A DNA stretch of 64,000 nucleotides from a virus (lineage: Duplodnaviria > Caudoviricetes), in the IMG/VR virus record IMGVR_UViG_3300030104_001945, positions 234 through 64,233 of that record. The stretch is one strand, 5' to 3'. Under the pieces are notes generated by a model. It did no database searches. It worked only from the letters and a program-made list of their open reading frames with translations, and was not told the DNA's origin. Each line of letters starts with the position of its first letter. Position 1 is the stretch's first letter. Position numbers and translations under genes: made by a program. Positions 1-64,000 of the stretch are shown piece after piece.

Positions 1-135
1 ATGTATGGAATCTCTAATTTCTTATATGAATGTATATGAATCTAAACCTGAAGAATATAAAAAAAATCTTAAAACCCAAGGATATTGTTTACCCTTTGAA
101 TCATTTCCTATAAAAGGTATACATAACTTTAATTT

Positions 136-1647
136 ATGAAACAAGAACTCGTAGAGAAAGCTAGGAATATTCTTTTAGATCCGAAAGTATCTAAAAACGT
201 AAAAGAACAAGTTTTCGAAATACTAGAAAAACAAAGAACAAAAGCTACTAATAGTGCTGCGCATTCTGGAATTTTGGATTATGCTAAACATATGTATCCG
301 GGATATAGTGATCCTGCACATATAAAACTTATTGGACAAAACCTAGAAAGTTTAGAGAAAGGCGAGATTGATAGATTAGCTATCTTTATGCCACCACGAC
401 ATGGCAAGTCCATGCTTTGCTCGGAATTTTTTCCAGCGTGGTATCTTGGACGTAACCCTAGAAATTTTGTAATTCAATCCACTTATGCTCAAGAACTAGC
501 TGATGATTTTGGACGCAAGGTGCGTAACCAATTAAAATCAGAAGATTTCATGAGAGTATTTGAGGGTGTAGGATTAAGAGATGATTCAAGCTCAGCGAAA
601 CGTTTTCACACAGTACATGGCGGGACGTATAGCGCAGTCGGTGCTGGTGGTGCTATTACAGGTAGAGGTGCACATTTATTAATTATTGATGATCCTATAA
701 AAGGGCGTGAAGAAGCAGAGTCCGGGCTTCAGAGAAGAAACTTAATCGAATGGTACAAAGCAGTCGCTTACACGAGATTACAGCCGGGAGGTAAAGTTAT
801 ATTAATTCAAACTCGATGGCACGAAGAAGATTTAGCTGGATGGATATTAGAGAACTCAGGTGAAAACTGGAAAGTTTTAGACCTACCAGCAATAAATGCG
901 AATGGTGATGCGTTGTGGCCAGAAGCATATCCCGTGTCTAAGTTAGAAAAAATTAAAGCGACAGTTGGAGATAGAGTATGGGAGTCATTATACCAGCAAC
1001 GTCCTACAGCAGAACAAGGTGCTATACTCAAGAGAGATTGGTGGCGAAAATTGGATCACGAACCTCAATACGATTTTATCGTTCAAAGTTATGATACTGC
1101 TTTTAGTACGAGAGAATCTGCTGACTTTTCAGCGAGAACGACATGGGGAGTATTCTCTCGTGTAAACGAAGATGGTCAAATAGAAGCATGTATACATTTA
1201 ATTGAAGCATGGAAAGACAGAGTAGAGTATCCTGATTTAAGAAGAATAGCCCAAGAAGCATATTGGGATATGAAACCTAATTTAGTATTAGTCGAGAAAC
1301 GTGCATCAGGACAATCATTACTTCAAGATTTAAGACGTGCAGGTATTCCTGTTCATGAATTTAGACCAGATAAAGATAAAGTTTCAAGAGCACATGCAGT
1401 CGCTCCCATGTTAGAGAGTGGTCTAATATGGATTCCCGATAAAGAAATATGGGTTGATGAACTTCTCGCAGAATGCGCAGCTTTCCCTTATGGAAAGCAC
1501 GATGATTACGTTGATACATGTACTCAAGCTTGGCAGTTAATAAAAGAACAGTATTTAGTAGCGCATCCGCTAGATCCAGATTTATTTGACGAATGGGACG
1601 ATAAACCGATAAAAACAAATTTAATAGAAAAGAGATATTATAGTTAG
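136..1647 (+). CDS. terL: Terminase large subunit
   Basis: Walker A MPPRHGKS, Walker B LLIIDDP, coupling motif IQTRW, C-terminal nuclease SYDTAF...HDDYVD. Confidence 0.96.
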   Translation: MKQELVEKARNILLDPKVSKNVKEQVFEILEKQRTKATNSAAHSGILDYAKHMYPGYSDPAHIKLIGQNLESLEKGEIDRLAIFMPPRHGKSMLCSEFFPAWYLGRNPRNFVIQSTYAQELADDFGRKVRNQLKSEDFMRVFEGVGLRDDSSSAKRFHTVHGGTYSAVGAGGAITGRGAHLLIIDDPIKGREEAESGLQRRNLIEWYKAVAYTRLQPGGKVILIQTRWHEEDLAGWILENSGENWKVLDLPAINANGDALWPEAYPVSKLEKIKATVGDRVWESLYQQRPTAEQGAILKRDWWRKLDHEPQYDFIVQSYDTAFSTRESADFSARTTWGVFSRVNEDGQIEACIHLIEAWKDRVEYPDLRRIAQEAYWDMKPNLVLVEKRASGQSLLQDLRRAGIPVHEFRPDKDKVSRAHAVAPMLESGLIWIPDKEIWVDELLAECAAFPYGKHDDYVDTCTQAWQLIKEQYLVAHPLDPDLFDEWDDKPIKTNLIEKRYYS

Positions 1648-1691
1648 ACAAGTGAATGTAACTAGTATAGATATTTTATAATAAGGAGGTC

Positions 1692-1907
1692 ATGATGACT
1701 GCAATGTATAAACCAACGAAAGACAGACCGAGTAGAGGCTTGCAATATGCTGCAGCTTATAACGAAGCTGAAAATCGTTTTTATTCAAAACATCCTGAAA
1801 GAAGAAAAGATAATTCAATGATTCAAAAAGCAATGAATAATCCAGGCTTACTTGTTGAGGAAGTTGAAGATAAAAAAATTAACACTGTTCCATATGGAAA
1901 GGACTAA
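1692..1907 (+). CDS. Hypothetical protein
   Basis: ORF with strong SD (AAGGAGGT) immediately upstream. Confidence 0.7.
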   Translation: MMTAMYKPTKDRPSRGLQYAAAYNEAENRFYSKHPERRKDNSMIQKAMNNPGLLVEEVEDKKINTVPYGKD

Positions 1908-1910
1908 ACT

Positions 1911-2063
1911 ATGAAAAAACAAGGTTATAATGCTCGTAAAGATGAGCAACTAGGAATGACTAGAGGTAAACAAGCTGGCAAAAAAATGTCAATGGCTGGA
2001 AGAAGAAAAGTAGCGAAAGCAACTCGTAAACCTAAAGGCTCTTACGGATTCAAAAAGAAGTAG
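1911..2063 (+). CDS. Small basic protein (50 aa)
   Basis: Read by eye: MKKQGYNARKDEQLGMTRGKQAGKKMSMAGRRKVAKATRKPKGSYGFKKK; fills gap between flanking ORFs, AAGGA upstream. Confidence 0.65.
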   Translation: MKKQGYNARKDEQLGMTRGKQAGKKMSMAGRRKVAKATRKPKGSYGFKKK

Positions 2064-2070
2064 GTATAAC

Positions 2071-2295
2071 ATGATGAGAGGATATAAAAATCCCGACACT
2101 CCACAAAAGTTTAGGGAAAAACATGCGAATCAATTAGATTCTCAAAAAAGAAAACTTCAGAATGGTTATTCTTGCGATGTAGGAAGTGCAAAGATGAATG
2201 TGATGGGATTAAGTCTAGGAGGTTCAGCTTCGACTGTTACTCCAGCTAAACCTCGTAATGCGAGTGCTTCTATATTTAAAACAACTAAAGTTTAA
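2071..2295 (+). CDS. Small basic hypothetical protein
   Basis: Tightly packed ORF in operon. Confidence 0.6.
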   Translation: MMRGYKNPDTPQKFREKHANQLDSQKRKLQNGYSCDVGSAKMNVMGLSLGGSASTVTPAKPRNASASIFKTTKV

Positions 2296-2296
2296 C

Positions 2297-2383
2297 ATGG
2301 ACCCTACGGAGTGTTGTCCTGTATGCGGTTGTGATAAAACTAAATGCATTTGTGGAGATGAATGCGAATCTTGCGGTGCATAG
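2297..2383 (+). CDS. Cys-rich micropeptide (28 aa, metallothionein-like)
   Basis: MDPTECCPVCGCDKTKCICGDECESCGA, 8 Cys; exactly fills gap between flanking ORFs. Confidence 0.6.
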   Translation: MDPTECCPVCGCDKTKCICGDECESCGA

Positions 2384-2509
2384 ATGCCATTTAAATCCAA
2401 AAAACAACGATCATTTCTATATGCAAATAAACCAGAAATCGCAAAGAAATGGTCAAAAAAATATGGGAGTAAAATAGCTAAAAAAGAAACCAAGAAAAAA
2501 AGGAAATAA
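2384..2509 (+). CDS. Small basic protein (41 aa)
   Basis: MPFKSKKQRSFLYANKPEIAKKWSKKYGSKIAKKETKKKRK; ATG directly follows previous stop. Confidence 0.7.
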   Translation: MPFKSKKQRSFLYANKPEIAKKWSKKYGSKIAKKETKKKRK

Positions 2510-2513
2510 TATT

Positions 2514-2762
2514 ATGGCACTTAGCGATAAAGAATTAAAAAAATTAAAACAAATGATGCCTGGTGCGGCAGCATCAGCTTTAAAAAATATCATGAAAGGA
2601 CAACGTGAACGTAATAAAGCAGATAGACATCCACCAAAATCAAAGTTAAAGACAGTACCACGAACTAAACAAAAAACAAAAAAAACAGCGCCACGAGCAG
2701 GAGCAGGAAAAGCTAAAAAATCTGACATTATGGCTCTATATAAAAGAATGAAAAAAAGATAA
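2514..2762 (+). CDS. Lys/Arg-rich small protein
   Basis: ORF track; highly basic. Confidence 0.65.
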   Translation: MALSDKELKKLKQMMPGAAASALKNIMKGQRERNKADRHPPKSKLKTVPRTKQKTKKTAPRAGAGKAKKSDIMALYKRMKKR

Positions 2763-2938
2763 TGGTTACTAAAAAATTTGATAGACGATATGGTCAACCA
2801 GTTTTTGTAGGACTTGCGGGAGAAGGTGCTCTTGGAAATTTATTAGCAGATCATTATAATAAGGGAAAATTAAGTAGAGCTGATGTAAAAGAAATTTTAG
2901 ATTACAAAAAATCATTAAACAAGAAAAAGAAAAAATAA
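2762..2938 (+). CDS. Small hypothetical protein (58 aa)
   Basis: TAATG coupling at both ends; Lys-rich tail. Confidence 0.6.
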   Translation: MVTKKFDRRYGQPVFVGLAGEGALGNLLADHYNKGKLSRADVKEILDYKKSLNKKKKK

Positions 2939-3114
2939 TGGCAAAAAATTGGATTCAAAAAGCAATTAAAAAACCAGGTGCTTTACGAAAATCTTTAGGA
3001 GTTAAAAAAGGTAAAAAAATTCCTAAAAGTACTTTAAATAAAGCAGCTAAGTCTAAAGGTAAATTAGGTCAACGTGCACGATTAGCTAAAACCTTAAAAG
3101 GTTTTAAAAAGTAG
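2938..3114 (+). CDS. Small basic protein (58 aa)
   Basis: MAKNWIQKAIKKPGALRKSLGVKKGKKIP...GQRARLAKTLKGFKK; coupled to portal GTG start. Confidence 0.75.
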   Translation: MAKNWIQKAIKKPGALRKSLGVKKGKKIPKSTLNKAAKSKGKLGQRARLAKTLKGFKK

Positions 3115-5447
3115 TGGTAGAAGAAGTAATAAGTTTAGAGGAAGTACAAGTTGAACTTCCAGAAGAAGATATATTAGAAACTGGTGTTGAAATAAATCTT
3201 GAAGAAGAAGAAGAATTTGTAAATCCGTTAGATACAGATCATTATTCAAATCTCGCAGAGAGTATGGATAAAAATAAATTAGGTCGTATTGCTGCAGATT
3301 TATTTGATAAATATGAAAGTGATGTATCCAGTCGAAAAGATTGGGCAGATCAATATTCAAAAGGTTTACGCATGCTCGGTGTTATTACTGAAGATAGGTC
3401 AGACCCATTTCCAGGTGCATCGGGTGTTCATCATCCCCTAATGGCAGAAGCTGCTACGCAGTTTCAAGCAAGAGCCATTGCGGAGATGTTTCCTCCTGGC
3501 GGACCTGTAAAGACACAGATCATAGGAAAAGTAACTGATGAAAAAATGAAACAAGCATCAAGAGTTCAGGAATTTATGAATTATCAACTGACTCAAGAAA
3601 TGCCTGAATATTTTGGAGAGTTAGACCAGTTATTATTTTATTTGGCAGTGTCAGGGTCCGCATTTAAAAAAGTTTATTATGATTCAACATTAGAAAGAGT
3701 ACGTTCTTCTTTTATACCAGCAGAAGATTTTGTAGTATCTTATGGAAGTAATGATTTAGAAACTTGTGAAAGATATACTCAAGTGATGAAAATAACTTCA
3801 AATGATTTAAGAAAACAAATAGCTTCTGGTTTTTATAAAGAAATAAAAATTAATAGTGATACTAATGATGATGAAGTTAATACAGTAGCTTCAACTATTC
3901 ATAGATTAGAGGGAGTATCTGATACATTAGGTGAAAATATTCATACTGTTTTAGAAATTCACTGTGATTATAATATAGAAAATGAAGATGATGAAAATGC
4001 AATAGCACTTCCTTACATTATTACTATTGATAGTGCATCACAACAAGTATTAGCTATCAGAAGAAACTGGAAAGAAGATGATAAGTTACAGAAAAAAAGA
4101 ACTTATTACATTCATTATAAATATTTACCAGGTTTAGGTTTCTATGGCTTTGGTTTAATTCACATGATTGGTGGATTACAACACGCTGCGACAGGAGCAT
4201 TACGAGCATTACTCGATTCTGCAGCATTCGCTAACTTAAATGGTGGATTTAAAGCAAAAGGAGCACGAATAGAAGGTGGAGATATGACTGTTTCCCCTGG
4301 AGCATGGCTAGAAGTAGAAGCATATGGCGATGATTTAAAAAAATCGTTTATGCAACTACCATTTAAAGAGCCTTCTCCTACTTTAATGCAACTTTTAGGA
4401 ATTTTAACTGAATCTGGAAGACGTTTTTCAAGTATTGCTGATGCTATGGTAGGTGATGCAGCGGGAACTTCACCAGTTGGAACGACTATTGCACAAATAG
4501 AACAAGGAAGTAAGATATTTTCTGCTATTCATAAGAGAGTACATCACGCTCAAGGCTTAGAATTAAAATTAATAGGCGAATTAGATGGTGAATATCTTCC
4601 AAATGAATATCCATATGAAGTAGTTGGCGATGCTATGTCAGTAAGACGTGCTGATTTTGATAATAGAATAGATATTATACCAGTTTCTGACCCAAATATT
4701 TTTTCTCAAGCACAAAGAATAGCTTTAGCACAGACTACACTTCAAATGGCTCAACAAGCACCTCAAATTATAGATATAAAAGAAGCATATAAAAGATTAA
4801 TAACAGCTTTATCTTTACCAGATCCAGATTCTTTAATAATTGATGACGATGATATTATGCGACGTGATCCAGTGTCAGAGAATATGGCATTATTAAATGG
4901 AAAACCAATAAAAGCTTTTTTAGATCAAAATCATGCTGCTCATATGGCGGTTCATGAACAATTTATTTCTGATCCTCGTTATGGTGGAAGAAAAGAAGCA
5001 CAAGAAGCTTTATTAGGACCAATGTTAGCGCATATAGGCGAACATTTAGCTTTCCAATATCGTCAACAAATGCAACAATTAGTCGATCAAGTTTCAGGAC
5101 AACCAATTCAATTACCAATTCCTGATTTTGATGATGATAATAAAAATGAAGATGAACAAGAACTGCCAATAGAAATGGAAAATGAATTAGCTGCATTTGA
5201 AGCACAATCTGCTCAAATGTTGGCAGAATCACAACCTCAAGATCCAGCTCAAGTTAAAGAACAACGTATGGCAGCAAGTGATGAGGCTAATATTGCCATA
5301 AAACAAGAAGAAATGAATATTAGAAAAGAACGATTTGTTGCAGGTGAAAAAAATAATGAAAGAACACAAAATAGAAAAGACAGAGAGCTTCAGTTAAAAG
5401 CAGTGGAAATAATGGATAAACAAAAAAATAAAAAAAGTGGAAAATAA
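3114..5447 (+). CDS. Portal protein (P22-like podovirus type)
   Basis: 777 aa downstream of TerL; helical, GFYGFGLIH segment, long Q/E-rich C-terminal barrel. Confidence 0.88.
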   Translation: MVEEVISLEEVQVELPEEDILETGVEINLEEEEEFVNPLDTDHYSNLAESMDKNKLGRIAADLFDKYESDVSSRKDWADQYSKGLRMLGVITEDRSDPFPGASGVHHPLMAEAATQFQARAIAEMFPPGGPVKTQIIGKVTDEKMKQASRVQEFMNYQLTQEMPEYFGELDQLLFYLAVSGSAFKKVYYDSTLERVRSSFIPAEDFVVSYGSNDLETCERYTQVMKITSNDLRKQIASGFYKEIKINSDTNDDEVNTVASTIHRLEGVSDTLGENIHTVLEIHCDYNIENEDDENAIALPYIITIDSASQQVLAIRRNWKEDDKLQKKRTYYIHYKYLPGLGFYGFGLIHMIGGLQHAATGALRALLDSAAFANLNGGFKAKGARIEGGDMTVSPGAWLEVEAYGDDLKKSFMQLPFKEPSPTLMQLLGILTESGRRFSSIADAMVGDAAGTSPVGTTIAQIEQGSKIFSAIHKRVHHAQGLELKLIGELDGEYLPNEYPYEVVGDAMSVRRADFDNRIDIIPVSDPNIFSQAQRIALAQTTLQMAQQAPQIIDIKEAYKRLITALSLPDPDSLIIDDDDIMRRDPVSENMALLNGKPIKAFLDQNHAAHMAVHEQFISDPRYGGRKEAQEALLGPMLAHIGEHLAFQYRQQMQQLVDQVSGQPIQLPIPDFDDDNKNEDEQELPIEMENELAAFEAQSAQMLAESQPQDPAQVKEQRMAASDEANIAIKQEEMNIRKERFVAGEKNNERTQNRKDRELQLKAVEIMDKQKNKKSGK

Positions 5448-5694
5448 AATAAGACCTACAGGAGAAGAAATAAGAAAAGCAAAAAAATTTCTTCGTAATA
5501 AAAAAGTACCACTTAGTTTATTTAAACCTAATTTATTTGCAGCATCAAGTAAAGAAATTGGACAAAATTTTGATGGTACATTTAGTACTTTAATGAATGT
5601 ATATACATCAGGAAACCCATACTACAAACGGAGATTAAAAAATGGTAACAATACCGCCGATACAAGCGATACTACAAGAAATAAAAAAGTATAA
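5437..5694 (+). CDS. Hypothetical protein
   Basis: ORF overlapping portal stop. Confidence 0.55.
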   Translation: MENKIRPTGEEIRKAKKFLRNKKVPLSLFKPNLFAASSKEIGQNFDGTFSTLMNVYTSGNPYYKRRLKNGNNTADTSDTTRNKKV

Positions 5695-5848
5695 AAAAGA
5701 ATTAGCTAGTAAATCACTAGCACCAGGTTTTGATACGTTTGAGGCGTATCAGAAAGCAAAAGGAATAGCTGAAGGTTTAGATAAAGCTTCAGATATTTGT
5801 TTAGAAATTGAAAAACGTTATATTCAAGGAGATGATACGGATGATTAG
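5642..5848 (+). CDS. Hypothetical protein upstream of GroES
   Basis: Short helical ORF (FEAYQKAKGIAEGL) in the position usually preceding phage GroES. Confidence 0.65.
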   Translation: MVTIPPIQAILQEIKKYKKELASKSLAPGFDTFEAYQKAKGIAEGLDKASDICLEIEKRYIQGDDTDD

Positions 5849-6215
5849 AAATGAAGAATGGTTTACTGATGACGACATAGCCGATCCTAGTAGTAAAGAT
5901 TTACCAAAACCTTGTGGTTGGAGAATTTTAGTTCGACCTGCAGGAATGGTAAAAAAATCAAAAGGTGGAATTATTTTAACTGATAAAAATGTACAAGAAC
6001 AACAATACTTAAATTCTAAAGGTAGAATAATTGCTATGGGAAGTGAATGTTATAATAATAGAAGCACAAATTGGTGTACAACAGGGGACCATATTGTATA
6101 TAGTAGATATGCAGGATCAAAAATTGACGTTAAAGGCGTTAAGTTGCTCTTGCTCAATGATGATGAGGTATTGGCTGTATTACCAAATCCAGATGCAATA
6201 ACTCAAAATCTTTAA
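5808..6215 (+). CDS. groES: Co-chaperonin GroES/Cpn10 (true start probably 5832 or 5841)
   Basis: KPCGWRILV, KSKGGIILT mobile loop, GDHIVYSRYAGSKI, LLNDDEVLAV. Confidence 0.93.
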   Translation: MKNVIFKEMIRMIRNEEWFTDDDIADPSSKDLPKPCGWRILVRPAGMVKKSKGGIILTDKNVQEQQYLNSKGRIIAMGSECYNNRSTNWCTTGDHIVYSRYAGSKIDVKGVKLLLLNDDEVLAVLPNPDAITQNL

Positions 6216-6253
6216 TACGCACTTGTTGCGACAATACATAGGGAGAAAAAACT

Positions 6254-7168
6254 ATGACAGACGATGTGAAAGATATTACACCCGATAATGAAATCGAGGT
6301 AAAAATAATCGAAAGTGAAGTTGATCAACTAAAAGAAGAATCTAATCCTCTTGAAGTTAATCAAGAAGAAAAACCTCAACAGTCCGCCGAACCAGAAGAT
6401 TTAAGTAAAACAGTTGAATCTCTACGAAGTGAATTAGAGGAAATAAAAAAGGAACCTTATAGTGCTCGTGTTAAAACTCGAATTGCTAAAGAAGTTTCAA
6501 AAAGAAAAGCAGAAGAAGATAAATCTAAAATGCTTGAAGAAAGGTTAGCTAAATTAGAAAGTGCTGCACAACAACAAGATAAGAGTAGTCTTGAAAATCA
6601 ATATCAAACAGTTTCAAAAGATTTAAAAGAAGCTATTGAAGGTGGAGATACTGAAAAACAAGTAAGACTAATGGACGAGATGGCTGACGTAAGAAGTAAA
6701 ATTCAAAACGTTCAACAACCTGCTCCTGAAGTTAAACCACCAGCACCTCAAATCCCTGAAATAACTCAACAATGGATTCAAAATAATTCTCATTGGTGGA
6801 ATAAACCAGGGCATAGAGCAGCAACCCAAACAGCATTTGGAATTGACGCTGATTTAACAGAAGAAGGATATGATGTCGCTGATCCTGAATATTATACAGA
6901 AATGGATAAAAGAATGAGCAAATTATACCCTGACTTAGTTAAAACAGCAGAAAGTTCTGTTCAAAACCAAGAAAAAGATGTAGAAAATAAACCAAGAGTG
7001 CAATCACCTGTAGCCGGTGTTTCTCGATCAAATCAAGGAACCGCTAAAAGTGTAAGATTGACATCTGATGATTTACAGAACGCTGTTACGTTCGGTATTG
7101 ATATTAATGATCCATCCGCACTAAAGAGATACGCAAAAGAACTTGCAAATCTCAACACGGGAACATAG
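6254..7168 (+). CDS. Probable capsid scaffolding protein
   Basis: Acidic coiled-coil protein between portal and capsid genes. Confidence 0.7.
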   Translation: MTDDVKDITPDNEIEVKIIESEVDQLKEESNPLEVNQEEKPQQSAEPEDLSKTVESLRSELEEIKKEPYSARVKTRIAKEVSKRKAEEDKSKMLEERLAKLESAAQQQDKSSLENQYQTVSKDLKEAIEGGDTEKQVRLMDEMADVRSKIQNVQQPAPEVKPPAPQIPEITQQWIQNNSHWWNKPGHRAATQTAFGIDADLTEEGYDVADPEYYTEMDKRMSKLYPDLVKTAESSVQNQEKDVENKPRVQSPVAGVSRSNQGTAKSVRLTSDDLQNAVTFGIDINDPSALKRYAKELANLNTGT

Positions 7169-7640
7169 GAGCCTGATTATGACAAAAGAAAAAAGCACTT
7201 CTCTAAAAATAGAGAGAGAAACACGTGATGAAAGTACACGAATAAAAGAGTGGAAACCACCTTCTTTATTAGAAGCACCTCCAGCTAGGCCTGGCTACAA
7301 GCAGAGATGGGTTGCAACTAAAATACTTGGGGTAGATAATCCTACTAACTGGGCAAAACGCCGACGTGAAGGTTGGGAGCCAAGAAAACCTGAAACTATG
7401 GAAGGTTTTCATGCACCAACAATTGAACATGGGCAATATGCAGGGTTTATAGGAATCGAAGGTATGGTACTGTGCGAAATGCCAGAAGAAATGGTTAACC
7501 AGCGAAACGCTTACTATCAGAACAAAACAGATGCTCAGATGGAAAGTGTTAAAAGTGACTTACATAGAGCTGAGTCCCCTGGGAATCCAATTCATCGAGA
7601 CCATAAAACCAGTGTTACTAGAGGTGGAATCAAAGAATAA
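7143..7640 (+). CDS. Conserved head-module protein (start probably 7179)
   Basis: WKPPSLL...RWV...REGWEP; AGGAG precedes ATG 7179. Confidence 0.6.
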   Translation: MQISTREHRSLIMTKEKSTSLKIERETRDESTRIKEWKPPSLLEAPPARPGYKQRWVATKILGVDNPTNWAKRRREGWEPRKPETMEGFHAPTIEHGQYAGFIGIEGMVLCEMPEEMVNQRNAYYQNKTDAQMESVKSDLHRAESPGNPIHRDHKTSVTRGGIKE

Positions 7641-7668
7641 TAACGTAGCATAGCTAAAAGGAAATATT

Positions 7669-8238
7669 ATGGCTAATACAGACGCACCTAGTGGTTTTAC
7701 ACCACTAAGACACCTTACAGGTGGCGTTATACGTGCCAACGAATATGAAATTGCCAACTCGCAGGCAGATACTTTTTCTTATGGTGACATAGTCACTATG
7801 GATGCATCTGGCCAACTTGATGGTTTTGCCAATAACAAAAATGCTATTGGTATTTTCTATGGCGTTGAGTACATTGATGACGCAACAGGTAATGTTGAGT
7901 TCGTTAAACGTTGGAAGGGCGGTTCTACAGTAAAATCTGGAACTACTCCTAAAGCATATGTTTATGACGATCCAAACATTACTTTTTCAGTACAAGCAGG
8001 CAATGGGGCCATTACACAAGCAAACGTGGGAGAACTTTGCAACGTGTTATTAACAGCATCAACAACTCCTTACTTCCATTCAAGACACGAAGCAGATATG
8101 GATACTTTAGCCACTACTGCAAAAGTGTTAAGAATTTTAAGAGTTGAACCGATACCTGGGAACGAAACAGCAGAAAATGCTAAAATAGAGGTTGTAATTA
8201 ACAATCACTTATTCGGTACTCAGAATGCAGGAATATAG
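7669..8238 (+). CDS. Capsid decoration/auxiliary protein
   Basis: Beta-rich protein immediately upstream of the major capsid gene. Confidence 0.65.
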   Translation: MANTDAPSGFTPLRHLTGGVIRANEYEIANSQADTFSYGDIVTMDASGQLDGFANNKNAIGIFYGVEYIDDATGNVEFVKRWKGGSTVKSGTTPKAYVYDDPNITFSVQAGNGAITQANVGELCNVLLTASTTPYFHSRHEADMDTLATTAKVLRILRVEPIPGNETAENAKIEVVINNHLFGTQNAGI

Positions 8239-8247
8239 GGGTATAGC

Positions 8248-9165
8248 ATGGCATTAAATAGATCATTATTTACAAAACAGCTAAACCTCGGTCTAAACAC
8301 TATTTTTGGTATGGAATACGATATGTACCCAGAACAGTGGAGACAAGTATTTAGCACAGAGTCATCCAAAAAAGCATTTGAAGAAGATGTTCAAATGTAT
8401 GGATTCGGAGCAGCTCCGGTTAAAGCTGAAGGCGCAGCTATCTCTTATGATAGTGGTGCTGAAGGTATCGTTGCAAGATACGTTCATGAAACTATCGCAC
8501 TTGCTTTTGCAATTACTGAAGAAGCAGAGGAAGATGGTCTTTATGGATCACTTGGAGCAAAATATGCGAAAGCACTTGCTCGTTCAATGCAACATACTAA
8601 AGAAATCAAAGGTATGAACGTTCTTAATAACGGTTTTTCTACTTCTGCAAGTCCAGTACTTGGTGGAGATGGTAAAACGTTAATGGCTACTGATCACCCT
8701 CTAGGTGGCGGTGGTACAGGTTCAAACCAACTAGCAACTAATGCAGACTTAACAGAAACTTCTCTTGAAGCAATGTTAATTCTAATTTCTGAGATGAAAG
8801 ACGATAGAAGTATTCCGATTGCAGCTCAGGGCATGAAACTAGTGGTTCCACCTGAACTAATGTTCATAGCTGAAAGAATTGTTGCAAGTAACCTACGACC
8901 AGGTACTGCTGACAATGACGTCAACGCAATGAAAAATATGGGAATGATCCCACAAGGTGTTGCAGTTAACCAAAGACTAACTGACCCTGATGCGTACTTC
9001 ATGATTACTGATGTACCTGATGGACTAAAACACTTTGTAAGACGTGCTATCAAAAAATCCGTTGAAGGAGATTTTGAATCAGGCAACTTGCGTTACAAAG
9101 TTTCTGAAAGATACTCATTCGGTTTCACTGACTGGAGAGGTTGTTTCGGAACTCCGGGCGCATAG
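8248..9165 (+). CDS. Major capsid protein (HK97 fold, Mu gpT-like)
   Basis: 305 aa; KAEGAAISYD, ALAFAITEEAEED, LVVPPEL, ERYSFGFTDWRG; followed by a terminator. Confidence 0.9.
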   Translation: MALNRSLFTKQLNLGLNTIFGMEYDMYPEQWRQVFSTESSKKAFEEDVQMYGFGAAPVKAEGAAISYDSGAEGIVARYVHETIALAFAITEEAEEDGLYGSLGAKYAKALARSMQHTKEIKGMNVLNNGFSTSASPVLGGDGKTLMATDHPLGGGGTGSNQLATNADLTETSLEAMLILISEMKDDRSIPIAAQGMKLVVPPELMFIAERIVASNLRPGTADNDVNAMKNMGMIPQGVAVNQRLTDPDAYFMITDVPDGLKHFVRRAIKKSVEGDFESGNLRYKVSERYSFGFTDWRGCFGTPGA

Positions 9166-9178
9166 ATTAATAATTTAT

Positions 9179-9205
9179 AAAGGGGCGAAATGGTTTCGCC
9201 CTTTT
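9179..9205 (+). terminator. Intrinsic terminator after capsid gene
   Basis: AAAGGGGCGAAA-TGG-TTTCGCCCTTTT hairpin. Confidence 0.75.
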
Positions 9206-9246
9206 ATCCCCAAAGACTTAAACGACTACTAATAAGGAGGTAGACA

Positions 9247-9723
9247 ATGGGAACAACTACTTTTTCTGGTCCTATAAAGGCTGGAACAATTAAAGAAACT
9301 ACAGGTACTACATTAGGTACCGATGTAAAAAACACAGGTCAAGTTGTAATGGCACAAACATTTTCAACTGGAACTGCACTTTCAAGTGGTGCTTCAGCAG
9401 CTAATACAACTACTGTTGTAATACCAGCTAATTCACAAATCATTGATATAGTACTTGATAAACCAACTGTAATGGCGGGTGCTACATGTACTTTTAGCAT
9501 CGGTGATACTGTTGGTGGAAACGCTACTTTTATCAATGCATATGATGTCACAATCGCTTCTGGCGTTGGAAGAGCATATCCAACAACACAAGCTGGTGGT
9601 GCTTTAGCATGGGCTGATACAGGAACTGCAGATAAAAAAATAACATGGACTAGTACTGGTGCTACAAGTGCTGGTGAAATTAGAGCTACTATTTTGTATC
9701 AACAAAATAATAACTTAGCATAG
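9247..9723 (+). CDS. Virion structural protein
   Basis: Thr/Gly-rich beta protein, strong SD AAGGAGGT. Confidence 0.7.
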   Translation: MGTTTFSGPIKAGTIKETTGTTLGTDVKNTGQVVMAQTFSTGTALSSGASAANTTTVVIPANSQIIDIVLDKPTVMAGATCTFSIGDTVGGNATFINAYDVTIASGVGRAYPTTQAGGALAWADTGTADKKITWTSTGATSAGEIRATILYQQNNNLA

Positions 9724-9733
9724 AATAAAGGGA

Positions 9734-9756
9734 GTGGCTCTTCGGAGCCACTTTAA
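9734..9756 (+). terminator. Hairpin with UUCG tetraloop, probable terminator
   Basis: GTGGCTC-TTCG-GAGCCAC-TTTAA. Confidence 0.6.
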
Positions 9757-9760
9757 TATT

Positions 9761-10177
9761 ATGGCAAAACAACCAAGATTTTCAAAAATTTCAACTTTAA
9801 TTAATGCTATTTTTAACAATACTACTCCAGATCAATCTATACCTGGAAATGAAATGTCAGAACTTGATACGATAGCAGAAACTAATAATAATAAAAAAAT
9901 TCGTAAAGATACTTTTAAAAGATTATTAGCAGCTTCTCAAAAAGCTACAGAAGAAGAATCAAATGAAATGATTAAAGGAGTTAAAGTTCAATTAGGGGGA
10001 AATCCTTATGATTTAAGTGCAGTAAAATTAAAACCAATGGAAAGTAGAAACAGTCCTTTATTTGCAAGCTTAAATAATATACAATCGGGTAATATGAAAA
10101 ATTTGGGAGAGAATCAAGGAAGTTTAATGAAAGCTTTATATGGTGAAAATCTTCCAAGAACAGTGAATAGGAGATAA
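9761..10177 (+). CDS. Hypothetical protein
   Basis: Track ORF 9734..10177; ATG 9761 preferred because the upstream GTG lies in a hairpin. Confidence 0.55.
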   Translation: MAKQPRFSKISTLINAIFNNTTPDQSIPGNEMSELDTIAETNNNKKIRKDTFKRLLAASQKATEEESNEMIKGVKVQLGGNPYDLSAVKLKPMESRNSPLFASLNNIQSGNMKNLGENQGSLMKALYGENLPRTVNRR

Positions 10178-10179
10178 GT

Positions 10180-10491
10180 ATGATTTCAGACGTTAAACAA
10201 GCAACTTTAGTTGCAGATGGACGTTTTCAAAATAACCATGCTGGTGCAGGAACATATATTGGTAGATCACGTTTAAAAGGTGTAACTGGAAGATGTGATT
10301 CTGCAGCAACTGCTCAAATAAAATTATATGATGGTACTGATGCGACAGGCGTTTTAAAATATCATTTATATTGGGGAGCAGCAGCAGGAGATATGTATCA
10401 AGAATATATATCTGACGATGGCATATTATTTGAAAATGGCATCTACGCAGATTTAACTAACTGTAACGCAGCATCAATTATTTGGGGTTAA
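10180..10491 (+). CDS. Small virion structural protein
   Basis: Beta-rich, GILFENGIY C-terminal motif; structural operon. Confidence 0.6.
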   Translation: MISDVKQATLVADGRFQNNHAGAGTYIGRSRLKGVTGRCDSAATAQIKLYDGTDATGVLKYHLYWGAAAGDMYQEYISDDGILFENGIYADLTNCNAASIIWG

Positions 10492-11178
10492 ATGGCTACT
10501 TCAGGAACAACTGCATTTAGCTTATCAGTTAATGATTGTATTGTTGAAGCTTTAGATAGAATAGGTGGATCACCAATTCTTGGATATGACGTAAAGTCAG
10601 CTCGAAGAAGTTTAAATTTAATGTTTACTGATTGGGCTAATAGAGGTCTTAACCAATGGACATTAGATAAACAAACTGTAACTATGGTTACAGGTGACGT
10701 TACATACTCTCTAGGATCGAGTACTATCGGACTAGTTGACGTCTATATCACACGAGATTCCACAGATTATGGAATGAACGAAATTTCTCTTACAGATTAT
10801 AACGTTTATCCTAATAAAGCAGAGCAAGGTAGACCAAGTCAATATTATTTACAAAAAGATATTGATCCAGTTTTATATGTTTATCCAGCTCCTGAAAATA
10901 ATACTGATGTTATTACTTATTGGAGATTAAAAAAAATAGATGATATTACAGCTTCTACAGTATCTGGAACTGAACAAACATTTGAAGTACCATCAAGATT
11001 TTATGAAGCTATGACTGCAGGACTAGCTTATTATATGAGTTTAAAACGTGCGGGAGTTGACCCTAATAGAACATTAATGTTAAAACAAATGTATGATGAA
11101 TGTTTTGCTAGAGCTAGAGATTCTGATTTAAATGCATCGGTAAATATAGTTCCAAATTATGGCGTCAATTTCTACTAA
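10492..11178 (+). CDS. Head-tail adaptor/neck protein
   Basis: ARRSLNLMFTDWANRG, GRPSQYY, LYVYPAP motifs typical of adaptors. Confidence 0.7.
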   Translation: MATSGTTAFSLSVNDCIVEALDRIGGSPILGYDVKSARRSLNLMFTDWANRGLNQWTLDKQTVTMVTGDVTYSLGSSTIGLVDVYITRDSTDYGMNEISLTDYNVYPNKAEQGRPSQYYLQKDIDPVLYVYPAPENNTDVITYWRLKKIDDITASTVSGTEQTFEVPSRFYEAMTAGLAYYMSLKRAGVDPNRTLMLKQMYDECFARARDSDLNASVNIVPNYGVNFY

Positions 11179-11551
11179 AAAAGGAGGTAAAGCTCCAACA
11201 CAAAAATATGCTAATGGCAGATGGGCAAAAGCTATATCTGACAGAAGTGGTTTAGAATTTCCTTACAATGAAATGGTTAAGGAATGGACAGGGGCGTTAG
11301 TTCATACGTCAGAGTGGGAAGAAAAACAACCTCAACTTGATCCAATTGTATATACTGATGCGACAGCTTTAAAAAATCCTCGACCACCAGTAAATATGTT
11401 TACAGGGAATATTCCTGAACCTACAGGAGTTCCTAATCAAATAACGAATGTTTTTCCAGGCACATTTGGTGCTACAGGAATTTCATTCCCAATGTCTACA
11501 GGAGAACAAATAAATGCAAACATCGGAAACGTCACAGTTGTCATTAGCTGA
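11159..11551 (+). CDS. Hypothetical virion-module protein
   Basis: AISDRSG...EWTGALVH...KQPQL; position. Confidence 0.55.
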   Translation: MASISTKKGGKAPTQKYANGRWAKAISDRSGLEFPYNEMVKEWTGALVHTSEWEEKQPQLDPIVYTDATALKNPRPPVNMFTGNIPEPTGVPNQITNVFPGTFGATGISFPMSTGEQINANIGNVTVVIS

Positions 11552-12350
11552 CGAAGTTTATGATTTTAAAAAAGCAATAGTAATGATAGGAACCCCATGT
11601 TATGGCGGTCTTTTACATGAAGCTTATATGCACTCTTTTTTAAGAACTCAAAAAGAAGCTGAAAAAAAGGGATATAGACTTCATTTAAACTCAATGGGAA
11701 ATGAAAGCTTAATAACTAGAGCTAGAAATACCATAGTTTCTCAATTTTTAAATCAAGAAAATCTAACTCATTTATTATTTATCGATGCTGATATAGCTTG
11801 GCAAGCCGAAACTGTTACTCGTATGTTATCAGTAGATGAAGAAGTAGTAGCCGCTATATATCCCAGAAAAGGTTTAGAGTGGCAGCATGTAAAAAAGTAT
11901 GTTAATTCTGCTCCAAATGATTTAGAAAATTTAGAACAAAAACTATTAGGTTATAATTTAAATTTTAAAGATCCACATAATATACCAATGTATCAAGGTG
12001 GATTTGTAGAAGTATTAGATGCAGCTACTGGTTTTATGATGATAAAAAGAGAAGCGATATTAAAAATGATAGAAGCATACCCTGATTTAAAATATACATC
12101 AGATCAGATGTTAAATGGTAAATTATATGATAGTGATAATTGTTACGCTTTTTTTGATACTATGATTGATCCAGTAAGTAATAGATATTTAAGTGAAGAT
12201 TATGCTTTTTGTCGTTTATGGCAAAAAATAGGAGGAAAAATATACGCAGATGTAGCGAGTTCATTAACACATTATGGAACATATTCTTTTAAAGGAAATG
12301 TCTCGCATAAATTTGCAGAACAAGATAAGATAGAAGATAATGGCGACTAA
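11514..12350 (+). CDS. GT-A fold glycosyltransferase-like protein
   Basis: GTPCYGG, SLITRARN, DxD motif LFIDADI, ATGFMMIKR, SEDYAFC. Confidence 0.8.
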   Translation: MQTSETSQLSLADEVYDFKKAIVMIGTPCYGGLLHEAYMHSFLRTQKEAEKKGYRLHLNSMGNESLITRARNTIVSQFLNQENLTHLLFIDADIAWQAETVTRMLSVDEEVVAAIYPRKGLEWQHVKKYVNSAPNDLENLEQKLLGYNLNFKDPHNIPMYQGGFVEVLDAATGFMMIKREAILKMIEAYPDLKYTSDQMLNGKLYDSDNCYAFFDTMIDPVSNRYLSEDYAFCRLWQKIGGKIYADVASSLTHYGTYSFKGNVSHKFAEQDKIEDNGD

Positions 12351-12996
12351 TTATACAACATTAAAAAGTGATATACAAACTTGGGCTCAAAATACAGGGA
12401 CTGATTTTACTGCTCAATTAGATACTTTTATTACTAATGCGCAACAAGAATTAATACGATTAATTGATCCTGAACAATTAACTTTTCATGCATTTAGTAC
12501 ATTTAATACAGGTACTGAATTTTTAACTACTCCAGCAAATACTTTAATAGTTAAAAGTTTACAGTACACTAATGCTAGTAGTGAAAGAGTTATGATGGAG
12601 ATTCAAACTGATGAATTTATAAGAGAATATTGGCCTAATCCTACTCTTACAGGTGATCCTAAATACTTTTCTAATTATAATGATGGTAATGTTTTAATAG
12701 CACCTACGCCAGTTTCAAATTATACTGTATATATGGAATATGTACAAAATATTGCTGATTTATCGCCAAGTAATACCACTAATTATTTAACTGATAATGT
12801 ATCAGATTTATTATTGTATTCTTGTTTAGCAGAAGCAGCAGTTTTTACTAAAAGTTTAGAGGATTATAGTATATATAAATCTAAAGTTACGGAGTCAGTC
12901 GCTACTCTCAATAATGAGGCTAGGAGACGAAGAAGAACTGATTATAAATTCCCTGCTAGTCCAGCTGGCACGGATACATTAACAGGCGGCCAATAA
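12340..12996 (+). CDS. Tail adaptor (tubular protein A-like)
   Basis: GDPKYFS...IAPTP...DLLLYSCLAEA pattern; position. Confidence 0.65.
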   Translation: MATNYTTLKSDIQTWAQNTGTDFTAQLDTFITNAQQELIRLIDPEQLTFHAFSTFNTGTEFLTTPANTLIVKSLQYTNASSERVMMEIQTDEFIREYWPNPTLTGDPKYFSNYNDGNVLIAPTPVSNYTVYMEYVQNIADLSPSNTTNYLTDNVSDLLLYSCLAEAAVFTKSLEDYSIYKSKVTESVATLNNEARRRRRTDYKFPASPAGTDTLTGGQ

Positions 12997-13012
12997 AGGA
13001 GGGCTAAATACT

Positions 13013-13435
13013 ATGGCAATAGACCAAGCAATATGCACAGTATTTAAAGCTGATTTAATGAATACTGCGTCTAATTTAGAAGCAGATACTCTTAAAATGG
13101 CATTATATACATCGAGTGCAACACTATCTCAAACTACACCATCTTACAGTGCTACTGATGAAGTACCTAATTCTGGAACTTATACTGCAGGTGGAAAAAC
13201 TTTAACTAATGTAGCAATTTCAGTTGTAGGTAATACAGCAATATTCGATTGTGATAATGTTACTTTTACAAGTGCAACTATTTCTGCACAAGCAGCGGTT
13301 ATTTATAATAACTCATTAGCTAATGCAGCAATATGTGTATTAGATTTTAATTCAGTTAAATCATCATCTAGTGGAACATTTGAAGTTCAAATACCAAATC
13401 CGGATGCAACTAATGGATTAATCAGAATACAATAA
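13013..13435 (+). CDS. Tail/baseplate structural protein
   Basis: LKMALYTS, YTAGGKTL, AVIYN. Confidence 0.6.
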   Translation: MAIDQAICTVFKADLMNTASNLEADTLKMALYTSSATLSQTTPSYSATDEVPNSGTYTAGGKTLTNVAISVVGNTAIFDCDNVTFTSATISAQAAVIYNNSLANAAICVLDFNSVKSSSSGTFEVQIPNPDATNGLIRIQ

Positions 13436-14230
13436 ATGGCATTTATTTTAAATGATAGAGTAAAAGAAATTACCACAACTAGTGGTAATGGTGTTATTAC
13501 ATTAGGCGGAGCAGTAACAGGTTTCGAAAGTTTCGGTACAGGAATAGGTAATAGTAATTCTACTTATTATGCTATTGTTCATCAAACAGCTAATGAATGG
13601 GAAGTTGGTATAGGAGACCTTAATGGGTCTAGTACTACTCTTACACGTACTACTGTTATAACTAGTTCTAATAGTGACGCAGCAGTTAGTTTTAGTACAG
13701 GAACAAAAGATGTATTTTGTACTTTACCTGCGAGTAAAACTACAGATATGGTTTTAACTACAGCGGGCGATACACTCTATGCTTCTTCAAATAATACACC
13801 AGCACGATTAGCAAAAGGAAGTTCTCTTGAAGTTTTACAAATTAATGCAGGTGGAACAGCTCCCGAATGGGCATCATCTCCTCAATCTGTTATGACAGCA
13901 GCGGGAGATATTTTATATGCTTCTGGGGCTAACACATTAGCAAAATTAGCGGCAGGAAGTGATACTGAAGTATTAACATTAGCTTCAGGAATTCCTTCAT
14001 GGGCTGCACCTACAACAGGAGATATTACAGGAGTAACAGCGGGAACAGGATTAAGTGGCGGCGGAACATCGGGAGATGTAACTTTAAATATAGCAGCTAC
14101 GGCAGTCTCAGCTGGATCATACACAAATTCAAGCATCACAGTTGATGCACAAGGAAGATTAACAGCAGCATCATCAGGAACAGCGGGAGCAACTGCGGGT
14201 TTTGCAATAGCAATGGCGATTGCTTTATAG
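13436..14230 (+). CDS. Tail fibre protein
   Basis: DRVKE N-terminus, Gly/Thr repeats, VDAQGRLTAA motif. Confidence 0.7.
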   Translation: MAFILNDRVKEITTTSGNGVITLGGAVTGFESFGTGIGNSNSTYYAIVHQTANEWEVGIGDLNGSSTTLTRTTVITSSNSDAAVSFSTGTKDVFCTLPASKTTDMVLTTAGDTLYASSNNTPARLAKGSSLEVLQINAGGTAPEWASSPQSVMTAAGDILYASGANTLAKLAAGSDTEVLTLASGIPSWAAPTTGDITGVTAGTGLSGGGTSGDVTLNIAATAVSAGSYTNSSITVDAQGRLTAASSGTAGATAGFAIAMAIAL

Positions 14231-14244
14231 TATAAGGATAATAT

Positions 14245-14577
14245 ATGGCTCAAGATTTTAAACGATATTCACAACCAGCTGTAGGAACATCACCAGCAAC
14301 AGTTCATACATCTAATTCAAATGATGCACTTGTAGGAATTTCAATTTCAAATATTTTAGGTAGTACTATTTTAGTAGATTGTTATATGACAGGTGGAACA
14401 GGAGGGTCAGAAACTGTTTATTTAGTTAAAAATGCTCCTATTCCTTCAGGAGGTGCTTTACAAGTTTTAGCTGGAGGAGCAAAATTTAATATGCAAAGTG
14501 GGGACGCCATTTTAGTAAAATCAGATACGGCTTCTTCTGCAGACGTTTGGGTCTCGGCAGTAGATGCGATAAGTTAG
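14245..14577 (+). CDS. Tail structural protein
   Basis: Small beta protein in fibre module. Confidence 0.55.
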   Translation: MAQDFKRYSQPAVGTSPATVHTSNSNDALVGISISNILGSTILVDCYMTGGTGGSETVYLVKNAPIPSGGALQVLAGGAKFNMQSGDAILVKSDTASSADVWVSAVDAIS

Positions 14578-14585
14578 GAATTTAA

Positions 14586-15989
14586 ATGCCCTATGTAGGT
14601 AATATTCCAGCAGAAAAATATGCAAGTTTTGCAGTACAACATTTTACAACAAGTGCTACTACAAGCTACACGCTTGATCATTCTGTAGTAAATGAAAATG
14701 ATATACGTCTAGTAATAAACAATGTAATTCAACAACCTGGTGGCTCGTATGCATATACAGCGGCGAATACAACACTTACACTTTCATCAGCAACGTCTGG
14801 CACAGACACAATGTATTGTGTTTTCTTGGGAAAGGCAGTTCAGACTGTTAACCCTGGTTCAGGATCAGTAGGGACTTCACAACTTGCAGATGAATCTGTA
14901 AATGAAGCTAAATTAAAAGTATCAAATTCACCAACTAACGGTTATGTTCTTAGCGCACAATCAGGCGCAGCTGGCGGTCTTACATGGGCGGCAGATGCAG
15001 GAGGAGCAGCTTTAACAGGTTCTACTGATAATACAGTTACAACTGTTACAGGAGCAAATGCAATTCAAGGCGAAACTAATTTTATTTACAATGGAACAAT
15101 AGTAGGTTGTGGGGCAGATGGAGCAAATGCTGATTTAGGAGTTGGACTTCATATTAAATTAGGAGATTCTAGTGCATCTGCACAAGATGATGCAGACGCT
15201 TTAGTTATTGAAGATACTCATGGTTCTGGGATGTCAATACTAAGTGGTAATGATGATGAAGGAAAAATAAATTTTGGTGATGATGGTGATAATGATATAG
15301 GTGGAATTATATATGCTCACGCTAACAATGATATGACTTTGAGGTGTAATGCAGGTACAGCTTTTAAACTAACAGATGGTACAGCAAAATTTTTTACTAC
15401 AACAGATTTTGGTGGCACAAGATGTCATATTAAAGGTAATTTTTATGCTCAAAGAGGATTAGGTTTAAATTCTTCTGATGGTGCAAGTAGTGGTAACCAA
15501 GTTAATATGGTTTATTTTGGTGTTGAAAATGCAGCACAAGGTAGCATTACAGCAGGAGCTGGTAGTGTTGTTTATAACACTTCATCTGATTACAGAAGAA
15601 AAGAAAATGTTTCAAATTTAATAGGTGCTATTGATAGAGTTAAACAATTTAAACCTTATAGATTTAATTTTACAGACGACCCAAGTAAAAAAGTAACAGA
15701 TGGATTTTTTGCACATGAAGTAACATCTATTGTACCACAAGCAGTTACAGGAGAAAAAGATGCAGTAGAAAAATATAGAGAAGGTCAAGACATACCAGAA
15801 GGTAAAAGTGTTGGAGATAATATTTTAGATGATTCTGGAAATACAATTCCAGACTATCAAGGTATAGATCATTCAAAATTAGTTCCTTTACTGACAAGTG
15901 CTTTACAAGAAGCAATAACAAAAATAGAAACTTTAGAAACTGAAAATACAGATATTAAAGCAAGACTAACAGCATTGGAGAACGCATAA
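14586..15989 (+). CDS. Tail fibre with intramolecular chaperone (peptidase S74) domain
   Basis: TSSDYRRKENV...GFFAHEV...GIDHSKLVPLL plus terminal coiled coil. Confidence 0.88.
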   Translation: MPYVGNIPAEKYASFAVQHFTTSATTSYTLDHSVVNENDIRLVINNVIQQPGGSYAYTAANTTLTLSSATSGTDTMYCVFLGKAVQTVNPGSGSVGTSQLADESVNEAKLKVSNSPTNGYVLSAQSGAAGGLTWAADAGGAALTGSTDNTVTTVTGANAIQGETNFIYNGTIVGCGADGANADLGVGLHIKLGDSSASAQDDADALVIEDTHGSGMSILSGNDDEGKINFGDDGDNDIGGIIYAHANNDMTLRCNAGTAFKLTDGTAKFFTTTDFGGTRCHIKGNFYAQRGLGLNSSDGASSGNQVNMVYFGVENAAQGSITAGAGSVVYNTSSDYRRKENVSNLIGAIDRVKQFKPYRFNFTDDPSKKVTDGFFAHEVTSIVPQAVTGEKDAVEKYREGQDIPEGKSVGDNILDDSGNTIPDYQGIDHSKLVPLLTSALQEAITKIETLETENTDIKARLTALENA

Positions 15990-16681
15990 TGGCACTAAGT
16001 AAAATAGATTTAGATAAAGCAGGAGTAACAGGTACATTACCAACAAGTAATTTAGACACTGTTGGTGTAGCACAAGGAGGCACAGGAATAACCTCTGGTA
16101 CAACAGATCAGTTCTTAAAGTTTACTGGCTCAACTACTATTGCAAGTGCAGCAGATAATGCTGGTACTTTTGATAAATTATTAGGTGGTAGTGCTGGTAG
16201 TGCAGTAAATCATGAGTTTACAGGATTTATAGATAATACAAAATACGATAATTATTTAGTACAAATTAATAATCTTGTTGGTACTTTAGGTAATGATATG
16301 AGGTTTCAATTTGGAGATTCAGGTGGTTGGGAAGATACAAGTAATTATTGGTATGCAGCAGCAGGATTTAGAAGTAGTGATAATACTATTTCAATCGGAG
16401 CAGAAGGCGTAGGTGCAGCACAATTAGGAAGTGCATTCGCTTCAACAGTAAATGCACCAGCTAGTTATTTATTTTATTTATATTTAAAACCAGAAAATAA
16501 AACTTTTGGAAACAGTGTTTATGGACATAGTTGGGGTTATCGTTCAGATTTAGGTGATTATTATTTTACTGATTATACACTTTCTTACAATGTAGCAATA
16601 ACAGTAACCAAGTTTAGAATTTATGCTAGTGGTAATGACGCAACAACATTTGATTATGTATTATATGGAATAAAAAAATAA
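15989..16681 (+). CDS. Short fibre/receptor-binding protein (paralog of 20226..20990)
   Basis: Shares SGTTDQFLKFTG..T.AS..DN with 20226..20990. Confidence 0.6.
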   Translation: MALSKIDLDKAGVTGTLPTSNLDTVGVAQGGTGITSGTTDQFLKFTGSTTIASAADNAGTFDKLLGGSAGSAVNHEFTGFIDNTKYDNYLVQINNLVGTLGNDMRFQFGDSGGWEDTSNYWYAAAGFRSSDNTISIGAEGVGAAQLGSAFASTVNAPASYLFYLYLKPENKTFGNSVYGHSWGYRSDLGDYYFTDYTLSYNVAITVTKFRIYASGNDATTFDYVLYGIKK

Positions 16682-17013
16682 TGGTAGATTATAATAATGT
16701 AATAACACCAGAAGGTGTAACAAGAACAGAAATAACTGGAGAAGAATTAACAAAACTTCAAGCTGATAAAACAACTTTTGCTAACAAATCAGGGGAAAGA
16801 AAATTAGAAGTTATTAAACAATTACGATTAGAAAGATTAAAAGAAACAGATTGGATGTCTAACTCTGATGTAACAATGCCTGATAATATAAAAACTTGGA
16901 GACAAAGTTTACGAGACATCCCTGCAAATCACACAGATGAAGCAGCATACGATTTATTATTAGAAAGAGATAATAATAATAATTTAACTCATTCAATATG
17001 GAGTAAACCATAA
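16681..17013 (+). CDS. Tail fibre assembly chaperone
   Basis: RLERLKETDW...WRQSLRDIP motif. Confidence 0.75.
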   Translation: MVDYNNVITPEGVTRTEITGEELTKLQADKTTFANKSGERKLEVIKQLRLERLKETDWMSNSDVTMPDNIKTWRQSLRDIPANHTDEAAYDLLLERDNNNNLTHSIWSKP

Positions 17014-17462
17014 TGCCATACGTAGGACGAGATTTAAATATAGGTGATAGAAAAATATTGACGCCAACAGGCTCAACACCAGCGACAACATATACTTTAC
17101 AAAACAATTCACAAGATTATCATCCATCAGCAGCTCAAAATTTAATAGTTTCTGTAGGAGGAATTATACAAGCACCTATAACAGCTTATACAATTTCAGG
17201 AGCTACGATAGATTTTTTAGGAGTATCAGTCGCAGCAGCGAATATTGACTTTATTGTTGCAATGGGTGAAGATGTTGATGTGGGAACTCCATCAGATGGA
17301 ACTGTATCTGCAGCAAAATTGTCCTCGACTTTTTATGTAGAAAACCCTATAACTTATAGTAATATATCTATTACAGCAAGTTCTAATGGAATGGCAGCAG
17401 GACCTATTACTGTAACAGGTACTTTAACAATTCCTTCGGGATCAACCTTTACGGTAGTATAA
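17013..17462 (+). CDS. Tail structural protein
   Basis: MPYVG N-terminus shared with 14586 fibre; AGPITV...TIPSGS. Confidence 0.6.
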   Translation: MPYVGRDLNIGDRKILTPTGSTPATTYTLQNNSQDYHPSAAQNLIVSVGGIIQAPITAYTISGATIDFLGVSVAAANIDFIVAMGEDVDVGTPSDGTVSAAKLSSTFYVENPITYSNISITASSNGMAAGPITVTGTLTIPSGSTFTVV

Positions 17463-17463
17463 C

Positions 17464-18165
17464 ATGAGTGAAATATTAGCTAATAAATTATCACCTTCAA
17501 CAGGAACTGCAGTTCAGATAGGAGATTCAGGGGATACAATCACTGTACCTACAGGCGCAGGATTAACTGTAACAGACGAGGTAAAAACTAATAAAATTTC
17601 TCCATCATCTGGCACTGCATTTACTCTAGGTGATTCAGGTGACACATTTACAATTCCAGCAGGAGCAACAATTACAAACAGTGGCACTGCTACTGGATTT
17701 GGTGGAGATAATACTCCTAACTTTGGAGCTAAAGCTACCTCAAACCAAACGGGTGTATCAAGTGGAGCTTGGACTAAAGTTCAATTTGATACAGAATATT
17801 TTGATGTAGGTGGTGGTTATGATGCAACTAACGATAAGTTTGTTGTACCTGCAGGAGAAGGTGGTAAATATTATTTTACTGCTTCTGCAAAAATTAATCC
17901 TGCAACATCTGGTGGACTTATTGGTTCTGGCATGAGATTAACAGTAGGTGGATCTGCTTCTGCTGGTTTAGAGGAAATTCATTTTATGAATGCTAATCCA
18001 AGTAACTCAGAAGGAAAAAATGTAAATGGAATTTTAAATTTATCTGCCGCTGATGAGGTAGAAGTTTATGCTTATTATCAAGATAGTGGTGGATCGGCTG
18101 GAACAATAACAGGAGTAACATCTGAAGTAGATACATTCTTTTTTGGATATAAATTGGTGGAATAA
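17464..18165 (+). CDS. C1q/TNF-like domain fibre protein
   Basis: KVQFDTEYFD...KFVVPAGEGGKYYF...LSAADEVEVY...FFGYKL. Confidence 0.75.
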   Translation: MSEILANKLSPSTGTAVQIGDSGDTITVPTGAGLTVTDEVKTNKISPSSGTAFTLGDSGDTFTIPAGATITNSGTATGFGGDNTPNFGAKATSNQTGVSSGAWTKVQFDTEYFDVGGGYDATNDKFVVPAGEGGKYYFTASAKINPATSGGLIGSGMRLTVGGSASAGLEEIHFMNANPSNSEGKNVNGILNLSAADEVEVYAYYQDSGGSAGTITGVTSEVDTFFFGYKLVE

Positions 18166-18195
18166 TGATAATAATAATTTTAAAAGGAGGTCTAT

Positions 18196-18534
18196 ATGGC
18201 AAGTCTATCAACTAAGATAAAGCTTTACTGTGAAGCAAACAGCAAAACGGCTGATTTCAATCCCAGTACAGGTAATGTAGCTTTACAAGATGACTCTGAC
18301 GGTAATGGACCGTACATAAAAAGCTGGAACGTTGACGGATTGGCACAGCCATCTAACTCCGACCTAGCAGCACATGATACGGCTGGAAACACAGAAGAGA
18401 CAAACAATACTGTAAGAGCTACAAGGAGAGAGGCTTATGGCGATATTGGCGATCAGCTTGATGAGATATTTAAGGATATGGATGCGTGGAAAACACGTAT
18501 TCAAGGGATCAAAGATGCTAACCCTAAATCGTAA
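18196..18534 (+). CDS. XkdW-like tail chaperone
   Basis: LQDDSDGNGPYIKSWN...QP; follows C1q gene. Confidence 0.65.
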   Translation: MASLSTKIKLYCEANSKTADFNPSTGNVALQDDSDGNGPYIKSWNVDGLAQPSNSDLAAHDTAGNTEETNNTVRATRREAYGDIGDQLDEIFKDMDAWKTRIQGIKDANPKS

Positions 18535-18551
18535 AGGATAAATAAAAAACT

Positions 18552-19229
18552 ATGAGTAAAATATTTGTAGATCAAGTAGATCCAAAGACAGCTACTTCGC
18601 TAACACTTGGTACATCTGGTGATACAGTAACAGTTCCTACAGGGGTAGGACTAACTGTAACTGATGAAGTAAAAACAAACAAGATTTCACCTGCTACAGG
18701 AACTGCTTTTACATTAGGTGATTCAGGGGATACGTTTACAATTCCAGCGGGAGCGACCATAGCAAATAGTGGAACTGCTACTGGATTTGGTGAATCTAAT
18801 ACTCCTTATTTTAAAGCATATACTTCAGGGAGCACACAACAAGGTAGTAGTGGAGCTTATACAGACCCAGTACTCTTTGCAACTGAAATGTTTGATTCGG
18901 ATAGTGCATTTGCAAGCAGTATTTTTACTGTACCTGCAGGTAAAGGTGGAAAATATTTCTTTCATGCACAAATAGAATTTTATCAAAATATGTATGACTG
19001 TTATCTTTTATTAGTTAAAAATTCCACTAATGTTTCAGTAGCAAGAAACAAAAGACAAACTGATAGTTCATTATGGAATTTAAGAACTGTAACAGTATCT
19101 ACAATTTTAGATATGGCAGCTGGAGATACAATGAAAGCTAAAGTCTATGCAGAAACAAGTGATTCAGATTATAATATATTTGCAAGTGAAACATCAAATT
19201 ACTTTGAAGGATTTAGAATAGCAACATGA
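18552..19229 (+). CDS. C1q/TNF-like domain fibre protein
   Basis: N-terminal ~80 aa nearly identical to 17464; FTVPAGKGGKYFF. Confidence 0.75.
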   Translation: MSKIFVDQVDPKTATSLTLGTSGDTVTVPTGVGLTVTDEVKTNKISPATGTAFTLGDSGDTFTIPAGATIANSGTATGFGESNTPYFKAYTSGSTQQGSSGAYTDPVLFATEMFDSDSAFASSIFTVPAGKGGKYFFHAQIEFYQNMYDCYLLLVKNSTNVSVARNKRQTDSSLWNLRTVTVSTILDMAAGDTMKAKVYAETSDSDYNIFASETSNYFEGFRIAT

Positions 19230-19558
19230 TGAATTTATTAAATAAAAAAATAGAATTATATCTTGGAAGAAAACCAGATTTTATTGATGAAGTGCAAGTA
19301 GTTGATGATGGTAAAGGTAATCTTTCTATTGCTGTTTGGAATGCAACAGATAAAACAATACCTACTGATGAACAATTAAATGCTTTTACTGATGAAGCAA
19401 CGAAACAATATAATAATAGTAAAGCAGATGAAAAAAGAAAGATAGAATATTTATCTTGGCAACAACAATTTGAAATGATTTATAAGGATCAAAAAAATGG
19501 AACAACAACTTACAAAGACCACTGCGATAAAGTTCGTAGTGATAACCCAAAGGAGTAA
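19226..19558 (+). CDS. XkdW-like tail chaperone
   Basis: DDGKG...WN...PTDEQL; paralog of 18196. Confidence 0.6.
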   Translation: MMNLLNKKIELYLGRKPDFIDEVQVVDDGKGNLSIAVWNATDKTIPTDEQLNAFTDEATKQYNNSKADEKRKIEYLSWQQQFEMIYKDQKNGTTTYKDHCDKVRSDNPKE

Positions 19559-19564
19559 ACGGTA

Positions 19565-20221
19565 ATGGCAAGTACAATACAAGTAGATAAAATTACAGAC
19601 CTTGGCGGCAACACCATAATATCAAGCAATGGCTCAGGTACGTTCACGAGTAATTTACCAGCGTCTGCACCAAATGTATCTACTGCTACTGGTACACTAC
19701 CTATAGCTAACGGTGGCACAGGTGCAGCTACTCTTGCTGCTGCAGGGTTGGCTAATACTCCAGTTTTTGCAGCTTACTTATCTAATGATTCAGACCAATC
19801 TATTTCTGATTCTACTACAACTAAAATAGAATTTGATGCAGAAAGAATTGATACTGCTGGTGCTTTTGATACATCAAATTATAAATTTACTGTTCCCGCA
19901 GGGCAAGGTGGAAAATATTATATTGTTGTAAAAGCTAAATGTGGTTCTTCTCAACAAAATGATATTGTAGGAGTTTTTGTTCATATTTACAAAAACGGAA
20001 GTACATATCATAGTGTCGGATATACAGGAGCTGGTTTTATTTCTGGAACTAAATATCCTATATTAGGAATGGGTATACTTTGTTCTTCAGTTTTAGAATT
20101 AGCAGCAGGAGATTATGTAGAAGGTTATGGATATATTAAAACCAATGGTGCTGGTACGCCTAAATTTCAAGAAGGCAATGACCAAGCAACATATATGGAA
20201 GGGTTTAAATTAATAGGATAA
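19565..20221 (+). CDS. C1q/TNF-like domain fibre protein
   Basis: KIEFDAE...FTVPAGQGGKYYI...LAAGDYVE. Confidence 0.72.
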   Translation: MASTIQVDKITDLGGNTIISSNGSGTFTSNLPASAPNVSTATGTLPIANGGTGAATLAAAGLANTPVFAAYLSNDSDQSISDSTTTKIEFDAERIDTAGAFDTSNYKFTVPAGQGGKYYIVVKAKCGSSQQNDIVGVFVHIYKNGSTYHSVGYTGAGFISGTKYPILGMGILCSSVLELAAGDYVEGYGYIKTNGAGTPKFQEGNDQATYMEGFKLIG

Positions 20222-20225
20222 TAAT

Positions 20226-20990
20226 ATGACACTAACAACAATTAATCTTGCAGCTTTAGGCGATACAATAAATTTAGGAACTGAAGTTACTGGCACACTA
20301 CCTACAGGTAATGGTGGCACTGGCTCAACAGCAACAACGTTTGTTAATGCAGCTACTAATGTGACGGGTACGCTCCCTGTTCCTAATGGTGGTACAAATT
20401 TAACATCAGGAACTACAGACCAGTTTTTAAAATTTACTGGCACAACTACTTTAGCTAGTTCAGTCGATAATTCTGGATTAACTTTTTTACAAACTGCTTC
20501 TGGTTCTAGTACAGCAAGTGTTGCTTTTACTGGATGGATTTCTGCTACTTATAGATATTACAAAGTTTATTATGAAGCTACTCCAACTGAGAATACTGAT
20601 TGTATTTTTACTTTTTATAAATCAAGTGGAGCAATAACAGGAGCTAATTTTGATAATGCTCATGCTGGTTTAAATGACGCTGGAAATTCAGAAACCTCTT
20701 ATAGTCGAAATGGAACATCAGTTCAAGTAGGTCATGGATTATACAAGAATACTGAAATTGATGATCCCTCTATTGTTGGGTGTATAGAATTTATAAATCC
20801 AGCAGACACTTCTAACACAACTTTAATGCTTAATCACTTTGCTACAAGAAATTCTTCTGGAGATTTTAGAAGTTATGCAGGTGGTATTTTATATGAAGAT
20901 CAAAATGCTTTAACAGGTTTTGCTTTGTCGTTTGCTAGTGGAAATGTTCATAGTGCCAAACTAACAGCTTATGGAATGAAAGATAGTTAA
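20226..20990 (+). CDS. Short fibre/receptor-binding protein
   Basis: VTGTLP..NGGT repeats; paralog of 15989. Confidence 0.6.
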   Translation: MTLTTINLAALGDTINLGTEVTGTLPTGNGGTGSTATTFVNAATNVTGTLPVPNGGTNLTSGTTDQFLKFTGTTTLASSVDNSGLTFLQTASGSSTASVAFTGWISATYRYYKVYYEATPTENTDCIFTFYKSSGAITGANFDNAHAGLNDAGNSETSYSRNGTSVQVGHGLYKNTEIDDPSIVGCIEFINPADTSNTTLMLNHFATRNSSGDFRSYAGGILYEDQNALTGFALSFASGNVHSAKLTAYGMKDS

Positions 20991-20991
20991 A

Positions 20992-21306
20992 ATGAAAATA
21001 ACAGAAAATAATGTAATTAGAGATATGACTTCTGAAGAAGAAGCACATCATACAAAAATACAAAGTGATTATGTTGCTAATGCAAGTAATAGAAAATTAG
21101 CTGAAATAAGAAAAATTAGAAATAAAAAACTTTCTGAAACAGATTATCTTGGATTATCAGATAATTCAATGTCTAGTGATTGGGTTGCAAAAAGAAAATC
21201 TTGGAGAGATATACCACAAGATTATACAACAGAAAGTCAATACGATACACTACTTGAAAAAAATGATGATGGTAGTTTAAAACATTCAATTTGGAATAAA
21301 CCCTAA
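20992..21306 (+). CDS. Tail fibre assembly chaperone
   Basis: RNKKLSETDY...RKSWRDIPQ; paralog of 16681. Confidence 0.72.
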   Translation: MKITENNVIRDMTSEEEAHHTKIQSDYVANASNRKLAEIRKIRNKKLSETDYLGLSDNSMSSDWVAKRKSWRDIPQDYTTESQYDTLLEKNDDGSLKHSIWNKP

Positions 21307-22040
21307 TGTTTTTTGGAGCAACTCCTTTTTCTGAAGTTGCATTCAGTGAAGATCCATTTCATAATGCAATTGTAGCTGTTTCAGGGCAGCAAGCAACTAT
21401 TACTCTTGGAAATGTTACAGTAGGCGCTGGAACAGTAGTTATACCTAGTGCTCAATTATTAAATGCTACTCTTAATAATGTAGCAGGAGTTACTGGCACT
21501 GCTTTATTTACTGCACCAGACCAACAGTTAAATATAGGACAAGGAGATGTTCTTCCTATTATTGATGGCCCGGCTGCAGCACAAGGACAGCAATTAAATA
21601 TAGCAGCATCTACTACTTTTTCTGTTAATACAGGACAAACCATATTATCTTCAGGGCAACAACTTTCAACTGCTGCTGGAAATGTTTTAGTTAATATTCC
21701 AAGTAGTGTTTTACTTAATGGACAGCAATTAGGAACGAGTGTTGGAAATGTAACAATAGCGGGTGGAGTAGTTTTAACTGCTATTGGAACACAAGCAACT
21801 ATAAGTGTAGGAGATGTTACTCAAGCTACTAATCAATTCATTACAGCGGGAAATCAAAATTTAAGTGCATTAACAGGAAATGTTACTATTAAACGTGATC
21901 AAATACTGTCAATTTCTGGAATTTCTGCTAATATAAGAGTTAGTTCAGCAATTTTCTGGGATCCAGTTATACCGGGTGTGAATAACTTATGGACGAATGT
22001 AAATGCGACAACTACTAATACTTGGACTAAAATAAATTAA
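21306..22040 (+). CDS. Tail structural protein
   Basis: MFFGATPFS N-terminus and GQQL...GNV repeats. Confidence 0.6.
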   Translation: MFFGATPFSEVAFSEDPFHNAIVAVSGQQATITLGNVTVGAGTVVIPSAQLLNATLNNVAGVTGTALFTAPDQQLNIGQGDVLPIIDGPAAAQGQQLNIAASTTFSVNTGQTILSSGQQLSTAAGNVLVNIPSSVLLNGQQLGTSVGNVTIAGGVVLTAIGTQATISVGDVTQATNQFITAGNQNLSALTGNVTIKRDQILSISGISANIRVSSAIFWDPVIPGVNNLWTNVNATTTNTWTKIN

Positions 22041-22052
22041 GGATAAATAACA

Positions 22053-22838
22053 ATGGCATCAACATATACCGCAAGATTAAAAATGGAAGTTATGGAAGCC
22101 GGTGCCAATTCTGGTACTTGGGGAAATAACACAAACGACAATTTAAAAGTAATAGACGCATCAATAGGAGGATATTTAAGTAAATCAGTATCTGGTAGTG
22201 CTAATGTTACTTTAACTACAGCTAATAGAGACCCTGATGTAGAAACAACAAATGAAGCTGGAAATGCAATCATTGATTTTAATGGAACACTATCTGGAAA
22301 TATTTATGTTTTTTTACCAGCTATTGAAAGAGAATATATACTTTACAATAATACCTCAGGATCTTACACATTACAAGTAGCGCCTACCGGGCATGCTGCA
22401 AATAATATAACTTTAACTCAAGGATCACATACTATTGCTTACATTCAAAATGGAGATAAAGTAAAAGATTTATTTGCTTCTTCTTTAGGAAATCTTTCAG
22501 TTTTAGGAAATGCATCAGTTGCAGGAATTTCAACTTTAACTGGAAATGTTGCAATGTCAGCTAACGCAACTGTAGGAGCTAAACTTACAGTAACAGGAGA
22601 TATAATTGCTTCAGCTAATGCTAATGTTACTACTAATGTTAATGTCACTGGAAATATTTCAGCGCATACCACAACTTCAAATGTTAATGTAACAGGTAAA
22701 ACTTTAACTCTTGATGATGATCAAATAGGTTTTGCAAAAGTAAATAACACTGGTAAAAATGCATTTGGAACAAGAACATTAAGTTCTTCTGCTCCAAGTG
22801 GTGGAGCAAGTGGTGATATTTGGTATAAATATTCTTAA
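22053..22838 (+). CDS. Tail fibre/baseplate protein
   Basis: GANSGTWG..TN.N N-terminus; PSGGASGDIW C-terminus. Confidence 0.65.
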   Translation: MASTYTARLKMEVMEAGANSGTWGNNTNDNLKVIDASIGGYLSKSVSGSANVTLTTANRDPDVETTNEAGNAIIDFNGTLSGNIYVFLPAIEREYILYNNTSGSYTLQVAPTGHAANNITLTQGSHTIAYIQNGDKVKDLFASSLGNLSVLGNASVAGISTLTGNVAMSANATVGAKLTVTGDIIASANANVTTNVNVTGNISAHTTTSNVNVTGKTLTLDDDQIGFAKVNNTGKNAFGTRTLSSSAPSGGASGDIWYKYS

Positions 22839-22843
22839 ATTAT

Positions 22844-23716
22844 ATGGCAACATATGTTAATGATAGTGGAACTTGGAGAGAAATAAATAATTTATATGTA
22901 CATGATGGAACATCATTTACTAATAAAACTATTGATAATGTCTATATAAATGATAGTGGGACTTGGAGAGAAGTCTTTACTCTTTTTACTACAACAGCTT
23001 ATTCTACATCTACTGGAAGTATAGTAGTTCCTGCGGGAGCTAATGCTATTCACGTACAATACGCTGTAGGTGGCGGTGGAGGTGGATTTCAAGGAGCTGA
23101 TTATGATAAAGCTGGTGGTGAATCCGCTGGATCTGGTGGAGCAGGTGGAGCATATATTTCTGATAAAGTATTTAGTATAACTGGTGGAGAAACACTAACT
23201 ATTGCTGCGGGAGCTGCTGGTGCAGCCGATACAAGTGGTAATAGATATTCAGGTTCATCTAGTTCTGGAGCAACTACTTCTGTTGTAGGAGGAATTACAG
23301 GGAGTTTATTTACTTTAGGAGGAGGTGGCGGTGCTTCTGCTGCTGGAGGAGGAGTTCAAGGTCCACTTCGTAGTAATACTGCTGGAACTGGGGGAACTGC
23401 TACTATTTCTACTTCTTTATCTTCGGGAACTACTACTGATGGAATAAATATAACAAGTTTAAATGGAGGACCTACAGGAACATTTAATCAAGGCGGTGCT
23501 GGAGGTGATGGTACTACAAATGGAAATTGTAGTGGAGATAACTGTAGTATTGGAGGAAGTACAGGTGGTACTTCATATAATGGAAATATAGCTGGTGGCG
23601 GTGCTGGAACTGCTGGAACTCGTGGCTCTGGAGGAGGAGGTGGAGGTCATCCATACTCTCTTGGAGGTGCGGGTGGTGCTGGTGAAATTAATTATAGATT
23701 TATGAGAATTACCTAA
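22844..23716 (+). CDS. Glycine-rich tail protein
   Basis: Multiple GGGGG tracts; duplicated YVNDSGTWRE. Confidence 0.7.
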   Translation: MATYVNDSGTWREINNLYVHDGTSFTNKTIDNVYINDSGTWREVFTLFTTTAYSTSTGSIVVPAGANAIHVQYAVGGGGGGFQGADYDKAGGESAGSGGAGGAYISDKVFSITGGETLTIAAGAAGAADTSGNRYSGSSSSGATTSVVGGITGSLFTLGGGGGASAAGGGVQGPLRSNTAGTGGTATISTSLSSGTTTDGINITSLNGGPTGTFNQGGAGGDGTTNGNCSGDNCSIGGSTGGTSYNGNIAGGGAGTAGTRGSGGGGGGHPYSLGGAGGAGEINYRFMRIT

Positions 23717-25566
23717 TGGCATATACTAATGTAAAATTTATTGGAGGAATTAATAAAGAAACGACAGAGTATGGCGCTGAAGGTCAATGGGTTGATGGTG
23801 ATAAAATTCGTTTTAGATATGGACTTCCTCAAAAAATAGGGGGTTGGGTTAAAGCTTCTACTTTTGCTTTATTAGGAGTAGCGAGAGGTTTATTTAGTTG
23901 GTTTGATTTAAGTGGTACTCGTTATGCAGCAATAGGAACTAATAGAAAAGTTTATTTATTTGAAGGCGATAACTTTTATGATATTACACCAATAAGAACA
24001 ACTAAAGCAAGTCAAACTAACTGTTTTACAAGTACTAATGGATCAGCGACAGTTAAATGTACAGTCGTTAATCATGGGTCAGTAGCTGGAGAAGTTGTTA
24101 TAATTTCTGCAGTATCAAGTTTAGCTGCTACTACTTCTTTTACTGTAGCTAATTTTGAAAATCAATTTGAAATACAATCCGTTATAGATTCAGATAATTT
24201 TAATATTACTATGCCTGCAACAGAAACAGCCGCTGGAATAACTGCAAATGGAACTGCAACTTTTGCTTTTCAAATAGAAGTAGAGCCAGCAACTCAAACT
24301 TATGGATACGGTTGGGGAACTAATACTTGGGGAACTTCAACTTGGGGTACAGCTCGTTCTACCTCTAACGTTATTCTTGATGCAGGGATATGGCATTTTG
24401 ATAATGCCGGTGAAGATTTATTTGCATGGCAAAAAAATGGAGGATTATATAAATGGGATGTTACTACAGGAGTAAGTACACCTTTAACGATAGTAACGAA
24501 TGCTCCCACTAAATCTGTAACTGGATTAATTTCTACTCCTGATAGACACGCTATTTGTTTTGGAACTACTTTAATTGGAACTACTGATCAAGATAAAATG
24601 TTTATTCGTTGGTCAAGTCAAGAAGATTTTACTAATTGGACTCCAGCGGTTGCTAATACTTCAGGCTCTCAACGATTAGGAGAGGGAAGTAGAATTATCG
24701 CAGCGCAATCTACACGTGGTGAGATATTAGTTTGGACTGATACTGCATTACATTCAATGCAATTTATTGGTCCTCCTTATACTTTTGGATTTAGATTACT
24801 AGGAACAGATTGTGGACTCGTTGCTTTAAACGCAGCGGTAGTAGTTAATGATAAAGCTTATTGGATGGCCGATGGTAGATTTATGACTTACTCGGGAGCA
24901 ATACAAGAAATACCTTGTAGTGTAAAACAGTATGTATTTAATGATATTAATAGAACACAATACTCACAAGTATATGCAGGAGAAAATAATCAATTTAATG
25001 AAGTAGTTTGGTATTATTGTTCTGCTAGTAGTAGTGAGATAGATAGATATGTTATTTATAACTATGTAGAAAATGTGTGGTATATAGGTAATCTAAATAG
25101 AACTGCATGGATAGATAATTCAGTTTTTCAACAACCTATGGCGTTAAATTATGACTCTACATCTACTGCAGCAACGCAGACGATAGTTTATGGTGCAAGC
25201 CCTGGACGTTCCTATCTCTATGATCATGAATCAGGGACATCAGATGATGGTGCTATTTTAGAATCAACTTTAACGAGTGGTGATGCTGATATTGCAGATG
25301 GAGATACTTTTACTTTTATTAGAGGGATAATTCCTGATTTTAAAAACTTAACAGGGACTGTAAAGATGGTTGTTCAATCTCGTGATTTTCCTGCGGATTC
25401 TCAGACGACTACGAGTAACTTATCCGTTACTTCTTCTACTAGATTAGTGAATATGAGATCACGTGGACGTCAAGTTTCGCTTAAAATATTTAACGATACT
25501 TCTACTAGTGATAACTGGAGATTTGGGACTTTACGACTAGATACAAAACAAGATGGTAAAAGATGA
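23716..25566 (+). CDS. Tail nozzle/DNA stabilisation protein (P22 gp10-like)
   Basis: 616 aa beta-propeller-like, IRWSSQED..W, precedes ejection genes. Confidence 0.75.
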   Translation: MAYTNVKFIGGINKETTEYGAEGQWVDGDKIRFRYGLPQKIGGWVKASTFALLGVARGLFSWFDLSGTRYAAIGTNRKVYLFEGDNFYDITPIRTTKASQTNCFTSTNGSATVKCTVVNHGSVAGEVVIISAVSSLAATTSFTVANFENQFEIQSVIDSDNFNITMPATETAAGITANGTATFAFQIEVEPATQTYGYGWGTNTWGTSTWGTARSTSNVILDAGIWHFDNAGEDLFAWQKNGGLYKWDVTTGVSTPLTIVTNAPTKSVTGLISTPDRHAICFGTTLIGTTDQDKMFIRWSSQEDFTNWTPAVANTSGSQRLGEGSRIIAAQSTRGEILVWTDTALHSMQFIGPPYTFGFRLLGTDCGLVALNAAVVVNDKAYWMADGRFMTYSGAIQEIPCSVKQYVFNDINRTQYSQVYAGENNQFNEVVWYYCSASSSEIDRYVIYNYVENVWYIGNLNRTAWIDNSVFQQPMALNYDSTSTAATQTIVYGASPGRSYLYDHESGTSDDGAILESTLTSGDADIADGDTFTFIRGIIPDFKNLTGTVKMVVQSRDFPADSQTTTSNLSVTSSTRLVNMRSRGRQVSLKIFNDTSTSDNWRFGTLRLDTKQDGKR

Positions 25567-25817
25567 GTTTTAAACCACCTCCTAGTTTACCTATCGCAAT
25601 AGAAGGTCAAGATTTAGTAACTACTCTAAATGTTACTACTAGCACATTAGAAAGATATTTGACTGAAATAACACAAGCTGCAGCTATTGGATATTCAACT
25701 TCTAATATCACTGAAACAAAAACATTAAATGGCTCTACAGCAAGTTTAGCTGACGTTATTAATGTACTTGGAACCCTAATAGATGTATTAAAAACTAAAG
25801 GATTATTAGATGATTAA
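25563..25817 (+). CDS. Small virion protein
   Basis: Coupled ORF; position. Confidence 0.55.
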   Translation: MSFKPPPSLPIAIEGQDLVTTLNVTTSTLERYLTEITQAAAIGYSTSNITETKTLNGSTASLADVINVLGTLIDVLKTKGLLDD

Positions 25818-26253
25818 ATTAAGAATAGCTAAAGATACTGATACACATCAAATACGAGAACTTTTAAAAAAATGGTTAATTGAGACAAAACTTAACTTTG
25901 GGCAAACAAACAATAGCAAAGCCAGTGAAAATATATTAGAATACATACGTCAACACTTTGTGGTAGTAGCAGAGCAAGACGATAAGATTATTGGAAGTAT
26001 AGCAATGGCAAATTGTGATACTTGGTATACCGATAAAGCTTTTTATAGAACGTTATGGTTTTTTGTAGATGAAACGAAAAGAAATCCTAATATCGCTAAA
26101 AGTTTATTGGATTTTGCAAGAGAGTATGCAAAAGGAAGAAATACACCAATGATTTTAGAGATTATGCAAGGAAAAGATATGGAGAGAAAACATCAATGGG
26201 TTACACGCCAAAATCTTAATTATCTAGGTGGAACTTATTCAGAGGGAATATAA
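25810..26253 (+). CDS. GNAT acetyltransferase-fold protein
   Basis: LRIA...VVAEQDDKIIG...FFVDETKRNPNIAKSLL. Confidence 0.8.
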   Translation: MIKLRIAKDTDTHQIRELLKKWLIETKLNFGQTNNSKASENILEYIRQHFVVVAEQDDKIIGSIAMANCDTWYTDKAFYRTLWFFVDETKRNPNIAKSLLDFAREYAKGRNTPMILEIMQGKDMERKHQWVTRQNLNYLGGTYSEGI

Positions 26254-27152
26254 TGGGAAGTATATTTAAACCACAATCATCAGTCGTACCAGCAAGTTCT
26301 TCGGGAGAAACTAAATACGAAATACCAGAATATTTTAAAAAAGCACAAGAAGCATTATTTAAAAGAGCTGAAGCTGAATCACAAAGACCTTACGAATCAT
26401 ATAGTGGAAAAAGAATAGCTGATTTTACTAAAGGTCAAAAAGATGCTATGGGAGTTGCTTATGGTAATTTAGGAGCGTTTGAAAAATCAGGAGCTACTAA
26501 AGAAGCAAGAGGAATACTTGATCAAATGAAAGCTGTTGGTGAAGAAAGATTTGAAGGATCAACTGTAGATCAATACATGAATCCATATATTCAAAATGTA
26601 GTTGATAGGTCAATGGCAAGTTTAGGAGAAATAGCAGGACAACAAAGAGGAGCACGAGCAGCAGGACAAATATCTGGAGGAGCTTATGGTGGATCAAGAG
26701 CAGCAATTGAAAATGCTTTAGCACAACAAGGAGAGATGAAACAAGCAGGAGATTTAACTGCTCAATTAATGGCTTCTGGTTTTGAATCAGGAAGAGGAGC
26801 ATTTCAACAAGATAGAAATACAAGAATGAGTAATCTTGGTGCATTAGCGCAAGCAATACCAGCTCTTCAATTACAAAAACAAGGCACAGCGATGAATGAA
26901 GCACAAGCTGCTATGCAATATGGCGGGCAAGAACAAGCTCTTAATCAAGCTAACTTAAATGAATTATATAAAGACTTTATAGAAAAACAAGGATTTGGAA
27001 GAGGTCAATTAGGTTTCTTATCTCAAATTTTAGGGGCTGCACCTATAAGAAGTTATGGACAGTCATCTACTGGTATGCAAGAAAATGTAATTGGTGGAAC
27101 TTCACCATTTGCTCAAATAGCTGGCGCAATGATGGCTGGAATGAAATTATAA
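26253..27152 (+). CDS. Internal virion/ejection protein
   Basis: Gln/Ala/Gly-rich helical, YMNPY, GAYGGSR. Confidence 0.7.
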   Translation: MGSIFKPQSSVVPASSSGETKYEIPEYFKKAQEALFKRAEAESQRPYESYSGKRIADFTKGQKDAMGVAYGNLGAFEKSGATKEARGILDQMKAVGEERFEGSTVDQYMNPYIQNVVDRSMASLGEIAGQQRGARAAGQISGGAYGGSRAAIENALAQQGEMKQAGDLTAQLMASGFESGRGAFQQDRNTRMSNLGALAQAIPALQLQKQGTAMNEAQAAMQYGGQEQALNQANLNELYKDFIEKQGFGRGQLGFLSQILGAAPIRSYGQSSTGMQENVIGGTSPFAQIAGAMMAGMKL

Positions 27153-27164
27153 ATTTAAATTAAT

Positions 27165-29531
27165 ATGGCAATAGCTAATTTTTTTAACCCTAATGGAACT
27201 GCTACAGATGATATCATGCAGTTAAAAATGTTATCAGATGATAATAATGGAGAATTAGAAACAGTCGTTAATGAACAACTTATTAGTAAATATGGAAGTT
27301 TAGATAAACTTTACGATCAATATCAAGCTGAACAATCAGCTGGTGCGGGCGCTGGAATTGGAGCTTTACCAGAAAGTGATGTAGCTTATAATGAAAAAAT
27401 AGCTGGATTAATTGCAGAAAGTGGAGCTGGTTCAGGGAATGATATGATGGTTGATTATTATAATAATCAAACCGATGCTGTTGGTCAAATGCAAAAACTT
27501 GTAGATCAATCAGGGAGTGGAGGAGAAGTTATAGCAGCTTCTACTACAGCAACAAAAGATCCACCAAAAGATCCAGGAGAAGATTTAACTTTTGGTAAAG
27601 TAGTTTCACAAATAGTAGGAATACCTTTTCAAGCTGTTGAGGGAATGTATAATAAAGTAGGAAGTACATATGAAACTCTTACTAATGAAGATAAATTTGC
27701 TTCATGGTTACAATCTCCTCAAACACAAGCTGGATTACGAATGATACAAGCAGGGGGAACACCAAGTTTCGCTTCTCCTTTTGCTAAAATGTCAAAAGCT
27801 TTAATAGACACTTCTACTTATTTATCTGCAGCTGCAGAAGCAAAAGCTGGAAGTAAAGGAACTAATAAAGTTAGTGACTTATTATATATTCCAGGACAAA
27901 ATCCCGCTGTAGACATGTTATTAAAAATGCAACCACATAGTGAAGGTGAGGGGTCAATGTATGATTTCTTAATTAGTGAATCTATGAAAAATAATTATTT
28001 TAAAATTGGAATGATTACTAATAACGGTCAAATGGTAGGAATTGATGGAGTGTTAAAACCAAATGATGCTAATTATAGTGATGAAACATTTGAAAATTAT
28101 ATTGTAGGAGATAATGAAGAAATAGATAAATTACTTACAAAAGCTGGACTTATTGATAAAATAAAAAATAGTAAAACTAATAAAATAAATATTACTATGG
28201 GTCCAATGGATAAAATGTTTGCTATTGAAAATATAGAAACTGATGGAGTAGAATATAAATCAGGGGAATTCTTTGAAACATATGATCCAGATACAGTTCT
28301 AGGTAAAAAAATAGAAGCACGTTATCCTAATCAATTTAAAAAAGGAGATCAAATAAAAGTTGAAGCATTTACAGGAGAGATTAATGGAGAAATTCAATGG
28401 GGAGATTTAATCTCTGTAGTGGACGCAGCTAATCCTAAAACACAAAGTACATTAGAACATTTAGCAGATATGCCTCGTTCTGTATCTGCCAGCGCAGATG
28501 TAACTACTTTTAAAGATCAATTAGATTCTAGTAGAAAACAAGCTGTTTCATTAAATAACGCAACTGGTGCGTTAATGACATTAGATAATCCTAAAGATAC
28601 TTTAGGTGCATTACAAAATTTCTTTACTCCTTTTGCCAATGTTATTGATAGATTAATGGGTAATACTGCAGCTGGAGATTTTATTTTAAAAGCATTAGTA
28701 GGATCAAAAGACGCATTTCAAGCACGAGAAGAAGCTGCTGCATATTTAAATAGTACCGTTATTCCTAAATTAAAAGATTTTTATCCAGTTTCAGATAAAG
28801 ACGTTGCATTCATTAAACAAACAATGGCTAATCTAGGAACAAAATCTTACTTTAAACTTGCTGCTTTTTATAATGGTATGTACGCATTTGATGAAAGAAT
28901 GAATGACGGACTTCAAGTATTTTATCAACGTATGAAAGATGAACAAGGTATTACAGGGTACGACTTTAGTCCTGATGGAATTAAATTTGATGGAAAAACA
29001 TATAATGAAGCATTAAGATTTGCTCGTGCATGGGCTAATAAAAGTATTGAAGAAGAATGGGAAGAAGCTATTAAAGATCAAAAAATTATTGATGCCGCTA
29101 AAAATATGAGAGGTATTAAAGAGTCAGATTTATTAAGTGGTGATATTGGAAATACAACTAAACTCGCTATTATTAATTATGCAAATTCAGCAGATAAAAT
29201 GGTAGTAGATTCTGAAAAAATTAGAGCCAATAATAAAGCTGAACTTCAACAAATATTTATGGGAACAGGAACTGCAGATAGAGCAACTGAATTAGCTAAT
29301 AATATAATGAATAGAAGATTTGCTATTCTTGGATTAATAGAAACTTATAAAAAAGCTGGAAAGCTTAATAAAGATAATCAATGGGCGCTAGATCAAATTA
29401 CACAACAAATAGAATCTTTTGAAGATACTTATGGATTAGATTATGGAACTATTGGAAAAGAAGAATGGATAGGCGTAGAAAAAGATCCACAAAATTTCTA
29501 CACATATGTATTTAATGAATTGAACGCATAA
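27165..29531 (+). CDS. Large internal virion/ejection protein
   Basis: 788 aa, position after small ejection protein. Confidence 0.6.
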   Translation: MAIANFFNPNGTATDDIMQLKMLSDDNNGELETVVNEQLISKYGSLDKLYDQYQAEQSAGAGAGIGALPESDVAYNEKIAGLIAESGAGSGNDMMVDYYNNQTDAVGQMQKLVDQSGSGGEVIAASTTATKDPPKDPGEDLTFGKVVSQIVGIPFQAVEGMYNKVGSTYETLTNEDKFASWLQSPQTQAGLRMIQAGGTPSFASPFAKMSKALIDTSTYLSAAAEAKAGSKGTNKVSDLLYIPGQNPAVDMLLKMQPHSEGEGSMYDFLISESMKNNYFKIGMITNNGQMVGIDGVLKPNDANYSDETFENYIVGDNEEIDKLLTKAGLIDKIKNSKTNKINITMGPMDKMFAIENIETDGVEYKSGEFFETYDPDTVLGKKIEARYPNQFKKGDQIKVEAFTGEINGEIQWGDLISVVDAANPKTQSTLEHLADMPRSVSASADVTTFKDQLDSSRKQAVSLNNATGALMTLDNPKDTLGALQNFFTPFANVIDRLMGNTAAGDFILKALVGSKDAFQAREEAAAYLNSTVIPKLKDFYPVSDKDVAFIKQTMANLGTKSYFKLAAFYNGMYAFDERMNDGLQVFYQRMKDEQGITGYDFSPDGIKFDGKTYNEALRFARAWANKSIEEEWEEAIKDQKIIDAAKNMRGIKESDLLSGDIGNTTKLAIINYANSADKMVVDSEKIRANNKAELQQIFMGTGTADRATELANNIMNRRFAILGLIETYKKAGKLNKDNQWALDQITQQIESFEDTYGLDYGTIGKEEWIGVEKDPQNFYTYVFNELNA

Positions 29532-32500
29532 TGAATGAAATTTTAAATAATTTAGATAAATCTGTTTTAGATGAAGATACATTAAAATTACTAGAATTAG
29601 ATACAGATTCTATTAAACAACAGGACACTGTACCTGGAGATAATATTTCTCAAGAAGATATTATACTAGATGATAATGAATATGTAAAAAGTGAATTAGG
29701 AATTGATATGAACGCAATTCAAAAAGGTCTTGAGTTACGAAGTAAAAGAGAAACAGATGGATTAGATACATATTATGAAGATGTATTTACAAATATAATT
29801 AAGCCTAATAAAAATTGGAGTAATATAGTTTATCAAAATGGATTAGAATTAATGAAAGAAAAACATGGAGAAGGAGCAACTCCAGGATTTGTTGATGAAG
29901 AAACTTTATTTGAAGCAGGGAAAATATTCATTGATAATATGTATGAGTATAATCCAGATGTTCAATCAGCTTTTTTAAATTATAAAACCATGATTGAAGA
30001 TACTACTTCTGGAGAAGAAGCAATGCTTTTAAGTGGAATTAGTAATGAAGTATCCATGGATGTTTGGCCTAGACTTATAGTTGAAACATTAGGACCTAAT
30101 GCTGATATAGATTTAAAAAAATCTTTACTTACCACTGTACTTGAAAATCAAAATCCAAATTCTTCGGTAGAAGTAGGAACATTTGCAGAATTAACTCAAG
30201 GTATATATCAAGGAGATACTCCAGATGCATTAGCTTATAGAATTGATGGAAAAGCTATAACTCCAGTGAATGTTCCCGGGTTTGATACTAAAGATTTATC
30301 TCTTTTTTTAAGAGAATTACCAAATGTAGCGGCGAGTATTACAGCGGGAGCTAGTATGATTGCTTCGGGATATGGTATACCAGCTACAGCTGCGGCATCA
30401 GCATCAGCGGTAGCAATAACAGAATTAGCTACTAATGGTTTTGGATTTGCTTATGAAAAATATTATACTACAGGGGAAGTTACTGAAGAAGAAATAATCG
30501 ATTTTTTAAAAAATGCTTCTAAAGATGTTGCTTTTGCAGCAGCATTAGAAGGTACATTTGGAGTAGTTATTCCAGGTATGGCGACAGTAATAAAAAGAAT
30601 AATAAATAGAGGAGCAGTTGCTCCTCAAAAATTAAGGTCTGCATATCATCAGAGCCTTAAAGGAGGAGATAAAACGAGTGAAAAAGCTGTAAAAGATTTA
30701 GCTAAAATAAATAAAATAATGACAGATAGATTAGGTAAAAATCCTAATAGCCCTGATGGCACTTGGATAGATTTAAATATTCTTCAAACATTTAAAGGAG
30801 CAATTCCAGCAACTCAAAAAGCTTCTCAAGTGTTAAGTAATAAAGGATTAACAGCTACTGATATAGCAGCTACTAAAATAGTACAAGACACTTCTGAGGC
30901 ATTTCAATTAATATTTGCAAAAAATATTGATGACGGTATGATTACTCCGGGAATGCTTCCTAACTTTACTGCAAGCCCTAGTATTTTATTTGGAGATGCT
31001 TTTCAAAAAATAGCTGGTCAAATGGGAGAAGCAAATCTTAAAGAAGTTGAAGCTTTATTTACTAAACCATTAGATGAACTTACTGCTATTTTAAATGTTT
31101 TTAATAAAAGTAATGTATTGGAAAATCCTAATGCAGTATTTGATAAAAGTATGATTAGTGGCAGTGGTCAAGAAATTTTAGAAAAACTTATTCAAAATGG
31201 AAATACTAATATAGCTTCTGTATTTGAAATAGCTGGAGTTAAATTAACTGACGAAATTATTAGACCAGCTAATTTAAGAAGTTCTGCGTATCAGTTTTTA
31301 AAAAGTATTGATGATGGTCTCTTAAAAAATTTAGATGAACCTCAACAAAAAGCTTTAAAAGAAATAGTCAAAAAACTTTCTGTCTATACAAAAAATACTC
31401 CTGGACGTGGTAAGTTAAAAGATTTATCTTATAATCAAGTAGATGCTATTTTAAATCAATTAAATGAAATGATAGATAATCCTGCACTTTATGGAGGACT
31501 AGGAAAAAATAATAAAACTCTAGTAATGGCAGGAGCTTTACGAGAAGATTTAGAAAAGGGATTAAGAAAAGCTTTAGGTGATGATAACTGGTTAAAAATA
31601 AAAGGACAACGTTCTGAATTAAAAGCAATAAATGATTTAAGAAAAGGAGAGTTGTTTAAAAAAATACTTAAATCAGATGAATTTTTTACTGATCAAAATG
31701 GAGGAGCTTTTTTCAAAAGTGTTAAAAATAATTCTAAAGTTTTATCACAAATGAATTCTGTCTTTAATAGAATGCCATCTTTAGGAGATCAAAAAAGATT
31801 ATTTAAAATGGGAATTATTGACGATTTAACTGATGCTATTAATGGCCCAACTGGAGACGCATTAGAAATGGCGATTAAAAATAAAGATTTTAAATTCGTT
31901 AATGCAGCATATAAAACTTGGATGAAAGCTAATAGAAAAAATATATCTCAATTTTTTACTAAAGAAGAAATGAAGTTATTAGATACTAATGCAATTAAAG
32001 CCACTAATTTATTAGAAACTCTTACGAAAAAAAGAGGTGCTGAAATGGATCTCGTTAAACAATTCACTGGAAAATTACAAGCAATGGATCCTCAAGCTTT
32101 ATTAGGTTTTTTTAAGAAAAATCCAAAGCAATTTAAAAAATTTTATGAAGAAGGTATAAAAAAAGGAATCTTTGATAAAGAAGCTATGACTAACTTTAAA
32201 AAATATGTTGCTATGAGTTTTAATAATAAAACCCTTGCAACCCAAGGCGATGGTTTATTTTTATATGATCCTGATGCAATGATTAAAGAAATTTTAGATG
32301 CTCCTGATTTTTATAGAAATGTATTTGGAGAACAATGGTTAAAAGACGCATCAGAAATGGCTAATTTTTTACAACAATATTATTCTCCTATCAAAACTTT
32401 AATTAGTGGTGGAGATAATCAAGCTGCAAGGGCTGCTTTGCAAAATGTTTTTATGGGACAACTTGATAGAAAAAGAACTTTTTTTAGAGGTACTTTAAAT

Positions 32501-32776
32501 TTATTAGGAATGTTTGATGCTAGAGATTTTGCTAAATATGTAAGTTGGAAAGATTTTAAAAAAGGATACGATAATGCTTACTTATCTAAAACTTCTCGAA
32601 TATTCCTTGAACCAATAAATTCTTTATATGCTACTGAACAACGAGTTTTTGAAGATAAAGGTGAAGCTACATTAAATACTATAGGAGAAACAGCAGTTCA
32701 ACTTACTGGATTAGGAGTAGGGGCAGTAGATACATTAGCTGGCGCTGGAGCAAATATTTTAGGGTTAGGTGAATAA
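29531..32776 (+). CDS. Large internal virion/ejection protein
   Basis: 1081 aa helical with Ala-rich hydrophobic segment. Confidence 0.6.
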   Translation: MNEILNNLDKSVLDEDTLKLLELDTDSIKQQDTVPGDNISQEDIILDDNEYVKSELGIDMNAIQKGLELRSKRETDGLDTYYEDVFTNIIKPNKNWSNIVYQNGLELMKEKHGEGATPGFVDEETLFEAGKIFIDNMYEYNPDVQSAFLNYKTMIEDTTSGEEAMLLSGISNEVSMDVWPRLIVETLGPNADIDLKKSLLTTVLENQNPNSSVEVGTFAELTQGIYQGDTPDALAYRIDGKAITPVNVPGFDTKDLSLFLRELPNVAASITAGASMIASGYGIPATAAASASAVAITELATNGFGFAYEKYYTTGEVTEEEIIDFLKNASKDVAFAAALEGTFGVVIPGMATVIKRIINRGAVAPQKLRSAYHQSLKGGDKTSEKAVKDLAKINKIMTDRLGKNPNSPDGTWIDLNILQTFKGAIPATQKASQVLSNKGLTATDIAATKIVQDTSEAFQLIFAKNIDDGMITPGMLPNFTASPSILFGDAFQKIAGQMGEANLKEVEALFTKPLDELTAILNVFNKSNVLENPNAVFDKSMISGSGQEILEKLIQNGNTNIASVFEIAGVKLTDEIIRPANLRSSAYQFLKSIDDGLLKNLDEPQQKALKEIVKKLSVYTKNTPGRGKLKDLSYNQVDAILNQLNEMIDNPALYGGLGKNNKTLVMAGALREDLEKGLRKALGDDNWLKIKGQRSELKAINDLRKGELFKKILKSDEFFTDQNGGAFFKSVKNNSKVLSQMNSVFNRMPSLGDQKRLFKMGIIDDLTDAINGPTGDALEMAIKNKDFKFVNAAYKTWMKANRKNISQFFTKEEMKLLDTNAIKATNLLETLTKKRGAEMDLVKQFTGKLQAMDPQALLGFFKKNPKQFKKFYEEGIKKGIFDKEAMTNFKKYVAMSFNNKTLATQGDGLFLYDPDAMIKEILDAPDFYRNVFGEQWLKDASEMANFLQQYYSPIKTLISGGDNQAARAALQNVFMGQLDRKRTFFRGTLNLLGMFDARDFAKYVSWKDFKKGYDNAYLSKTSRIFLEPINSLYATEQRVFEDKGEATLNTIGETAVQLTGLGVGAVDTLAGAGANILGLGE

Positions 32777-33000
32777 TGGCAACTAAATTAGAAATTCATG
32801 AAGCAAAAGAGGACGAGAAATGGACTCGCCAGAACGAAATTAATGCTAGACTTGAGGAATTAGTCGAGAAGAATACCGAAGCTATTAACAGTTTAAATGT
32901 TACGATAGCTAATAGTAAAGGCACATTAAAAGCTTTAGGTATTATCAGTTTGATAGTAGGTATATTAATATCTATATCAAACATGTCATGGCCGAAATAA
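32776..33000 (+). CDS. Small membrane protein
   Basis: Coiled coil plus C-terminal TM. Confidence 0.6.
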   Translation: MATKLEIHEAKEDEKWTRQNEINARLEELVEKNTEAINSLNVTIANSKGTLKALGIISLIVGILISISNMSWPK

Positions 33001-33299
33001 GTAAAGTTAGATTAGGAATAATTGCGGAACATTATGCGATTCAATGGTTATTGAATCAAGGACATCAAGTATTTTATAATACCGTACATACTGGACCAAT
33101 AGATATAGTTATACTAGAAAAAGATAAATTAATTCCTATTGATGTTAAAGTAGTAAGCCTTCGAAAAAATAAAAATTTATTAGAGTGTCAACGTAAAGTA
33201 TTTAGGTCTCCTAATGCAAGACAAAAAGAGCTAGGGGTTAGAATTTTAAACGTTGATTTGGTTAATAATTTATGTTATTGGAACGAAAATAGTGTATAA
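32988..33299 (+). CDS. PD-(D/E)XK endonuclease
   Basis: GIIAEHYA...GPIDIV...IDVKV. Confidence 0.75.
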   Translation: MAEISKVRLGIIAEHYAIQWLLNQGHQVFYNTVHTGPIDIVILEKDKLIPIDVKVVSLRKNKNLLECQRKVFRSPNARQKELGVRILNVDLVNNLCYWNENSV

Positions 33300-33457
33300 T
33301 CAAATAACAACAAAGGAGGTTTCTGTGAAACTTTTATCAGACGTTTGGGCGTGGCTCAAAGAATGGAATGATTGGCAAATGAAAGATTGGATTAAAGCTG
33401 GTATTGTAGCTATTGTTATAATAGTAGTTTTAAGTAAAATGACAGGAGCATAGTTTA

Positions 33458-33850
33458 ATGTTAGGGCTACTTTTAAAACCATTATTAGGTGTTGCAGGCG
33501 ATGTCGTTAAAGGTGTCGTAGATACAAAAAAAGCTAAAGCTGTACAGAAAATAACAAAGATTAAAGCAGAGACAGAGTTATTAAATAAACAGATAGCAGG
33601 GGAAGTATCTTGGGAAGCATCAGCTGTGAATCAAATGAAAGGATCATGGAAAGATGAGGTAGCCCTCATTGTTTTGCTAGTCCCTGCAATTTTAGTGTTC
33701 ATTCCAGGAATGACAGAACACGTAGAAAAAGGATTTATTGCTTTACAAAAATTACCAACTTTTTATCAACACTTATTATATATTGCAATTAGTGCTTCTT
33801 TTGGAATAAAAGGAGTAGGAGGAGCAATGAAAATGTTGAAGAAAAAATAA
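33458..33850 (+). CDS. Holin-like membrane protein
   Basis: SWKDE motif and TM helices, near lysozyme. Confidence 0.6.
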   Translation: MLGLLLKPLLGVAGDVVKGVVDTKKAKAVQKITKIKAETELLNKQIAGEVSWEASAVNQMKGSWKDEVALIVLLVPAILVFIPGMTEHVEKGFIALQKLPTFYQHLLYIAISASFGIKGVGGAMKMLKKK

Positions 33851-34016
33851 TGGTTAATAAACATTACAATTCGTTTTTAATTAAACGTAAGAGAATGATG
33901 AAAAAAAATACTCCCACTGTAAAAGATAATAATGATTTTTATACTCACATGAAAAAAGAACAAGAAATTTTAGATATATCTATGAAAGAATCTATAAAAC
34001 AAAAAGAACAAAGAAA

Positions 34017-34247
34017 ATGATGACTCCTGAAAGATTATCGGCATGGAGAATATTTCCACGATTATTAATTACATTATATGGAATTTCATTTTGGAGAACA
34101 ACAGAATGGTTTATGAATTTACCTGATCCTACTAATGCTCAATCAGCTTTTGTATCAGTAGTAGTTGGAGCAGGGGCGGCATGGTTTGGTTTATATGTTG
34201 GAGGAACTAAACACGCAAGTGTTAAAATTGAAAATAAAGAACAATGA
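34017..34247 (+). CDS. Small two-TM membrane protein
   Basis: WRIFPRL...GAGAAWFGLY. Confidence 0.6.
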   Translation: MMTPERLSAWRIFPRLLITLYGISFWRTTEWFMNLPDPTNAQSAFVSVVVGAGAAWFGLYVGGTKHASVKIENKEQ

Positions 34248-34672
34248 ACGACTTAGAAAAAAGAATAAAACATCATGAGGGTTATAGAAATATGGTATAT
34301 AAAGATACCCTTGGAAAAAGAACAATAGGGTGGGGACACTTATGTCGTTCAGATGAAACATGGGAAGATGACGTTGAATATTCTAAAGATGTTCTTCAAC
34401 ATTATTTTGACATTGATTTTGATTTGGCCATTTCTGGCGCTGATAGTCTTTGCGGCCATATGGGTATTGATGAAAGAGCTGAAGAAATACTTATTGAAAT
34501 GTGCTTTCAATTAGGAAAAACAGGTGTTTCTAATTTTAAAAATATGTTAAAAGGATTACAGGAAAAAGATTATAATAAAGCTGCGGATGAAATGTTAGAT
34601 TCTAGATGGTATAAACAAACACCAAATAGAGCTAAAGAATTAAGCGATATGATGAGGAATATACATGGCTAA
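34244..34672 (+). CDS. Endolysin (T4-type lysozyme, GH24)
   Basis: HEG-x-YKDT-x-TIGWGH catalytic E/D/T; SRWYKQTPNRA. Confidence 0.92.
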   Translation: MNDLEKRIKHHEGYRNMVYKDTLGKRTIGWGHLCRSDETWEDDVEYSKDVLQHYFDIDFDLAISGADSLCGHMGIDERAEEILIEMCFQLGKTGVSNFKNMLKGLQEKDYNKAADEMLDSRWYKQTPNRAKELSDMMRNIHG

Positions 34673-34802
34673 ACGAGGACTATATGCAAATATTAATGCA
34701 AGAAAAAAAGCAGGGACAAGTAGGTCTAAGAAAAAATCAACTATAACACCTAAAGCATATGCTAATATGAAAGCTGGATTTCCTAAGAAAAAGAAAAAGT
34801 GA
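34665..34802 (+). CDS. Small basic protein (45 aa)
   Basis: MAKRGLYANINARKKAGTSRSKKKSTITPKAYANMKAGFPKKKKK; GAGGA upstream. Confidence 0.7.
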   Translation: MAKRGLYANINARKKAGTSRSKKKSTITPKAYANMKAGFPKKKKK

Positions 34803-35068
34803 AAAAAATACATAAGAATCCTAAGGGAGGTTTATCCGCTAAAGGTAGAGCACACTTTAATTCTAAAGGTGCTAATTTAAAACCCCCTGTTAAGAAAGGA
34901 ACTAATCCTAGACGAGTTTCATTTGCTGCAAGATTTGCAGGTATGAAAGGTCCTATGAAAAAACCTAACGGAGAACCTACGAGAAAAGCTTTAGCCCTTA
35001 AAAAATGGGGATTCGGTAGTGTAGAGGCTGCTCGTAATTTTGCAAATAAAAATAAAAAGAAAAAGTAA
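34799..35068 (+). CDS. Basic conserved marine-phage protein (DUF6321-like)
   Basis: KNPKGGL...NLKPPVK...RRVSFAAR...ALKKWG. Confidence 0.65.
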   Translation: MKKIHKNPKGGLSAKGRAHFNSKGANLKPPVKKGTNPRRVSFAARFAGMKGPMKKPNGEPTRKALALKKWGFGSVEAARNFANKNKKKK

Positions 35069-35514
35069 TGCTTAAATATTTTGCTTCTATCCCGATAGTT
35101 TTATCGGTGATTGCCGGTGCCTATGGTACTTTAAATTATATCAATAAATTAACAACACAAATTGATAATAGTGCAGATACTATTGCTTTATTACAAGTAG
35201 AAGTAGAAAATTTAGAACAACGTGTTTATGGAGATATGGATAATATCCATGCTATCTTTACTGATAAAACTGGTAGAAATAGTGAAGCATACACAGAAGC
35301 AAGAGAAGAACTTGTAAAAGAAATGGCAAACTTTAGTGCTTGGGTAGGACGTATTGAAGGTGTAGTAAATGCACTTCGTGATGCTTCTTATAAAATGGCA
35401 GCAGATTCAGAACTACGAGCCCTAGAAGAACTTGTACGAAGTAATGCAGATGCTATAAGACAATATAAATATGACTTGGAGGAAGTAGAAAGAAAAGCGA
35501 CCGGAGGATATTAA
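35068..35514 (+). CDS. Membrane-anchored coiled-coil protein (spanin-like)
   Basis: N-terminal TM plus coiled coil in lysis region. Confidence 0.5.
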   Translation: MLKYFASIPIVLSVIAGAYGTLNYINKLTTQIDNSADTIALLQVEVENLEQRVYGDMDNIHAIFTDKTGRNSEAYTEAREELVKEMANFSAWVGRIEGVVNALRDASYKMAADSELRALEELVRSNADAIRQYKYDLEEVERKATGGY

Positions 35515-35933
35515 TGAGGACTCTCTTTTTTGTATTGAGTTTAATACTTATTATGTCTGCTATTACTAGTGATGCTGGTGCTATTAATCAATATTTAGGA
35601 TCAAGTAATAGTAGTTGTGAAAGAGGGCGAATAGAACTATACACTGAATTGAGAGGTGAAGATGGAAAATATTCGTATCGTGATGGTGATAATGATCCTA
35701 ATAATAGTTATAATACCTATGATGATGATATTAATGGAACTATCGGGTTGCGTTTTTCGTGGCCTTTACAATCTACTTGTAATAATGATACCATAGACTT
35801 ATTACGAAAAAATGATAGATTAAGACAAGAATTAGAATTATTATCTGTTTGTGGTAAATATAAAGAGTTAGAATTAGGCGAGGAATTTGCTACAGTCAGA
35901 GAAATATGTAAAGGAGTAAATAAAGTCGAATGA
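35514..35933 (+). CDS. Secreted/periplasmic hypothetical protein
   Basis: Signal peptide, four Cys. Confidence 0.55.
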   Translation: MRTLFFVLSLILIMSAITSDAGAINQYLGSSNSSCERGRIELYTELRGEDGKYSYRDGDNDPNNSYNTYDDDINGTIGLRFSWPLQSTCNNDTIDLLRKNDRLRQELELLSVCGKYKELELGEEFATVREICKGVNKVE

Positions 35934-36322
35934 AAGTTAGTGATAATACTTCAGTAAGTATGCCTATGAGAAACTTGCTCAGCATACTTGCAGCTGTTGG
36001 AATTGGCGTATGGAGTTACTTTGGAATTGTAGAAAGATTAAACAATATTGAGACTAATGGTAAACTAATGATTGCAGATGTTGAAAAGAATACAGAATTT
36101 AGAATTAAATGGCCTAGAGGTGAAATGGGATCACTTCCTGCTGACGCACAACAAGATATGCTAATTGAATTTATGGCTACACAAATTGAAGCTATGCAAG
36201 AAGAAATGGAAGGTATGATGAGTAATACTGTAAATATAAAAAGAGCACAACAAGATATTGAAAAATTAATTTTAGATACAGAAAAGTTAGAAGATAAAGT
36301 GAGGCAAAATGGAAGTCATTAG
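35930..36322 (+). CDS. Membrane-anchored coiled-coil protein
   Basis: TM plus coiled coil. Confidence 0.55.
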   Translation: MKVSDNTSVSMPMRNLLSILAAVGIGVWSYFGIVERLNNIETNGKLMIADVEKNTEFRIKWPRGEMGSLPADAQQDMLIEFMATQIEAMQEEMEGMMSNTVNIKRAQQDIEKLILDTEKLEDKVRQNGSH

Positions 36323-36614
36323 TGTAATTCTTATGTTTGTTTTTGGTAACATGAATGACCAAGCAAGTCAAATGACACAGTATATTCCTATGAAGTCGTT
36401 ATCATCTTGTATGAAAGAAGTAAGATTACTGAAAAAGAAAAATACTGGATATGATAAAGATGCTTTTTGTGGACCAGGTATTGTACATATAGAAGATGGT
36501 GAAGTTATCGCATTATATAATGAAGTACCAGATGGTGCTAAATTAGTTAAAAAAGATATAGATGCTGCAGCTTTTGAAAGATGGTCTTTAAGAGCGAAAG
36601 CGAAGTGGGATTAA
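36309..36614 (+). CDS. Hypothetical protein
   Basis: Overlapping ORF in operon. Confidence 0.5.
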   Translation: MEVISVILMFVFGNMNDQASQMTQYIPMKSLSSCMKEVRLLKKKNTGYDKDAFCGPGIVHIEDGEVIALYNEVPDGAKLVKKDIDAAAFERWSLRAKAKWD

Positions 36615-36837
36615 TGGAACCAGTAAGTATAGCTTATATTATTTTTGGAACATTATGGGTAATGGGAGCAATTACTTATTTATGATTATAAAAATTATTT
36701 TTTTATTATTATTCTCATTACTTATAGCAATAGAATTTGGACATTTGTTTATTTATTATACACAAATATGGGGAGCAATGTGTTAGGAATAGTTTATTTT
36801 TATACTCAAAGAAATATAACTTATAAAAGTTATAGAC

Positions 36838-38307
36838 CTAAATCCATTCTTTCCAGTTATCGCCGGTTATTGAATTGGCTAAAGAAAGTTTGTTTTTTAA
36901 ACTACTAAATATTTTTTCATCAATAGTTTTAGGAGTAACAAAATCAATATATGTTACATTATTTTTTTGACCAATTCTATGGGGTCTATCTTCTGATTGT
37001 AATCTTGCTTCTAAATCGTATGTATTAGCATAATAAATTACAGTTTTAGCTGCAGTTAAAGTTATTCCATACCCACCCATACGAGGATTAGCTACAATAT
37101 ATTTAAATTTACCATCTTGAAATTCATTAATAATTTTTTGTCTATCTTCTGATTTAGTTTCTCCAAAATAAGTTGCTACTGGTATTTTAAAATGTTCTAT
37201 TAATTTAGATTGTATTTCTTTTATAGACCTTTTATAATTAGCCCATATTATTACTTGACCTTCAGTTTCTTCTAGTACTTGAATTAATTCATTTAATCTA
37301 GGATTAGTACCAGGTATTGCTTCTTCAGTACCATCATCATGTTTAACAAACCCACATAAGACTTGATGAAGTCGTAGCAATCTAGTTATGACTAAAGGAG
37401 CAGTTATAGATTTTTCTTTAGATAATTCTACATAGGCTTTTTTACGAAGTGTTTCATATATTCTTTTTTGTTCTGGAGAAAATTCTATTTCTCTCTTTTG
37501 ATATAATTTATCGGGTAAATCTAAACAATCTTCTTTTGTTACTCTAAACATATGAGATTTAATAGATTGTTGAAGTTCATCTAAATTTTGATAATCGACT
37601 ACTTCGTGAAATGTTTTCATATTAATAGTTCTTCTGCGTAGTACACAGTATCTATTTCTAAACCCATAAAAACTACAATTTAAAACATACTCTGATAAAA
37701 AAGTCATTTGAGTATAAATATCAATAGGACTTTGTGTTATTGGAGTTCCTGTTAATACTCTCCTAAATTTAGATTGCTTTGATAACTTTAAAATATTTTT
37801 AGTTCTTCTCGCAGTTCTATGTTTAATGGTACTTGACTCATCAACTACGACTAATGATTTATGCACATTAAGAAAACGTTGAGTATAATTTAATCCTTTA
37901 GTTGTACTAAAAGCTTCTACATTAATAATAAATATTTTTAATTTATGAGTATCTTCTCTTAAAAAATCTTTCAATCTTTTTATATTGGATTTAGTTTCAA
38001 CTGGTTTCCAAAGTTCAATATGAGAATATTCTAGTACATCATCTGGCATATGAATTGGTATTTCTGATTGTTCCCAGTTTCTATATACACCTTTAGGAGC
38101 TATAATTACGGCTGCATTAATAGAACCTTTTCTATATAAATAAGCTATATTATCTACTATTACTTTAGATTTACCAGTACCTTGTTCCATAAACAAAGCA
38201 TAATATTCTTTATCCCTACTAATATTAAAAGCATCAAGTTGATGTTTAAATGGTTCAGTTTTAAATTTAAAGTCCTTAACTTTATCGTCACTAAATATGA
38301 TTTTCAT
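36838..38307 (-). CDS. SNF2-family (SF2) helicase
   Basis: MEQGTGKS, VVDES, LTGTP, GGYGITLT, QSEDRPHRIGQ; only credible minus-strand gene. Confidence 0.93.
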   Translation of the reverse strand: MKIIFSDDKVKDFKFKTEPFKHQLDAFNISRDKEYYALFMEQGTGKSKVIVDNIAYLYRKGSINAAVIIAPKGVYRNWEQSEIPIHMPDDVLEYSHIELWKPVETKSNIKRLKDFLREDTHKLKIFIINVEAFSTTKGLNYTQRFLNVHKSLVVVDESSTIKHRTARRTKNILKLSKQSKFRRVLTGTPITQSPIDIYTQMTFLSEYVLNCSFYGFRNRYCVLRRRTINMKTFHEVVDYQNLDELQQSIKSHMFRVTKEDCLDLPDKLYQKREIEFSPEQKRIYETLRKKAYVELSKEKSITAPLVITRLLRLHQVLCGFVKHDDGTEEAIPGTNPRLNELIQVLEETEGQVIIWANYKRSIKEIQSKLIEHFKIPVATYFGETKSEDRQKIINEFQDGKFKYIVANPRMGGYGITLTAAKTVIYYANTYDLEARLQSEDRPHRIGQKNNVTYIDFVTPKTIDEKIFSSLKNKLSLANSITGDNWKEWI

Positions 38308-38384
38308 TTTTTACTTTCTTTAAAAATTTATTTATATATAAAAGATTATTATTATAAAGTAAAATTTTAATAGAAAGGAAAGAA
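38308..38384. promoter_or_regulatory. AT-rich divergent promoter region
   Basis: Between divergent helicase and replication operon; TATTAT/TATAAA boxes and AGAAAGG SD. Confidence 0.55.
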
Positions 38385-38726
38385 ATGAAAAAAGGTAAAG
38401 TATATGTTGTTCAAGAGAATCCTAAGTTTAGTGTTCTTACTGCTGGGCAATATGGAGAATTAAGTGTTCTACTTCCTTTTGGCTCTCAAGTCGTTTTAAG
38501 CGTAGCACCTACATTACAGGTGATTAGAAAAAAGTTAAAAGATTTTTCTGATGACGATTATCTAGTTGCTATTGGCGACCCTACTGCAATAGCTATTGCA
38601 TGTATGGTAGCGGCAGAAGTAAATAGAGGTGTAGTAAATATGCTTAAATGGGATAAGCGAGAAAAGATGTATTATCCAGTAACAATTGATATGCTAGGAC
38701 GAAAGGAGAAAGAGAAAAATGGCTGA
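38385..38726 (+). CDS. Hypothetical protein
   Basis: DDYLVAIGDP...LKWD; strong SD. Confidence 0.7.
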   Translation: MKKGKVYVVQENPKFSVLTAGQYGELSVLLPFGSQVVLSVAPTLQVIRKKLKDFSDDDYLVAIGDPTAIAIACMVAAEVNRGVVNMLKWDKREKMYYPVTIDMLGRKEKEKNG

Positions 38727-39300
38727 TGTAGATATTTTTCAATCACTAGAAGAAGATGCTAAACGTCAAAAGGAAATTCCTAATGACGAGAAGTTTAAAC
38801 AACTCAATACTCTTGCGAAAAGTTTAGTTGATACAAAAAACGATATTTCTGTAGCAGAAGAAAACGTAAGTAAGTTAAAAGAGAGTTATAAACAGATTAG
38901 GGAGAATGACCTTCCTGATATGATGAATTCTTTAAATATGGATCAGTTTAAACTGACAGACGGTACAGTTATCTCAGTAAAAGATGACGTATTTGCTTCA
39001 ATTAAAGCTGATAAGAATGTCGAAGCATTACAATGGCTAGACGATAATGGACTTGGAGATATTATTAAACATAAAATATCTATATCTTTTAATCGTGGAG
39101 AACATGAAGATGCTGAGAAATTTAAAGATATGTTTGACAAATCGTTTAAACAAGAGTTAGATGAGAAGTCGACAGTCCACCCTCAAACATTAAAAGCAAC
39201 AGTTAAAGAAATGGTTAATACCGGACAAACTTTACCTGATAATCTTTTCAATGTATATGAGGCGAAGATTGCTAATGTGAAAATACCGAAAGGAGAATAA
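38719..39300 (+). CDS. Conserved replication-module protein
   Basis: WLDDNGLGDIIK...VHPQTLKA motif. Confidence 0.7.
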   Translation: MADVDIFQSLEEDAKRQKEIPNDEKFKQLNTLAKSLVDTKNDISVAEENVSKLKESYKQIRENDLPDMMNSLNMDQFKLTDGTVISVKDDVFASIKADKNVEALQWLDDNGLGDIIKHKISISFNRGEHEDAEKFKDMFDKSFKQELDEKSTVHPQTLKATVKEMVNTGQTLPDNLFNVYEAKIANVKIPKGE

Positions 39301-39301
39301 A

Positions 39302-40060
39302 ATGGCCGATACACAAGTAGCGAAGAAAGCAAACTCAGCACTAAGTATTCCTGCAGAGGATTTACTCGCTGACGTTGGAAGAGGACTTGAAAAAGTTTCT
39401 TCTGACGATATGACGATACCGAGATTAGCTATCATACAAAGTGGTAGTCCTCAACGAAAAAAGAAAGACGATAAATATATAGATAACGCAGATGAGGGAA
39501 TGGTATTCAATACTGTTTCTAATGCTCTATATAAAGATACTTTCTATGTAGTACCGTGCGAATTTGAGAAATTATTTATCGAATGGGTACCACGAGAAAG
39601 TGGAGGTGGTTTAGTGACAATATATAACGCCTCTAATAAACCGCAGGCAAAAAAAGAAGAAAATGGCAGACGTTTTTTACTAGAAAATGGTAATCAATTA
39701 GTCGATACTGCTCAGCATTACGTTATGGTAATAGGAAAAGATGGTTCATATGAGCCAGCAGTAATGTCAATGTCATCTTCTTTATTAACAGTATCTCGTA
39801 ATTGGGTAACTAGAATGAAGTTACAACGAGAGAATGTTAATGGAAAGTTAATCGAGCCACCTACTTTTTATTACAAGTGGCCAGTAACTACTATTGAGAA
39901 AACAAACTCAGATGGCTCGTGGTTTATTTATAAAATAGGAAACCCCGAACCTGTAGGAGATGCTGATTTATATCAAGCAGCTAAAAGTTTATCCGATTCT
40001 GTAAGAAAAGGAACAGCTACTGCTGATGTAAGTTCAGATAACGATAATATACAATTTTAA
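39302..40060 (+). CDS. Probable single-stranded DNA-binding protein
   Basis: IPRLAIIQSGSPQ; acidic tail ending DNDNIQF; precedes primase. Confidence 0.65.
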   Translation: MADTQVAKKANSALSIPAEDLLADVGRGLEKVSSDDMTIPRLAIIQSGSPQRKKKDDKYIDNADEGMVFNTVSNALYKDTFYVVPCEFEKLFIEWVPRESGGGLVTIYNASNKPQAKKEENGRRFLLENGNQLVDTAQHYVMVIGKDGSYEPAVMSMSSSLLTVSRNWVTRMKLQRENVNGKLIEPPTFYYKWPVTTIEKTNSDGSWFIYKIGNPEPVGDADLYQAAKSLSDSVRKGTATADVSSDNDNIQF

Positions 40061-41560
40061 ATGTTATCTCAAGAGTTCTTTGACTTATTCAAGGGTCTTG
40101 AGCGTGCTCATGGCCGTTACGATTTAGCAACAGAAAATCAAGACGGCCAGAAGCAAGGGGGAACTGCACGTACAGTTCAAGAAACACTTACATTACACGA
40201 ATGGGATTTACACTTAAAAGGTGAACGAGGTCTCGGAGTTATACCGATTCGTGATGATAATAAAGTTTATTGGGGAGCAATAGACATTGACGTATATGAT
40301 TTAGATTTAGAAGAATTTAGCAAGAGCCTAGGCTCATCACCAATTATACCATGCAGGACTAAAAGTGGAGGATTACATTTATATGTTTTCTTTAAAGAAT
40401 CAATATTAGCTAAAAGTGTAGTTCCTAAATTAAGAGAAATAGCTACATTATTAGGATATGCTAGTGCAGAAATATTTCCTAAACAAATTAAAATAATATC
40501 TGAAAGAGGAGATGTTGGTAACTGGATAAATATGCCATATTTTGGTGGAGAATATTCTACAAGATATGCTTTTTACAATGGAAAAAGATTAAATTTAGAA
40601 GAATTTATAAATACAGCAAAAGAGAAAAGATTAAGTAATGTTAACGAAATTAAAATACCTAATTTTAAAAAAGAAAATAGTGAACTATTACCAGACGGTC
40701 CACCATGTTTACAGTATTTAGTTAAAACAGGGATACCAGCAGGATCAAGAAATAACGCACTATATAATTTAGGAGTGTATGCTAAAAAAGCTTATGCAAA
40801 TGATTGGGAAGAAAAAGTAGAAGATTATAATTTAGACTTTTTAAATCCTCCATTAAAATCAAGAGAAGTACAAACTGTTATAAGTTCTTTAAATAAAAGG
40901 TCTTACAATTATATGTGTAGCGAACCACCTATTCAACCTTTCTGTAATAGGTCGCTATGCGTATCTTGTAAGTTTGGAATATCAGAGAATGGAACTATGC
41001 CTAGAATAACTGGGATAACTAAAATAGTAACAGACCCTCCTACTTATTTTTTAACTGTTGACGATTTAAGAATTGGTCCACTCGAATCAATAGATATTCT
41101 TAATCAGAAAAACTTTCAACGTGTGGTATTTGAGCATATAGATAAAGCTATTCCTTTAGTTTCTCCTCATTTATGGATTGAAATGATGAACGATTTAATC
41201 GCTAAAGTAGAGATAGTTGAAGCAACTGCTGATTCTTCTAATAAAGGTAGACTATGGGAATTGTGCGAAAGATTTTGTACTGGCTCTAGTTCTTCAGATG
41301 CTATGGAAGATATATTAAGAGGTCAAGCTGTTACGATAGATAATAAAACATTATTTAGAATTAACGATTTTATGGAGTTTCTTGAGAAACACCGATTCAA
41401 AGAATTTAAATTGCATGAAGTTACTGCACATTTAAAAGAACGAGGAGCCAAACATGAAGCTAAGAAAGTAAAAGGTAAGCATGTTAACATATGGATTATT
41501 CCAGAGTTCGAAAAACAACAAGAAGATTTTACGGAGCCAAACATTGAGGAGGTATTTTAA
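40061..41560 (+). CDS. Primase (AEP/PrimPol type with PriCT domain)
   Basis: GAIDID, RTKSGGLHLY, NWINMPY, GPPCL...GSRNNAL. Confidence 0.85.
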   Translation: MLSQEFFDLFKGLERAHGRYDLATENQDGQKQGGTARTVQETLTLHEWDLHLKGERGLGVIPIRDDNKVYWGAIDIDVYDLDLEEFSKSLGSSPIIPCRTKSGGLHLYVFFKESILAKSVVPKLREIATLLGYASAEIFPKQIKIISERGDVGNWINMPYFGGEYSTRYAFYNGKRLNLEEFINTAKEKRLSNVNEIKIPNFKKENSELLPDGPPCLQYLVKTGIPAGSRNNALYNLGVYAKKAYANDWEEKVEDYNLDFLNPPLKSREVQTVISSLNKRSYNYMCSEPPIQPFCNRSLCVSCKFGISENGTMPRITGITKIVTDPPTYFLTVDDLRIGPLESIDILNQKNFQRVVFEHIDKAIPLVSPHLWIEMMNDLIAKVEIVEATADSSNKGRLWELCERFCTGSSSSDAMEDILRGQAVTIDNKTLFRINDFMEFLEKHRFKEFKLHEVTAHLKERGAKHEAKKVKGKHVNIWIIPEFEKQQEDFTEPNIEEVF

Positions 41561-41787
41561 TGACTGAAAGAAAAGATGTAGTAGTGAAAGTCAAAGGACT
41601 TTCAGTATTTGGAGAAAATAAATCTAAACCAAAGGAGAAAGAAAATGCAAAAATTATCAACAGGGATGATAAGAAAGACAGTACCGAGAAAAAAGAGTCT
41701 ACACATGGGAAAACATAATCCTATCTACACTAAACATAGAAAAGGAAAAGGACAATTTAAAAGAAAACAAACTCATTGGAGTCAATT

Positions 41788-42576
41788 ATGAAATATTTAT
41801 TTTTTGACGTAGAAACAACAGGATTATGGAGAAGGGATTTGGCACCAACTGATCCTAAACAACCTAAAATAGTTCAAATAGCTGCTCAGTTAGCAAGTGA
41901 AGATGATAAAGTTACTGCACAACTAGCTTGTATAATTCAACCAGATAAATGGACTATTCCAAAAGAAGCATCAGATATTCATCACATAACTGATAATATA
42001 GCTTTGCAACACGGCGTTCCTCTGATAAATGTATTAGCTATGTTTAATTCTTTAGCAGCACAAGCTGACGTATTAGTGGCTCACAATACATCATTTGATT
42101 TACAAATGGTATTAAGAGAATTTAATGCGATAGGAAAAAGTTTTAGAATTCCTAAAGAGCAACACTGTACGATGATGACTGCTAAAGATATTTTAAAATT
42201 AGAAAGTGATTTTGATGATTATAAGTTTCCTAAATTAGAAGAAACATATAAACATTTTCTAGGATCAGGAGGTTATCATAATTGGCACGATGCTTTAACT
42301 GATATAATAATATGCCGAATAATTTACTTCCACATGAAAGCGAAAGGAATAAAAATGGAAAAACCACGTGCAATGCCTAAAGCATTAATTAAAAATCTTG
42401 ACGAAAAAATATACAAAGAGTTTTTAAATCTTATAGAATCTATTAATGAAGATAATTTAAATGATTGGGAGAAAGGTTTTTTAAAAGATCAAAAAGAAAG
42501 ACACGAAAAATATAAAGAAAAAATACTTATGAGTGATAAACAAATGAATATTTTAAGAAAGATGAAAGACAAATGA
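41788..42576 (+). CDS. DEDDh 3'-5' exonuclease
   Basis: FDVETTG, AHNTSFD, HDALTD; ATG at 41788. Confidence 0.9.
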   Translation: MKYLFFDVETTGLWRRDLAPTDPKQPKIVQIAAQLASEDDKVTAQLACIIQPDKWTIPKEASDIHHITDNIALQHGVPLINVLAMFNSLAAQADVLVAHNTSFDLQMVLREFNAIGKSFRIPKEQHCTMMTAKDILKLESDFDDYKFPKLEETYKHFLGSGGYHNWHDALTDIIICRIIYFHMKAKGIKMEKPRAMPKALIKNLDEKIYKEFLNLIESINEDNLNDWEKGFLKDQKERHEKYKEKILMSDKQMNILRKMKDK

Positions 42577-43523
42577 ACATTTTAGTAACAGGTTGTGCTG
42601 GTTTTGTAGGATCACATCTTACAGAGCATTTAGTTAATAGAGGGCATACTGTTTATGGTATAGATAATTTATTAACTGGGCAAGAAAAAAATATAGGTAA
42701 TATACATAGATTTATTGAGGGTGATATATCTAATTCTTCTGATATAAATAAAATAGATATGGGAGGTCCTATTGATCTCATTTATAATTTAGCTTGTCCT
42801 GCAAGTCCTGATCATTATATAAAACATTCTATAAAAACTTTAGACACTTGTTATACCGGTACTAAAAATATTTTAGAGTTAGCTAAAACACATAATTCAA
42901 TAGTTATTCATACTTCTACATCAGAAGTATATGGTAATCCTGATCATACACCTCAAGAAGAAGATTATTATGGAAGTGTAAATTCTTTTGGACCACGAGC
43001 CTGTTATGATGAGGGAAAGAGAGTAGCAGAAGCATTAATTTATGAGTATATTAGATTATATAAATTAGACATCAAAGTAGCAAGATTATTTAATACTTAT
43101 GGGCCTCGTATGTCTGTTAACGATGGACGTGTTGTATCTAATTTTATATGTGCTGCATTACAAGATAAAGAATTATTACTTTATGGAAATGGTATGCAAT
43201 CTCGTTCTTTTTGTTATATCTCCGATACTATACACGCATTATTAGATTTAGCAGAAACTACTAAATTAAATAAACCTGTTAACATTGGTAATCCTGATGA
43301 GAAAAAAATATACAATATAGCAGAATTAATTATAAGAATGACTAGTTCTAAATCAGGAATAATGACAGTAGCACATAAAAAAGATGATCCATTACAACGA
43401 TGTCCTAATATAGAAAGAATTAATATGTTAATAGGCTGGCACCCTAAAGTAACATTATCAGAGGGACTAGAGAAAACCATAGAGTATTTTAGAGAATGTT
43501 TAACAAATCAAACACAAACGTAA
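42573..43523 (+). CDS. UDP-glucuronate decarboxylase (UDP-xylose synthase), extended SDR
   Basis: TGCAGFVG, LACPASP, STSEVYG, GPRACYDEGKRVAE, FNTYGPRM, DGRVVSNF, RSFCY, DDPLQR: UXS-specific motifs. Confidence 0.92.
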   Translation: MNILVTGCAGFVGSHLTEHLVNRGHTVYGIDNLLTGQEKNIGNIHRFIEGDISNSSDINKIDMGGPIDLIYNLACPASPDHYIKHSIKTLDTCYTGTKNILELAKTHNSIVIHTSTSEVYGNPDHTPQEEDYYGSVNSFGPRACYDEGKRVAEALIYEYIRLYKLDIKVARLFNTYGPRMSVNDGRVVSNFICAALQDKELLLYGNGMQSRSFCYISDTIHALLDLAETTKLNKPVNIGNPDEKKIYNIAELIIRMTSSKSGIMTVAHKKDDPLQRCPNIERINMLIGWHPKVTLSEGLEKTIEYFRECLTNQTQT

Positions 43524-45010
43524 TACTAGGTCCACCTGGAACTGGGAAAACTACTTCGTTATTAAATAAGCTTGAAGCTGAAATAGAGGCAGGAGTTAAA
43601 CCTCGAACTATTGGTTTCGTTAGTTTTACTCGTAGAGCAATTAAAGAATCAAGAGAAAGAACTATTACTCGATTTGATATAAATGAAGAAACAGATTTAG
43701 ATTATTTTAGGACACTTCATAGCATTTGTTTTCGTTCTTTAGGATTAAATGGAGAACAAATATTTAAGGGAAGTCATATTACTGAGTTTAAAAAACTTTT
43801 AAAAATAGATATGTCTGGTGGAATAGAAGAAGATGAAATAGTCGCATCAGGAATTAAAATAGGTGATAAGATGCTTTTTTGCGATCAGTTATCTAGGGCA
43901 ATGATGAAGCCACTAAGAGATACTTGGAGAAGTTTAGATTGCGAATACTCTTGGAAAGAACAAGAATTATTTTCTAATACATTTAGAAAGTTTAAAGAAA
44001 AAAGAGGTTTATCGGATTTCACTGATATGCTTATAACTTTCTTAAAAGATGGTGTAGCACCTCCATTAAAAGTTTTATTTGTTGACGAAGCACAAGATTT
44101 AACTATACTGCAATGGAAAGTAGTAAGTAAATTAGTTGAGAACTGTGATAGATTATATATTGCAGGAGATGATGATCAAACTATTTATAAATGGGCAGGA
44201 GCTGATATTGATACATTTTTAAATCTTCAAGGCAATATTGAAGTGTTACCTTATAGTTATAGATTACCTTCTAAAGTTTATGATTTAGCAATCGAGATTA
44301 GCTCACGTATTAAAAACAGATTCGCAAAAGAGTGGAAAAGTAGAAAAGAAGAAGGCACTGTTAATTATGTATCTGCAGTAGAATATATAGACATGAAAGA
44401 AGGATCATGGCTCATCCTCTCTCGGTATAACTATCAACTTTATGCTATACAAAAGTTTCTAAAAACTCAAGGATTTGTGTTTGAAAATAAGTATGGAGGG
44501 TTTAAAGCTAATAAACATGTTCAAGGAATTAGAGCATGGAAGAAATTACACGCAGGGGAAAAAATATGTTATGACGAAATTAAAAAACTATATTCTTGCT
44601 TACGTACCGGAAGTGGTATAGAAAGAGGATTTAAGAATTTAAAAACGATTGATGAAAAAGAAGAATATGAATTAGAAACTTTAGTCATGCATCATGGTTT
44701 AAAAGCTAGTGGTACTTGGCAAAAAGCATTAGAAATGATTCCAGAAGAAGATAAATATTATTATGAAGCACTTGAAAAGACAGGGGATATTGATGAAGAT
44801 AATCCTAGAATTAGATTGAGCACTATACATGGTAGTAAAGGTGCTGAAGCTGATAATGTAGTTTTAATGACAGATGTTTCTTATAAAACTTGGAAGAACT
44901 TAGTTAAAGATGACGATGATGAGCATCGTGTTTTTTATGTTGGAATTACAAGAGTAAAAAATAATTTATTTATTGTAAATCCTCAAACTGAATATAGCTA
45001 CAGGATATAA
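43496..45010 (+). CDS. UvrD/Rep-like SF1 helicase
   Basis: GPPGTGKT, FVDEAQD, AGDDDQTIY, TIHGSKGAE, FYVGITR. Confidence 0.93.
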   Translation: MFNKSNTNVILGPPGTGKTTSLLNKLEAEIEAGVKPRTIGFVSFTRRAIKESRERTITRFDINEETDLDYFRTLHSICFRSLGLNGEQIFKGSHITEFKKLLKIDMSGGIEEDEIVASGIKIGDKMLFCDQLSRAMMKPLRDTWRSLDCEYSWKEQELFSNTFRKFKEKRGLSDFTDMLITFLKDGVAPPLKVLFVDEAQDLTILQWKVVSKLVENCDRLYIAGDDDQTIYKWAGADIDTFLNLQGNIEVLPYSYRLPSKVYDLAIEISSRIKNRFAKEWKSRKEEGTVNYVSAVEYIDMKEGSWLILSRYNYQLYAIQKFLKTQGFVFENKYGGFKANKHVQGIRAWKKLHAGEKICYDEIKKLYSCLRTGSGIERGFKNLKTIDEKEEYELETLVMHHGLKASGTWQKALEMIPEEDKYYYEALEKTGDIDEDNPRIRLSTIHGSKGAEADNVVLMTDVSYKTWKNLVKDDDDEHRVFYVGITRVKNNLFIVNPQTEYSYRI

Positions 45011-45011
45011 T

Positions 45012-45680
45012 ATGGATATAAAATTAAAATATTTAAATAATTTTGAAAAGAAAATAGATAATGATATTTATAGTGAACCTAAATCTAAATTACATTATGG
45101 TGTAATAGAACCTCAAACTCAAAAATTTTTAGATACATTTGAAATTAAAGAAGATAAATCAGTTATAGATATAGGTTGTGGAGATGGATATTTTTTATCA
45201 CTATTACAAAAAGCAGGGTTTAAAAATTTAGTTGGAGTAACTAAACATGATGAAGATATAAAAAATTGCAGTAACTATGGATTAAAAGATATTAGAAAAA
45301 CTGATATGACTTTTACAGGGATAAAAGAAAATTTTGATGCTTTATGGTGTAGACATGTATTAGAACATAGTCCATATCCTTATTTAACTTTACATGAATT
45401 TAATCGTTTAGTTAAAATGGGAGGTAATGCTTATGTAGAAGTTCCTGAAGCTGAGGGATATATTAAACATGAAAATAATGCAAATCATTACTCTATGTTA
45501 ACGAAAAGAAATTGGGTATCTTTAATTTTACGATGTGGTTTTGATATAAATAAAATACAAGATATTGATTTAAGTATAAAAAATCCAGAATTTCAAGATG
45601 GGAATCCTTACCCAGAGCAATGGTGGGCTTTTTATTTAACTAAAACAGTCGAATTAAATTTTATGAAAGGAGAGTTATGA
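45012..45680 (+). CDS. Class I SAM-dependent methyltransferase
   Basis: VIDIGCGDG, FDALWCRHVLEH, LVKMGG. Confidence 0.88.
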   Translation: MDIKLKYLNNFEKKIDNDIYSEPKSKLHYGVIEPQTQKFLDTFEIKEDKSVIDIGCGDGYFLSLLQKAGFKNLVGVTKHDEDIKNCSNYGLKDIRKTDMTFTGIKENFDALWCRHVLEHSPYPYLTLHEFNRLVKMGGNAYVEVPEAEGYIKHENNANHYSMLTKRNWVSLILRCGFDINKIQDIDLSIKNPEFQDGNPYPEQWWAFYLTKTVELNFMKGEL

Positions 45681-46735
45681 AAGCAATAGGAAGTTATATA
45701 TTTGCTGGTGGATTCACTATCGGCGTTAAAAAACATTTTGATATTGAAGCACATTTAGAAGGTGATGGATATGGAGCTGATACATTTAGTTTAAATTATC
45801 CAGAAATACCAGTTTTTGTTGGTCCAGAAGATTGGCCTACAGAAAAATATAAAGATAAAATAGATTTTATATATGGTAATCCTCCATGTGCTCCTTGGAG
45901 TACGTTAGGTTCTGGAAGTAAAGGTGCAGATGCATGGAAAACTGATCCTCGTATTAGTTGTTGGAACGATGTATTTTCTTTACTTTATAAAATAAAACCA
46001 AAAGCTTTAGCTATTGAGTCAGTTCCTCGTGTTTATTCAGAAACAGGAGGTAGACCAATGATAATGGATTTTACAAGAAAAGCTAATGAAGAAGGATATG
46101 CAGTTACTCATTTACTAATAGATGGTCAATATGCTGGACTTCCTCATTCAAGAAAAAGATTTTTTTTCATAGCGCATAAAGGAAATTTTAATCCCCCTGC
46201 TCCTAACTGGAATCCTGCGCCAACTGTAGGAGAAGTGTTAGATGAATTAAAAGCAGATGGAATTGAAGCAGGACACACAGCAACGTTAAGTGAAAATGAA
46301 ATGAAATTAACTAAACTGGCTAAACCTGGAGAATCTTTAAGAAATATATGGGAAAGTTTAAACCCACCAGAAACTTGGAAAAGGTCTACTAAAGGAAGAA
46401 AAGGAGTTATAGGTAGACCTCAATTTATGAAATGGAGATTAACTAGAGAACAGATAATGGGAGTTATTGCTGGAAGTTTTTCTATACATCCAGAAGAAGA
46501 TAGGCTTTTAGGAATACAAGAATTATGTGCTTTCTCTGGATATCCAACAGATTATAAATTTGCTGGAGCAAAATCAGGGTGGCCTAGTTTATTAGCTAGA
46601 GGAGTAATGCCTCCAGTAGGTGAATGGGTAGCTAGAAATGTAAAAACAATGATTGAGTCAAATCAACCTTTCGAAGTTAATCATAAAATTATTGATTATC
46701 GTAAACCAACAACAGGAGATTTATTTAATGCTTAG
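45677..46735 (+). CDS. DNA cytosine-C5 methyltransferase homolog with altered SAM-binding motifs
   Basis: Catalytic GNPPC, IESV (motif VI), PHSRKRFF (motif VIII); motif I YIFAGG and motif X ARGV are atypical. Confidence 0.82.
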   Translation: MKAIGSYIFAGGFTIGVKKHFDIEAHLEGDGYGADTFSLNYPEIPVFVGPEDWPTEKYKDKIDFIYGNPPCAPWSTLGSGSKGADAWKTDPRISCWNDVFSLLYKIKPKALAIESVPRVYSETGGRPMIMDFTRKANEEGYAVTHLLIDGQYAGLPHSRKRFFFIAHKGNFNPPAPNWNPAPTVGEVLDELKADGIEAGHTATLSENEMKLTKLAKPGESLRNIWESLNPPETWKRSTKGRKGVIGRPQFMKWRLTREQIMGVIAGSFSIHPEEDRLLGIQELCAFSGYPTDYKFAGAKSGWPSLLARGVMPPVGEWVARNVKTMIESNQPFEVNHKIIDYRKPTTGDLFNA

Positions 46736-47108
46736 AGATATTGAAGAGTTCCATAAAAAATTTGGATTTAAAAAAAGACAAGGTATCAAAAATAATAAAG
46801 ATTTGGTAGACTTTCGGATTAAATTCTTAGAAGAAGAATTAAGAGAATTTAAAGAAGCAATTAAAGAAGAAGATGATGCGAAAGCATTAGATGCTTTAGT
46901 TGATTTAACTTATGTAGCTATAGGAACGGCTTATCTATTTGATTATCCTTTCTGGGTTGCATGGTCAGAAGTACAGAAAGCAAATATGGCAAAAGTAAGA
47001 AAAGAAAGTGAACGTTCTAAATTTGATGTAACTAAACCTAAGGGTTGGAAAGCACCTAATATAGAACAAGTTCTTCACACATTTAAAAAATGGAGCGCAT
47101 GGTCATGA
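46728..47108 (+). CDS. MazG-like nucleotide pyrophosphohydrolase (possible dCTPase/dUTPase)
   Basis: EEELRE...DALVDLTYVAIG...EVQKANMAK...KPKGW; AGGAG before ATG 46728. Confidence 0.85.
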   Translation: MLRDIEEFHKKFGFKKRQGIKNNKDLVDFRIKFLEEELREFKEAIKEEDDAKALDALVDLTYVAIGTAYLFDYPFWVAWSEVQKANMAKVRKESERSKFDVTKPKGWKAPNIEQVLHTFKKWSAWS

Positions 47109-48151
47109 AAGTATTAGTAACAGGATTTACTGCGAAAGGTATTGGCAGTGGTAAAAATGTATTAGAGATTGCGACAGCAGCTAATTGTTTACCAAGAGCA
47201 TTAAGAGAATGTGGAATAGAAGTTGATCATAAACCAGTTATACCTGGAGAAGATATATCAGAATATGATAAAGTAGTTGTATTTGCTTTTGCTCCTAATT
47301 CTTTACCATCATCTTATTTATATGGAGGTCTTTATACTTTATTGAAAAGACCTGACGCATACATAGCATTAGATGATTGGCAAACTAAAGATATAAAACA
47401 AGGGTGTGGTACTTTCGCACGTGATGGCCATTGGCGATTATGGAAAAGAGTAAGTAAAGCAGGTAACTCTGTTGGTAAAAAATTCTTTAATGAAGCACAG
47501 CCCTATAAAAAAGAAATGGAAGATTTAATTACGCAATTAGCTTTCGAACAGTGGCCATATAGAGTTCTAGCACCAGTTTATAAGGGTGGAGACGTATCTC
47601 AACTAGGAATAGATTCCGCAGAAATTATACCATGGGATCCAACTCCTGTTACCGATAGCTATAAAGCAGGAAGTAAATATAATCAATCTTTATTCTCAAG
47701 AATAGATTCACATGATGGACCTAAAAATAAAGAATGGATAATGGCTTCGTTAATTCAAAAACAGAGTTGGTTTAAACGTCAACATTTCGAGTGGAAAGTA
47801 ACTTGCTACGGTAATCCTAATTTAGGTCAAGAACGATTAACTGAACCAGAATTATATAATGAATACCTAAGAGTAAGAGGAATATTAATACCTCCTCATT
47901 ATCATACGATAAAAGGTAGTGGTTGGTGGAGAGTTCGTTATGGCATGATAGCAGACGCAGGTTGTATTGCTTATGGAGAACAAGAAGAAACTAAACTTTT
48001 TGGCGATGCATATAGAATTCATCATAGTGATATAGAAAAAATGAACGACAATGAATTAGATGATTTAGCTAAAGCGCAGAAAGAAGATTTTAATTCTACA
48101 GTATGGAATAAAAATAGATTAAATACGTTTATCGGAGATTACTTTTTATGA
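47105..48151 (+). CDS. GT-B DNA glycosyltransferase-like protein (T4 beta-glucosyltransferase-like)
   Basis: DISEYDKVVVFAFAPN resembles BGT DVNDYDRLIVVNSSIN; WWRVRYGMIADAG resembles BGT TLRVWETMASDA; similar length; context. Confidence 0.62.
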   Translation: MKVLVTGFTAKGIGSGKNVLEIATAANCLPRALRECGIEVDHKPVIPGEDISEYDKVVVFAFAPNSLPSSYLYGGLYTLLKRPDAYIALDDWQTKDIKQGCGTFARDGHWRLWKRVSKAGNSVGKKFFNEAQPYKKEMEDLITQLAFEQWPYRVLAPVYKGGDVSQLGIDSAEIIPWDPTPVTDSYKAGSKYNQSLFSRIDSHDGPKNKEWIMASLIQKQSWFKRQHFEWKVTCYGNPNLGQERLTEPELYNEYLRVRGILIPPHYHTIKGSGWWRVRYGMIADAGCIAYGEQEETKLFGDAYRIHHSDIEKMNDNELDDLAKAQKEDFNSTVWNKNRLNTFIGDYFL

Positions 48152-48753
48152 AAGACAGGAAGAATATAATTAGAGGTATAATTATAGTAGAAGGTGCAGA
48201 CTGTACTGGTAAAACTACTCTAACAGATTTACTTCGTAAAAAGTTTAAAGCACGTTATATGCATTTACGAATCCATAAAAGAATGGAGATATGGCATAAA
48301 GCAACTGTTCGTAGAGCAATAAGATTAGCTAAAGATGAGTTAGTTGTAATAGATAGGCATTGGCCATCAGAAGAAGTTTATTCTTACGAAAGAGCAGATG
48401 GCCCTGAATATAATCCTATTAAGTTGTATAAAAAATTAAAGAAAGCAAATACGTTATATGTATGGTGTGCGCCAGAAGATAGTGCTAGAGTTATAAAAGT
48501 ACATAGAAAAAAGAAAGAAGAACGACATGAAGAATATAGTGATATTACTCGAATTGTCGATAGATACAAACGTTCATGGTATGGTTTAAACTATGAGCAC
48601 GATAATTTTCTTAAATCTCTAGGAGAGTTAAGATGGCGAAAAAACTTCATACGATATGATGTTTTTAAAGAAGGTCATAAGATTGATAGTAAAACTTATG
48701 ATATAATTAATCGATTACGATATTTGAGAGGAGAAGCAGTATGGACGGTTTAG
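48148..48753 (+). CDS. dNMP kinase (thymidylate kinase-like)
   Basis: P-loop VEGADCTGKTT, VIDRHWPSE. Confidence 0.85.
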   Translation: MKDRKNIIRGIIIVEGADCTGKTTLTDLLRKKFKARYMHLRIHKRMEIWHKATVRRAIRLAKDELVVIDRHWPSEEVYSYERADGPEYNPIKLYKKLKKANTLYVWCAPEDSARVIKVHRKKKEERHEEYSDITRIVDRYKRSWYGLNYEHDNFLKSLGELRWRKNFIRYDVFKEGHKIDSKTYDIINRLRYLRGEAVWTV

Positions 48754-49595
48754 CAGCTTTAGCAGCAGATAATGTTTGGAATGATGCTATTTTAGATATT
48801 CAAGGTGGAGTAGAATCCGCACCTCGTGGTTTAGTAACACGAGAAAAAATAAATCATACAACGATGTGCGATATGAGATATCCTATCGTTACTAACACGA
48901 GAAGATTATTGGGTTATAAGTTTATGATTCAAGAAGCTATTTGGATATTAAGAGGGGATAATAGATTAAGTACAATAGAACCTTACTCTAAGATGATTGG
49001 TAAATTTAGTGATGATAAATATTTCTTTCGAGGTGCATATGGTCCTAAAATTATAGATCAACTTCAATATATATGTAAGTCATTAAAAGAAGATAGAAAC
49101 ACGAGACAAGCAGTTATAAATATTTGGAGAGAAAGTCCTCATGATACTAACGATGTACCTTGTACTGTATCTTTTCAATTTTTAATTCGTCAAGATAAAT
49201 TACATATCATAGCTAATATGCGTTCAAACGATTTGTGGTTAGGTTGGCCTTATGATAATTTTAATTTTTCTATGCTTGGCGCATACGTTGCTTTATTACT
49301 ATATGATATTTATAAAGTAGAAGTAGGATTAGGAATAACAACTATTAATGCTGGTTCACGTCATTTATATAAACCAAATTTTGAGTCAGCAGATATGTGT
49401 ACTCGTTCTAATTATGAAGATTATGTGAACTATAAACCATTGAATTTAAAGGATTATAGTAGTGCAGAAGATTTCTTAGAGCATTTAGAATTTGTATCTT
49501 TAGATAAAGGTCAAATTAACGAAATGAAAGTAAAAGCATTAGACCGTGAATATGGAAAAGGATTTGCCCATGAACTTTTCAACAAGGCCAAGTAA
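48741..49595 (+). CDS. Thymidylate synthase homolog, predicted dCMP hydroxymethylase-type
   Basis: GAYGP, RQAV, catalytic DVPCT, MRSNDLWLGWPYD with Asp at the E. coli TS Asn177/T4 gp42 Asp179 position. Confidence 0.82.
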   Translation: MDGLAALAADNVWNDAILDIQGGVESAPRGLVTREKINHTTMCDMRYPIVTNTRRLLGYKFMIQEAIWILRGDNRLSTIEPYSKMIGKFSDDKYFFRGAYGPKIIDQLQYICKSLKEDRNTRQAVINIWRESPHDTNDVPCTVSFQFLIRQDKLHIIANMRSNDLWLGWPYDNFNFSMLGAYVALLLYDIYKVEVGLGITTINAGSRHLYKPNFESADMCTRSNYEDYVNYKPLNLKDYSSAEDFLEHLEFVSLDKGQINEMKVKALDREYGKGFAHELFNKAK

Positions 49596-50031
49596 GCACG
49601 AAACTTTTTTAGAAATTGCTAAGACTGTCTCGGAACAAGCAACATGCATCCGGCGTAATGTTGGATGTGTGTTAGTTAATTCTAAAAATCATATTCTTGC
49701 AACTGGATATAATGGAGTTCCTGCAGGAGCAGTGCATTGTTTAGATTTACCTTGTAGTGGAGCAGAGTTTCCATCAGGAGAAGGATTAAATTCTTGCGAA
49801 GCGATTCACGCAGAACAAAACGCATTACTTCAATGTAAAGATATTTATGATATTGAAAAATGTTATTGTACAGTAAGTCCGTGTATGACGTGTGTAAAAT
49901 TATTATTAAATACTTCTTGTAGTATTTTAATTTTTCCTACTTTATATACAGACGTAGAGCCATTAGAACTTTGGAAAAAATCAGAAAGAGAGTATATTAT
50001 TTATGAACGACCTATTCAAACCCGCCAGTAA
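49570..50031 (+). CDS. dCMP deaminase
   Basis: ATGYNG, HAEQNA, SPCMTC zinc motifs. Confidence 0.92.
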   Translation: MNFSTRPSKHETFLEIAKTVSEQATCIRRNVGCVLVNSKNHILATGYNGVPAGAVHCLDLPCSGAEFPSGEGLNSCEAIHAEQNALLQCKDIYDIEKCYCTVSPCMTCVKLLLNTSCSILIFPTLYTDVEPLELWKKSEREYIIYERPIQTRQ

Positions 50032-51874
50032 CTGGAGACCTCCTGAGGTTTTAATTAATTACAGCGAGTCAAAAGCTTTAGCTATTGACACTGAAACGTA
50101 TGATCCTAATTTAAAAAAGAATGGACCTGGTGGATTTCGTAACGATGGATTCGTAGTAGGTATTTCTCTATGCGATGAGGAGGGAAGAAAATGTTATTTA
50201 CCCATAGCACACCAAGATGGCGGTAATCTCCCTAAAGACTTAATCGTATCGTATTTAAAAAACGCACTGGGGACGCCTAAAACGAAGATTTTCGCTAATG
50301 CATTATATGATTTAGAGTGGTTATCTACTCTAGGAATAAATACTCAAGGAAAAATATATGACGTTCAAGTAGCAGAAACTTTACTTAATGAGAATAGAAG
50401 GTCATTCTCTTTAGATAATATATCAGCAGATTATTTAGGTGAAAGAAAAGATGAATCACTTTTAGAAGATGCTGTTCGTTCACATTTCTCTGGAAGAGCA
50501 AATGTTAAAAGTAATTTATGGAGATTACATTCGTCATACGTTGGTCCTTATGCTGAGAAAGATGCTGAGCTGACTATGGAAGTTTTTAAAAAACAACACC
50601 CTTTATTAAAGCAAGAAGAATTACTTCCCGTTCTTGATATGGAATCTCGTATGATTCCTCTTCTGTTATCGATGAGAAAGAAAGGTGTTCGAGTTGACAT
50701 TGAGAAAGCATCGAAGCTAAAGGATACGATTTACTTAAAACAAAATGAAACGCAAAGACAGTTAGATACGATAATAGGATCAGAAGTAAATGTATGGGCT
50801 AATGAAAGTATTGCGAAAGCTTATGATTCGCAGAATATTAAATATACATACACGGCCAAAGGATCACCATCATTTACTCAAGACTGGTTAAACACTGCAG
50901 AAGATAATATTAGTCCTTTAATTTTACGAGTGCGAAAACTTTATAAGTTGAGAAGTACATTTATCGAAAACATGATCATTGAGAAATCAGTTAATGGAAG
51001 ATTGCATTGTCAATTACATTCTACAGGAACAGTAACAGGTAGATTTAGTTCATCACATCCTAATCTTCAACAAGTCCCTGCGCATGATCCTGAGTTAGCA
51101 CCTTTAGTAAGAGGTTTATTTATTCCTGAAGAAGAACACGATTGGGTATGTGTAGATTACGCACAACAAGAGCCACGATTACTCGTTCATTTCGCAAGTA
51201 AGACGAATAATGAATCAGCAAAATTGGCACAAAATTTATACAAAAATGATACACAAACTGACTTCCATACGATGGTTGCAGAGATGGCTGGAATCAAGAG
51301 AAAACAAGCAAAAACTATTAATTTAGGCTTGACTTATGGTATGGGAAAAAAGAAATTAGCAGCAGAATTAGGATTAAGTTTTGATGACGCAGAATCTCTA
51401 TTTGAGAAGTATCATCGCAACGTTCCTTTCGTTCAAGCATTAAACAATCAAGCTATCGCATTCGCTTCGACTAAAGGTTATATTAAAACTTTATTAGGAA
51501 GGCGCAGACATTTTAATTTATTCGAACCCACTGGTTGGGATAATTTTGGGAAGCCAGCATATCCGATTGAGAAAGCGAAAGAGATGTATAAAGGAATGAT
51601 ATTGAAAAGAGCACAAACGCATAAAGCTTTAAATTGCTTGATCCAAGGATCAGCCGCTGATGTTACAAAAGCAGCTATGTTAAAAGTATGGGACAGTAAT
51701 ATTATGGATATAGGATTAACGATACATGATGAGTTAGACTTCTCAGTACCTCGCACGAAAGAGGGCGAAGAAAAACTTAATGAAGTAGTTAATCTCATGA
51801 AGAACGCAGTTGAGTTAAATGTTCCATTAGAGGTAGACGTTGAGAGAGGAGCAAGTTGGGGAGAGATTAAGTGA
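50003..51874 (+). CDS. polA: DNA polymerase family A with 3'-5' exonuclease
   Basis: IDTET, TGRFSS..PNLQQVP, DYAQQEPR, KTINLGLTYG, IQGSAAD, IHDEL. Confidence 0.96.
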   Translation: MNDLFKPASNWRPPEVLINYSESKALAIDTETYDPNLKKNGPGGFRNDGFVVGISLCDEEGRKCYLPIAHQDGGNLPKDLIVSYLKNALGTPKTKIFANALYDLEWLSTLGINTQGKIYDVQVAETLLNENRRSFSLDNISADYLGERKDESLLEDAVRSHFSGRANVKSNLWRLHSSYVGPYAEKDAELTMEVFKKQHPLLKQEELLPVLDMESRMIPLLLSMRKKGVRVDIEKASKLKDTIYLKQNETQRQLDTIIGSEVNVWANESIAKAYDSQNIKYTYTAKGSPSFTQDWLNTAEDNISPLILRVRKLYKLRSTFIENMIIEKSVNGRLHCQLHSTGTVTGRFSSSHPNLQQVPAHDPELAPLVRGLFIPEEEHDWVCVDYAQQEPRLLVHFASKTNNESAKLAQNLYKNDTQTDFHTMVAEMAGIKRKQAKTINLGLTYGMGKKKLAAELGLSFDDAESLFEKYHRNVPFVQALNNQAIAFASTKGYIKTLLGRRRHFNLFEPTGWDNFGKPAYPIEKAKEMYKGMILKRAQTHKALNCLIQGSAADVTKAAMLKVWDSNIMDIGLTIHDELDFSVPRTKEGEEKLNEVVNLMKNAVELNVPLEVDVERGASWGEIK

Positions 51875-52269
51875 GTGAGAAAAATCTTTGGACTGCTTGT
51901 CGAAAGAAATGGCCTGACATATTTCTTCAACGAATTGAAACTGCAGTTGAAAGAGGAATCCCTGATTTGTTTTATTGTCACGATGGCGTCATGGGTTGGG
52001 TCGAAGGTAAATACATCGATAAGCCAGTTCATGAAACCAGTAAGTGTAGGACGAAAGTATCAGTAGAACAGATAGCTTGGCACAGATCCTTTAAACGAAA
52101 TAAAGGTGCGGTATTTCTCCTAGTAAAAGTATCGAGAGAAGTTTATTTATTCGACACAGACGAAGCAGAGAAGCTAAATTCTGGCGTTGTTTATACTAAA
52201 TTAAGAGAATTAGCTTTAGCTGAAGGGTGGGAAGATATTAAAGAATATTTGATAAAAAAGAATAATTAA
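51871..52269 (+). CDS. VRR-NUC/Holliday junction resolvase-like nuclease
   Basis: RIE...GIPD...WVEGK...QIAWH. Confidence 0.8.
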   Translation: MSEKNLWTACRKKWPDIFLQRIETAVERGIPDLFYCHDGVMGWVEGKYIDKPVHETSKCRTKVSVEQIAWHRSFKRNKGAVFLLVKVSREVYLFDTDEAEKLNSGVVYTKLRELALAEGWEDIKEYLIKKNN

Positions 52270-52326
52270 CTGTTTTTTTGTTCTTAAAAATAATTAATAT
52301 ATTAAAGTAACAGAAAGGAAAAATTT
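52268..52326 (+). promoter_or_regulatory. Early promoter plus SD
   Basis: GTTTTT-17-TAATAT then AGAAAGG. Confidence 0.6.
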
Positions 52327-53091
52327 ATGGATAATAAAGAATCTATAAAAAGCAAAATACAAAAGCTATTAGCTTTATCTCGTGACGAAGGTGCGAGTGA
52401 AGCAGAAGCTGCTTTTGCATTTAAGAAAGCTCACGAACTTCTGGCAACTTACAATTTAGATTTATCGGATATTAAACAAGTTAATGCTGACGAAATTCTA
52501 CATGAAAAGTTAATAGAAGCCATGCGAGATGAATGGATTAAAACTTTATATACCGCTACTTCCAAATTATATTTTTGTAAATATTTTTATGGCACTAAAA
52601 GAGTAGTAGATAATATGTATAAAGAATCCAATAAAGTAGTACATCATATAATTGGTAGAGATCATAATATTGAGATTACTAAAAGTATGGTAACTTATTT
52701 TGTTGATACTATAAAACGAATGGGAGAATCACATATCGCTCCTCTACCAGGCGATGGTAGACAATTAAATAAGATAAGACGAAATTATGAATTAGGTATC
52801 GCTCACCGATTGCGTGAACGTATTATAGAACTCTGGGCAGCTAGTGTTCGTCATGATCCCTCTGATAAAGTAGAGAATCAAAATAAAAATCTTCCTGCTC
52901 TCTATAAAACAGAATTACAACTCTGTGAAGATAGATTAAAGAAAGATGGAATAAGGTTATCTTCAAGAAGAAGTGGCTCAAGTATAACAGCCGGCGCAGC
53001 TTATAATAATGGTAAGCGTGACGGTAATAATGTTAATCTAAGTGGTCAGATAACCGGAGGGAGGGCGTCACGTCATCTTCTAAGCAATTAG
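52327..53091 (+). CDS. DUF2786-like protein
   Basis: KIQKLLALS...ASEAEA..A..KA.ELL..YNL N-terminus. Confidence 0.75.
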   Translation: MDNKESIKSKIQKLLALSRDEGASEAEAAFAFKKAHELLATYNLDLSDIKQVNADEILHEKLIEAMRDEWIKTLYTATSKLYFCKYFYGTKRVVDNMYKESNKVVHHIIGRDHNIEITKSMVTYFVDTIKRMGESHIAPLPGDGRQLNKIRRNYELGIAHRLRERIIELWAASVRHDPSDKVENQNKNLPALYKTELQLCEDRLKKDGIRLSSRRSGSSITAGAAYNNGKRDGNNVNLSGQITGGRASRHLLSN

Positions 53092-53108
53092 ACATAAATA
53101 AGACACCG

Positions 53109-53372
53109 ATGGTTCGTATCACGTGGTTAGATGCACGTGATACGGAAACCGGGTGGCTTGATATAAAAGATGTCATTGAAGCACCTTTAGCAATATGCCA
53201 AGAAGTTGGTTGGATGGTCGTTAATAATAATGAGAAAGTTGTTATTATGCGTTCTTACAGTAAAGATAAAGATGAAGTATCTGGCGGTGGGTCAATTGCT
53301 ATCCCTAAAGGTTGGATAACTAAAATAGAATACTTGGAGGTATCATATGGAGAAAGAAGCGATAATAGGTAA
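53109..53372 (+). CDS. Conserved small phage protein
   Basis: ITWLDA...GW...VGW...IPKGWI. Confidence 0.65.
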   Translation: MVRITWLDARDTETGWLDIKDVIEAPLAICQEVGWMVVNNNEKVVIMRSYSKDKDEVSGGGSIAIPKGWITKIEYLEVSYGERSDNR

Positions 53373-54051
53373 TGTATTCGGCAAAACTATTTATAAATCG
53401 TCAATCAAGGATCATCAATATTTAAATGGTAAAGTTGGACCTCTTATTAAGAAATTTGTAAAACAGAAACCAGGAAGTGTAGCTGCAACGACAGATGTAG
53501 AAGGTAATCTTAAAGCAACGATATTAGAAAATGCAGTTGATAATTTACATTTACAAGATGACTATAAAGAATTGTTTGATGCATTATCTTTTGATATAAA
53601 AGGATTTATGGCAGCGAAATCTTATGACGATAGTAAGTTTGATATAAACATTACTAAAGCATGGGCAACTTATACGAGTAAGGGACAAAATATCCCTTCA
53701 CATAAACATACTGCGTCACATTTTAGTTGTGTATATTATGTGCATAACGAAGGTATGGGCGATATTAAATTTGAACAGGAACTTTATTCTCATGATGGAT
53801 TTTTTATTCCACCAACAGAGGCTTATATAAAAGAATGGAATCAATTTAATTTTGCAAGTTATAAATTTGAAGTAAAGTCAGGGGATTTTATTATATTCCC
53901 CAGTAGTTTACTTCATCAAACTGAAACTAATAATAAAGATGATGCTAGAATAAGTATTTCAGCAGATATTCTTTTAACAATGAAAGAGGGGGTTAGTACA
54001 GAGCACTGTATTCCAAGTCCAAAAACTTGGAAAACAATATATACTTCATAA
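53347..54051 (+). CDS. 2OG-Fe(II) oxygenase (TIGR02466-like)
   Basis: HKH...SCVYY...GDFIIFPSSLLH...RISIS. Confidence 0.82.
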   Translation: MEKEAIIGNVFGKTIYKSSIKDHQYLNGKVGPLIKKFVKQKPGSVAATTDVEGNLKATILENAVDNLHLQDDYKELFDALSFDIKGFMAAKSYDDSKFDINITKAWATYTSKGQNIPSHKHTASHFSCVYYVHNEGMGDIKFEQELYSHDGFFIPPTEAYIKEWNQFNFASYKFEVKSGDFIIFPSSLLHQTETNNKDDARISISADILLTMKEGVSTEHCIPSPKTWKTIYTS

Positions 54052-54287
54052 GAAGTTTATATTATAGTGAGTGATGTCGTTTTTAGTCGCTCACAAAGTG
54101 AAAGTTACTTACACAGATTTTAGAGATAAAATAAAAACATATAGTTTTGAAGAGTATGATAGTCCTCTATTGTATCCTCGCATTTCTTATATTGTTAATC
54201 TTATTGAAGATGTTAAGTACATCATGGATATTAATATCGTTCCTGATATTAATAAGAAAGTCAAAGACTATCCATTCGATGAGTTAA

Positions 54288-54596
54288 ATGGAAGTCCCAC
54301 AATACATTAGGAGAAAAATGAGCAATATATTTTATGCGAATAAAGAATTATTACAGACGTACAATAAATATAACAGAGATAAATTTAATCATGGTTACTC
54401 TGATAAAGAATTTGAAGATTTAGACGAGACAGTTATGTATCCAGTATCGAGAGTTGATAAAAGTAAAAAAGATAAGAATCATAGAGTTTACCAGTTTTTA
54501 TTGAACGATAAGGGTAAATTCTGCGTTTTCTATTTAGATGAAGATAATTCAGCGAAGCTTCAGTCAATGGAAATACCGAACAAATTAATTAACTAA
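54288..54596 (+). CDS. Hypothetical protein (start probably 54318)
   Basis: AGGAG precedes ATG 54318. Confidence 0.55.
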   Translation: MEVPQYIRRKMSNIFYANKELLQTYNKYNRDKFNHGYSDKEFEDLDETVMYPVSRVDKSKKDKNHRVYQFLLNDKGKFCVFYLDEDNSAKLQSMEIPNKLIN

Positions 54597-54659
54597 TTTG
54601 TTTAACGTGTTTTAAAAAAGTTTATTATAAGAAATAACCATAAAGAAAGGAAAAACATT
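54596..54659 (+). promoter_or_regulatory. Early promoter plus SD
   Basis: GTTTAA(54600)-17-TATTAT, AGAAAGG. Confidence 0.75.
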
Positions 54660-55004
54660 ATGGCAGAAGAAAAAATGAGAAGGTATCTTGTTATCCACGA
54701 ATCTGGAGGTGTTACGCACGAAGCCATTCCCTTTAAGAAGAAGTGGGATTTAGCTACACTTCAAAGTAAAGTTAAAGGCGATGCCCCTACAGGATACATC
54801 GAGAGTGTAAAACTTAAAATCCAAGGTAAAAAGTATCAATGTTGGGCTAACGAAGAAGGTCGAGATTACTTAAAACCTAATCTTAAAGCCAGTAAATACT
54901 ATCACTCTTATCATTTCGGTGAAGAAAAAGTCGCTGACGGTACAGCTGGTATTTGTGGTCCTGTTATCGTAGAAAACTTTAAGGGCGATCACTTGAGTGT
55001 ATGA
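54660..55004 (+). CDS. DUF3846-like hypothetical protein
   Basis: LQSKV.G...GYIE...NEEG...L.PN..A...ICGPV. Confidence 0.6.
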   Translation: MAEEKMRRYLVIHESGGVTHEAIPFKKKWDLATLQSKVKGDAPTGYIESVKLKIQGKKYQCWANEEGRDYLKPNLKASKYYHSYHFGEEKVADGTAGICGPVIVENFKGDHLSV

Positions 55005-55264
55005 CACGAGAAGAAAGAAAATTAACTATGAAAGTCGACCTCTTAGAAGGTCGGCTATCCATTAAAGACCATGAGATAAAAGGTCTCAATTTAATGCTAG
55101 ACGAGAAAATTAAACAATGCATTATGCTACGAAAAGAATTATTTAAACTGAGAGGAAAACATAATGATAACTAATATTTTATTAGGACTAATTTTATTAT
55201 CATTAATTGCTATCGCTTTCATGGTGTTTGTCATGGGACGTATGATAGATGAAAGGAGTAAAAA

Positions 55265-55678
55265 ATGATTCCCTTCTGCGAGAACTGCAAAGATTTATAT
55301 AAAGTAAAAGTCGTGTTTGAAGGTGAAGAAAGCGAGATAGATTGTAATAAATGTACTTATGACCGTTTATCTCGCCAATTAGAATGTGGAACTATCACTA
55401 AATTATTTGACGTGTTAAAAGGTGATCGCATCCAATTTCTTGATCATTGGCATGCTATTGAAAATGATGAATTAGATTACTCATTTAAAAGAGGTATCGT
55501 GAAAGAGTATCAACGAAATTATAGAAATGGACATCTGATAGGATATTCGATAGAAGTTCAACTTCTTGATTACCACGAAGAATTAGATGAGTGGGATAAT
55601 AAATTAATCTTTATGGACGTTGATGCAAACTGGCACGATAGACTTTATGAAAACATGAAAGTTATAGTCTATGAGTGA
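55265..55678 (+). CDS. Hypothetical protein with zinc-finger
   Basis: CENC...CNKC; AAAGGAG SD. Confidence 0.6.
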   Translation: MIPFCENCKDLYKVKVVFEGEESEIDCNKCTYDRLSRQLECGTITKLFDVLKGDRIQFLDHWHAIENDELDYSFKRGIVKEYQRNYRNGHLIGYSIEVQLLDYHEELDEWDNKLIFMDVDANWHDRLYENMKVIVYE

Positions 55679-56135
55679 TGACATCTTAGAAATCCCTGAG
55701 TTCTTACGCAACTTAGATGACGGACCGAAAGTTAAAAGAGTATGGGTCAATCCTATTACTGAAACGAAAGAGACAAAACGAGATGATGGCACTATTCTCA
55801 TTCGACATATCACGATAGAAGAAGGATATTATATGGTCGATGGAGTAAGAGAGGAGAAAGAAAAACCTAAAACTAAGTGGACTGATAAAAAACCTAAGAG
55901 GAGTAATGGCAAGAAACGAGAGCAGTGGCTCACGGACATCATATGCAATAATCCTGACTTAACTCGTGTCGAACTTTATAAACATATTAGAGATAATCAA
56001 TTAGAGCCTCATGAAGGATTTGTTAATCATAAGAATTTCCAAGCACATTTAAGAAGTATTTTGATAAGATTAAAAAAGAATGGTATCTTAAGGTTAGAGA
56101 ATAATAGATATTTAATTAGAAGCAGAAAAAAGTAG
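55671..56135 (+). CDS. Hypothetical protein, possible winged-helix
   Basis: LEIPEFLR N-terminus; basic helical C-terminus. Confidence 0.55.
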   Translation: MSDDILEIPEFLRNLDDGPKVKRVWVNPITETKETKRDDGTILIRHITIEEGYYMVDGVREEKEKPKTKWTDKKPKRSNGKKREQWLTDIICNNPDLTRVELYKHIRDNQLEPHEGFVNHKNFQAHLRSILIRLKKNGILRLENNRYLIRSRKK

Positions 56136-56460
56136 CGTTTGACTAGTTGTCACCGGTAACTGCTTCGAGCAAGGGGACTACGAGTGTTTCTTGATCAGAT
56201 GGCTCATCCCTTTGCGAAGCTCGTAGTAAGCGGCACTGAGGGCCTTTCTATAAACGAGGATAAATAAATAAGCAAAGCGCAGAACCTTACTTGAGCAGCT
56301 GAGACACTGCGCAAGGTAGAGTGGAGTTCAAGTCCCTGATTGACACTTGCTCCACTCATTAAAGGGCGACTGAGAGTTTGTACTTGGGAGAAATCCTATT
56401 GGCACAGCTTCACTGTAAGGAGTACATTCACCACTAGAAGGGGAGGTCGCCCTTAAACAA
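56136..56460 (+). ncRNA. Candidate structured non-coding RNA
   Basis: GC-richer 325 nt gap with many helices (e.g. 56319-26/56350-57, 56362-70/56446-54). Confidence 0.55.
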
Positions 56461-56475
56461 TAGAAAGGAAAAAAT

Positions 56476-56760
56476 ATGCCTAATGATGATTTAGATTTAG
56501 TTGATAAAATTAGAGAGTACATTGAGTATGATGTAAGAGATGGTTCACAAACAGATAATCTTTATTTTGGTAAAGATAAAGGTTCTATTTATTGGGTACC
56601 TGGAGCTGAATGTTGGTGTTATTTATGTGGAGATAAGACTGAATGGGGCCAAGTTGATGATTTATTAGATGAGATAGATGATAAAATAATTTTATTTTAT
56701 TATGAAGAAAATAAAGAGGATATTGCCGATTGGGCGAGAGGAAGAGGATATACATTGTGA
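56476..56760 (+). CDS. Acidic hypothetical protein
   Basis: AGAAAGG SD; D/E-rich. Confidence 0.65.
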   Translation: MPNDDLDLVDKIREYIEYDVRDGSQTDNLYFGKDKGSIYWVPGAECWCYLCGDKTEWGQVDDLLDEIDDKIILFYYEENKEDIADWARGRGYTL

Positions 56761-57413
56761 TAATTACAAAACAAAAAGTTTTTGACCCAAGGTTAAATCG
56801 TTTTAGAGATATTACAGACAAAGAAGAATTGGAGAGGGATTTAGATTTTTATCTGAGATATAGAACTGGTAATACTTGCGAGATTAAAAAAACAAAAAAG
56901 AAATTAAAAGAGGTTAAAAAAGAACTTCAAGAGACATTAAAAAATCTTTTTGAAAAGAGGAAGTTTATAAACAATAAGGTTAAAACTCTCAGAAATAAAC
57001 AGAAGAAAGGATAAATTATGACAGAAAAAACATATACAATTACAATTACTGAAAAAGAATTAAATGTTATTAAAAATGATATAACTTTAAAAGCTATGGC
57101 AGGGAAATTAGAGTTTGATGAAAGTCTTATGATAATAGGTAAAGCTATTCATAAGCAAATAATAAACAAAGATAAGAAAAAATAGGTATAATTAGGTATA
57201 AAATTAGATTATCTTTTAAGAAACAATAGAAAGGAAAATTATGTTAAAAGTTATAGCAGTATTTAGTGTTAGTATAACAATGTCGTTATCAATATATTTA
57301 TTTAGTTATGATATATTTAATATCGCTCACGTAGCCTGGATTCATTATATTATACCCTTCACTGTCGGTGTAGTATTCGCAGCAAGTAGTATAATGATGT
57401 ATGTAGATAGTCA

Positions 57414-57908
57414 GTGAATATATTTTATTTACACTCTCACCCTTTAGTTGCAGCACATTATCATTGCGATAAGCACGTACCGAAGATGATTTTAGAGTCA
57501 GCTCAAATGTTAAGTATAGTCGCACGTTCTAATGGCTTTGACGTTGGCTATAAGATGAATATCAATGGCGCTTTCTCCAAGCATCCAGCTACTTTATGGA
57601 CAGGTCAATCACGTAGGCATTACGATTTCTTATGCGAATTAGGTGATTATTTATGTGACGAGTTTTATATGCGATTTAATTCTAAAGAACATAAAACTAA
57701 ATCCCTTATTGCAGAACTTACTGCTGATGATATACGCCAAAAAATACCAGATACTGGTTGGCATCCTCCACCTCAATGTATGCCAGAGCAATATAAAGGC
57801 GTAGATCCTGTAGAGGCTTACAGAAAGTATTATCAAGCAGAAAAATCTTATTTCGCTAAATGGAATAAAGGTCGTAACGCACCATATTGGTGGGTGGATA
57901 TAGAATAA
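57414..57908 (+). CDS. Pyrimidine-dimer DNA glycosylase (DenV-like) family protein
   Basis: MNIFYL...HCDKHVPKMILESAQML...HPATLW...PQCMP...AYRKYY. Confidence 0.8.
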   Translation: MNIFYLHSHPLVAAHYHCDKHVPKMILESAQMLSIVARSNGFDVGYKMNINGAFSKHPATLWTGQSRRHYDFLCELGDYLCDEFYMRFNSKEHKTKSLIAELTADDIRQKIPDTGWHPPPQCMPEQYKGVDPVEAYRKYYQAEKSYFAKWNKGRNAPYWWVDIE

Positions 57909-57966
57909 ATAGGTTTTTAGTGAATTAAAAAAATAGTATAATAGATTTTAACCAGAAAGGAAAAAT

Positions 57967-58314
57967 ATGTTAAACGATGTAGATGTAAAAGAAATGCGAT
58001 TCAAGCAGTTATTAGAGTTGAATGCTAAAGCACTTCATGGAGGTAAAAATAGATATATCTCATTAGATTGGATTAAAGAAAACGAAGATAAATTGTTTCC
58101 TATAGGAAAAGTAGAAGGTGTTATGTCTTACACTAAACTAAAAGATATGAACTTTCTTATACCTTGGAAATTCGTTCATAATGAAGAACATTGGCGTTGT
58201 GAGATAATGTATTCTTCCGACCCAAGCGATACACCCCTATTTTTAGATATTGAATTCGAAGATTACAATAAATTACCATCAGCAACGAAAGGAGAAAAAC
58301 ATGAAACCCATTGA
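57967..58314 (+). CDS. Hypothetical early protein
   Basis: Own promoter (TATAAT at 57937) and AGAAAGG SD. Confidence 0.65.
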   Translation: MLNDVDVKEMRFKQLLELNAKALHGGKNRYISLDWIKENEDKLFPIGKVEGVMSYTKLKDMNFLIPWKFVHNEEHWRCEIMYSSDPSDTPLFLDIEFEDYNKLPSATKGEKHETH

Positions 58315-58454
58315 TCAATTTTGGAATCACGTAAGAATTTTACAGGAAGCGATGCGAAGGGCTTCGTCACCAGAACAAATACATTGGTGGCGTTTAAGGC
58401 TATCTAATTTTATGTTAAAATTAGAATCATACGAAAATAAGGCGTTAAATTAAC

Positions 58455-58660
58455 CTGTATATATAGAGAGCGAAATGATTTTACTGATTTTTTATTTTAC
58501 TAAATGGCAATCCCTAATCTCAATCCTCAATTCTCTATATCCACTACTAAAAACTAGGGATTACTAGTGATATTTACAAGTAATCCCTCTAATCTCCCGA
58601 GGCTAGACGCAATCTTAGGTCATTAACTCTGAGTTGTGAATTGGTCTCTATATAATAAAG
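58455..58660. repeat. Intergenic region with inverted repeats and AATCY iterations (candidate origin)
   Basis: TATATAGAGA 58460-69 / TCTCTATATA 58645-54; AGGGATTACT / AGTAATCCCT; repeated AATCC/AATCT. Confidence 0.45.
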
Positions 58661-58668
58661 GAAAAACA

Positions 58669-58734
58669 ATGGATTTTTTTACTATTTTGACTATATTAAT
58701 TGTCGGCGGTATCATATTAATGTTTAATTCGTAA
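58669..58734 (+). CDS. Hydrophobic micropeptide (21 aa)
   Basis: MDFFTILTILIVGGIILMFNS with AAAGGA SD. Confidence 0.45.
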   Translation: MDFFTILTILIVGGIILMFNS

Positions 58735-58798
58735 AATAAAGGTATTAAATGGATTTAATAAATTTTATAATTAATTATACGCAGAAAGGAGAATCAAT

Positions 58799-59149
58799 AT
58801 GCAAACACAATCTGCTGTAACTAGCTCCGGACAAAAACCCGCAGTTAGAAAGACTAAAGCAAAGCCAAAAGTAATTAGTACACCTAGTGATAAGACTGGT
58901 GTTTTAAAGTACGATGGCGATGCGAGAATACAACTACTAGCTCCTAAAAATCCTAAAAGAGTAGGGTGCGAGGGCTGGAAAAGATTTAATCTTTACAAAA
59001 ACGGTATGAAGATTAAAGATTTCATAAAAGCTGGTGGAAAAACAATAGATTTAGACTGGGACAGAGATAGAGGCTTTATCGCTACTGAAGATAGAGACAA
59101 AGTCGGGTCGCAGAGTAAGTCGCCTAAATCAACTTTTGATATGAAATAG
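58799..59149 (+). CDS. Basic protein, NPK...RF..YK family (distant paralog of 62671 and 63429)
   Basis: KNPKRVGCEGWKRFNLYKNGMKIKDFIKAGGKTIDLDWD; promoter and AGAAAGGAG SD. Confidence 0.75.
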   Translation: MQTQSAVTSSGQKPAVRKTKAKPKVISTPSDKTGVLKYDGDARIQLLAPKNPKRVGCEGWKRFNLYKNGMKIKDFIKAGGKTIDLDWDRDRGFIATEDRDKVGSQSKSPKSTFDMK

Positions 59150-59186
59150 TTGTGTACATGGCGTCAAAACATATTAATCTTGTTTT

Positions 59187-59385
59187 GTTAAAGGTATACT
59201 ACTGTACCTTTTTCCTCCGTAGAGTAGGGGGTTCCATGGTGGAGCCCTCTACAATTAGAGATTCGCAAGAAACTGTGCTTGCGAGGTCAAGGGCAGCAGA
59301 CGTGCTGTTAGCTGAAAATGACCATTAGGAAAGTTGAAACGATACATACTACCTATAAAAGCCCTAAGAGTTTTTCAGAAAGGAT
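59187..59385 (+). ncRNA. Candidate structured RNA or long leader
   Basis: Promoter-like GTGTAC-17-TAATCT at 59152-59180 followed by consecutive hairpins with G-U pairs. Confidence 0.45.
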
Positions 59386-59388
59386 ATT

Positions 59389-59613
59389 ATGACTATACAA
59401 AATAAAGATTACGAAATAGGATCCATTCAAGTCAAAGATAACGATTACATTGGAGAAGTTCAAGATTACAGATGTCCAAGTTGTGGAAACTATTCTGTTA
59501 TTGTAGATACTAGTGATAAAGATAGTGAATCTAATGGAAAACCTGGACACGAAACTTGTTTACATAATTGCGGGCCTTTATCGTTAAGCAGACTTTTAGC
59601 AATAGGAAGTTAA
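59389..59613 (+). CDS. Small zinc-ribbon protein
   Basis: CPSC...CLHNC; AGAAAGG SD. Confidence 0.6.
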   Translation: MTIQNKDYEIGSIQVKDNDYIGEVQDYRCPSCGNYSVIVDTSDKDSESNGKPGHETCLHNCGPLSLSRLLAIGS

Positions 59614-59674
59614 TTTTGGTTTAACTTGTTATTAAAAAGTTTATTATTAATAATAACAATAGAAAGGAAAACAT
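59613..59674 (+). promoter_or_regulatory. Early promoter plus SD
   Basis: GTTTAA(59619)-17-TATTAT, AGAAAGG. Confidence 0.75.
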
Positions 59675-59956
59675 ATGGCTTTATTAGTGTTTAGAAAGAT
59701 TTCAAGAGTGACTATTTATGAGCAGCATAAATTACCTTGCCATGTCTTTAATATAGAATATTATGACGGTACTCATGGCAGACTTACCGAAGAAGATTTT
59801 AACAGACTTAAAGAAGAACATACTAAACAATTACAAGATGATAAGAAAAAGGCTGATAAGATTTATCAAGAAGATATGGAAAGAGGCGAATTAGCAGGAG
59901 AAGCAGGAATGCTACACGGTATAGATGCTTATAACGAAATGAATGGAGATAGTTAA
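59675..59956 (+). CDS. Hypothetical early protein
   Basis: Promoter and SD. Confidence 0.65.
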   Translation: MALLVFRKISRVTIYEQHKLPCHVFNIEYYDGTHGRLTEEDFNRLKEEHTKQLQDDKKKADKIYQEDMERGELAGEAGMLHGIDAYNEMNGDS

Positions 59957-60326
59957 AATGGGATACACAAATTATTGGCACCAAAAAAGAAGTTTCACTG
60001 ATGCCGAGTGGAAAGAGTTAACACAAGAATATGACTACTTAAAAGATTGTGGTAGAATAGAGCCGTATGATGAGAATCCAGATCAGATAGCTTTTAATGC
60101 AAAAGGTAATGGTTGCGAGACCTTCGTGTTAAATAAAAATTTAGATGAGTATTTTAAGAGTGAGCACATGGGCTCTTATCGCAAAGAGAGATATGAAAAA
60201 GAAGGCCATCATTTTGATTTCTGTAAAACTCGTATGTTTAGCTACGATATAGATGTTTGGCATATGTTAACAGTAGCACGTGTAGTTGCTCCAGAAACTA
60301 TAACCGAAATATCAAGAGATAGATAA
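59943..60326 (+). CDS. Conserved hypothetical phage protein (start probably 59958)
   Basis: MGYTNYW...ETF...FDFCKTR...YD. Confidence 0.7.
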   Translation: MEIVKMGYTNYWHQKRSFTDAEWKELTQEYDYLKDCGRIEPYDENPDQIAFNAKGNGCETFVLNKNLDEYFKSEHMGSYRKERYEKEGHHFDFCKTRMFSYDIDVWHMLTVARVVAPETITEISRDR

Positions 60327-60550
60327 ATGACTAATAAAATTAAATGGATAGATGAAGAAAATTTAAACAATAGCTTTATTAATAAAGGTTATTTTTATAG
60401 TGCTTCTAAATTATATATTGAAGTCTGTGTTACTAGGATTAACAGGTTTGTTAGTAAACAAATTTTAGAGAAATTTTACAATAGACCTATTAGAGTTAGA
60501 GTTAGAACATGACTGAAATAAATACATATATAAGAACACAATTATAAATA

Positions 60551-60612
60551 AATTGTTTAATCGTGTTCTTAATAGTTTATTATTAAGAATAACAAAAAGA
60601 AAGAAGAACAAA
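60551..60612 (+). promoter_or_regulatory. Early promoter plus SD
   Basis: GTTTAA(60555)-17-TATTAT, AGAAAG. Confidence 0.75.
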
Positions 60613-60840
60613 ATGACTTTTAAATGGACTTCTAAAGAATCATATAGCGAAGAAAAAGGTCAAGAATACCACTTCGATACTCATTGTCCTATGTGTAAGT
60701 CAAAAGATACTATCACAGTTAAAGGACCAGACTTATTTAATTACAATATGGGAAAGCCTATTCAAGACGCCTTCCCTTATCTTAATAGCAATAAACGAGA
60801 AAAATTAATGACGGGCATCTGTTGTATGGAGGAAGATTAA
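60613..60840 (+). CDS. Small zinc-binding protein
   Basis: CPMC...IQDAFPYL...RE.LMTGIC; start reassigned to ATG 60613. Confidence 0.7.
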   Translation: MTFKWTSKESYSEEKGQEYHFDTHCPMCKSKDTITVKGPDLFNYNMGKPIQDAFPYLNSNKREKLMTGICCMEED

Positions 60841-60841
60841 A

Positions 60842-61195
60842 ATGGATAGTTTAACATTAAAAAAACCAAGTGATTTAAAAGAATTAGTTAGCACTCAAAA
60901 AATTAAGGGCTACATAGTTTTAGACGCATACGCAGAAGATTTAAAACCTAAATATAAAAACAAATTAGAAGAAAGAACATTGCATATGGGTCGATATAAT
61001 TTAGTTAATGACAAAATGTCAGACATTTATAATAAAGAACTTCAACCTATATTTAGAACATACGAAGAAGCATTTGGTTTCGCAGAATTTTCTTATGGAA
61101 ACCATCCATCGGGTGCTACCCATACAGTACACGAAGTAGAGATAACAGTTAAACCTACAATATTAGATATAAATGGTGGGAGGGACGAAGATTAA
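60842..61195 (+). CDS. Hypothetical protein
   Basis: GGAGG SD; ORF track. Confidence 0.6.
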   Translation: MDSLTLKKPSDLKELVSTQKIKGYIVLDAYAEDLKPKYKNKLEERTLHMGRYNLVNDKMSDIYNKELQPIFRTYEEAFGFAEFSYGNHPSGATHTVHEVEITVKPTILDINGGRDED

Positions 61196-61490
61196 AATGA
61201 CACCAGAAGAAATACAAAATCTAGTTCTCAGTGCATCTAAACAGCTAGACGATATTGATGTAAGTAAAGCAAAAGAAATAGGAAAAGGTCGAAGTGCTCA
61301 AGAATATTCATTTATCGTCTATCACGATAAAGCTCCTCTTACACCTAAAACTCAATTAGGAGAGGATATCACAATCGTAGATATGTATGATGGTTGTTTC
61401 AATGTTATATTCTACATTAGAACACACATACCATTTAAAGACATTAAAATCTATATGGACAGATACGAAGATATCCTTATAAATAAATAA
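61173..61490 (+). CDS. Hypothetical protein (start probably 61197)
   Basis: ORF track. Confidence 0.55.
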   Translation: MVGGTKIKMTPEEIQNLVLSASKQLDDIDVSKAKEIGKGRSAQEYSFIVYHDKAPLTPKTQLGEDITIVDMYDGCFNVIFYIRTHIPFKDIKIYMDRYEDILINK

Positions 61491-61552
61491 ATTGTTTAAT
61501 TATGTTTTAAAAAGTTTACTATTAATAATAACAAAAAGAAAGCGAGAATGAT
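61489..61552 (+). promoter_or_regulatory. Early promoter plus SD
   Basis: GTTTAA(61494)-17-TACTAT, AGAAAGCG. Confidence 0.75.
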
Positions 61553-61810
61553 ATGAAAGAAGGACGATTAAAATATGCCGAACTTTCTAATTATGACGAA
61601 GAAGCCGGACCTTTACTTTTTGAGGGAGAAGTCGTTGGAGATTGGAGAGAAGAACACGATAGTGCTTTAGGGACATATAAATATATTAGCCTTAACACTG
61701 AATTACCCATTAGACCTGGGGATAATATACAAGCTCATTTTCACGATCATTATTTTAGTGAGCAAGATATTATTGATAACATCTTAAAAATAAAAGGAAA
61801 AACAAAATGA
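61553..61810 (+). CDS. Hypothetical early protein
   Basis: Promoter and SD. Confidence 0.6.
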   Translation: MKEGRLKYAELSNYDEEAGPLLFEGEVVGDWREEHDSALGTYKYISLNTELPIRPGDNIQAHFHDHYFSEQDIIDNILKIKGKTK

Positions 61811-62015
61811 ACGCCTTAACAAATCTATTAAAAAAGAATAAAGACAAAACTGAATTACTTGTTTTTATTCTTCAAACTTTGGATAAAGAATTTAATGCTG
61901 AAGTTCAATCAACTGATAACCCTATTGGATTAATTAGGGATAAAATTGATAGAATATTAAATAAATAAAAACCTATACATTTAACCTCCGATAAGATAAA
62001 TTGGAGGTTAATTAT

Positions 62016-62453
62016 ATGGATAACATTATAGAATTTTCTGAGGTCGAGAATAAGATTTTATCAGACAAAGAAAAAAAGTTCGTCAATAACATTATAGCAG
62101 GTTTAACCAAGAAAAGAGCGGCATTAGAAGCTGGTTATGCCGAATCGTCAGCTCACGTACAAGCCACCCGCCTACTAAAGAAGGATAAAATCCTGAGGGC
62201 GGTGAGCCGAGGGCGGGCGGTCCATGCCCAACAGTCCATTCACACTCTCGACAAGGAGGTTGAGAAGCTGGACGTGTTGTATGAGGCGGCAGTTGCGAAG
62301 AAGCAACTCGGAGCAGCGGTGCAGGCTGCACGGTTGAAGGCCCAACTCTTGGGGTACTTGGTTGAGAAGAAAGAAGTCAAACACTCCGTCCTTGACACGA
62401 TGAGTGATGATGAGTTGATCACCTACCTTGACAAGTTAGCCTCCGCAGGTTGA
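62016..62453 (+). CDS. terS: Terminase small subunit
   Basis: LSDKEKKFV...AALEAGYAESSAHVQATRLL HTH typical of TerS; GGAGG before ATG 62016. Confidence 0.85.
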   Translation: MDNIIEFSEVENKILSDKEKKFVNNIIAGLTKKRAALEAGYAESSAHVQATRLLKKDKILRAVSRGRAVHAQQSIHTLDKEVEKLDVLYEAAVAKKQLGAAVQAARLKAQLLGYLVEKKEVKHSVLDTMSDDELITYLDKLASAG

Positions 62454-62600
62454 GTGTTGTTGCGGGATGCAGGCGGCATCAGCCTTCCTCCACCGTCCTC
62501 CGCCCGCTAGGCGGCGGTAGGATGCGGCGTGAGGCGGAGCCGATTATATATATTTCATCGACCTGGACTCCTAACAAAGTTATTAACATTTATTATTTTT

Positions 62601-62670
62601 AATTGTTTCTTTTTGTTCTAAAAAATCGTATTATAAGCCATAGCAAAAAAGCTATAGAAAGCGAGAACTT
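62601..62670 (+). promoter_or_regulatory. Early-type promoter plus SD
   Basis: TTGTTT...TATTAT(62629), AGAAAGCG. Confidence 0.65.
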
Positions 62671-63057
62671 ATGTCTCAGAATAAAAAATTTCCGACTTCA
62701 CTTAAAGTCCTGGAAAATCGCGCAATTATGTTTCTTTATGTTAATCAAAAGAAACCGTCAGGAAAAGCCTTTGCACGATACGATAAATACAAAACAGCGA
62801 ACAGTATTACAGAAGCCGTGGACCGTGGGTGGACACCGCTAGACATGCAATACGAAACGAAAAGCAATAACCGCTTTAAAAAGTTCGTGACTATGTGTTT
62901 CATCGAGGGTGTCAATATAACGAAAGAAACCAAGGACATCCTAGAGTTCGTTATCAAAAAGAATAGAGAGGTACTCAAAGACCTACCGAAAGCTATTCAA
63001 GAAAAAGCGAAAGCGAACATCGACAAATTCGATAAATTAGCACAATCAATAAAATAA
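62671..63057 (+). CDS. Hypothetical basic protein, paralog of 63429..63824
   Basis: NKKFPTSLKVL, YETKSNNRF, TKETKD match the downstream ORF. Confidence 0.8.
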   Translation: MSQNKKFPTSLKVLENRAIMFLYVNQKKPSGKAFARYDKYKTANSITEAVDRGWTPLDMQYETKSNNRFKKFVTMCFIEGVNITKETKDILEFVIKKNREVLKDLPKAIQEKAKANIDKFDKLAQSIK

Positions 63058-63065
63058 ATAATTAC

Positions 63066-63098
63066 AGGGGGCGTCACACCGGCGCCCTCGTTTTTTTT
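63066..63098 (+). terminator. Intrinsic terminator
   Basis: GGGGGCGTC-ACACC-GGCGCCCTC followed by T8. Confidence 0.8.
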
Positions 63099-63132
63099 AT
63101 TGAGCATTGAGCCACAGCACTCCGCCGCCCTG

Positions 63133-63178
63133 CGGGTGAGTTGAGCATTAAGCTTCGGGTGAGTTGAGCATTAAGCTT
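63133..63178 (+). repeat. Perfect 23-bp tandem duplication
   Basis: CGGGTGAGTTGAGCATTAAGCTT at 63133-63155 and 63156-63178. Confidence 0.95.
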
Positions 63179-63327
63179 CGGTTATATATGCATAAGCATA
63201 TATATAGATAATAAAAAATAGAGATAATATATTATAAAATACTTAAACCAAACTAAAATTTTAACGATTTTATAGTTGTTTATAGTGATTTTACGATAGA
63301 TTATTAATAGATATAGAAAGGAAAATT

Positions 63328-63384
63328 ATGACGATTTTAATTATAATTATCGCTTATTTTATAGTTTTAAGCTTTACTTTTTAA
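63328..63384 (+). CDS. Hydrophobic micropeptide (18 aa)
   Basis: MTILIIIIAYFIVLSFTF with AGAAAGG SD. Confidence 0.5.
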   Translation: MTILIIIIAYFIVLSFTF

Positions 63385-63428
63385 TAAATAATCTATAATA
63401 ATATAGATAGAAAGGAGAAATATAGAAA

Positions 63429-63824
63429 ATGGAAAATAGTAATAAAAATAAAAAATTTCCTTCTTCGCTTAAAGTATTAGCGTCTAATAAAATTCTTTTT
63501 AGATTAATAAATATAAAAAGAGAAAATACTAGATCGTACGATATATTCGAAGAAAGTAAATTTTCGACTACTATTAAAGATTTATTTACTTTAACGAATT
63601 ATCGTAAAGTAGATTATTCTTACGATACTAAAGAGAATAATCGCTTTTCTACTATAAGATTAATAGTAGAAAATAAAAACGATACTAAAGAAAATAAAGA
63701 CGAATTAATTTCTATTATCGAAGAAAATAAAAAGTATTTAAACGATAAAGAAAATAATATTCGTAATAGAAAAGCTATCGAAGAAAATATTTTATTCTTC
63801 GAAGAAAAAATTTCTAATCTTTAA
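63429..63824 (+). CDS. Hypothetical protein encoded without CA/TG/CC/GG dinucleotides
   Basis: AGAAAGGAG SD; protein lacks Q, H, C, W, G and internal M and has a single P; paralog of 62671. Confidence 0.8.
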   Translation: MENSNKNKKFPSSLKVLASNKILFRLINIKRENTRSYDIFEESKFSTTIKDLFTLTNYRKVDYSYDTKENNRFSTIRLIVENKNDTKENKDELISIIEENKKYLNDKENNIRNRKAIEENILFFEEKISNL

Positions 63825-63847
63825 TTACTAAATATATATTTAATAAT

Positions 63848-63883
63848 AAATCTCTCTAATTAATTTTAGAGAGATTTTTTTTT
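63848..63883 (+). terminator. Intrinsic terminator
   Basis: AAATCTCTCTAA / TTAGAGAGATTT plus T-run. Confidence 0.75.
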
Positions 63884-64000
63884 ATTTTTAAAATTAGTAA
63901 TCGAATAAAAAAATAAATCGTATTAAGTTTAATCGTAAAAAAATCGTATAAGTTTCTTTTACGATTTCGAGAAAGTTCGTGGGGTACGACTAAGCTTTAT

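Follow-up and report, generated by a model that had tools for sequence, protein, structure and literature searches.

T-even phages make glucosylated hydroxymethylcytosine (glucosyl-hmC) with the dCTPase gp56, the dCMP hydroxymethylase gp42, the kinase gp1, the deaminase cd, and α- and β-glucosyltransferases. Phage clusters of C5-MT, 5mYOX/TET and glycosyltransferase genes were reportedly described by Burke et al. in PNAS in 2021. Such clusters, some with an epimerase, are the subject of [quoted passage not shown], which names Hex, HexNAc, and HexA among its adducts and in whose main text the words “xylose” and “pentose” do not occur (bioRxiv 10.1101/2023.12.21.572611). RB69, DLP3, and relatives follow an arabinosyl-5-hydroxycytosine pathway (Lee et al., NAR 2026, PMC13326640). 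A preliminary description of the locus studied here had cited arabinosyl cytosine as a precedent; for RB69, to which this applies, that reading is superseded by the reported arabinosyl-5-hydroxycytosine formed via a D169N TS homolog (PMC13326640). It had also known of no xylosyl decoration. This has to be amended for the T4-like Shewanella phage Thanatos, which carries a pentosyl-cytosine, the pentose being putatively xylose. In Thanatos, an O-linkage joins this pentose to the base itself, and a pyrophosphorylase route supplies the sugar (PMC12838424). CmoX from Synechococcus phage S-B43 is a Cx-SAM-dependent DNA cytosine C5-carboxymethyltransferase (PMC12783734; PDB 8yf3).

The window analysed here, 64,000 nucleotides in length, comes from an uncultured marine phage recorded in IMG/VR, with an AT-rich genome of 64,233 bp (about 33% GC). 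We predict that this phage probably makes a modified cytosine and glycosylates it. If it does so, the modified base is probably hmC. For a glycosylated base, xylose is a plausible sugar on grounds of gene linkage, at even chances or slightly better. The reading as a whole, a T4-like two-stage cytosine hypermodification with xylosyl-hydroxymethylcytosine as product, is put forward tentatively, as its probability falls somewhat short of one half. If true, xylosyl-hmC would be a new form of the sugar camouflage of phage T4.

Gene content and distribution of the cassette

The cassette lies directly ahead of the PolA gene with all genes on the plus strand (Table 1), and gene family assignments by PHROGs are consistent with those by Pfam. 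In the stretch that begins with the exonuclease gene and ends with the VRR-NUC-like gene, all 11 junctions consist of overlaps of 4–50 nt or a 1-nt gap. All cassette genes named in the preliminary description were recovered on a single strand, and its “one coupled run” applies to every junction; its list left out the UvrD/Rep-type helicase gene situated amid them. This helicase is also encoded by the cassette-less relatives HTVC027P and 023Pt_psg01 and is part of the replication backbone, outside the modification chemistry. PolA is 40–44% identical to the PolAs of 023Pt_psg01 and the Pelagibacter phages HTVC027P and HTVC023P. Because relatives without the cassette retain the primase-helicase-PolA backbone, the cassette is read as a mobile module inserted into the genome of an HTVC023P-like marine phage, with the helicase gene on one side and the PolA gene on the other.

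Table 1. Genes of the putative modification cassette and its flanks.
Feature	Coordinates	Strand	Evidence
UXS-like SDR	42573..43523	+	PF01370, E 1.5e-50
UvrD/Rep-type helicase	43496..45010	+	PF00580, E 2.1e-29; phrog_1967
Class I SAM methyltransferase, small-molecule type	45012..45680	+	PF13489, PF08241
C5-cytosine methyltransferase (C5-MTase) homolog	45677..46735	+	PF00145, E 5.1e-28, 98.9 bits
MazG/PRA-PH-like all-alpha NTP pyrophosphohydrolase	46728..47108 (likely start)	+	PF01503, E 6.8e-10; phrog_671, E 4.7e-28
GT-B fold glycosyltransferase (predicted), 348 aa	47105..48151	+	phrog_14998 (unknown function); predicted structure
Tmk-like nucleotide kinase	48148..48753	+	phrog_761, E 6.7e-13; P-loop matches to PF02223, TIGR00041
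TS-family dCMP hydroxymethylase candidate	48741..49595	+	PF00303, E 1e-18
dCMP deaminase	49546..50031	+	PF00383, E 1.1e-18; phrog_174, E 3.8e-36
Family A DNA polymerase (PolA)	50003..51874	+	identity to marine phage PolAs (see text)

The cassette core is found again in dozens of marine viral contigs, and since its gene order is repeated in the related contigs L006–L058, this order is not due to chance. Among 78 related loci, the TS homolog occurs in 68, at a median of 557 nt and at most 2819 nt from the transferase gene. The C5-MTase homolog is likewise present in 68 loci, at about 2.4 kb or less from the transferase gene (median 391 nt, maximum 2335 nt), and the dCMP deaminase gene follows the TS homolog in 63. 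UXS orthologs are encoded in 11 of the 78 loci (phmmer, 330–708 bits) and the small SAM methyltransferase in 10, nine of which also have UXS; the tenth (L011) is a contig truncated upstream of the place where UXS would lie.

Residues of the TS homolog and the predicted base

The TS homolog possesses the equivalent of Cys146 together with D143, D169, and D177 (E. coli numbering), and these three aspartates are common to T4 gp42. The motif RSNDLWLGWPYD, which the preliminary description had quoted for the phage protein, is present, the motif RSNDVVFGFRND, which it had given for T4 gp42, is correct, and its assignment to a dCMP-type TS agrees with the hydroxymethylase signature of Asp at 143, 169, and 177. 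The meanings given here to L143D/E and N177D are the published ones, and the newly described 5-hydroxy-dCMP synthases are recognized by D169N (PMC13326640). As controls, RB69 gp48 and gp33 of Morganella phage Rgz1 read RSQN (N169), the homolog from Bacillus phage SP-10 (dUMP hydroxymethylase according to the annotation of AB605730) has N at 177, and the canonical TS 7ta9 reads rsadvflgvpfn. Because the gp42 signature is present and the D169N mark is absent, the residues make hydroxymethyl-dCMP the best prediction for the product. A TS match beside the transferase homolog was obtained in 69 viral loci, two of them cut by the contig end, and all 67 readable proteins are D/D/D, so that the transferase and an Asp-type TS do co-occur across phages. 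The best solved relative of the TS homolog is the CMP hydroxymethylase MilA (5b6d, E 1.2e-18). MilA acts on CMP for an antibiotic and not on a DNA precursor, and its place as closest solved relative counts against the DNA-precursor reading. The genome of 64,233 bp encodes no other member of the TS family and no ThyX.

The MazG-like protein, with DR2231 as its single, weak solved match (E 7.8e-4), is a candidate dCTPase, and the Tmk-like protein is a candidate hm-dCMP kinase. A profile built from homologs of the kinase also matches RB69 gp45, listed as a “nucleotide kinase” beside the transferase and the TS homolog of that phage (PMC13326640, Table 1).

Glycosyltransferase, sugar supply, and the C5-MTase homolog

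A Pfam search with the transferase candidate returned no family, and phrog_14998 is its only match in PHROGs. Its AlphaFold2 model (pLDDT 84, pTM 0.82) has T4 BGT as best Foldseek match (1qkj, E 6.8e-6, TM 0.57). VIA-align gives Z 17.5 for T4 BGT 1j39, with an rmsd of 3.7 over 284 residues, Z 16.3 for SenB, which trails BGT by about 1 Z unit, and Z 14.6 for T4 AGT. The BGT-like GT-B protein of the preliminary description is thus upheld by the model, with BGT as best solved match; by sequence, no similarity to T4 BGT is detectable (E 0.87). On this basis, the protein is a candidate DNA hydroxymethylcytosine glycosyltransferase, and the modelled fold specifies neither acceptor nor donor. Its family comprises 719 cluster representatives at E ≤ 1e-3, and Rgz1 gp40 matches the transferase with 26% identity (E 3e-24). 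As Rgz1 pairs its family member with an N169-type TS, the family is not tied to hmC alone.

The UXS-like protein is, to judge from its residues, a genuine UDP-glucuronate decarboxylase/UDP-xylose synthase, as had been proposed. Human UXS1 (4gll/2b69) is its best solved relative with 304 bits and E 7.5e-90, against 118 bits for the next family, and the catalytic stretches are conserved, with TSEVYG and YDEGKR aligning to UXS1. No UDP-glucose dehydrogenase (Ugd) is encoded in the phage genome, so UDP-glucuronate must be derived from the host. The UXS gene is not adjacent to the transferase gene but lies upstream, at a distance of about 3.6 kb. In a quick tree of transferases, the UXS-locus sequences fall into a single group (14 rows, SH-aLRT 95) consisting of the transferases from 10 of the 11 UXS loci, that of the window, and three others whose contigs are cut before the UXS position; the eleventh UXS locus (L018) had no extracted transferase ORF. 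The sister group of 25 rows is devoid of UXS, and its transferases are 48–52% identical to that of the window. Since this sister clade retains the transferase, the enzyme needs no UXS as such. The distance between the genes, the UXS-less sister clade, and the lack of Ugd weigh against xylose as the transferred sugar. Elsewhere in the family, an arabinose-5-P isomerase gene is the neighbour in the Rgz1 cluster, UDP-galactopyranose mutase is encoded nearby in Erwinia phage FBB1 and phage DSL-LC01, and GalE-like epimerases in loci L067–L080. A precedent is found in phage glycosyltransferases for 5hmC that rely on an epimerase as partner (bioRxiv 10.1101/2023.12.21.572611). The small SAM methyltransferase, which weakly matches the DVU_1556 family, UbiG, and CmoB, is a candidate sugar O-methyltransferase.

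The best solved match of the C5-MTase homolog is M.HaeIII at only 39.8 bits, and CmoX (8yf3) follows below at 33.7 bits. The PPC (NPPC in the window), ESV, and RKRFF motifs are retained and motif I is IFAGGF, whereas motif X reads ARGV instead of the GNAV of DNMT1, a replacement of Asn by Arg that suggests an altered cofactor pocket. A T4-like branch of these homologs keeps Asn in motif X (QNVP). No CmoA was found in the genome. In L053, L055, and L056, the C5-MTase homolog and the transferase form a single fused protein, and four more such fusions measure 880–922 aa. PF00145 was detected in nine of 10 long transferase-family members scanned, taken from the 16 members of at least 750 aa among the 150 matches listed; a UDG domain occurs in three of the same 10 and inteins in two. 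The homolog is therefore a conserved, sometimes fused partner of the candidate glycosyltransferase. Together with the change in motif X, this makes the further methylation considered in the preliminary description not evident for this protein, and an extra methylation step by it is unlikely.

Proposed pathway, alternatives, and comparison with known systems

According to family and residues, the MazG-like enzyme would convert dCTP to dCMP, from which the TS homolog would form 5-hydroxymethyl-dCMP with methylene-tetrahydrofolate. The Tmk-like kinase and host NDP kinase would raise this product to the triphosphate, and PolA would incorporate the hydroxymethylated dCTP into DNA. Leftover dCMP would be converted by the deaminase to dUMP and then, via host thymidylate synthase, to dTMP. 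After replication, the BGT-like GT-B enzyme would glycosylate the hydroxymethyl group with a UDP-sugar as donor. For the subclade of the window, the phage UXS would form UDP-xylose from host UDP-glucuronate, which would make xylosyl-hydroxymethylcytosine the most likely product, and O-methylation of the sugar may be the role of the small SAM methyltransferase. The C5-MTase homolog would work on DNA alongside the transferase. As drawn, the pathway is incomplete, because this conserved homolog would be without substrate in fully hmC-substituted DNA.

The transferase might instead place a host sugar, for example glucose, on hmC, with UXS serving another purpose, a reading that we consider unlikely but of some weight. 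UXS could then be an auxiliary metabolic gene, for instance for host surface glycan remodelling, or it could steer the UDP-sugar pool and spare UDP-glucose. UDP-xylose is a feedback inhibitor of UDP-glucose dehydrogenase. Retention of the transferase together with the remaining cassette genes in the UXS-less sister clade, the distance of the UXS gene from the transferase gene, the rarity of UXS in GenBank phage records (10 of 50,697 at E ≤ 1e-30), and its place in a polysaccharide locus in Yong-DA, the single context inspected, are in favor of a host sugar. However, UXS belongs to the overlapping replication and modification run and is confined to a single transferase clade, the small SAM methyltransferase linked to it is absent from all loci that show the UXS position without UXS, and other lineages have sugar-tailoring genes adjoining the transferase family. 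These points speak against the host-sugar reading.

Rather improbable is that the C5-MTase homolog and the transferase turn hmC or residual cytosine into an undescribed base of which the sugar is a part or an intermediate. The frequency of the homolog close to the transferase, the fusions, PF00145 in most of the long family members scanned, and a catalytic PC and E kept beside the Arg in motif X, a change also found in the Cx-SAM-using CmoX (PMC12783734), would fit such putative chemistry. The T4-like branch with Asn in motif X, the genome without CmoA, and NPPC in the window instead of the SPPC that defines CmoX (PMC12783734) speak against it. A 5-hydroxycytosine base like that of RB69 and DLP3, whose C5 carries the pentose through a direct O-linkage, is quite improbable. 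In its favor, the transferase is homologous to Rgz1 gp40 from an arabinose-type cluster with an N169 TS, and the genes for kinase, transferase, and TS are grouped in the manner of RB69 gp45–48 (PMC13326640, Table 1), but D169, whose change to Asn is the published diagnostic (PMC13326640), is kept in the window and in every readable TS partner of the metagenomic loci, and Rgz1 gp40 has no similarity to RB69 gp47, the one half of the split arabinosyltransferase 1 (gp46 and gp47) with which it was compared. That the TS homolog merely forms dTMP beside unrelated housekeeping genes, leaving DNA unmodified, is hardly credible. An AT-rich genome would suit this ordinary metabolism, and dCMP deaminase and kinase are common in phages merely boosting dTTP, but the position discriminating dUMP from dCMP holds Asp and not Asn, Asp also stands at the L143 position, and the TS gene has a BGT-like transferase and the C5-MTase homolog as conserved neighbours no more than 2.9 kb away.

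Compared with CmoX, the C5-MTase homolog shares the C5-methyltransferase fold with Arg replacing the Asn of motif X, but the partners here are glycosyltransferase and dCMP hydroxymethylase candidates instead of an amide ligase, NPPC stands in place of SPPC, and this genome has no CmoA (PMC12783734). With the C5-MT/TET clusters, the locus would share 5hmC as the handle, a transferase dependent on a partner NDP-sugar enzyme, and a cytosine C5-methyltransferase gene, whereas hmC arises there after replication by methylation and then oxidation and here, as predicted, before replication through the TS homolog (bioRxiv 10.1101/2023.12.21.572611); a Tet_JBP search gave no match in the genome, but the control likewise matched nowhere, so this negative result carries little weight. 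As predicted for the present phage, Thanatos has a pentose on DNA cytosine, and it likewise encodes a UDP-xylose-forming enzyme, although this is a pyrophosphorylase and not a UXS (PMC12838424), and its TS homolog yielded 5-hydroxy-dC in the assay of PMC13326640. RB69 and DLP3 resemble the locus in grouping kinase, first transferase, and TS homolog and in a phage-made UDP-pentose as the donor, which is predicted here, and gp40 of Morganella phage Rgz1 belongs to the same family as the transferase of the locus. RB69, DLP3, and relatives differ by D169N and flavin-based hydroxylation, in contrast to D169 here, and by a sugar made from ribulose-5-P via isomerase, kinase/uridylyltransferase, and phosphatase, in contrast to UDP-glucuronate via UXS (PMC13326640). 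Unlike the present marine phage, which is of the PolA type and whose backbone is HTVC023P-like, T4 is a T4-like myovirus. It employs gp1 instead of a Tmk-like kinase and a BGT without sequence similarity to the transferase, and has no counterpart of the conserved C5-MTase homolog, whereas the present phage brings its own UXS and small SAM methyltransferase. The logic and the enzyme roles, dCMP deaminase included, are nevertheless the same as in T4, whose gp42 signature recurs in the TS homolog and whose BGT is the best solved structural match of the transferase.

Gene run and conservation of the cassette

The IMG/VR record, of which the window is almost all, comprises 64,233 bp and is 100% complete according to CheckV. 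The window has a GC content of about 33% and nearly all genes are encoded on the + strand; the sole long minus-strand gene codes for a protein with a Snf2/ZorD-like helicase domain. Between positions 41776 and 52269, twelve + strand genes form an unbroken run (see table), and at each of its 11 junctions the neighboring genes overlap by 4-50 nt or are separated by 1 nt. The genes listed for this region in the preliminary description are all correct as judged by Pfam and PHROGs, although the UvrD-type helicase had been left out. The MazG-like protein has an all-α NTP pyrophosphohydrolase domain (PF01503, E 6.8e-10; phrog_671) and, among solved structures, weakly matches DR2231, hydrolysis of dCTP being a candidate role. 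Between positions 38000 and 53500, scans for promoters (61 promoter-like sites versus 73.3 expected) and for terminators (6 terminator-like sites versus 5.1 expected) gave no signal, and a megablast search of GenBank phages with the 7.5-kb cassette region returned no match. Downstream of the polymerase, a 2OG-Fe(II) oxygenase is encoded that is not TET/JBP-like; among close relatives only a few, namely L006 and L008, have it. Near the end of the window, a stretch of 519 nt lacks CA, CC, TG, and GG altogether and contains CG and CT 24 times each; over the whole window, the odds ratios of these six dinucleotides are near 1. This gap may reflect a context-specific modification or restriction pressure on the DNA that enters first.

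Features of the window and of related loci (L-numbers) considered in the text
Sequence	Feature	Coordinates	Strand	Assignment
Window, run gene 1	RNase T-type exonuclease		+	Pfam, PHROGs
Window, run gene 2	UXS-like SDR	42573-43523	+	Pfam, PHROGs
Window, run gene 3	UvrD-type helicase		+	Pfam, PHROGs
Window, run gene 4	class I SAM methyltransferase (SAM-MT)	45012-45680	+	Pfam, PHROGs
Window, run gene 5	C5-cytosine methyltransferase homolog (C5MT)	45677-46735	+	Pfam, PHROGs
Window, run gene 6	MazG/PRA-PH pyrophosphohydrolase	46728-47108	+	Pfam, PHROGs
Window, run gene 7	348-aa protein without Pfam family (GT)	47105-48151	+	
Window, run gene 8	Tmk-like kinase		+	Pfam, PHROGs
Window, run gene 9	thymidylate synthase (TS) homolog	48741-49595	+	Pfam, PHROGs
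Window, run gene 10	dCMP deaminase		+	Pfam, PHROGs
Window, run gene 11	family A DNA polymerase		+	Pfam, PHROGs
Window, run gene 12	VRR-NUC-like gene		+	by position as in MW202510; no Pfam family
Window	Snf2/ZorD-like helicase domain protein	36838-38307	-	
Window	2OG-Fe(II) oxygenase	53347-54051		PF13759, TIGR02466
Window	dinucleotide gap	63461-63979		
L004 (MW202510)	Tmk-like kinase and TS homolog	5956-8253		
L005 (HTVC200P)	Tmk-like kinase and TS homolog	5445-6723		
L022	SDR of about 285 aa	17100-17957		
L042	SDR of about 285 aa	17099-17926		
L049	SDR of about 285 aa	6355-7212		
L053	C5-MTase/transferase fusion, 870 aa	8399-11011		
L055	C5-MTase/transferase fusion	8039-11005		
L056	C5-MTase/transferase fusion	2-2428		
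L085 (ON073792.1)	polysaccharide genes around UXS	1-12933		
L087 (FBB1)	transferase homolog and UDP-galactopyranose mutase gene	3946-6071		
L088 (DSL-LC01)	transferase homolog and UDP-galactopyranose mutase gene	8992-11128		

A scan of IMG/VR identified 252 relatives confirmed by tblastn; the analysis retained the 80 best of these, which represent 78 distinct loci. The gene order exo-[UXS]-UvrD-[SAM-MT]-C5MT-MazG-GT-Tmk-TS-dCD-PolA is conserved in L006-L058. Among the 78 loci from these best 80 of 252 relatives, 68 have a TS homolog, separated from the transferase gene by a median of 557 nt, 68 have a C5-MTase homolog (median separation 391 nt), and 63 have a dCMP deaminase; in four of the ten loci lacking the C5-MTase homolog, the transferase is situated at the very start of the sequence. 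Stand-alone C5MT ORFs were left out of the transferase rows by rule, and the transferase profile also drew on fused C5MT-GT proteins. A distant group within this set consists of T4-like environmental phages, with genes for the gp45 clamp and the gp44 clamp loader in the vicinity, in which a gp42-like hydroxymethylase, dCMP deaminase, transferase, and C5-MTase homolog all adjoin one another. Pelagibacter phage HTVC027P and phage 023Pt_psg01, cultured relatives by their polymerases (40-44% identity), share the primase-helicase-PolA backbone but are devoid of the cassette, which therefore is an inserted module. The hypermodification cassette is real and conserved, and it is probably functional.

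The TS homolog and the predicted modified base

Apart from the TS homolog (PF00303, E 1e-18), the 64,233-bp genome has no TS-family gene, and no ThyX was detected there by a family search whose control worked. Cys141 of the homolog, equivalent to C146 of E. coli TS, is invariant in an alignment with T4 gp42 and RB69 gp48. In this alignment the homolog has Asp at the positions of L143, D169, and N177 of the E. coli enzyme, exactly like T4 gp42 (RSNDVVFGFRND), i.e., D138 within TNDVPC (SDFMC in T4), D164 within the motif RSND, and D172, which pairs with the Asp of gp42. As expected of controls, Asn is found at position 177 in the TS relative of Bacillus phage SP-10, which carries the annotation dUMP hydroxymethylase, and in a canonical TS (rsadvflgvpfn, ending in ...pfn). 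The residues support the original classification of the window protein as an Asp-type, dCMP-directed enzyme resembling T4 gp42. Among solved structures, the CMP hydroxymethylase MilA is the closest relative (E 1.2e-18). In the comparison across phages that had been proposed, D143, D169, and D177 are present in all 67 readable TS partners, 69 loci having a TS match and two of these being cut by contig ends.

An acidic residue at the L143 position is described in PMC13326640 as giving access to water and hence a non-methyl product. The same work (Lee et al., NAR 2026) reports that 5-hydroxy-dCMP of RB69 and DLP3 is formed by flavin-binding TS homologs and that arabinose is bound directly to the 5-hydroxy oxygen, and D169N is proposed as the diagnostic residue of 5-hydroxy-dCMP synthases (PMC13326640). 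RB69 gp48 and gp33 of Morganella phage Rgz1 indeed carry RSQN, i.e., D169N. For the window, a 5-hydroxy-dCMP synthase of the RB69 gp48 type is unlikely, as its TS keeps D169. For the same reason the older hydroxymethyl chemistry, in which dCMP and methylene-THF would yield 5-hydroxymethyl-dCMP, is the better prediction from these residues.

In the cultured Pelagibacter phage HTVC200P and the freshwater podovirus MW202510, a Tmk-like kinase gene adjoins that of a TS homolog in which D143, D169, and D177 are all kept, and the stretches of these genomes that were examined contain no transferase gene; their DNA may contain unglycosylated hydroxymethylcytosine (hmC).

The transferase and its likely sugar donor

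The 348-aa transferase matches no Pfam or NCBIfam family, phmmer finds nothing among PDB sequences at E below 0.49, and BLASTP against T4 BGT gives an E value of 0.87, i.e., no sequence homology. Its AlphaFold2 model, of good confidence (22 homologs; pLDDT 84, pTM 0.82), retrieves T4 BGT first in Foldseek (1qkj, E 6.8e-6, TM 0.57), followed by other GT-B enzymes, and VIA-align scores T4 BGT (1j39) with Z 17.5 and an rmsd of 3.7 over 284 residues, SenB with Z 16.3, and T4 α-glucosyltransferase with Z 14.6. The matches listed by both programs are glycosyltransferases and the two-Rossmann-domain GT-B fold is present. Since both rank T4 BGT first, the designation as a BGT-like GT-B protein, for which a Foldseek comparison had been suggested, stands at the level of fold. 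The modeled fold alone gives neither the acceptor nor the donor; based on its linkage to gp42-type TS genes, the protein is a putative transferase of sugar onto 5hmC in duplex DNA. Among 1.84 billion cluster representatives, a profile of the family matched 719 at E<=1e-3, 288 of which reach E<=1e-30. Rgz1 gp40 shows no similarity to RB69 gp47, and the transferase therefore is not assignable to the published "arabinosyltransferase 1" family.

The protein initially described as a UDP-glucuronate decarboxylase is a genuine UXS, matching human UXS1 with 304 bits (E 7.5e-90), while the next families reach at most 118 bits and ArnA about 93 bits. Its stretches GCAGFVGSH, TSEVYG, and YDEGKR align with human UXS1, the last being kept in 11 of 11 orthologs; we take the GxxGxxG stretch to be the NAD site and the Thr/Glu and Tyr-x3-Lys stretches to be catalytic. 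Of the 78 loci derived from the best 80 of 252 relatives, 11 have a UXS ortholog (330-708 bits, all other SDRs remaining below 60 bits). In a quick maximum-likelihood tree (SH-aLRT only, midpoint root, identical rows collapsed from 73 to 57, rows of less than 300 aa dropped), the transferases of UXS loci form one group of 14 rows with an SH-aLRT of 95, consisting of 10 of the 11 UXS loci, the window's own transferase, and three contigs cut before the UXS position; its sister is a UXS-less group of 25 rows. The remaining UXS locus, L018, lies outside the tree, as its transferase was found by tblastn and is missing from the ORF extraction. Ten loci encode the small SAM methyltransferase; nine of them have UXS, and the remaining one, L011, is truncated upstream of the UXS site. 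Eleven positions differ between transferases of the UXS clade and UXS-less ones, which is a lead only to possible donor-pocket residues.

Elsewhere, the transferase family neighbors other sugar-tailoring genes, i.e., an arabinose-5-phosphate isomerase and a sugar nucleotidyltransferase in Rgz1 and GalE-like epimerases in L067-L080. In the sequenced, culturable isolates Erwinia phage FBB1 and phage DSL-LC01, a transferase homolog adjoins a gene for UDP-galactopyranose mutase, which suggests a galactofuranose decoration. Three UXS-less loci (L022, L042, and L049) encode a different SDR about 6 kb downstream of the transferase, that of L022 having weak matches to GalE and heptose-epimerase models, and this SDR may be an alternative sugar supply. 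Phage 5hmC glycosyltransferases can need a partner epimerase, with Hex, HexNAc, or HexA adducts, according to a preprint (bioRxiv 10.1101/2023.12.21.572611) whose main text mentions neither xylose nor pentose. Linkage of the UXS clade, sugar-tailoring neighbors elsewhere, and the epimerase precedent together make UDP-xylose the likeliest donor in the window phage. However, the UXS gene lies about 3.6 kb away from the transferase gene, and in the sisters that lack UXS the transferase is retained, with 48-52% identity to that of the window. Also, a search of the 64,233-bp genome for UDP-glucose dehydrogenase (Ugd, PF03721) found none, its control matching in 13 of 14 genomes, so that UDP-glucuronate would have to come from the host. 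Furthermore, at E<=1e-30 UXS occurs in only 10 of 50,697 GenBank phage records, and the one context inspected is a polysaccharide locus. Weighing both sides, UDP-xylose remains the likeliest donor, and we give the assignment of xylose itself about an even chance.

The UXS of "Aphanizomenon phage Yong-DA" (L085) was set aside, being surrounded by genes for a Wzy polymerase, Ugd, GDP-mannose dehydrogenase, and a polysaccharide export protein; this stretch resembles a polysaccharide locus of a bacterium more than it does phage DNA.

The C5-MTase homolog and comparison with known systems

The C5-MTase homolog scores 98.9 bits with PF00145 (cut-off 22) and is divergent, reaching only 39.8 bits with M.HaeIII. 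It keeps the catalytic PC, the Glu of ESV, and RKRFF, and conservation of NPPC and ESV extends throughout the family. Motif I reads IFAGGF in place of the FxGxGG of the SAM pocket, and motif X reads ARGV, aligned with GNAV of DNMT1, and thus lacks the Asn of GNxV, which is kept in the T4-like branch of these homologs. In the 870-aa protein of L053, an N-terminal part 42% identical to the C5-MTase homolog of the window (E 6e-89) is fused to a C-terminal part 35% identical to its transferase (E 3e-62); L055 and L056 encode such fusions too, and four further ones have 880-922 aa. Of the best 150 profile matches, 16 are long family members (at least 750 aa), and among the ten of them scanned, PF00145 is present in nine, a UDG-superfamily domain also in three, and inteins in two. 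Fused single proteins of the transferase family are P0022-P0025, P0040, P0042, P0047, P0053, P0061, P0066, P0067, P0069, and P0073; the UDG-superfamily domain lies between the C5-MTase and transferase domains in P0042, P0061, and P0066, and in P0025 by precomputed Pfam, and a LAGLIDADG intein interrupts the methyltransferase part of P0042 and P0069. In the window's genome, a family search with a working control found no UDG. Complex prediction for the C5-MTase homolog and the transferase (own alignments, A3 and A2) scored 0.00, which speaks neither for nor against binding.

Fully hmC-substituted DNA offers a C5-methyltransferase no target, and the pathway as originally drawn is therefore incomplete. 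The C5-MTase homolog is a conserved, often fused partner of the transferase in phages that are expected to lack unmodified cytosine. It is conceivable, though in our estimation rather unlikely, that the BGT-like transferase and a rewired C5-MTase homolog, encoded separately in the window and elsewhere as single proteins, some of which have an intervening UDG-like domain, constitute a two-enzyme DNA-rewriting machine that converts pre-replicatively installed hmC to an undescribed base, and that in the marine clade of the window the adduct is built on phage-made UDP-xylose and O-methylated, so that abundant ocean viruses would carry a methyl-xylosyl derivative of cytosine. The cassette provides a compact, clonable test bed for the role of this partner.

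The literature searched, papers without their supplementary files, contains no report of xylosyl-hydroxymethylcytosine, of UXS in a phage DNA-modification pathway, or of the cassette in pelagiphage-like podoviruses; cassette relatives may be listed in the supplements of PMC13326640 (the nine D169N homologs assayed) and of the bioRxiv survey of glycosyltransferases (lists of contigs). Xylosyl-hydroxymethylcytosine fed by UXS, if the prediction is true, would be a type of sugar on cytosine for which no description was found in this literature. Its lineage, a relative of pelagiphage-type podoviruses, is common in marine viromes (252 IMG/VR relatives confirmed by tblastn). Such modified DNA withstands restriction enzymes and Cas nucleases and is difficult to sequence in native form, as reported for RB69 and Thanatos (PMC12838424), and abundance estimates and host-defence models for the phages of the window's lineage could therefore be affected.

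In CmoX of cyanophage S-B43, an Asn-to-Arg change in motif X permits the use of carboxy-SAM, according to PMC12783734. The same change is present in the C5-MTase homolog of the window; however, its similarity to 8yf3 is weak (33.7 bits), it has NPPC where CmoX has SPPC, and, unlike in the CmoX system, no CmoA (TIGR00740) was found in the window's genome with a control that worked. Judged by sequence, the likeness seems to stop at the Asn-to-Arg change.

The nearest reports are the T4 pathway, arabinosyl-5-hydroxycytosine of RB69 and DLP3, the MT-TET-GT-epimerase clusters, and the pentose of Thanatos. With T4, the window phage shares D143, D169, and D177 of gp42 and the BGT fold, the latter without sequence similarity. 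The TS homologs of RB69 and DLP3 are of the 5-hydroxy type (D169N in RB69 gp48), whereas that of the window keeps D169. The MT-TET-GT-epimerase clusters are reported to produce Hex, HexNAc, or HexA adducts, whereas the window phage has UXS in its cassette; a search for Tet_JBP in its genome gave no match, a weak negative since the control matched nowhere. In Thanatos, the pentose is O-linked directly to the base and UDP-xylose is formed by a pyrophosphorylase, according to PMC12838424, whereas the window phage encodes a UXS.

Follow-up and report, generated by a model that had tools for sequence, protein, structure and literature searches.

A phage-only subfamily of the cytosine-C5 methyltransferase fold with a rebuilt cofactor pocket and a link to 5-hydroxymethylcytosine synthesis

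Introduction

What use would a tailed phage have for a homolog of the cytosine-C5 methyltransferases if its own genes appear to place a hydroxymethyl group on that same carbon at the nucleotide level? The question is raised by a 64,000-nucleotide stretch of viral DNA (Duplodnaviria; Caudoviricetes; positions 234 to 64,233 of the IMG/VR record IMGVR_UViG_3300030104_001945), hereafter the window, in which the gene for such a homolog, here called C5L, lies in one translationally coupled operon of overlapping genes that includes a DNA polymerase. The gene set around C5L has already been tied to modified cytosine by metavirome work (PMC8670742; bioRxiv 10.1101/2024.12.05.627091). A preliminary description of the sequence held C5L to be "not an ordinary methylase" and proposed carboxymethyl transfer, the editing of 5-hydroxymethylcytosine (hmC) or its removal as possible functions.

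A Methyltransferase Fold with an Intact Catalytic Core

C5L is the sole open reading frame with exactly the following ends:

45677..46735, + strand: C5L, gene of the C5-methyltransferase fold, 352 amino acids

Its ATG is found a few bases 3' of the Shine–Dalgarno sequence AAAGGAGAG and overlaps the stop codon of the upstream gene (MT1, described below) as ATGA. The protein matches Pfam family PF00145 with an E-value of 5.1e-28 (98.9 bits, cut-off 22), its residues 10–323 falling on profile positions 10–323 of 324. The AF2 model has a pLDDT of 93.8, and the best PDB folds retrieved for it by Foldseek are those of MET1, HaeIII and HhaI (E about 1e-17, TM 0.65–0.74). C5L is a folded protein, and the subfamily of the cytosine-C5 methyltransferase fold to which it belongs is large and phage-only. 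Its protein-atlas matches are generic PF00145 clusters only, and the sources that name it apply the automatic label of site-specific DNA-cytosine methylase.

The motifs were placed by HMMER alignments to M.HaeIII, M.HhaI, the CP-933R prophage methylase 3G7U and plant MET1, and residue conservation was counted over 251 family sequences, the denominators given below being the sequences readable at each position.

45695..45715, + strand: motif I, Y7-I8-F9-A10-G11-G12-F13; Y7–G12 lie under F-S-G-A-G-G and the first Gly of FxGxG is Phe (HaeIII, 3G7U and HhaI alignments)
45758..45760, + strand: motif II Glu, E28; aligned with HhaI E40 and retained
45824..45838, + strand: motif III region, P50-E-D-W53-P54; G49-P50 lie under G-D of HaeIII/HhaI, with Asp replaced and W-P gained
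45878..45892, + strand: motif IV, N68-P-P-C71-A72; under G-G-P-P-C-Q, with the catalytic Cys retained, Ala for the Gln after PC, and Asn before PPC
46016..46024, + strand: motif VI, E114-S115-V116; under E-N-V, with Ser for Asn
46151..46159, + strand: motif VIII, R159-K-R161; aligned to the RxR motif
46595..46615, + strand: motif X, A307-R308-G-V-M-P-P; under G-N-A-V-P-P-P of MET1, with AR for GN

Everything needed to attack a flipped cytosine covalently is present, namely C71, E114, R159, R161 and motif IX, and the alignments bear out the earlier assignment of the PC, E(S)V and RxR motifs. Among readable family sequences the catalytic Cys is found in 247/247 and the motif VI Glu in 249/249, while R159 and R161 are each found in 251/251. 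Some relatives carry inteins at the PPC motif, and inteins tend to be found in essential active sites. The target-recognition region (G246-R-P, R254, H271-P, R276) is conserved family-wide, unlike that of sequence-specific methylases.

A Conserved, Rebuilt Cofactor Pocket

The two substitutions singled out in the preliminary description, Phe for the first Gly of motif I (YIFAGG) and Arg for the Asn of motif X (ARGV), occupy the places assigned to them. Further changes accompany them: the Gln after PC has become Ala, the motif III Asp is replaced by Pro50 and followed by W53-P54, and the aromatic residue after E28 is lost. The motif II Glu contacts the cofactor ribose in canonical C5 methylases, where the motif III Asp binds adenine N6; the former is Glu in 235/240 family sequences. 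Phe or Tyr occupies position 9 in 237/238, W53 is invariant (241/241), and the altered motifs IV and VI are nearly so, with Asn before PPC in 241/241, Ala after PC in 239/247 and Ser in 247/249. Position 308 is Arg in 164, Gln in 47 (19%), Lys in 34 and Gly in 1 of 246 sequences, and never Asn. Arg or Lys, together found in 198/246, is the state expected of an enzyme that uses carboxy-SAM (Cx-SAM).

In canonical enzymes nine positions line the pocket for the cofactor and C5; by alignment with HhaI and HaeIII, seven of them are altered in the C5L family, and in a conserved manner. From HhaI to the C5L family, F18 becomes mostly Tyr, G20 becomes Phe or Tyr, W41 is lost, D60 becomes Pro, Q82 becomes Ala, N120 becomes Ser and N304 becomes Arg, Gln or Lys; E40 (E28 here) and the catalytic Pro-Cys alone are unchanged. 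The roles of these HhaI residues are general knowledge. Those of the F, E, F and D residues in adenosine binding, and that of N304, are confirmed in the paper on CmoX (PMC12783734), an enzyme discussed below.

Relatives keep the same motif states down to about 31% identity, and the changes are therefore attributable neither to chance nor to decay. The preliminary description had named a lack of conservation of the substitutions among homologs as one outcome that would refute it; the substitutions are conserved, and the reading survives this check. Family-wide conservation of the pocket, together with the hmC-type gene linkage described below, supports the view that C5L is not an ordinary methylase.

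Distribution of the Family

The family comprises 335 clusters at 50% identity below an E-value of 1e-30. Only four matches were found among 185,579 prokaryote species, at four loci that all lie in metagenome-assembled genomes; the family is phage-only, being near-absent from the prokaryote species searched. Matches to C5L occur in 78 cultured-phage records, the best at 26.7% identity, and no cultured member was found among them. Sequencing runs that contain the window stretch gave 20 rows from five studies, all marine and all as contigs. No paper on the NPPC/F-A-G-G subfamily was found in the literature searched. C5L represents a family that is large, conserved, phage-only and unstudied. Of ten large unknown open reading frames beside distant relatives, five lack a Pfam family.

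A Putative Operon for Hydroxymethylcytosine

The genes around C5L are as follows:

42573..43523, + strand: NDP-sugar 4,6-dehydratase/decarboxylase/epimerase (SDR); PF01370 E 1.5e-50, with NCBIfam matches all below cut-off
45012..45680, + strand: class I SAM methyltransferase (MT1); Methyltransf_23 E 5.9e-16, its stop overlapping the C5L start
46653..47108, + strand: MazG/PRA-PH-type nucleotide pyrophosphohydrolase, putative dCTPase; PF01503 E 6.8e-10, phrog_671
47090..48151, + strand: BGT-like GT-B glycosyltransferase; phrog_14998, AF2 model pLDDT 84.3
48148..48753, + strand: P-loop dNMP-kinase-like protein; phrog_761 E 6.7e-13, TIGR00041 on the P-loop only
48741..49595, + strand: thymidylate-synthase (TS) homolog with a 5-hydroxymethyl-dCMP-synthase signature; PF00303, best PDB match MilA CMP hydroxymethylase
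49546..50031, + strand: dCMP deaminase; PF00383 E 1.1e-18

The probable ATG of the MazG gene, at 46728, overlaps the end of C5L. For the BGT-like model, the best PDB matches are structures of T4 beta-glucosyltransferase (1qkj, 1c3j and 1j39; TM 0.56–0.61). MT1 was considered as a CmoA-like Cx-SAM synthase and rejected, as TIGR00740 gives no match; its NCBIfam matches (CmoB, UbiG and a DVU_1556-family model) are all weak and below cut-off.

N177D and L143D/E with D169 kept constitute the published signature of a 5hmdCMP synthase (PMC13326640). The TS homolog of the window has D143, C146, D169 and D177 (E. coli numbering), and D/E143, C146, D169 and D177 are present in all 63 full-length TS homologs aligned, that is, the one of the window and 62 from related loci. 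By the same residue rules, a 5-hydroxy-dCMP synthase was rejected on the retained D169, and a dCMP methylase on Asp at position 143 in place of a bulky hydrophobic residue. From gene content alone, we infer that the phage puts hmC in place of cytosine at the nucleotide level, as T4 does.

The linkage extends well beyond the window. A PF00303 homolog was found in 22/22 related genomes searched, and it lies within 10 kb of C5L at 64/80 related loci and in 19/21 clusters at 50% identity, a cluster count that is the only correction for ancestry. At the same 80 loci the MazG gene is present in 67, the dNMP-kinase-like gene in 50, the dCMP deaminase gene in 53 and the SDR gene in 16. The coexistence with a dCMP hydroxymethylase noted for this phage hence holds more widely, such a module being tied to C5L in every lineage examined. 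An enzyme dependent on a free C5–H would hardly be expected to be confined to genomes that block C5.

Fusions and the Identity of Residue 308

Among representative proteins, C5L is fused to a BGT-like transferase in 14, to a class I methyltransferase of the MT1 domain type in 13, to a domain of about 440 residues with weak glycosyltransferase matches in nine, and to MazG in one (P0170). C5L precedes the transferase in the C5L–transferase fusions. Domains of the UDG superfamily also recur, fused in one protein (P0169) and adjacent to C5L at one locus (L070). A complex prediction for C5L and the BGT-like transferase of the window gave a score of 0.00 and a mark of 0.32, values that speak neither for nor against an interaction.

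The residue at position 308 varies together with the kind of partner enzyme. It is Arg at 48/48 loci with a BGT-like gene and a readable residue, and in 14/14 BGT-like fusions, whereas a BGT-like gene occurs at 0/10 loci with Gln or Lys, all these counts being uncorrected for shared ancestry. Loci of the Gln308 type have instead inositol-1-phosphate synthase and two oxidoreductases, a radical SAM/SPASM protein, or a UDG-family protein. The BGT-like transferase is also found in 19 records of T4-like Aeromonas phages. The ten organism names attached to the 78 cultured-phage records that match C5L do not include Aeromonas, so that at most one of these records could be such a phage. The transferase thus does not need C5L, as it is present without it in these phages.

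Proposed Function

C5L probably performs a DNA-base reaction that is as yet undescribed. We tentatively propose, as a possibility that still falls short of an expectation, that it is a cysteine-dependent enzyme which acts on hmC in phage DNA without canonical use of SAM. It would work on replicated DNA, after hmC has been incorporated. C71 would add to C6 of 5-hydroxymethylcytosine, and the adduct would open chemistry at the exocyclic C5-methylene, where the hydroxyl or an attached group could be lost and another group captured. The former SAM site would consist of F9, W53, E28 and Arg, Gln or Lys at 308, widened by A72 and S115. Judged from the alignment and the HhaI contacts, SAM in its usual pose would have given way in this rebuilt site to the substituent on C5 or to the group about to be attached. 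Relatives of C5L are fused to a glycosyltransferase or a methyltransferase, and such a partner would take part in making or finishing the product. Known C5 methyltransferases form covalent complexes with hmC-containing DNA and remove its hydroxymethyl group, as reported in PMC11347137.

The retained E28 and the usually aromatic residue at position 7 speak against a SAM-free enzyme, and an adenosyl cofactor may still be bound. Arg or Lys at 308 in most members, the presence of the BGT-like transferase without C5L in Aeromonas phages, and the unmodified cytosine that a partial replacement would leave as substrate also weigh against the proposal. Of the functions named in the preliminary description, hmC editing is the one that the gene context favours. 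A de-modifying role is chemically possible and would make little biological sense in a phage that invests in hmC.

A more specific and rather doubtful extension of the proposed action on hmC is a natural "hydroxymethylcytosine exchange" carried out by the family, which would make C5-methylene-linked cytosine bases yet to be described. The cysteine at C6 would expel the oxygen substituent to give an exocyclic methylene, and the rebuilt SAM pocket would deliver a non-activated nucleophile, be it a sugar, a cyclitol, an amine or an acid; residue 308 and the accessory genes would determine which. Such an exchange, if true, would parallel for cytosine the kinase and aGPT-Pplase route to modified thymine, and would derive from a methyltransferase scaffold. 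More generally, if the family acts on hmC or uses a non-SAM partner, it would represent a new reaction type for a very well-studied fold and would lead one to expect undescribed cytosine bases in abundant phages of the sea, fresh water and soil. Enzymes of the C5L type are candidate tools for the site- or base-selective labelling of hmC, and they matter for predicting phage resistance to restriction and CRISPR.

Alternative Explanations

C5L could instead act by a non-methyl route on unmodified cytosine that escapes replacement, be it stray phage cytosine or host DNA; such a substrate would exist in the phage if cytosine is only partially replaced by hmC. We consider this somewhat unlikely. 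Cytosine might be hydroxymethylated in place with formaldehyde or methylene-tetrahydrofolate and finished by the fused transferase, or it might be hydrolytically deaminated to uracil, as in SAM-starved C5 methylases, with UDG-initiated repair refilling the site with hmC. PMC3804486 deals with deamination by M.SssI when SAM is absent. The catalytic set of C5L is the one needed for attack on cytosine, hmC-containing DNA would be immune, which would account for the strict linkage to the hmC synthase, and the order of the fusions fits a scheme in which the handle is made and then decorated. The recurrence of UDG-superfamily domains is likewise in line with it. However, action on unmodified cytosine leaves unexplained both the tracking of residue 308 with the partner enzyme and the gain of aromatic residues in the pocket. 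Moreover, no folate-type or other donor-binding signature was found in C5L, and T4-like phages manage without such an enzyme.

The carboxymethyltransferase candidacy put forward in the preliminary description emerges weakened. Its model is CmoX of Synechococcus phage S-B43 (PDB 8YF3), a natural Cx-SAM-dependent DNA cytosine C5-carboxymethyltransferase (Yang et al., Nat Commun 2025; PMC12783734). C5L would similarly transfer the carboxymethyl group of host Cx-SAM to C5, and the neighbouring class I methyltransferase would esterify the carboxylate. Arg308 lies at the site of CmoX R350 and of the engineered M.MpeI N374K, a basic residue is found there in most members of the family, and the Gln after PC is absent from both proteins (SPPC-S in CmoX, NPPC-A in the C5L family). 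A host supply is also conceivable, as E. coli's own CmoA furnished the cofactor in a published experiment (PMC12783734). Nevertheless, this function is improbable in view of several findings. SPPC is absent, the position being Asn in every readable member, and Gln takes the place of the basic residue 308 in 47/246. CmoA (TIGR00740) was found in 0/1 own genome at E ≤ 1 and in 0/22 related genomes at E ≤ 0.01 (among which 15 have a completeness of 90% or more), compared with the 4257 CmoA genes for 5615 CmoX stated in PMC12783734. The Asn-synthase-type ligase (PF00733; CmoY type) is likewise missing from all 23 genomes. With just 1/14 control genomes passing the CmoA cut-off, Cx-SAM would be lacking in most hosts. 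The adenine contacts F48 and D69 appear to have no counterparts in C5L, as judged indirectly from the HhaI/HaeIII alignment. Structure 8YF3 ranks 10th by sequence (phmmer E 2e-7) and 13th by fold (Foldseek), behind ordinary methylases. Finally, the reaction needs a free C5–H in a genome built for hmC.

An ordinary, divergent SAM-dependent 5-methylcytosine methylase, which might protect residual cytosine or mark sites, has a comparably slim chance of being the answer. Clear PF00145 membership and fold, the retained E28 and the automatic names given by the sources that name C5L all point in this direction. They stand against the change and subsequent freezing of most pocket positions across more than 250 sequences, among them Phe for the first Gly of FxGxG and loss of the adenine-binding Asp. 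The linkage to the hmC synthase is exclusive in the genomes searched, the family is near-absent from prokaryotes, unlike ordinary methylases, and its target-recognition region is conserved throughout.

C5L might also lack catalysis and serve as an accessory that binds DNA or flips bases and so presents hmC to the glycosyltransferase. Such a role would fit the C5L–transferase fusions and the rebuilt cofactor site, but is very improbable, given the strict conservation of C71, E114, R159 and R161 (247 to 251 sequences), the inteins at the PPC motif, and the ability of T4 BGT to flip its own base.

Comparison with Known Systems

CmoX and C5L are alike in being phage homologs of C5 methyltransferases in which Arg replaces the Asn of motif X and the Gln after PC is missing. 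CmoX installs a non-methyl group that is then extended by other enzymes, and C5L is proposed to install or handle one likewise. CmoX has SPPC, the family-defining motif of its authors, and ENV, whereas C5L has NPPC and ESV together with Phe for the first Gly of motif I and Pro for the motif III Asp. According to PMC12783734, CmoX keeps F25, E47, F48 and D69 for the adenosine of Cx-SAM. Mapped through HhaI and HaeIII, Y7 and E28 of C5L would correspond to kept contacts and the equivalents of F48 and D69 appear to be lost, an indirect equivalence given that the N-terminal part of 8YF3 did not align to C5L (aligned range 86–209 only). CmoX is accompanied by CmoA and frequently by an Asn-synthase-type ligase, C5L by the hmC synthase and by neither of those. 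The similarity of C5L to 8YF3, in sequence and in fold, is no better than that to HaeIII or HhaI.

M.HaeIII and M.HhaI share with C5L the fold, the motif order from I to X, the catalytic Cys, Glu and Arg-x-Arg, and motif IX. They differ in motifs I, III and X, in the residue after PC and in ENV versus ESV, as well as in the target-recognition region, conserved family-wide in C5L, and in the phage-only distribution of the latter. The laboratory variants M.HhaI Q82A/N304A have a widened pocket with a small residue for the Gln after PC, as in C5L. The engineered carboxymethyltransferase M.MpeI N374K (PMC12783734) has a basic residue at the motif X Asn, again as in C5L. The SAM site of these variants is otherwise intact, whereas in C5L the adenine and methionine parts are altered too.

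Each step of the T4 glucosyl-hmC pathway (gp56 dCTPase, gp42, gp1 and beta-glucosyltransferase) has a putative counterpart in the C5L operon, judging by sequence and model comparison. T4 and the T4-like Aeromonas phages with the same transferase type have no C5-methyltransferase-like gene, and the C5L operon has one. The thymidine hypermodification by 5hmdU kinase and aGPT-Pplase (PMC8989533) resembles the proposed reaction only in the way it works, in that a group on the exocyclic methylene of a 5-hydroxymethylpyrimidine in DNA is exchanged after replication. The folds of these enzymes are unrelated to that of C5L, and their route acts on uracil and activates the hydroxyl by phosphorylation, whereas C5L would proceed by addition of its cysteine at C6 of cytosine.

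The C5L gene and its surroundings

The virus record comprises 64,233 bases, is rated complete and is covered almost entirely by the window, which has a G+C content of ~33% and carries almost all of its genes on the plus strand. The sole sizeable minus-strand gene encodes an SNF2-type helicase (36838-38307, -) and lies where the structural and replication blocks meet. DNA of this phage was found again in marine metagenomes of five studies. C5L, the cytosine-C5 methyltransferase-like gene, belongs to an operon with the following genes:

from 42573: NDP-sugar dehydratase/epimerase
from 43496: UvrD-type helicase
from 45012: class I SAM methyltransferase, directly upstream of C5L
45677..46735 (+): C5L, a single ORF at exactly the coordinates given earlier, 352 aa
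46653-47108 as listed (+): MazG/PRA-PH pyrophosphatase
47090-48151 (+): phrog_14998 protein, BGT-like by structure model
from 48148: P-loop kinase
48741-49595 (+): thymidylate synthase (TS) homolog
from 49546: dCMP deaminase
from 50003: family A polymerase

A AAAGGAGAG ribosome-binding site precedes the ATG of C5L, which overlaps the stop codon of the preceding gene in an ATGA. For the MazG-like ORF, the annotated TTG is probably not the true start; translation probably begins at the in-frame ATG at 46728, which has AGGAG ahead of it and overlaps the 3' end of C5L by 8 bases. The phrog_14998 protein (47090-48151) has no Pfam match; its model (pLDDT 84.3) has a GT-B fold, with T4 beta-glucosyltransferase (BGT) 1qkj, 1c3j and 1j39 as top solved matches (TM 0.56-0.61, E ~1e-6), and it has relatives in T4-like Aeromonas phages, in Gordonia phages and in Erwinia phage FBB1, there adjoining UDP-galactopyranose mutase. 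Downstream of the polymerase, a 2OG-Fe(II) oxygenase (53347-54051, +; phrog_81, TIGR02466 family) is encoded, which by name is not of the TET/JBP type and has a BLASTP match in only 2 of 80 related loci, many of which end before that distance.

A rebuilt and conserved cofactor pocket

The C5L protein matches PF00145 across the full domain (Pfam, E 5.1e-28), and a confident AlphaFold2 model (pLDDT 93.8, pTM 0.91), for which 44 family sequences served as input, is closest to the solved structures of plant MET1, M.HaeIII and M.HhaI. Motif states were read from HMMER alignments to HaeIII, HhaI, the CP-933R prophage methylase and MET1. Conservation was assessed on 251 aligned sequences, namely the query and 250 listed relatives, with all rows retained; these relatives came from a word-indexed search (126 found, 120 listed) and from a full HMMER search against 1.84 billion representatives, which placed 335 clusters below E 1e-30 (best 150 listed).

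The preliminary description had reported an intact catalytic core beside an altered cofactor pocket, and the alignments bear this out on every motif named. In the core, N68-P-P-C71-A72 aligns with G-G-P-P-C-Q (N68 in 241/241 readable, C71 in 247/247, A72 in 239/247), E114-S-V aligns with E-N-V (E114 in 249/249, S115 in 247/249), and R159-K-R161 keeps both arginines in 251/251. In the pocket, Y7-I-F9-A-G-G aligns with F-S-G-A-G-G, so that Phe replaces the first Gly of motif I (position 9: F 207, Y 30, K 1, 13 gaps), and A307-R308-G-V-M-P-P aligns with G-N-A-V-P-P-P, placing Arg at the motif X Asn (position 308: R 164, Q 47, K 34, G 1, 5 gaps; Asn never). Beyond this list, the motif III Asp aligns with Pro50, followed by invariant W53-P54 (W53 in 241/241), and the motif II Glu is retained (E28 in 235/240) but not the aromatic that follows it. 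Near-invariant residues of the family also include G246-R-P, R254, H271-P and R276, which lie between motifs VIII and IX, where sequence-specific methylases are variable.

Absence of the substitutions from homologs would have spoken against the idea that C5L is not an ordinary methylase; the pocket states are conserved across the 251 sequences, so the idea is not refuted on this ground. The set for covalent catalysis is intact and the cofactor pocket rebuilt and conserved, and on sequence grounds the pocket changes mark out a family.

A pattern scan of IMG/VR gave 145 candidate stretches and 132 confirmed C5L loci, of which 80 were retained. Among 185,579 prokaryotic species (one genome each, pattern scan), four family members were found, all in metagenome-assembled genomes; two distant relatives (27-30% identity), on contigs of Dehalococcoidia (L086) and Patescibacteria (L087), keep NPPCA and ES[VI], with an aromatic as residue 9 and residue 308 being Q or R. 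The closest match in cultured phages is 26.7% identical (50,697 records).

Linkage to predicted hydroxymethylcytosine synthesis

The TS homolog (48741-49595) has the CMP hydroxymethylase MilA as its top match and carries D143, C146, D169 and D177 in E. coli numbering. According to Lee et al. (NAR 2026, PMC13326640), N177D selects dCMP, an acidic residue 143 accompanies hydroxymethyl rather than methyl products, and D169N marks 5-hydroxy-dCMP synthases. Because D143, D169 and D177 agree with these rules, the protein is predicted to be a 5-hydroxymethyl-dCMP synthase. The signature D/E143, C146, D169, D177 is shared by the window protein and all 62/62 full-length homologs beside C5L relatives (homologs in 64 loci, two truncated copies omitted). 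A module of Asp177-type TS, PRA-PH, deaminase and polymerase A has been tied to modified cytosine in metaviromes (PMC8670742; bioRxiv 10.1101/2024.12.05.627091). In the latter study, 5-methyl-dCMP was the product of 5/7 deaminase-linked TS homologs tested; the hydroxymethyl assignment here therefore depends solely on the residue-143 rule.

Linkage was measured by BLASTP (E <= 1e-5) of the window proteins against the ORFs of 80 loci, which extend up to 10 kb either side of a C5L relative and are in many cases shortened by contig ends. Matches were obtained for MazG in 67/80 loci, the TS homolog in 64, the helicase in 58, the polymerase in 55, the deaminase in 53, the kinase in 50, the BGT-like protein in 49, the sugar enzyme in 16 and the class I methyltransferase in 12, and gene order varies in distant loci. 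When C5L proteins are clustered at 50% identity, the TS homolog accompanies 19/21 clusters, MazG 16/21 and the deaminase 13/21. PF00303, the TS family, is present in 22/22 related records (whole-genome search; 15 of 22 at least 90% complete).

Fusions and partner genes

The C5L family keeps exclusive company with hmC-synthase modules (hmC, 5-hydroxymethylcytosine) and some of its members are fused to DNA-decorating enzymes. Among the 250 listed proteins, 14 carry a C-terminal BGT-like domain, 13 a C-terminal segment of 199-278 aa, nine a shared domain of ~440 aa at the N- or C-terminal end, and one a MazG fusion. The 199-278-aa segment matches Methyltransf_23 in 3/3 scanned, which is also the top Pfam family for the class I methyltransferase of the window, and the representative P0125 matches phrog_4752, as does that neighbour. 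The ~440-aa domain gave only weak, below-cut-off Glyco_trans_1_2 matches, in 2/3 scanned. Of the long proteins that show a gap at motif IV, two were scanned (P0149 and P0169), and in both an intein with a LAGLIDADG endonuclease is inserted at the PPC motif; in P0169, a UDG-superfamily (uracil-DNA glycosylase-type) domain additionally lies ahead of the BGT-like domain.

With relatedness uncontrolled throughout, Arg308 occurs in 48/48 loci with a BGT-like gene and a readable residue and in 14/14 BGT-like fusions, and the BGT-like gene is absent from 10/10 loci with Gln or Lys at 308; it is also absent from 19 Arg308 loci, some at contig ends. Gln-type C5L genes have other partners. Directly upstream of one lie a myo-inositol-1-phosphate synthase, a short-chain dehydrogenase and a GFO/IDH/MocA oxidoreductase (L077:5230-7944, +), a set that hints at cyclitol-derived DNA decoration; directly after others lie a radical SAM/SPASM protein (L061:10438-11376, +) and a UDG-superfamily protein (L070:11931-12746, +). 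An 883-aa ORF adjoining another C5L relative (L057:11610-14258, +) carries at its C-terminus an ADP-ribosyltransferase-exoenzyme domain (PF03496, E 1.3e-21).

Possible functions

We infer that hmC replaces C in the DNA of C5L phages, which would leave little substrate for an enzyme requiring a free C5-H and plenty for attack on C6 of hmC. Thiol coupling to hmC is within the repertoire of C5 methylases. Covalent complexes between these enzymes and hmC DNA are documented, as is their ability to strip its hydroxymethyl group (PMC11347137). Since hmC would be plentiful and C5 methylases are known to engage it, we tentatively favour a reaction at the exocyclic methylene of hmC as a possible role of C5L. 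A72 and S115 would provide space for a C5 substituent, while F9, W53, E28 and residue 308 could grip this substituent or an incoming group. Sugar-binding sites typically combine aromatics with Glu and Arg or Gln.

Alternatively, the substrate could be unmodified C, stray or in host DNA, which would be hydroxymethylated in place or deaminated and then repaired via UDG; this appears rather unlikely, with the recurrence of UDG-superfamily domains in its favour. A plain but divergent SAM methylase is improbable; the PF00145 fold speaks for it and the conserved pocket changes against it. A Cx-SAM carboxymethyltransferase with cofactor supplied by the host is similarly doubtful, on the evidence of the CmoX comparison below. 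A non-catalytic accessory, with so complete a catalytic set, is very improbable.

Comparison with known systems

The carboxymethyltransferase activity raised in the preliminary description has gained a natural precedent. CmoX (PDB 8YF3), published in December 2025, is a DNA C5-carboxymethyltransferase and C5-methylase homolog of Synechococcus phage S-B43; its cofactor Cx-SAM is made by a phage CmoA, R350 stands in place of HhaI N304 and contacts the carboxylate, and F25, E47, F48 and D69 hold the adenosine (PMC12783734). As described there, candidates were defined via SPPC and R350, and 5615 CmoX were accompanied by 4257 CmoA genes and 2251 ligases. C5L fits this precedent poorly in motifs, similarity rank, CmoA and ligase. 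CmoX has SPPC and 8YF3 keeps ENV, whereas C5L has NPPC and ESV. Since the alignment of 8YF3 to C5L spans just residues 86-209, the adenosine contacts were compared indirectly, via the HhaI and HaeIII alignments; read in this way, the adenine-binding equivalents of F48 and D69 appear to be changed in C5L, and those of F25 and E47 (Y7 and E28) appear to be kept. Among C5L matches, 8YF3 comes 10th in the sequence comparison and 13th in the fold comparison. CmoA was found neither in the phage's own genome (0/1) nor in related genomes (0/22), and PF00733, the family of AsnB-like ligases, in 0/23 genomes. Of 14 control genomes, E. coli alone passed the CmoA cut-off; therefore, most hosts would not supply Cx-SAM.

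The fold of C5L and the surrounding pathway are of kinds already known. No description of the subfamily, its pocket or its linkage was found in the literature searched, and there is a real chance that C5L carries out a new reaction.

What the first reader, a model, noticed from the sequence alone, without database searches (positions are those of the whole stretch)
58799..63824. Three-member paralog family showing a gradient of dinucleotide purging
Seen: 62671 and 63429 share NKKFP(T/S)SLKVL, Y(E/D)TK(S/E)NNRF and TKE(T/N)KD. 58799 shares the core N.K..G....R(F/Y)..YK....I.(D/E)....G....D..(W/Y). 58799 has ordinary composition, 62671 has only one TGA and many CGA on the coding strand, and 63429 has no CA/TG/CC/GG beyond its start and one Pro codon. 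Each sits behind promoter-like and SD elements. Inference: a stepwise cascade in which the least modifiable copy is expressed first and the protein (DNA- or RNAP-binding?) licenses transcription, entry or protection of modified DNA.
Basis: partly seen in the sequence, partly recalled or inferred. Interest (0 to 1): 0.75.

Follow-up and report, generated by a model that had tools for sequence, protein, structure and literature searches.

The report
Paralogous phage genes with graded dinucleotide ban
An uncultured marine phage keeps two copies of a small DNA-binding-type gene, one written entirely without four two-letter DNA steps and one only partly so, which suggests that something in the infected cell reads those steps on one DNA strand.

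Summary
ORF B (62671) and ORF C (63429) are full-length paralogs (33% identity, E 2e-17). ORF A (58799) shares only a ~40-60-residue core with them (hhalign 92%; 98.7% through an intermediate set). This "NPKR" domain has no Pfam, NCBIfam or PDB match.

The purge is real, graded and strand-ordered:
- A is ordinary.
- B is depleted of TG/GG on its coding strand only (2.4th percentile; TGA 1, CGA 13).
- C lies in a ~790-nt island almost free of CA/TG/CC/GG on both strands.

The layout TerS-B-C-TerL recurs in the 44 related loci (many contigs hold only part of it), with TerL identity 62-98%. In a second clade the B-type copy has lost TG/GG completely but keeps 30-35 CA. Six C-type 5' regions there have no ATG/GTG/TTG start, and they or close relatives read AAAGCGAG or AAAGAGAG where others read AAAGGAG. 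Leaky C copies leak only CA/CC.

So the strictest rule is "no 5'-C(A/C)-3' on the template strand". Generic restriction-site avoidance is rejected. The cause is unknown. The leading candidates are the phage's own context-dependent cytosine hypermodification and a defence enzyme that reads the dinucleotide.

The scan has noted dinucleotide-free early islands before on other DNA (e1-5693167, e1-5341439).

The parts
58799..59149 (+). ORF A, 116 aa. Basic N-terminal tail plus one NPKR-type domain (residues ~37-98). Ordinary dinucleotide composition.
62658..62665 (+). Ribosome-binding sequence of B, written AAAGCGAG (no GG). The same variant occurs in fully purged relatives.
62671..63057 (+). ORF B, 128 aa, full-length paralog of C. 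Coding strand depleted of TG/GG (23) and TGA (1), enriched in CpG (22) and CGA (13). CA/CC not depleted (38).
63067..63099 (+). GC-rich intrinsic-terminator-like hairpin plus T run, ending the B unit.
63100..63180 (+). TGAG-rich block with an exact 23-nt tandem repeat at the left border of the island.
63190..63980 (.). Island nearly free of CA, TG, CC and GG on both strands (10 observed, 72.7 expected). CpG-rich, 19-24% G+C.
63329..63385 (+). 18-codon hydrophobic mini-ORF inside the island, behind AGAAAGGAAAA. Not studied further.
   Evidence: reading of the sequence
63411..63417 (+). Shine-Dalgarno AAAGGAG of C, one of the few tolerated GG in this lineage.
63429..63824 (+). ORF C, 131 aa, the purged paralog. 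No Gly, Trp, Cys, His or Gln, no internal Met, one Pro. AF2 model pLDDT 91.
63848..63877 (+). Terminator-like hairpin plus T run after C, built without the banned dinucleotides.
63919..63929 (+). CGTATTAAGTT, a non-coding 11-mer kept in 36 of 44 related loci at the right end of the island, and also at the left end in clade II.

Best explanation
B and C are two self-contained transcription units, each with its own ribosome-binding site and terminator. Both encode the same small basic protein: an N-terminal NPKR-type three-helix domain, probably nucleic-acid binding, plus a C-terminal helical hairpin. A carries the same domain alone.

The two genes are written under a ban whose strictest form is 'no 5'-C(A/C)-3' on the template strand', which is the same as no TG or GG in the RNA-like strand. 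C and all its flanking signals obey the ban on both strands. B obeys it on the template strand only, partly in this lineage and completely in a sister clade. A does not obey it.

My reading (inferred, not shown) is that a strand-reading process acts at this dinucleotide. The leading candidate is the phage's own context-dependent decoration of its hydroxymethyl-type cytosines, which would obstruct the unassisted host RNA polymerase on the template strand. On this reading C is the copy that can be transcribed from virion DNA with no help. Its product, then B's, binds the modified genome and allows or organises its use. The rest of the genome, A included, is read afterwards.
For: Shown:
- The ban is at the dinucleotide level, not the site level. 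C/G-containing palindromes without the banned steps are at or above expectation in 7 islands (TCGA 44 vs 6.9, ACGT 19 vs 6.9, CGCG 13 vs 0.4).
- It is under selection. In L019 and L021 the free runs are 1004 and 973 nt (P about 1e-40 and 1e-36). Of 24 loci examined, giving 17 distinct C 5' regions, 6 have no in-frame ATG/GTG/TTG and open with ATA four nt after AAAGCGAG or AAAGAGAG.
- It is strand-ordered. Of 60 distinct gene copies, 26 are purged on both strands. 13 are purged of TG/GG only (TG 0-5, GG 0-4, CA 30-35). The 4 leaky C copies leak only CA/CC (3-12 CA, 1-3 CC), with TG and GG <=1 each.
- The ban also covers candidate promoter DNA, spacers and terminators, so it is not only an mRNA property.
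- Among + strand ORFs >=40 aa, only the B-like and C genes pass p<1e-4. In the window this is 1 of 144.
- The banned step is cytosine-centred, and the phage has a cytosine-modification cassette including a C5-MTase homologue. Its TS-like enzyme reads Asp where the dCMP/dUMP rule of PMC8670742 (passages read) puts Asp for dCMP (E. coli numbering recalled).
- Dinucleotide-specific post-replicative base modification exists in phages (NTC, NTG; PMC13229309, section 8 read).
- The NPKR domain sits next to glucosyltransferase and hydroxymethylase genes in PhiJL001.
- All family proteins are net basic, +4 to +17.
Against: - No modification has been measured, and its context is unknown.
- If all C is replaced at the nucleotide level, as the TS/MazG/kinase set suggests, the C's that remain in the island (in CG and CT) are modified too. 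A second, context-specific step must then be assumed.
- In L021 a ~300-nt stretch with two + strand mini-ORFs has the opposite asymmetry: 28 of 28 C followed by G/T, with many TG/GG. The template-strand idea explains this only by assuming leftward transcription.
- Window B still has 23 TG/GG.
- PhiJL001 has the domain and modification genes but no purged stretch.
- No fold or sequence match shows that the domain binds DNA.
- The time of expression is unknown.
- The geometry 'RNA-like strand lacks UG/GG' fits an RNA- or ssDNA-reading host enzyme equally well.
Confidence: 0.35

Rival explanations
1. Escape from a host (or phage shut-off) enzyme that reads 5'-(T/G)G-3' on mRNA, or on the exposed non-template DNA strand of highly transcribed early genes. 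Candidates are a dinucleotide-specific ADP-ribosyltransferase, nuclease or deaminase. B/C would be the counter-defence or takeover factor that must still be made under attack, so only these genes are written without the target.
For: The strictest ban is on the RNA-like strand. Only the B-like and C genes show it. [quoted passage not shown] The non-template strand is more exposed than the template strand in a transcription bubble, which would explain a strict sense-strand ban with a laxer antisense ban. Earlier scan notes report strand-specific TC/CC-free and GG/CC-free early islands in unrelated phages (unchecked).
Against: No enzyme with TG/GG specificity is known to me or was found in the papers I read. 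A pure mRNA target does not explain the antisense ban, or the purging of spacer and promoter-candidate DNA over up to 1 kb. The domain has no resemblance to known anti-defence proteins.
Confidence: 0.3
2. Classical restriction avoidance in the first-injected end. The island enters first and is kept free of recognition sites until an anti-restriction function is made.
For: The island lies between TerS and TerL, next to likely packaging signals. The contig ends overlap by 97 nt inside the island's right border. Motif loss confined to the leading injected region lets Autographiviridae escape a Type I system (PMC12455610, abstract read).
Against: 12 of 16 palindromic tetramers remain allowed, and TCGA, ACGT, AGCT and CGCG are over-represented. 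The ban reaches single ATG and GGAG elements. B-type copies are purged on one strand only, which a double-strand site cannot explain. The proteins are basic, unlike DNA mimics such as Ocr (Ocr's acidity is recalled). The genome ends are not determined.
Confidence: 0.07
3. Translation or RNA-structure optimisation. An mRNA without UG and GG has no internal start codons or Shine-Dalgarno-like sites and little structure, which would give clean, fast translation of an early protein.
For: Every canonical start codon contains UG and the SD core contains GG. The sense-strand ban is the strictest.
Against: In 6 of 17 distinct 5' regions the gene's own start codon and SD are rewritten too. The ban also covers the antisense strand and non-coding DNA. 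No other phage gene shows it.
Confidence: 0.05
4. No function: local hypermutation, foreign DNA or an assembly artefact.
For: The island has low G+C (19-24%) and C-to-T-like products (TA, TC, GA enriched).
Against: The ORF is intact. The island is present in 40 of 44 loci from many samples. It is kept while the protein diverges to 36-45% identity. Compensatory rewriting (GCGAG, ATA) is seen. Fourteen runs hold at least half of the sampled words of this stretch.
Confidence: 0.03

Closest known systems
[quoted passage not shown]
   Same: A short stretch holding the first-needed gene is kept free of a target, while the rest of the genome is not.
   Different: Here the target is a dinucleotide class, not a 6-8 bp site. 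The ban is graded by strand, it rewrites the start codon and SD, and it comes with a duplicated gene. The position at the entering end is unproven.
Dinucleotide-specific nucleic-acid-modifying defence enzymes (CmdT: GA in ssRNA, PMC11618068; DarT2: TNTC in ssDNA, PMC12945103)
   Same: They show that two- to four-letter steps on a single strand can be the unit of attack. This is the only kind of reader that fits a one-strand ban.
   Different: No known enzyme reads TG/GG (or CA/CC). Evasion of these systems by motif-free genes was not reported in the passages I read.
Sequence-context-dependent post-replicative base modification in phages (5mYOX T-dioxygenases NTC/NTG, PMC13229309; CAjan preQ0 at two motifs, PMC7544227, listing only)
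   Same: Phage DNA modification can be limited to a dinucleotide context, so a modification-free zone can be written by avoiding that context.
   Different: No TET/JBP-type gene was found here (that search also rang in no control genome, so it is uninformative). The window's cassette looks like a nucleotide-level hydroxymethyl-C pathway plus unknown extras. No unmodified island has been described for those phages in what I read.
Phage-encoded proteins that bind modified phage DNA (SPO1 TF1, which prefers hmU DNA; recalled, not searched successfully)
   Same: A small basic phage protein made early that handles the phage's own modified DNA is what the best explanation proposes for B/C.
   Different: TF1 is an HU-type protein. 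B/C have an unrelated, unclassified domain, and binding is untested.
PhiJL001 gp18 (AY576273.1), the only deposited phage protein found with the NPKR domain
   Same: Same domain (hhalign 97.4% to the domain set, 94.9% to the A family). Marine phage of about 64 kb. Related PolA (34% identity) and TS-like gene (31%). It lies beside a glucosyltransferase gene.
   Different: 62% G+C genome with no dinucleotide-free stretch and an ordinary gp18 gene. Single copy, with a different architecture (the domain is at the C-terminus of 151 aa).

Membership tests
NPKR-type domain family (unnamed; consensus I.F...NPKR.GS.S..RYE.YK.ATT..EA...G....DL.YD..GF) | Profile-level similarity over the ~50-residue core | tested here: met
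   A family vs domain set: 98.7%, E 2e-16. B/C family vs domain set: 98.9%, E 1e-17 (not independent, since the set was found with the B/C profile). A vs B/C directly: 92.3%, E 5.6e-7.
NPKR-type domain family | Coverage by a curated model or a solved structure | tested here: not met
   No Pfam, PHROG or NCBIfam family at E<=0.01 for A, B or C or for 13 further members. No PDB sequence match for the core.
Helix-turn-helix / winged-helix DNA-binding domains | Three-helix core with a recognition helix; structural match to a solved HTH | tested here: inconclusive
   The AF2 model of C (pLDDT 91.2) has strand 21-24, helices 35-43, 49-55 and 60-66, and strand 78-80. Foldseek PDB: best E 3.2. VIA-align wide: best Z 4.3. 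BFVD: best E 0.64, which is PhiJL001 gp18. The domain was not folded alone.
DNA-mimic anti-restriction proteins (Ocr/ArdA type) | Strongly acidic surface | tested here: not met
   Net charge +4 to +17 in all 27 aligned family members. That these mimics are acidic is recalled knowledge.
Restriction-site avoidance | Depletion of defined palindromic or bipartite sites on double-stranded DNA | tested here: not met
   Allowed C/G palindromes are at or above expectation. There is a one-strand ban in 13 B-type copies.
Leading-end / pre-early region (T7 or T5 type) | Location at the genome end that enters first | not testable with these tools
   All 24 runs found are kept as contigs, so no read ends are available. 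There is a 97-nt end overlap of the contig, but IMG/VR classes the record as linear without end repeats.
Escape from a dinucleotide-specific RNA/ssDNA modifier (CmdT/DarT type) | Target absent from the attacked strand only | tested here: inconclusive
   Met for clade II B-type copies (TG/GG 0-7, CA 30-35). Not met for C islands, which are purged on both strands and in non-coding DNA.

The most novel reading that the evidence does not exclude
The phage decorates its cytosines only where they are followed by A or C. That adduct stops the host RNA polymerase when it lies on the template strand, much as glucosylated base J stops transcription in kinetoplastids (recalled). The NPKR proteins would then be readers of the modified DNA that license its transcription. 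The purged copy C would be a bootstrap gene, the only one readable on naked virion DNA. The same NPKR domain in eukaryotic PHD-finger proteins would be a reader of hydroxymethyl or glycosylated bases.
Probability: 0.15. Interest if true: 0.92.

Novelty: new variant of a known kind. Interest (0 to 1): 0.8.

Why it matters
A DNA-level rule strong enough to remove six amino acids from a protein, replace ATG by ATA and rewrite GGAG as GCGAG implies a reader of single dinucleotides on one strand. No such reader is known for TG/GG or CA/CC. The paired design, one gene inside the ban and its paralog half inside, is kept in an abundant group of marine phages by repeated duplication or gene conversion. 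This gives a natural control for experiments, because the same protein is written two ways. It also links an unclassified domain that is widespread in viruses and present in at least one eukaryote transcript to hydroxymethyl-pyrimidine DNA. With the earlier notes of GG/CC-free and TC/CC-free early islands in unrelated phages, it suggests that dinucleotide-free bootstrap genes may be a general and undescribed feature of phage infection strategy.

Tried and rejected
- **Whole-protein fold searches.** PDB Foldseek, VIA-align wide and BFVD gave nothing significant. The AF2 model of A was too poor to use (pLDDT 41.8).
- **Homodimer test.** Complex prediction for C gave no verdict (score 0.10, mark 0.42). 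It says nothing either way.
- **RNA-library contigs.** Four runs were laid on 61800-64000. Short pieces cover parts of TerS, B (62769-62975) and C (63327-63850). Contigs cannot show strand, ends or level, and DNA carry-over is possible, so they are not used as evidence of expression.
- **Genome termini.** No raw reads are available.
- **Deposited phages.** blastn of 58000-64000 and tblastn of A and of a clade II B copy gave no match. Only a generic domain member hit PhiJL001.
- **ESM Atlas.** Only unnamed viral clusters.
- **TET/JBP family in the genome.** No match, but the control genomes did not ring either, so this is uninformative.
- **C5-MTase homologue vs PDB.** Best hit is M.HaeIII, in the catalytic domain only, so no inference on specificity.
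- **Promoter scan.** Matches equal chance.
- **B's TGA-free run.** At 358 nt it is not exceptional within this one genome (other runs are 387, 333 and 315 nt). It counts only because 15 of 17 B copies have 0-2 TGA against 6-9 expected (L020 and L025 have 5).
- **Replication-origin model** (lagging-strand exposure). Rejected, because B lies left of the island yet is purged on the + strand.
- **Mutation-bias model.** Rejected, because opposite asymmetries occur on the same strand in one locus.
- **Literature.** Searches for a described dinucleotide-free phage island listed nothing of the kind. This covers only the held library. The PhiJL001 genome paper is not held. Supplements (e.g. the specificity tables of PMC13229309) were not opened.
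- **Co-occurrence with modification genes in clade II.** Not testable, because contigs are <=13.8 kb.

Full report
**Setting.** The window is nearly all of a 64,233-nt virus record whose last 97 nt repeat its first 97 nt. All but one of the ORFs over 150 aa lie on the + strand (the helicase gene at 36838-38307 is on the - strand). The order of genes is as follows:
- TerL (136-1647), portal, capsid and tail genes, helicase and primase.
- A base-modification and replication block: NAD-epimerase/dehydratase, UvrD-type helicase, SAM-methyltransferase, C5-cytosine-methylase homologue, MazG-type pyrophosphatase, an unknown 353-aa protein, a P-loop kinase-like protein (weak AAA_28 and thymidylate-kinase matches, below Pfam's cut-offs), a thymidylate-synthase-like enzyme, dCMP deaminase and PolA.
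- Many small ORFs including A (58799).
- TerS (62001-62453), B (62671), C (63429), and round to TerL.

The TS-like protein reads ...WPYDNF..., with Asp at the place where modified-cytosine phages have Asp instead of Asn (rule from PMC8670742, passages read; the E. coli numbering is recalled).

**The proteins.**
- B and C align over 112 residues at 33% identity, E 2e-17.
- A gives nothing by BLASTP.
- Each has its own set of close relatives in marine metagenomes, none named.
- hhalign of the A family (A2, 18 rows) against the B/C family (A3, 27 rows) gives 92.3%, E 5.6e-7, over 40 columns.
- A profile of A3 searched against 1.84 billion representatives found 71 proteins at E<=1e-3. Beyond the family itself, many hit only profile positions ~18-67.
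- These hits carry the motif I.F...NPKR.GS.S..RYE.YK.ATT..EA...G....DL.YD..GF, once or twice per protein. Some are long proteins with PHD fingers. One 1198-aa protein comes from a eukaryote transcriptome and has a sub-threshold TET-associated glycosyltransferase match, 19.9 bits against a cut-off of 27.5.
- Fourteen short members (A4) match the A family at 98.7%, E 2e-16, and the B/C family at 98.9% (not independent).
- No Pfam, PHROG, NCBIfam or PDB sequence match exists for this domain.
- AlphaFold2 on A3 gives a confident model of C (pLDDT 91.2, pTM 0.84). It has a strand, three short helices (35-43, 49-55, 60-66), a strand, then a long helical hairpin at 87-129. No fold search gave a significant match.
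- All family members are net basic.

I therefore call A, B and C carriers of one unclassified, probably nucleic-acid-binding domain. B and C are true paralogs, and A is a distant domain relative.

**The purge in the window.**
- CA+TG+CC+GG per 200 nt averages 34 (sd 8) across the window and falls to 0-6 only at 63201-63900.
- On the + strand, C followed by A/C occurs at 63248-9 and 63459 only, between 63198 and 63999. G preceded by T/G occurs at 63277, 63286, 63320, 63329, 63414 and 63430-1 only, between 63190 and 63979.
- C therefore encodes no Gly, Trp, Cys, His or Gln, no internal Met and one Pro.
- B's total of the four steps is ordinary (61), but it is lopsided. TG+GG is 23 (2.4th percentile of 387-nt windows). 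CA+CC is 38. The ratio is at the 0.4th percentile. TGA is 1 (0.4th percentile). CGA (13) and CpG (22) are above every other window.
- B's ribosome-binding sequence is AAAGCGAG, without GG.
- A is ordinary.

**Relatives.**
- Forty-four loci from viral and metagenome contigs show the order A ... TerS-B-C-TerL wherever the contig is long enough, with TerL identity from 98% down to 62%.
- Of 60 distinct family gene copies:
  - 26 are purged on both strands.
  - 13, the B-type copy of a second clade, are purged of TG/GG only (TG 0-5, GG 0-4) while holding 30-35 CA.
  - 15 are clade I B copies (TG 5-13, GG 3-11, CA 27-38).
  - 2 are B copies with weak depletion (L020, L025).
  - 4 are leaky C copies (L003, L016, L024, L028), whose leaks are CA/CC only (CA 3-12) with TG and GG <=1.
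- All 30 C-type copies have TG<=2 and GG<=2.
- The longest stretches with none of the four steps are 1004 nt (L019) and 973 nt (L021), against about 88 and 80 expected occurrences.
- In 6 of 17 distinct 5' regions of C (24 loci examined) there is no in-frame ATG, GTG or TTG. The frame opens with ATA directly after a stop, four nt behind AAAGCGAG or AAAGAGAG. Other lineages keep ATG behind AAAGCGAG, or ATG behind AAAGGAG.
- Terminator hairpins inside the islands are also built from allowed steps.
- Among + strand ORFs of 40 aa or more in six sources, only the B-like and C genes deviate at p<1e-4.
- B-type copies have 0-2 TGA in 15 of 17 loci, against 6-9 expected.
- A maximum-likelihood tree puts clade I B and C as sister groups. 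It nests clade II B-type copies among clade II C copies. The pair has therefore been renewed by duplication or gene conversion. Composition bias would push the other way.

**What the ban is not.**
- It is not general restriction-site avoidance. TCGA, ACGT, AGCT and CGCG are over-represented in the islands, and a one-strand ban cannot concern a double-strand site.
- It is not mutation bias. In L021 one stretch of the + strand has 28 of 28 C followed by G/T with many TG/GG, while B nearby has the reverse.
- It is not an artefact, given its conservation and the compensatory rewriting.

**What it may be.** The hierarchy has three levels: a strict ban on TG/GG in the RNA-like strand, a laxer ban on the other strand, and a total ban including spacers in the island. 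This points to a process that reads one strand during or before transcription. Three geometrically equivalent readings remain:
- (a) a lesion or adduct at 5'-C(A/C)-3' on the template strand;
- (b) attack on 5'-(T/G)G-3' in the exposed non-template strand;
- (c) attack on UG/GG in the mRNA.

Reading (c) alone does not explain the antisense and non-coding purging. I prefer (a), with the phage's own cytosine decoration as the adduct, for four reasons. The step is cytosine-centred. The phage has the genes. Dinucleotide-specific phage base modification is documented (PMC13229309). And the domain sits beside glucosyltransferase and hydroxymethylase genes in PhiJL001, a distant relative by PolA (34%). 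The margin over (b)/(c) is small. For those readings CmdT and DarT2 are precedents. PhiJL001 itself has no purged stretch.

**Verdict.** The scan has noted dinucleotide-free early islands with other banned sets in unrelated phages (unchecked notes), so this may be one case of a wider, undescribed phenomenon. Here it is made unusually informative by the paralog pair.

Noticed in passing
window 63919-63929; 36 of 44 loci: The non-coding 11-mer CGTATTAAGTT is kept across lineages whose TerL is only 62% identical. It lies about 100 nt after C, and in clade II also before C (spacing ~590 nt). In the window a near-copy follows 26 nt later (ATCGTATAAGTTT). It could be a promoter written without TG, or an operator.
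   Followed up: partly
L021 3390-3690 (also L019 5290-5500): Two + strand mini-ORFs for hydrophobic peptides lie just left of the island. All 28 C are followed by G or T, while TG/GG are abundant. This is the opposite one-strand purge to that of B.
   Followed up: partly
window 63904-64000 = genome 1-97: The record's last 97 nt repeat its first 97 nt, inside the right border of the island. IMG/VR classes the record as linear without end repeats. Many related contigs also break within or next to the island.
   Followed up: no
window 62393-62451 and 63101-63165: Clusters of TGA/TGAG (8 in 60 nt; 6 in 65 nt, the latter in an exact 23-nt tandem repeat) flank the almost TGA-free gene B.
   Followed up: partly
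L045 11812-12267 (AY576273.1, PhiJL001 gp18): A 151-aa protein with a C-terminal NPKR domain lies 1.3 kb upstream of an annotated glucosyltransferase and 2.8 kb upstream of a hydroxymethylase-like gene. It was also the top (non-significant) BFVD structural hit of the C model.
   Followed up: yes
window 63329-63385: An 18-codon hydrophobic mini-ORF with its own ribosome-binding site lies inside the purged island, upstream of C.
   Followed up: no
window 53347-54051: A 2OG-Fe(II) oxygenase homologue (phrog_81, E 3e-32) lies outside the modification cassette. Its link to DNA modification was not examined.
   Followed up: no
P0151, P0155, P0177, P0156: The NPKR domain occurs twice per protein in long metagenome-derived proteins that carry PHD fingers (P0151, P0155, P0177). 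It also occurs in one eukaryote-transcriptome protein (P0156), which has a weak TET-associated glycosyltransferase match.
   Followed up: partly
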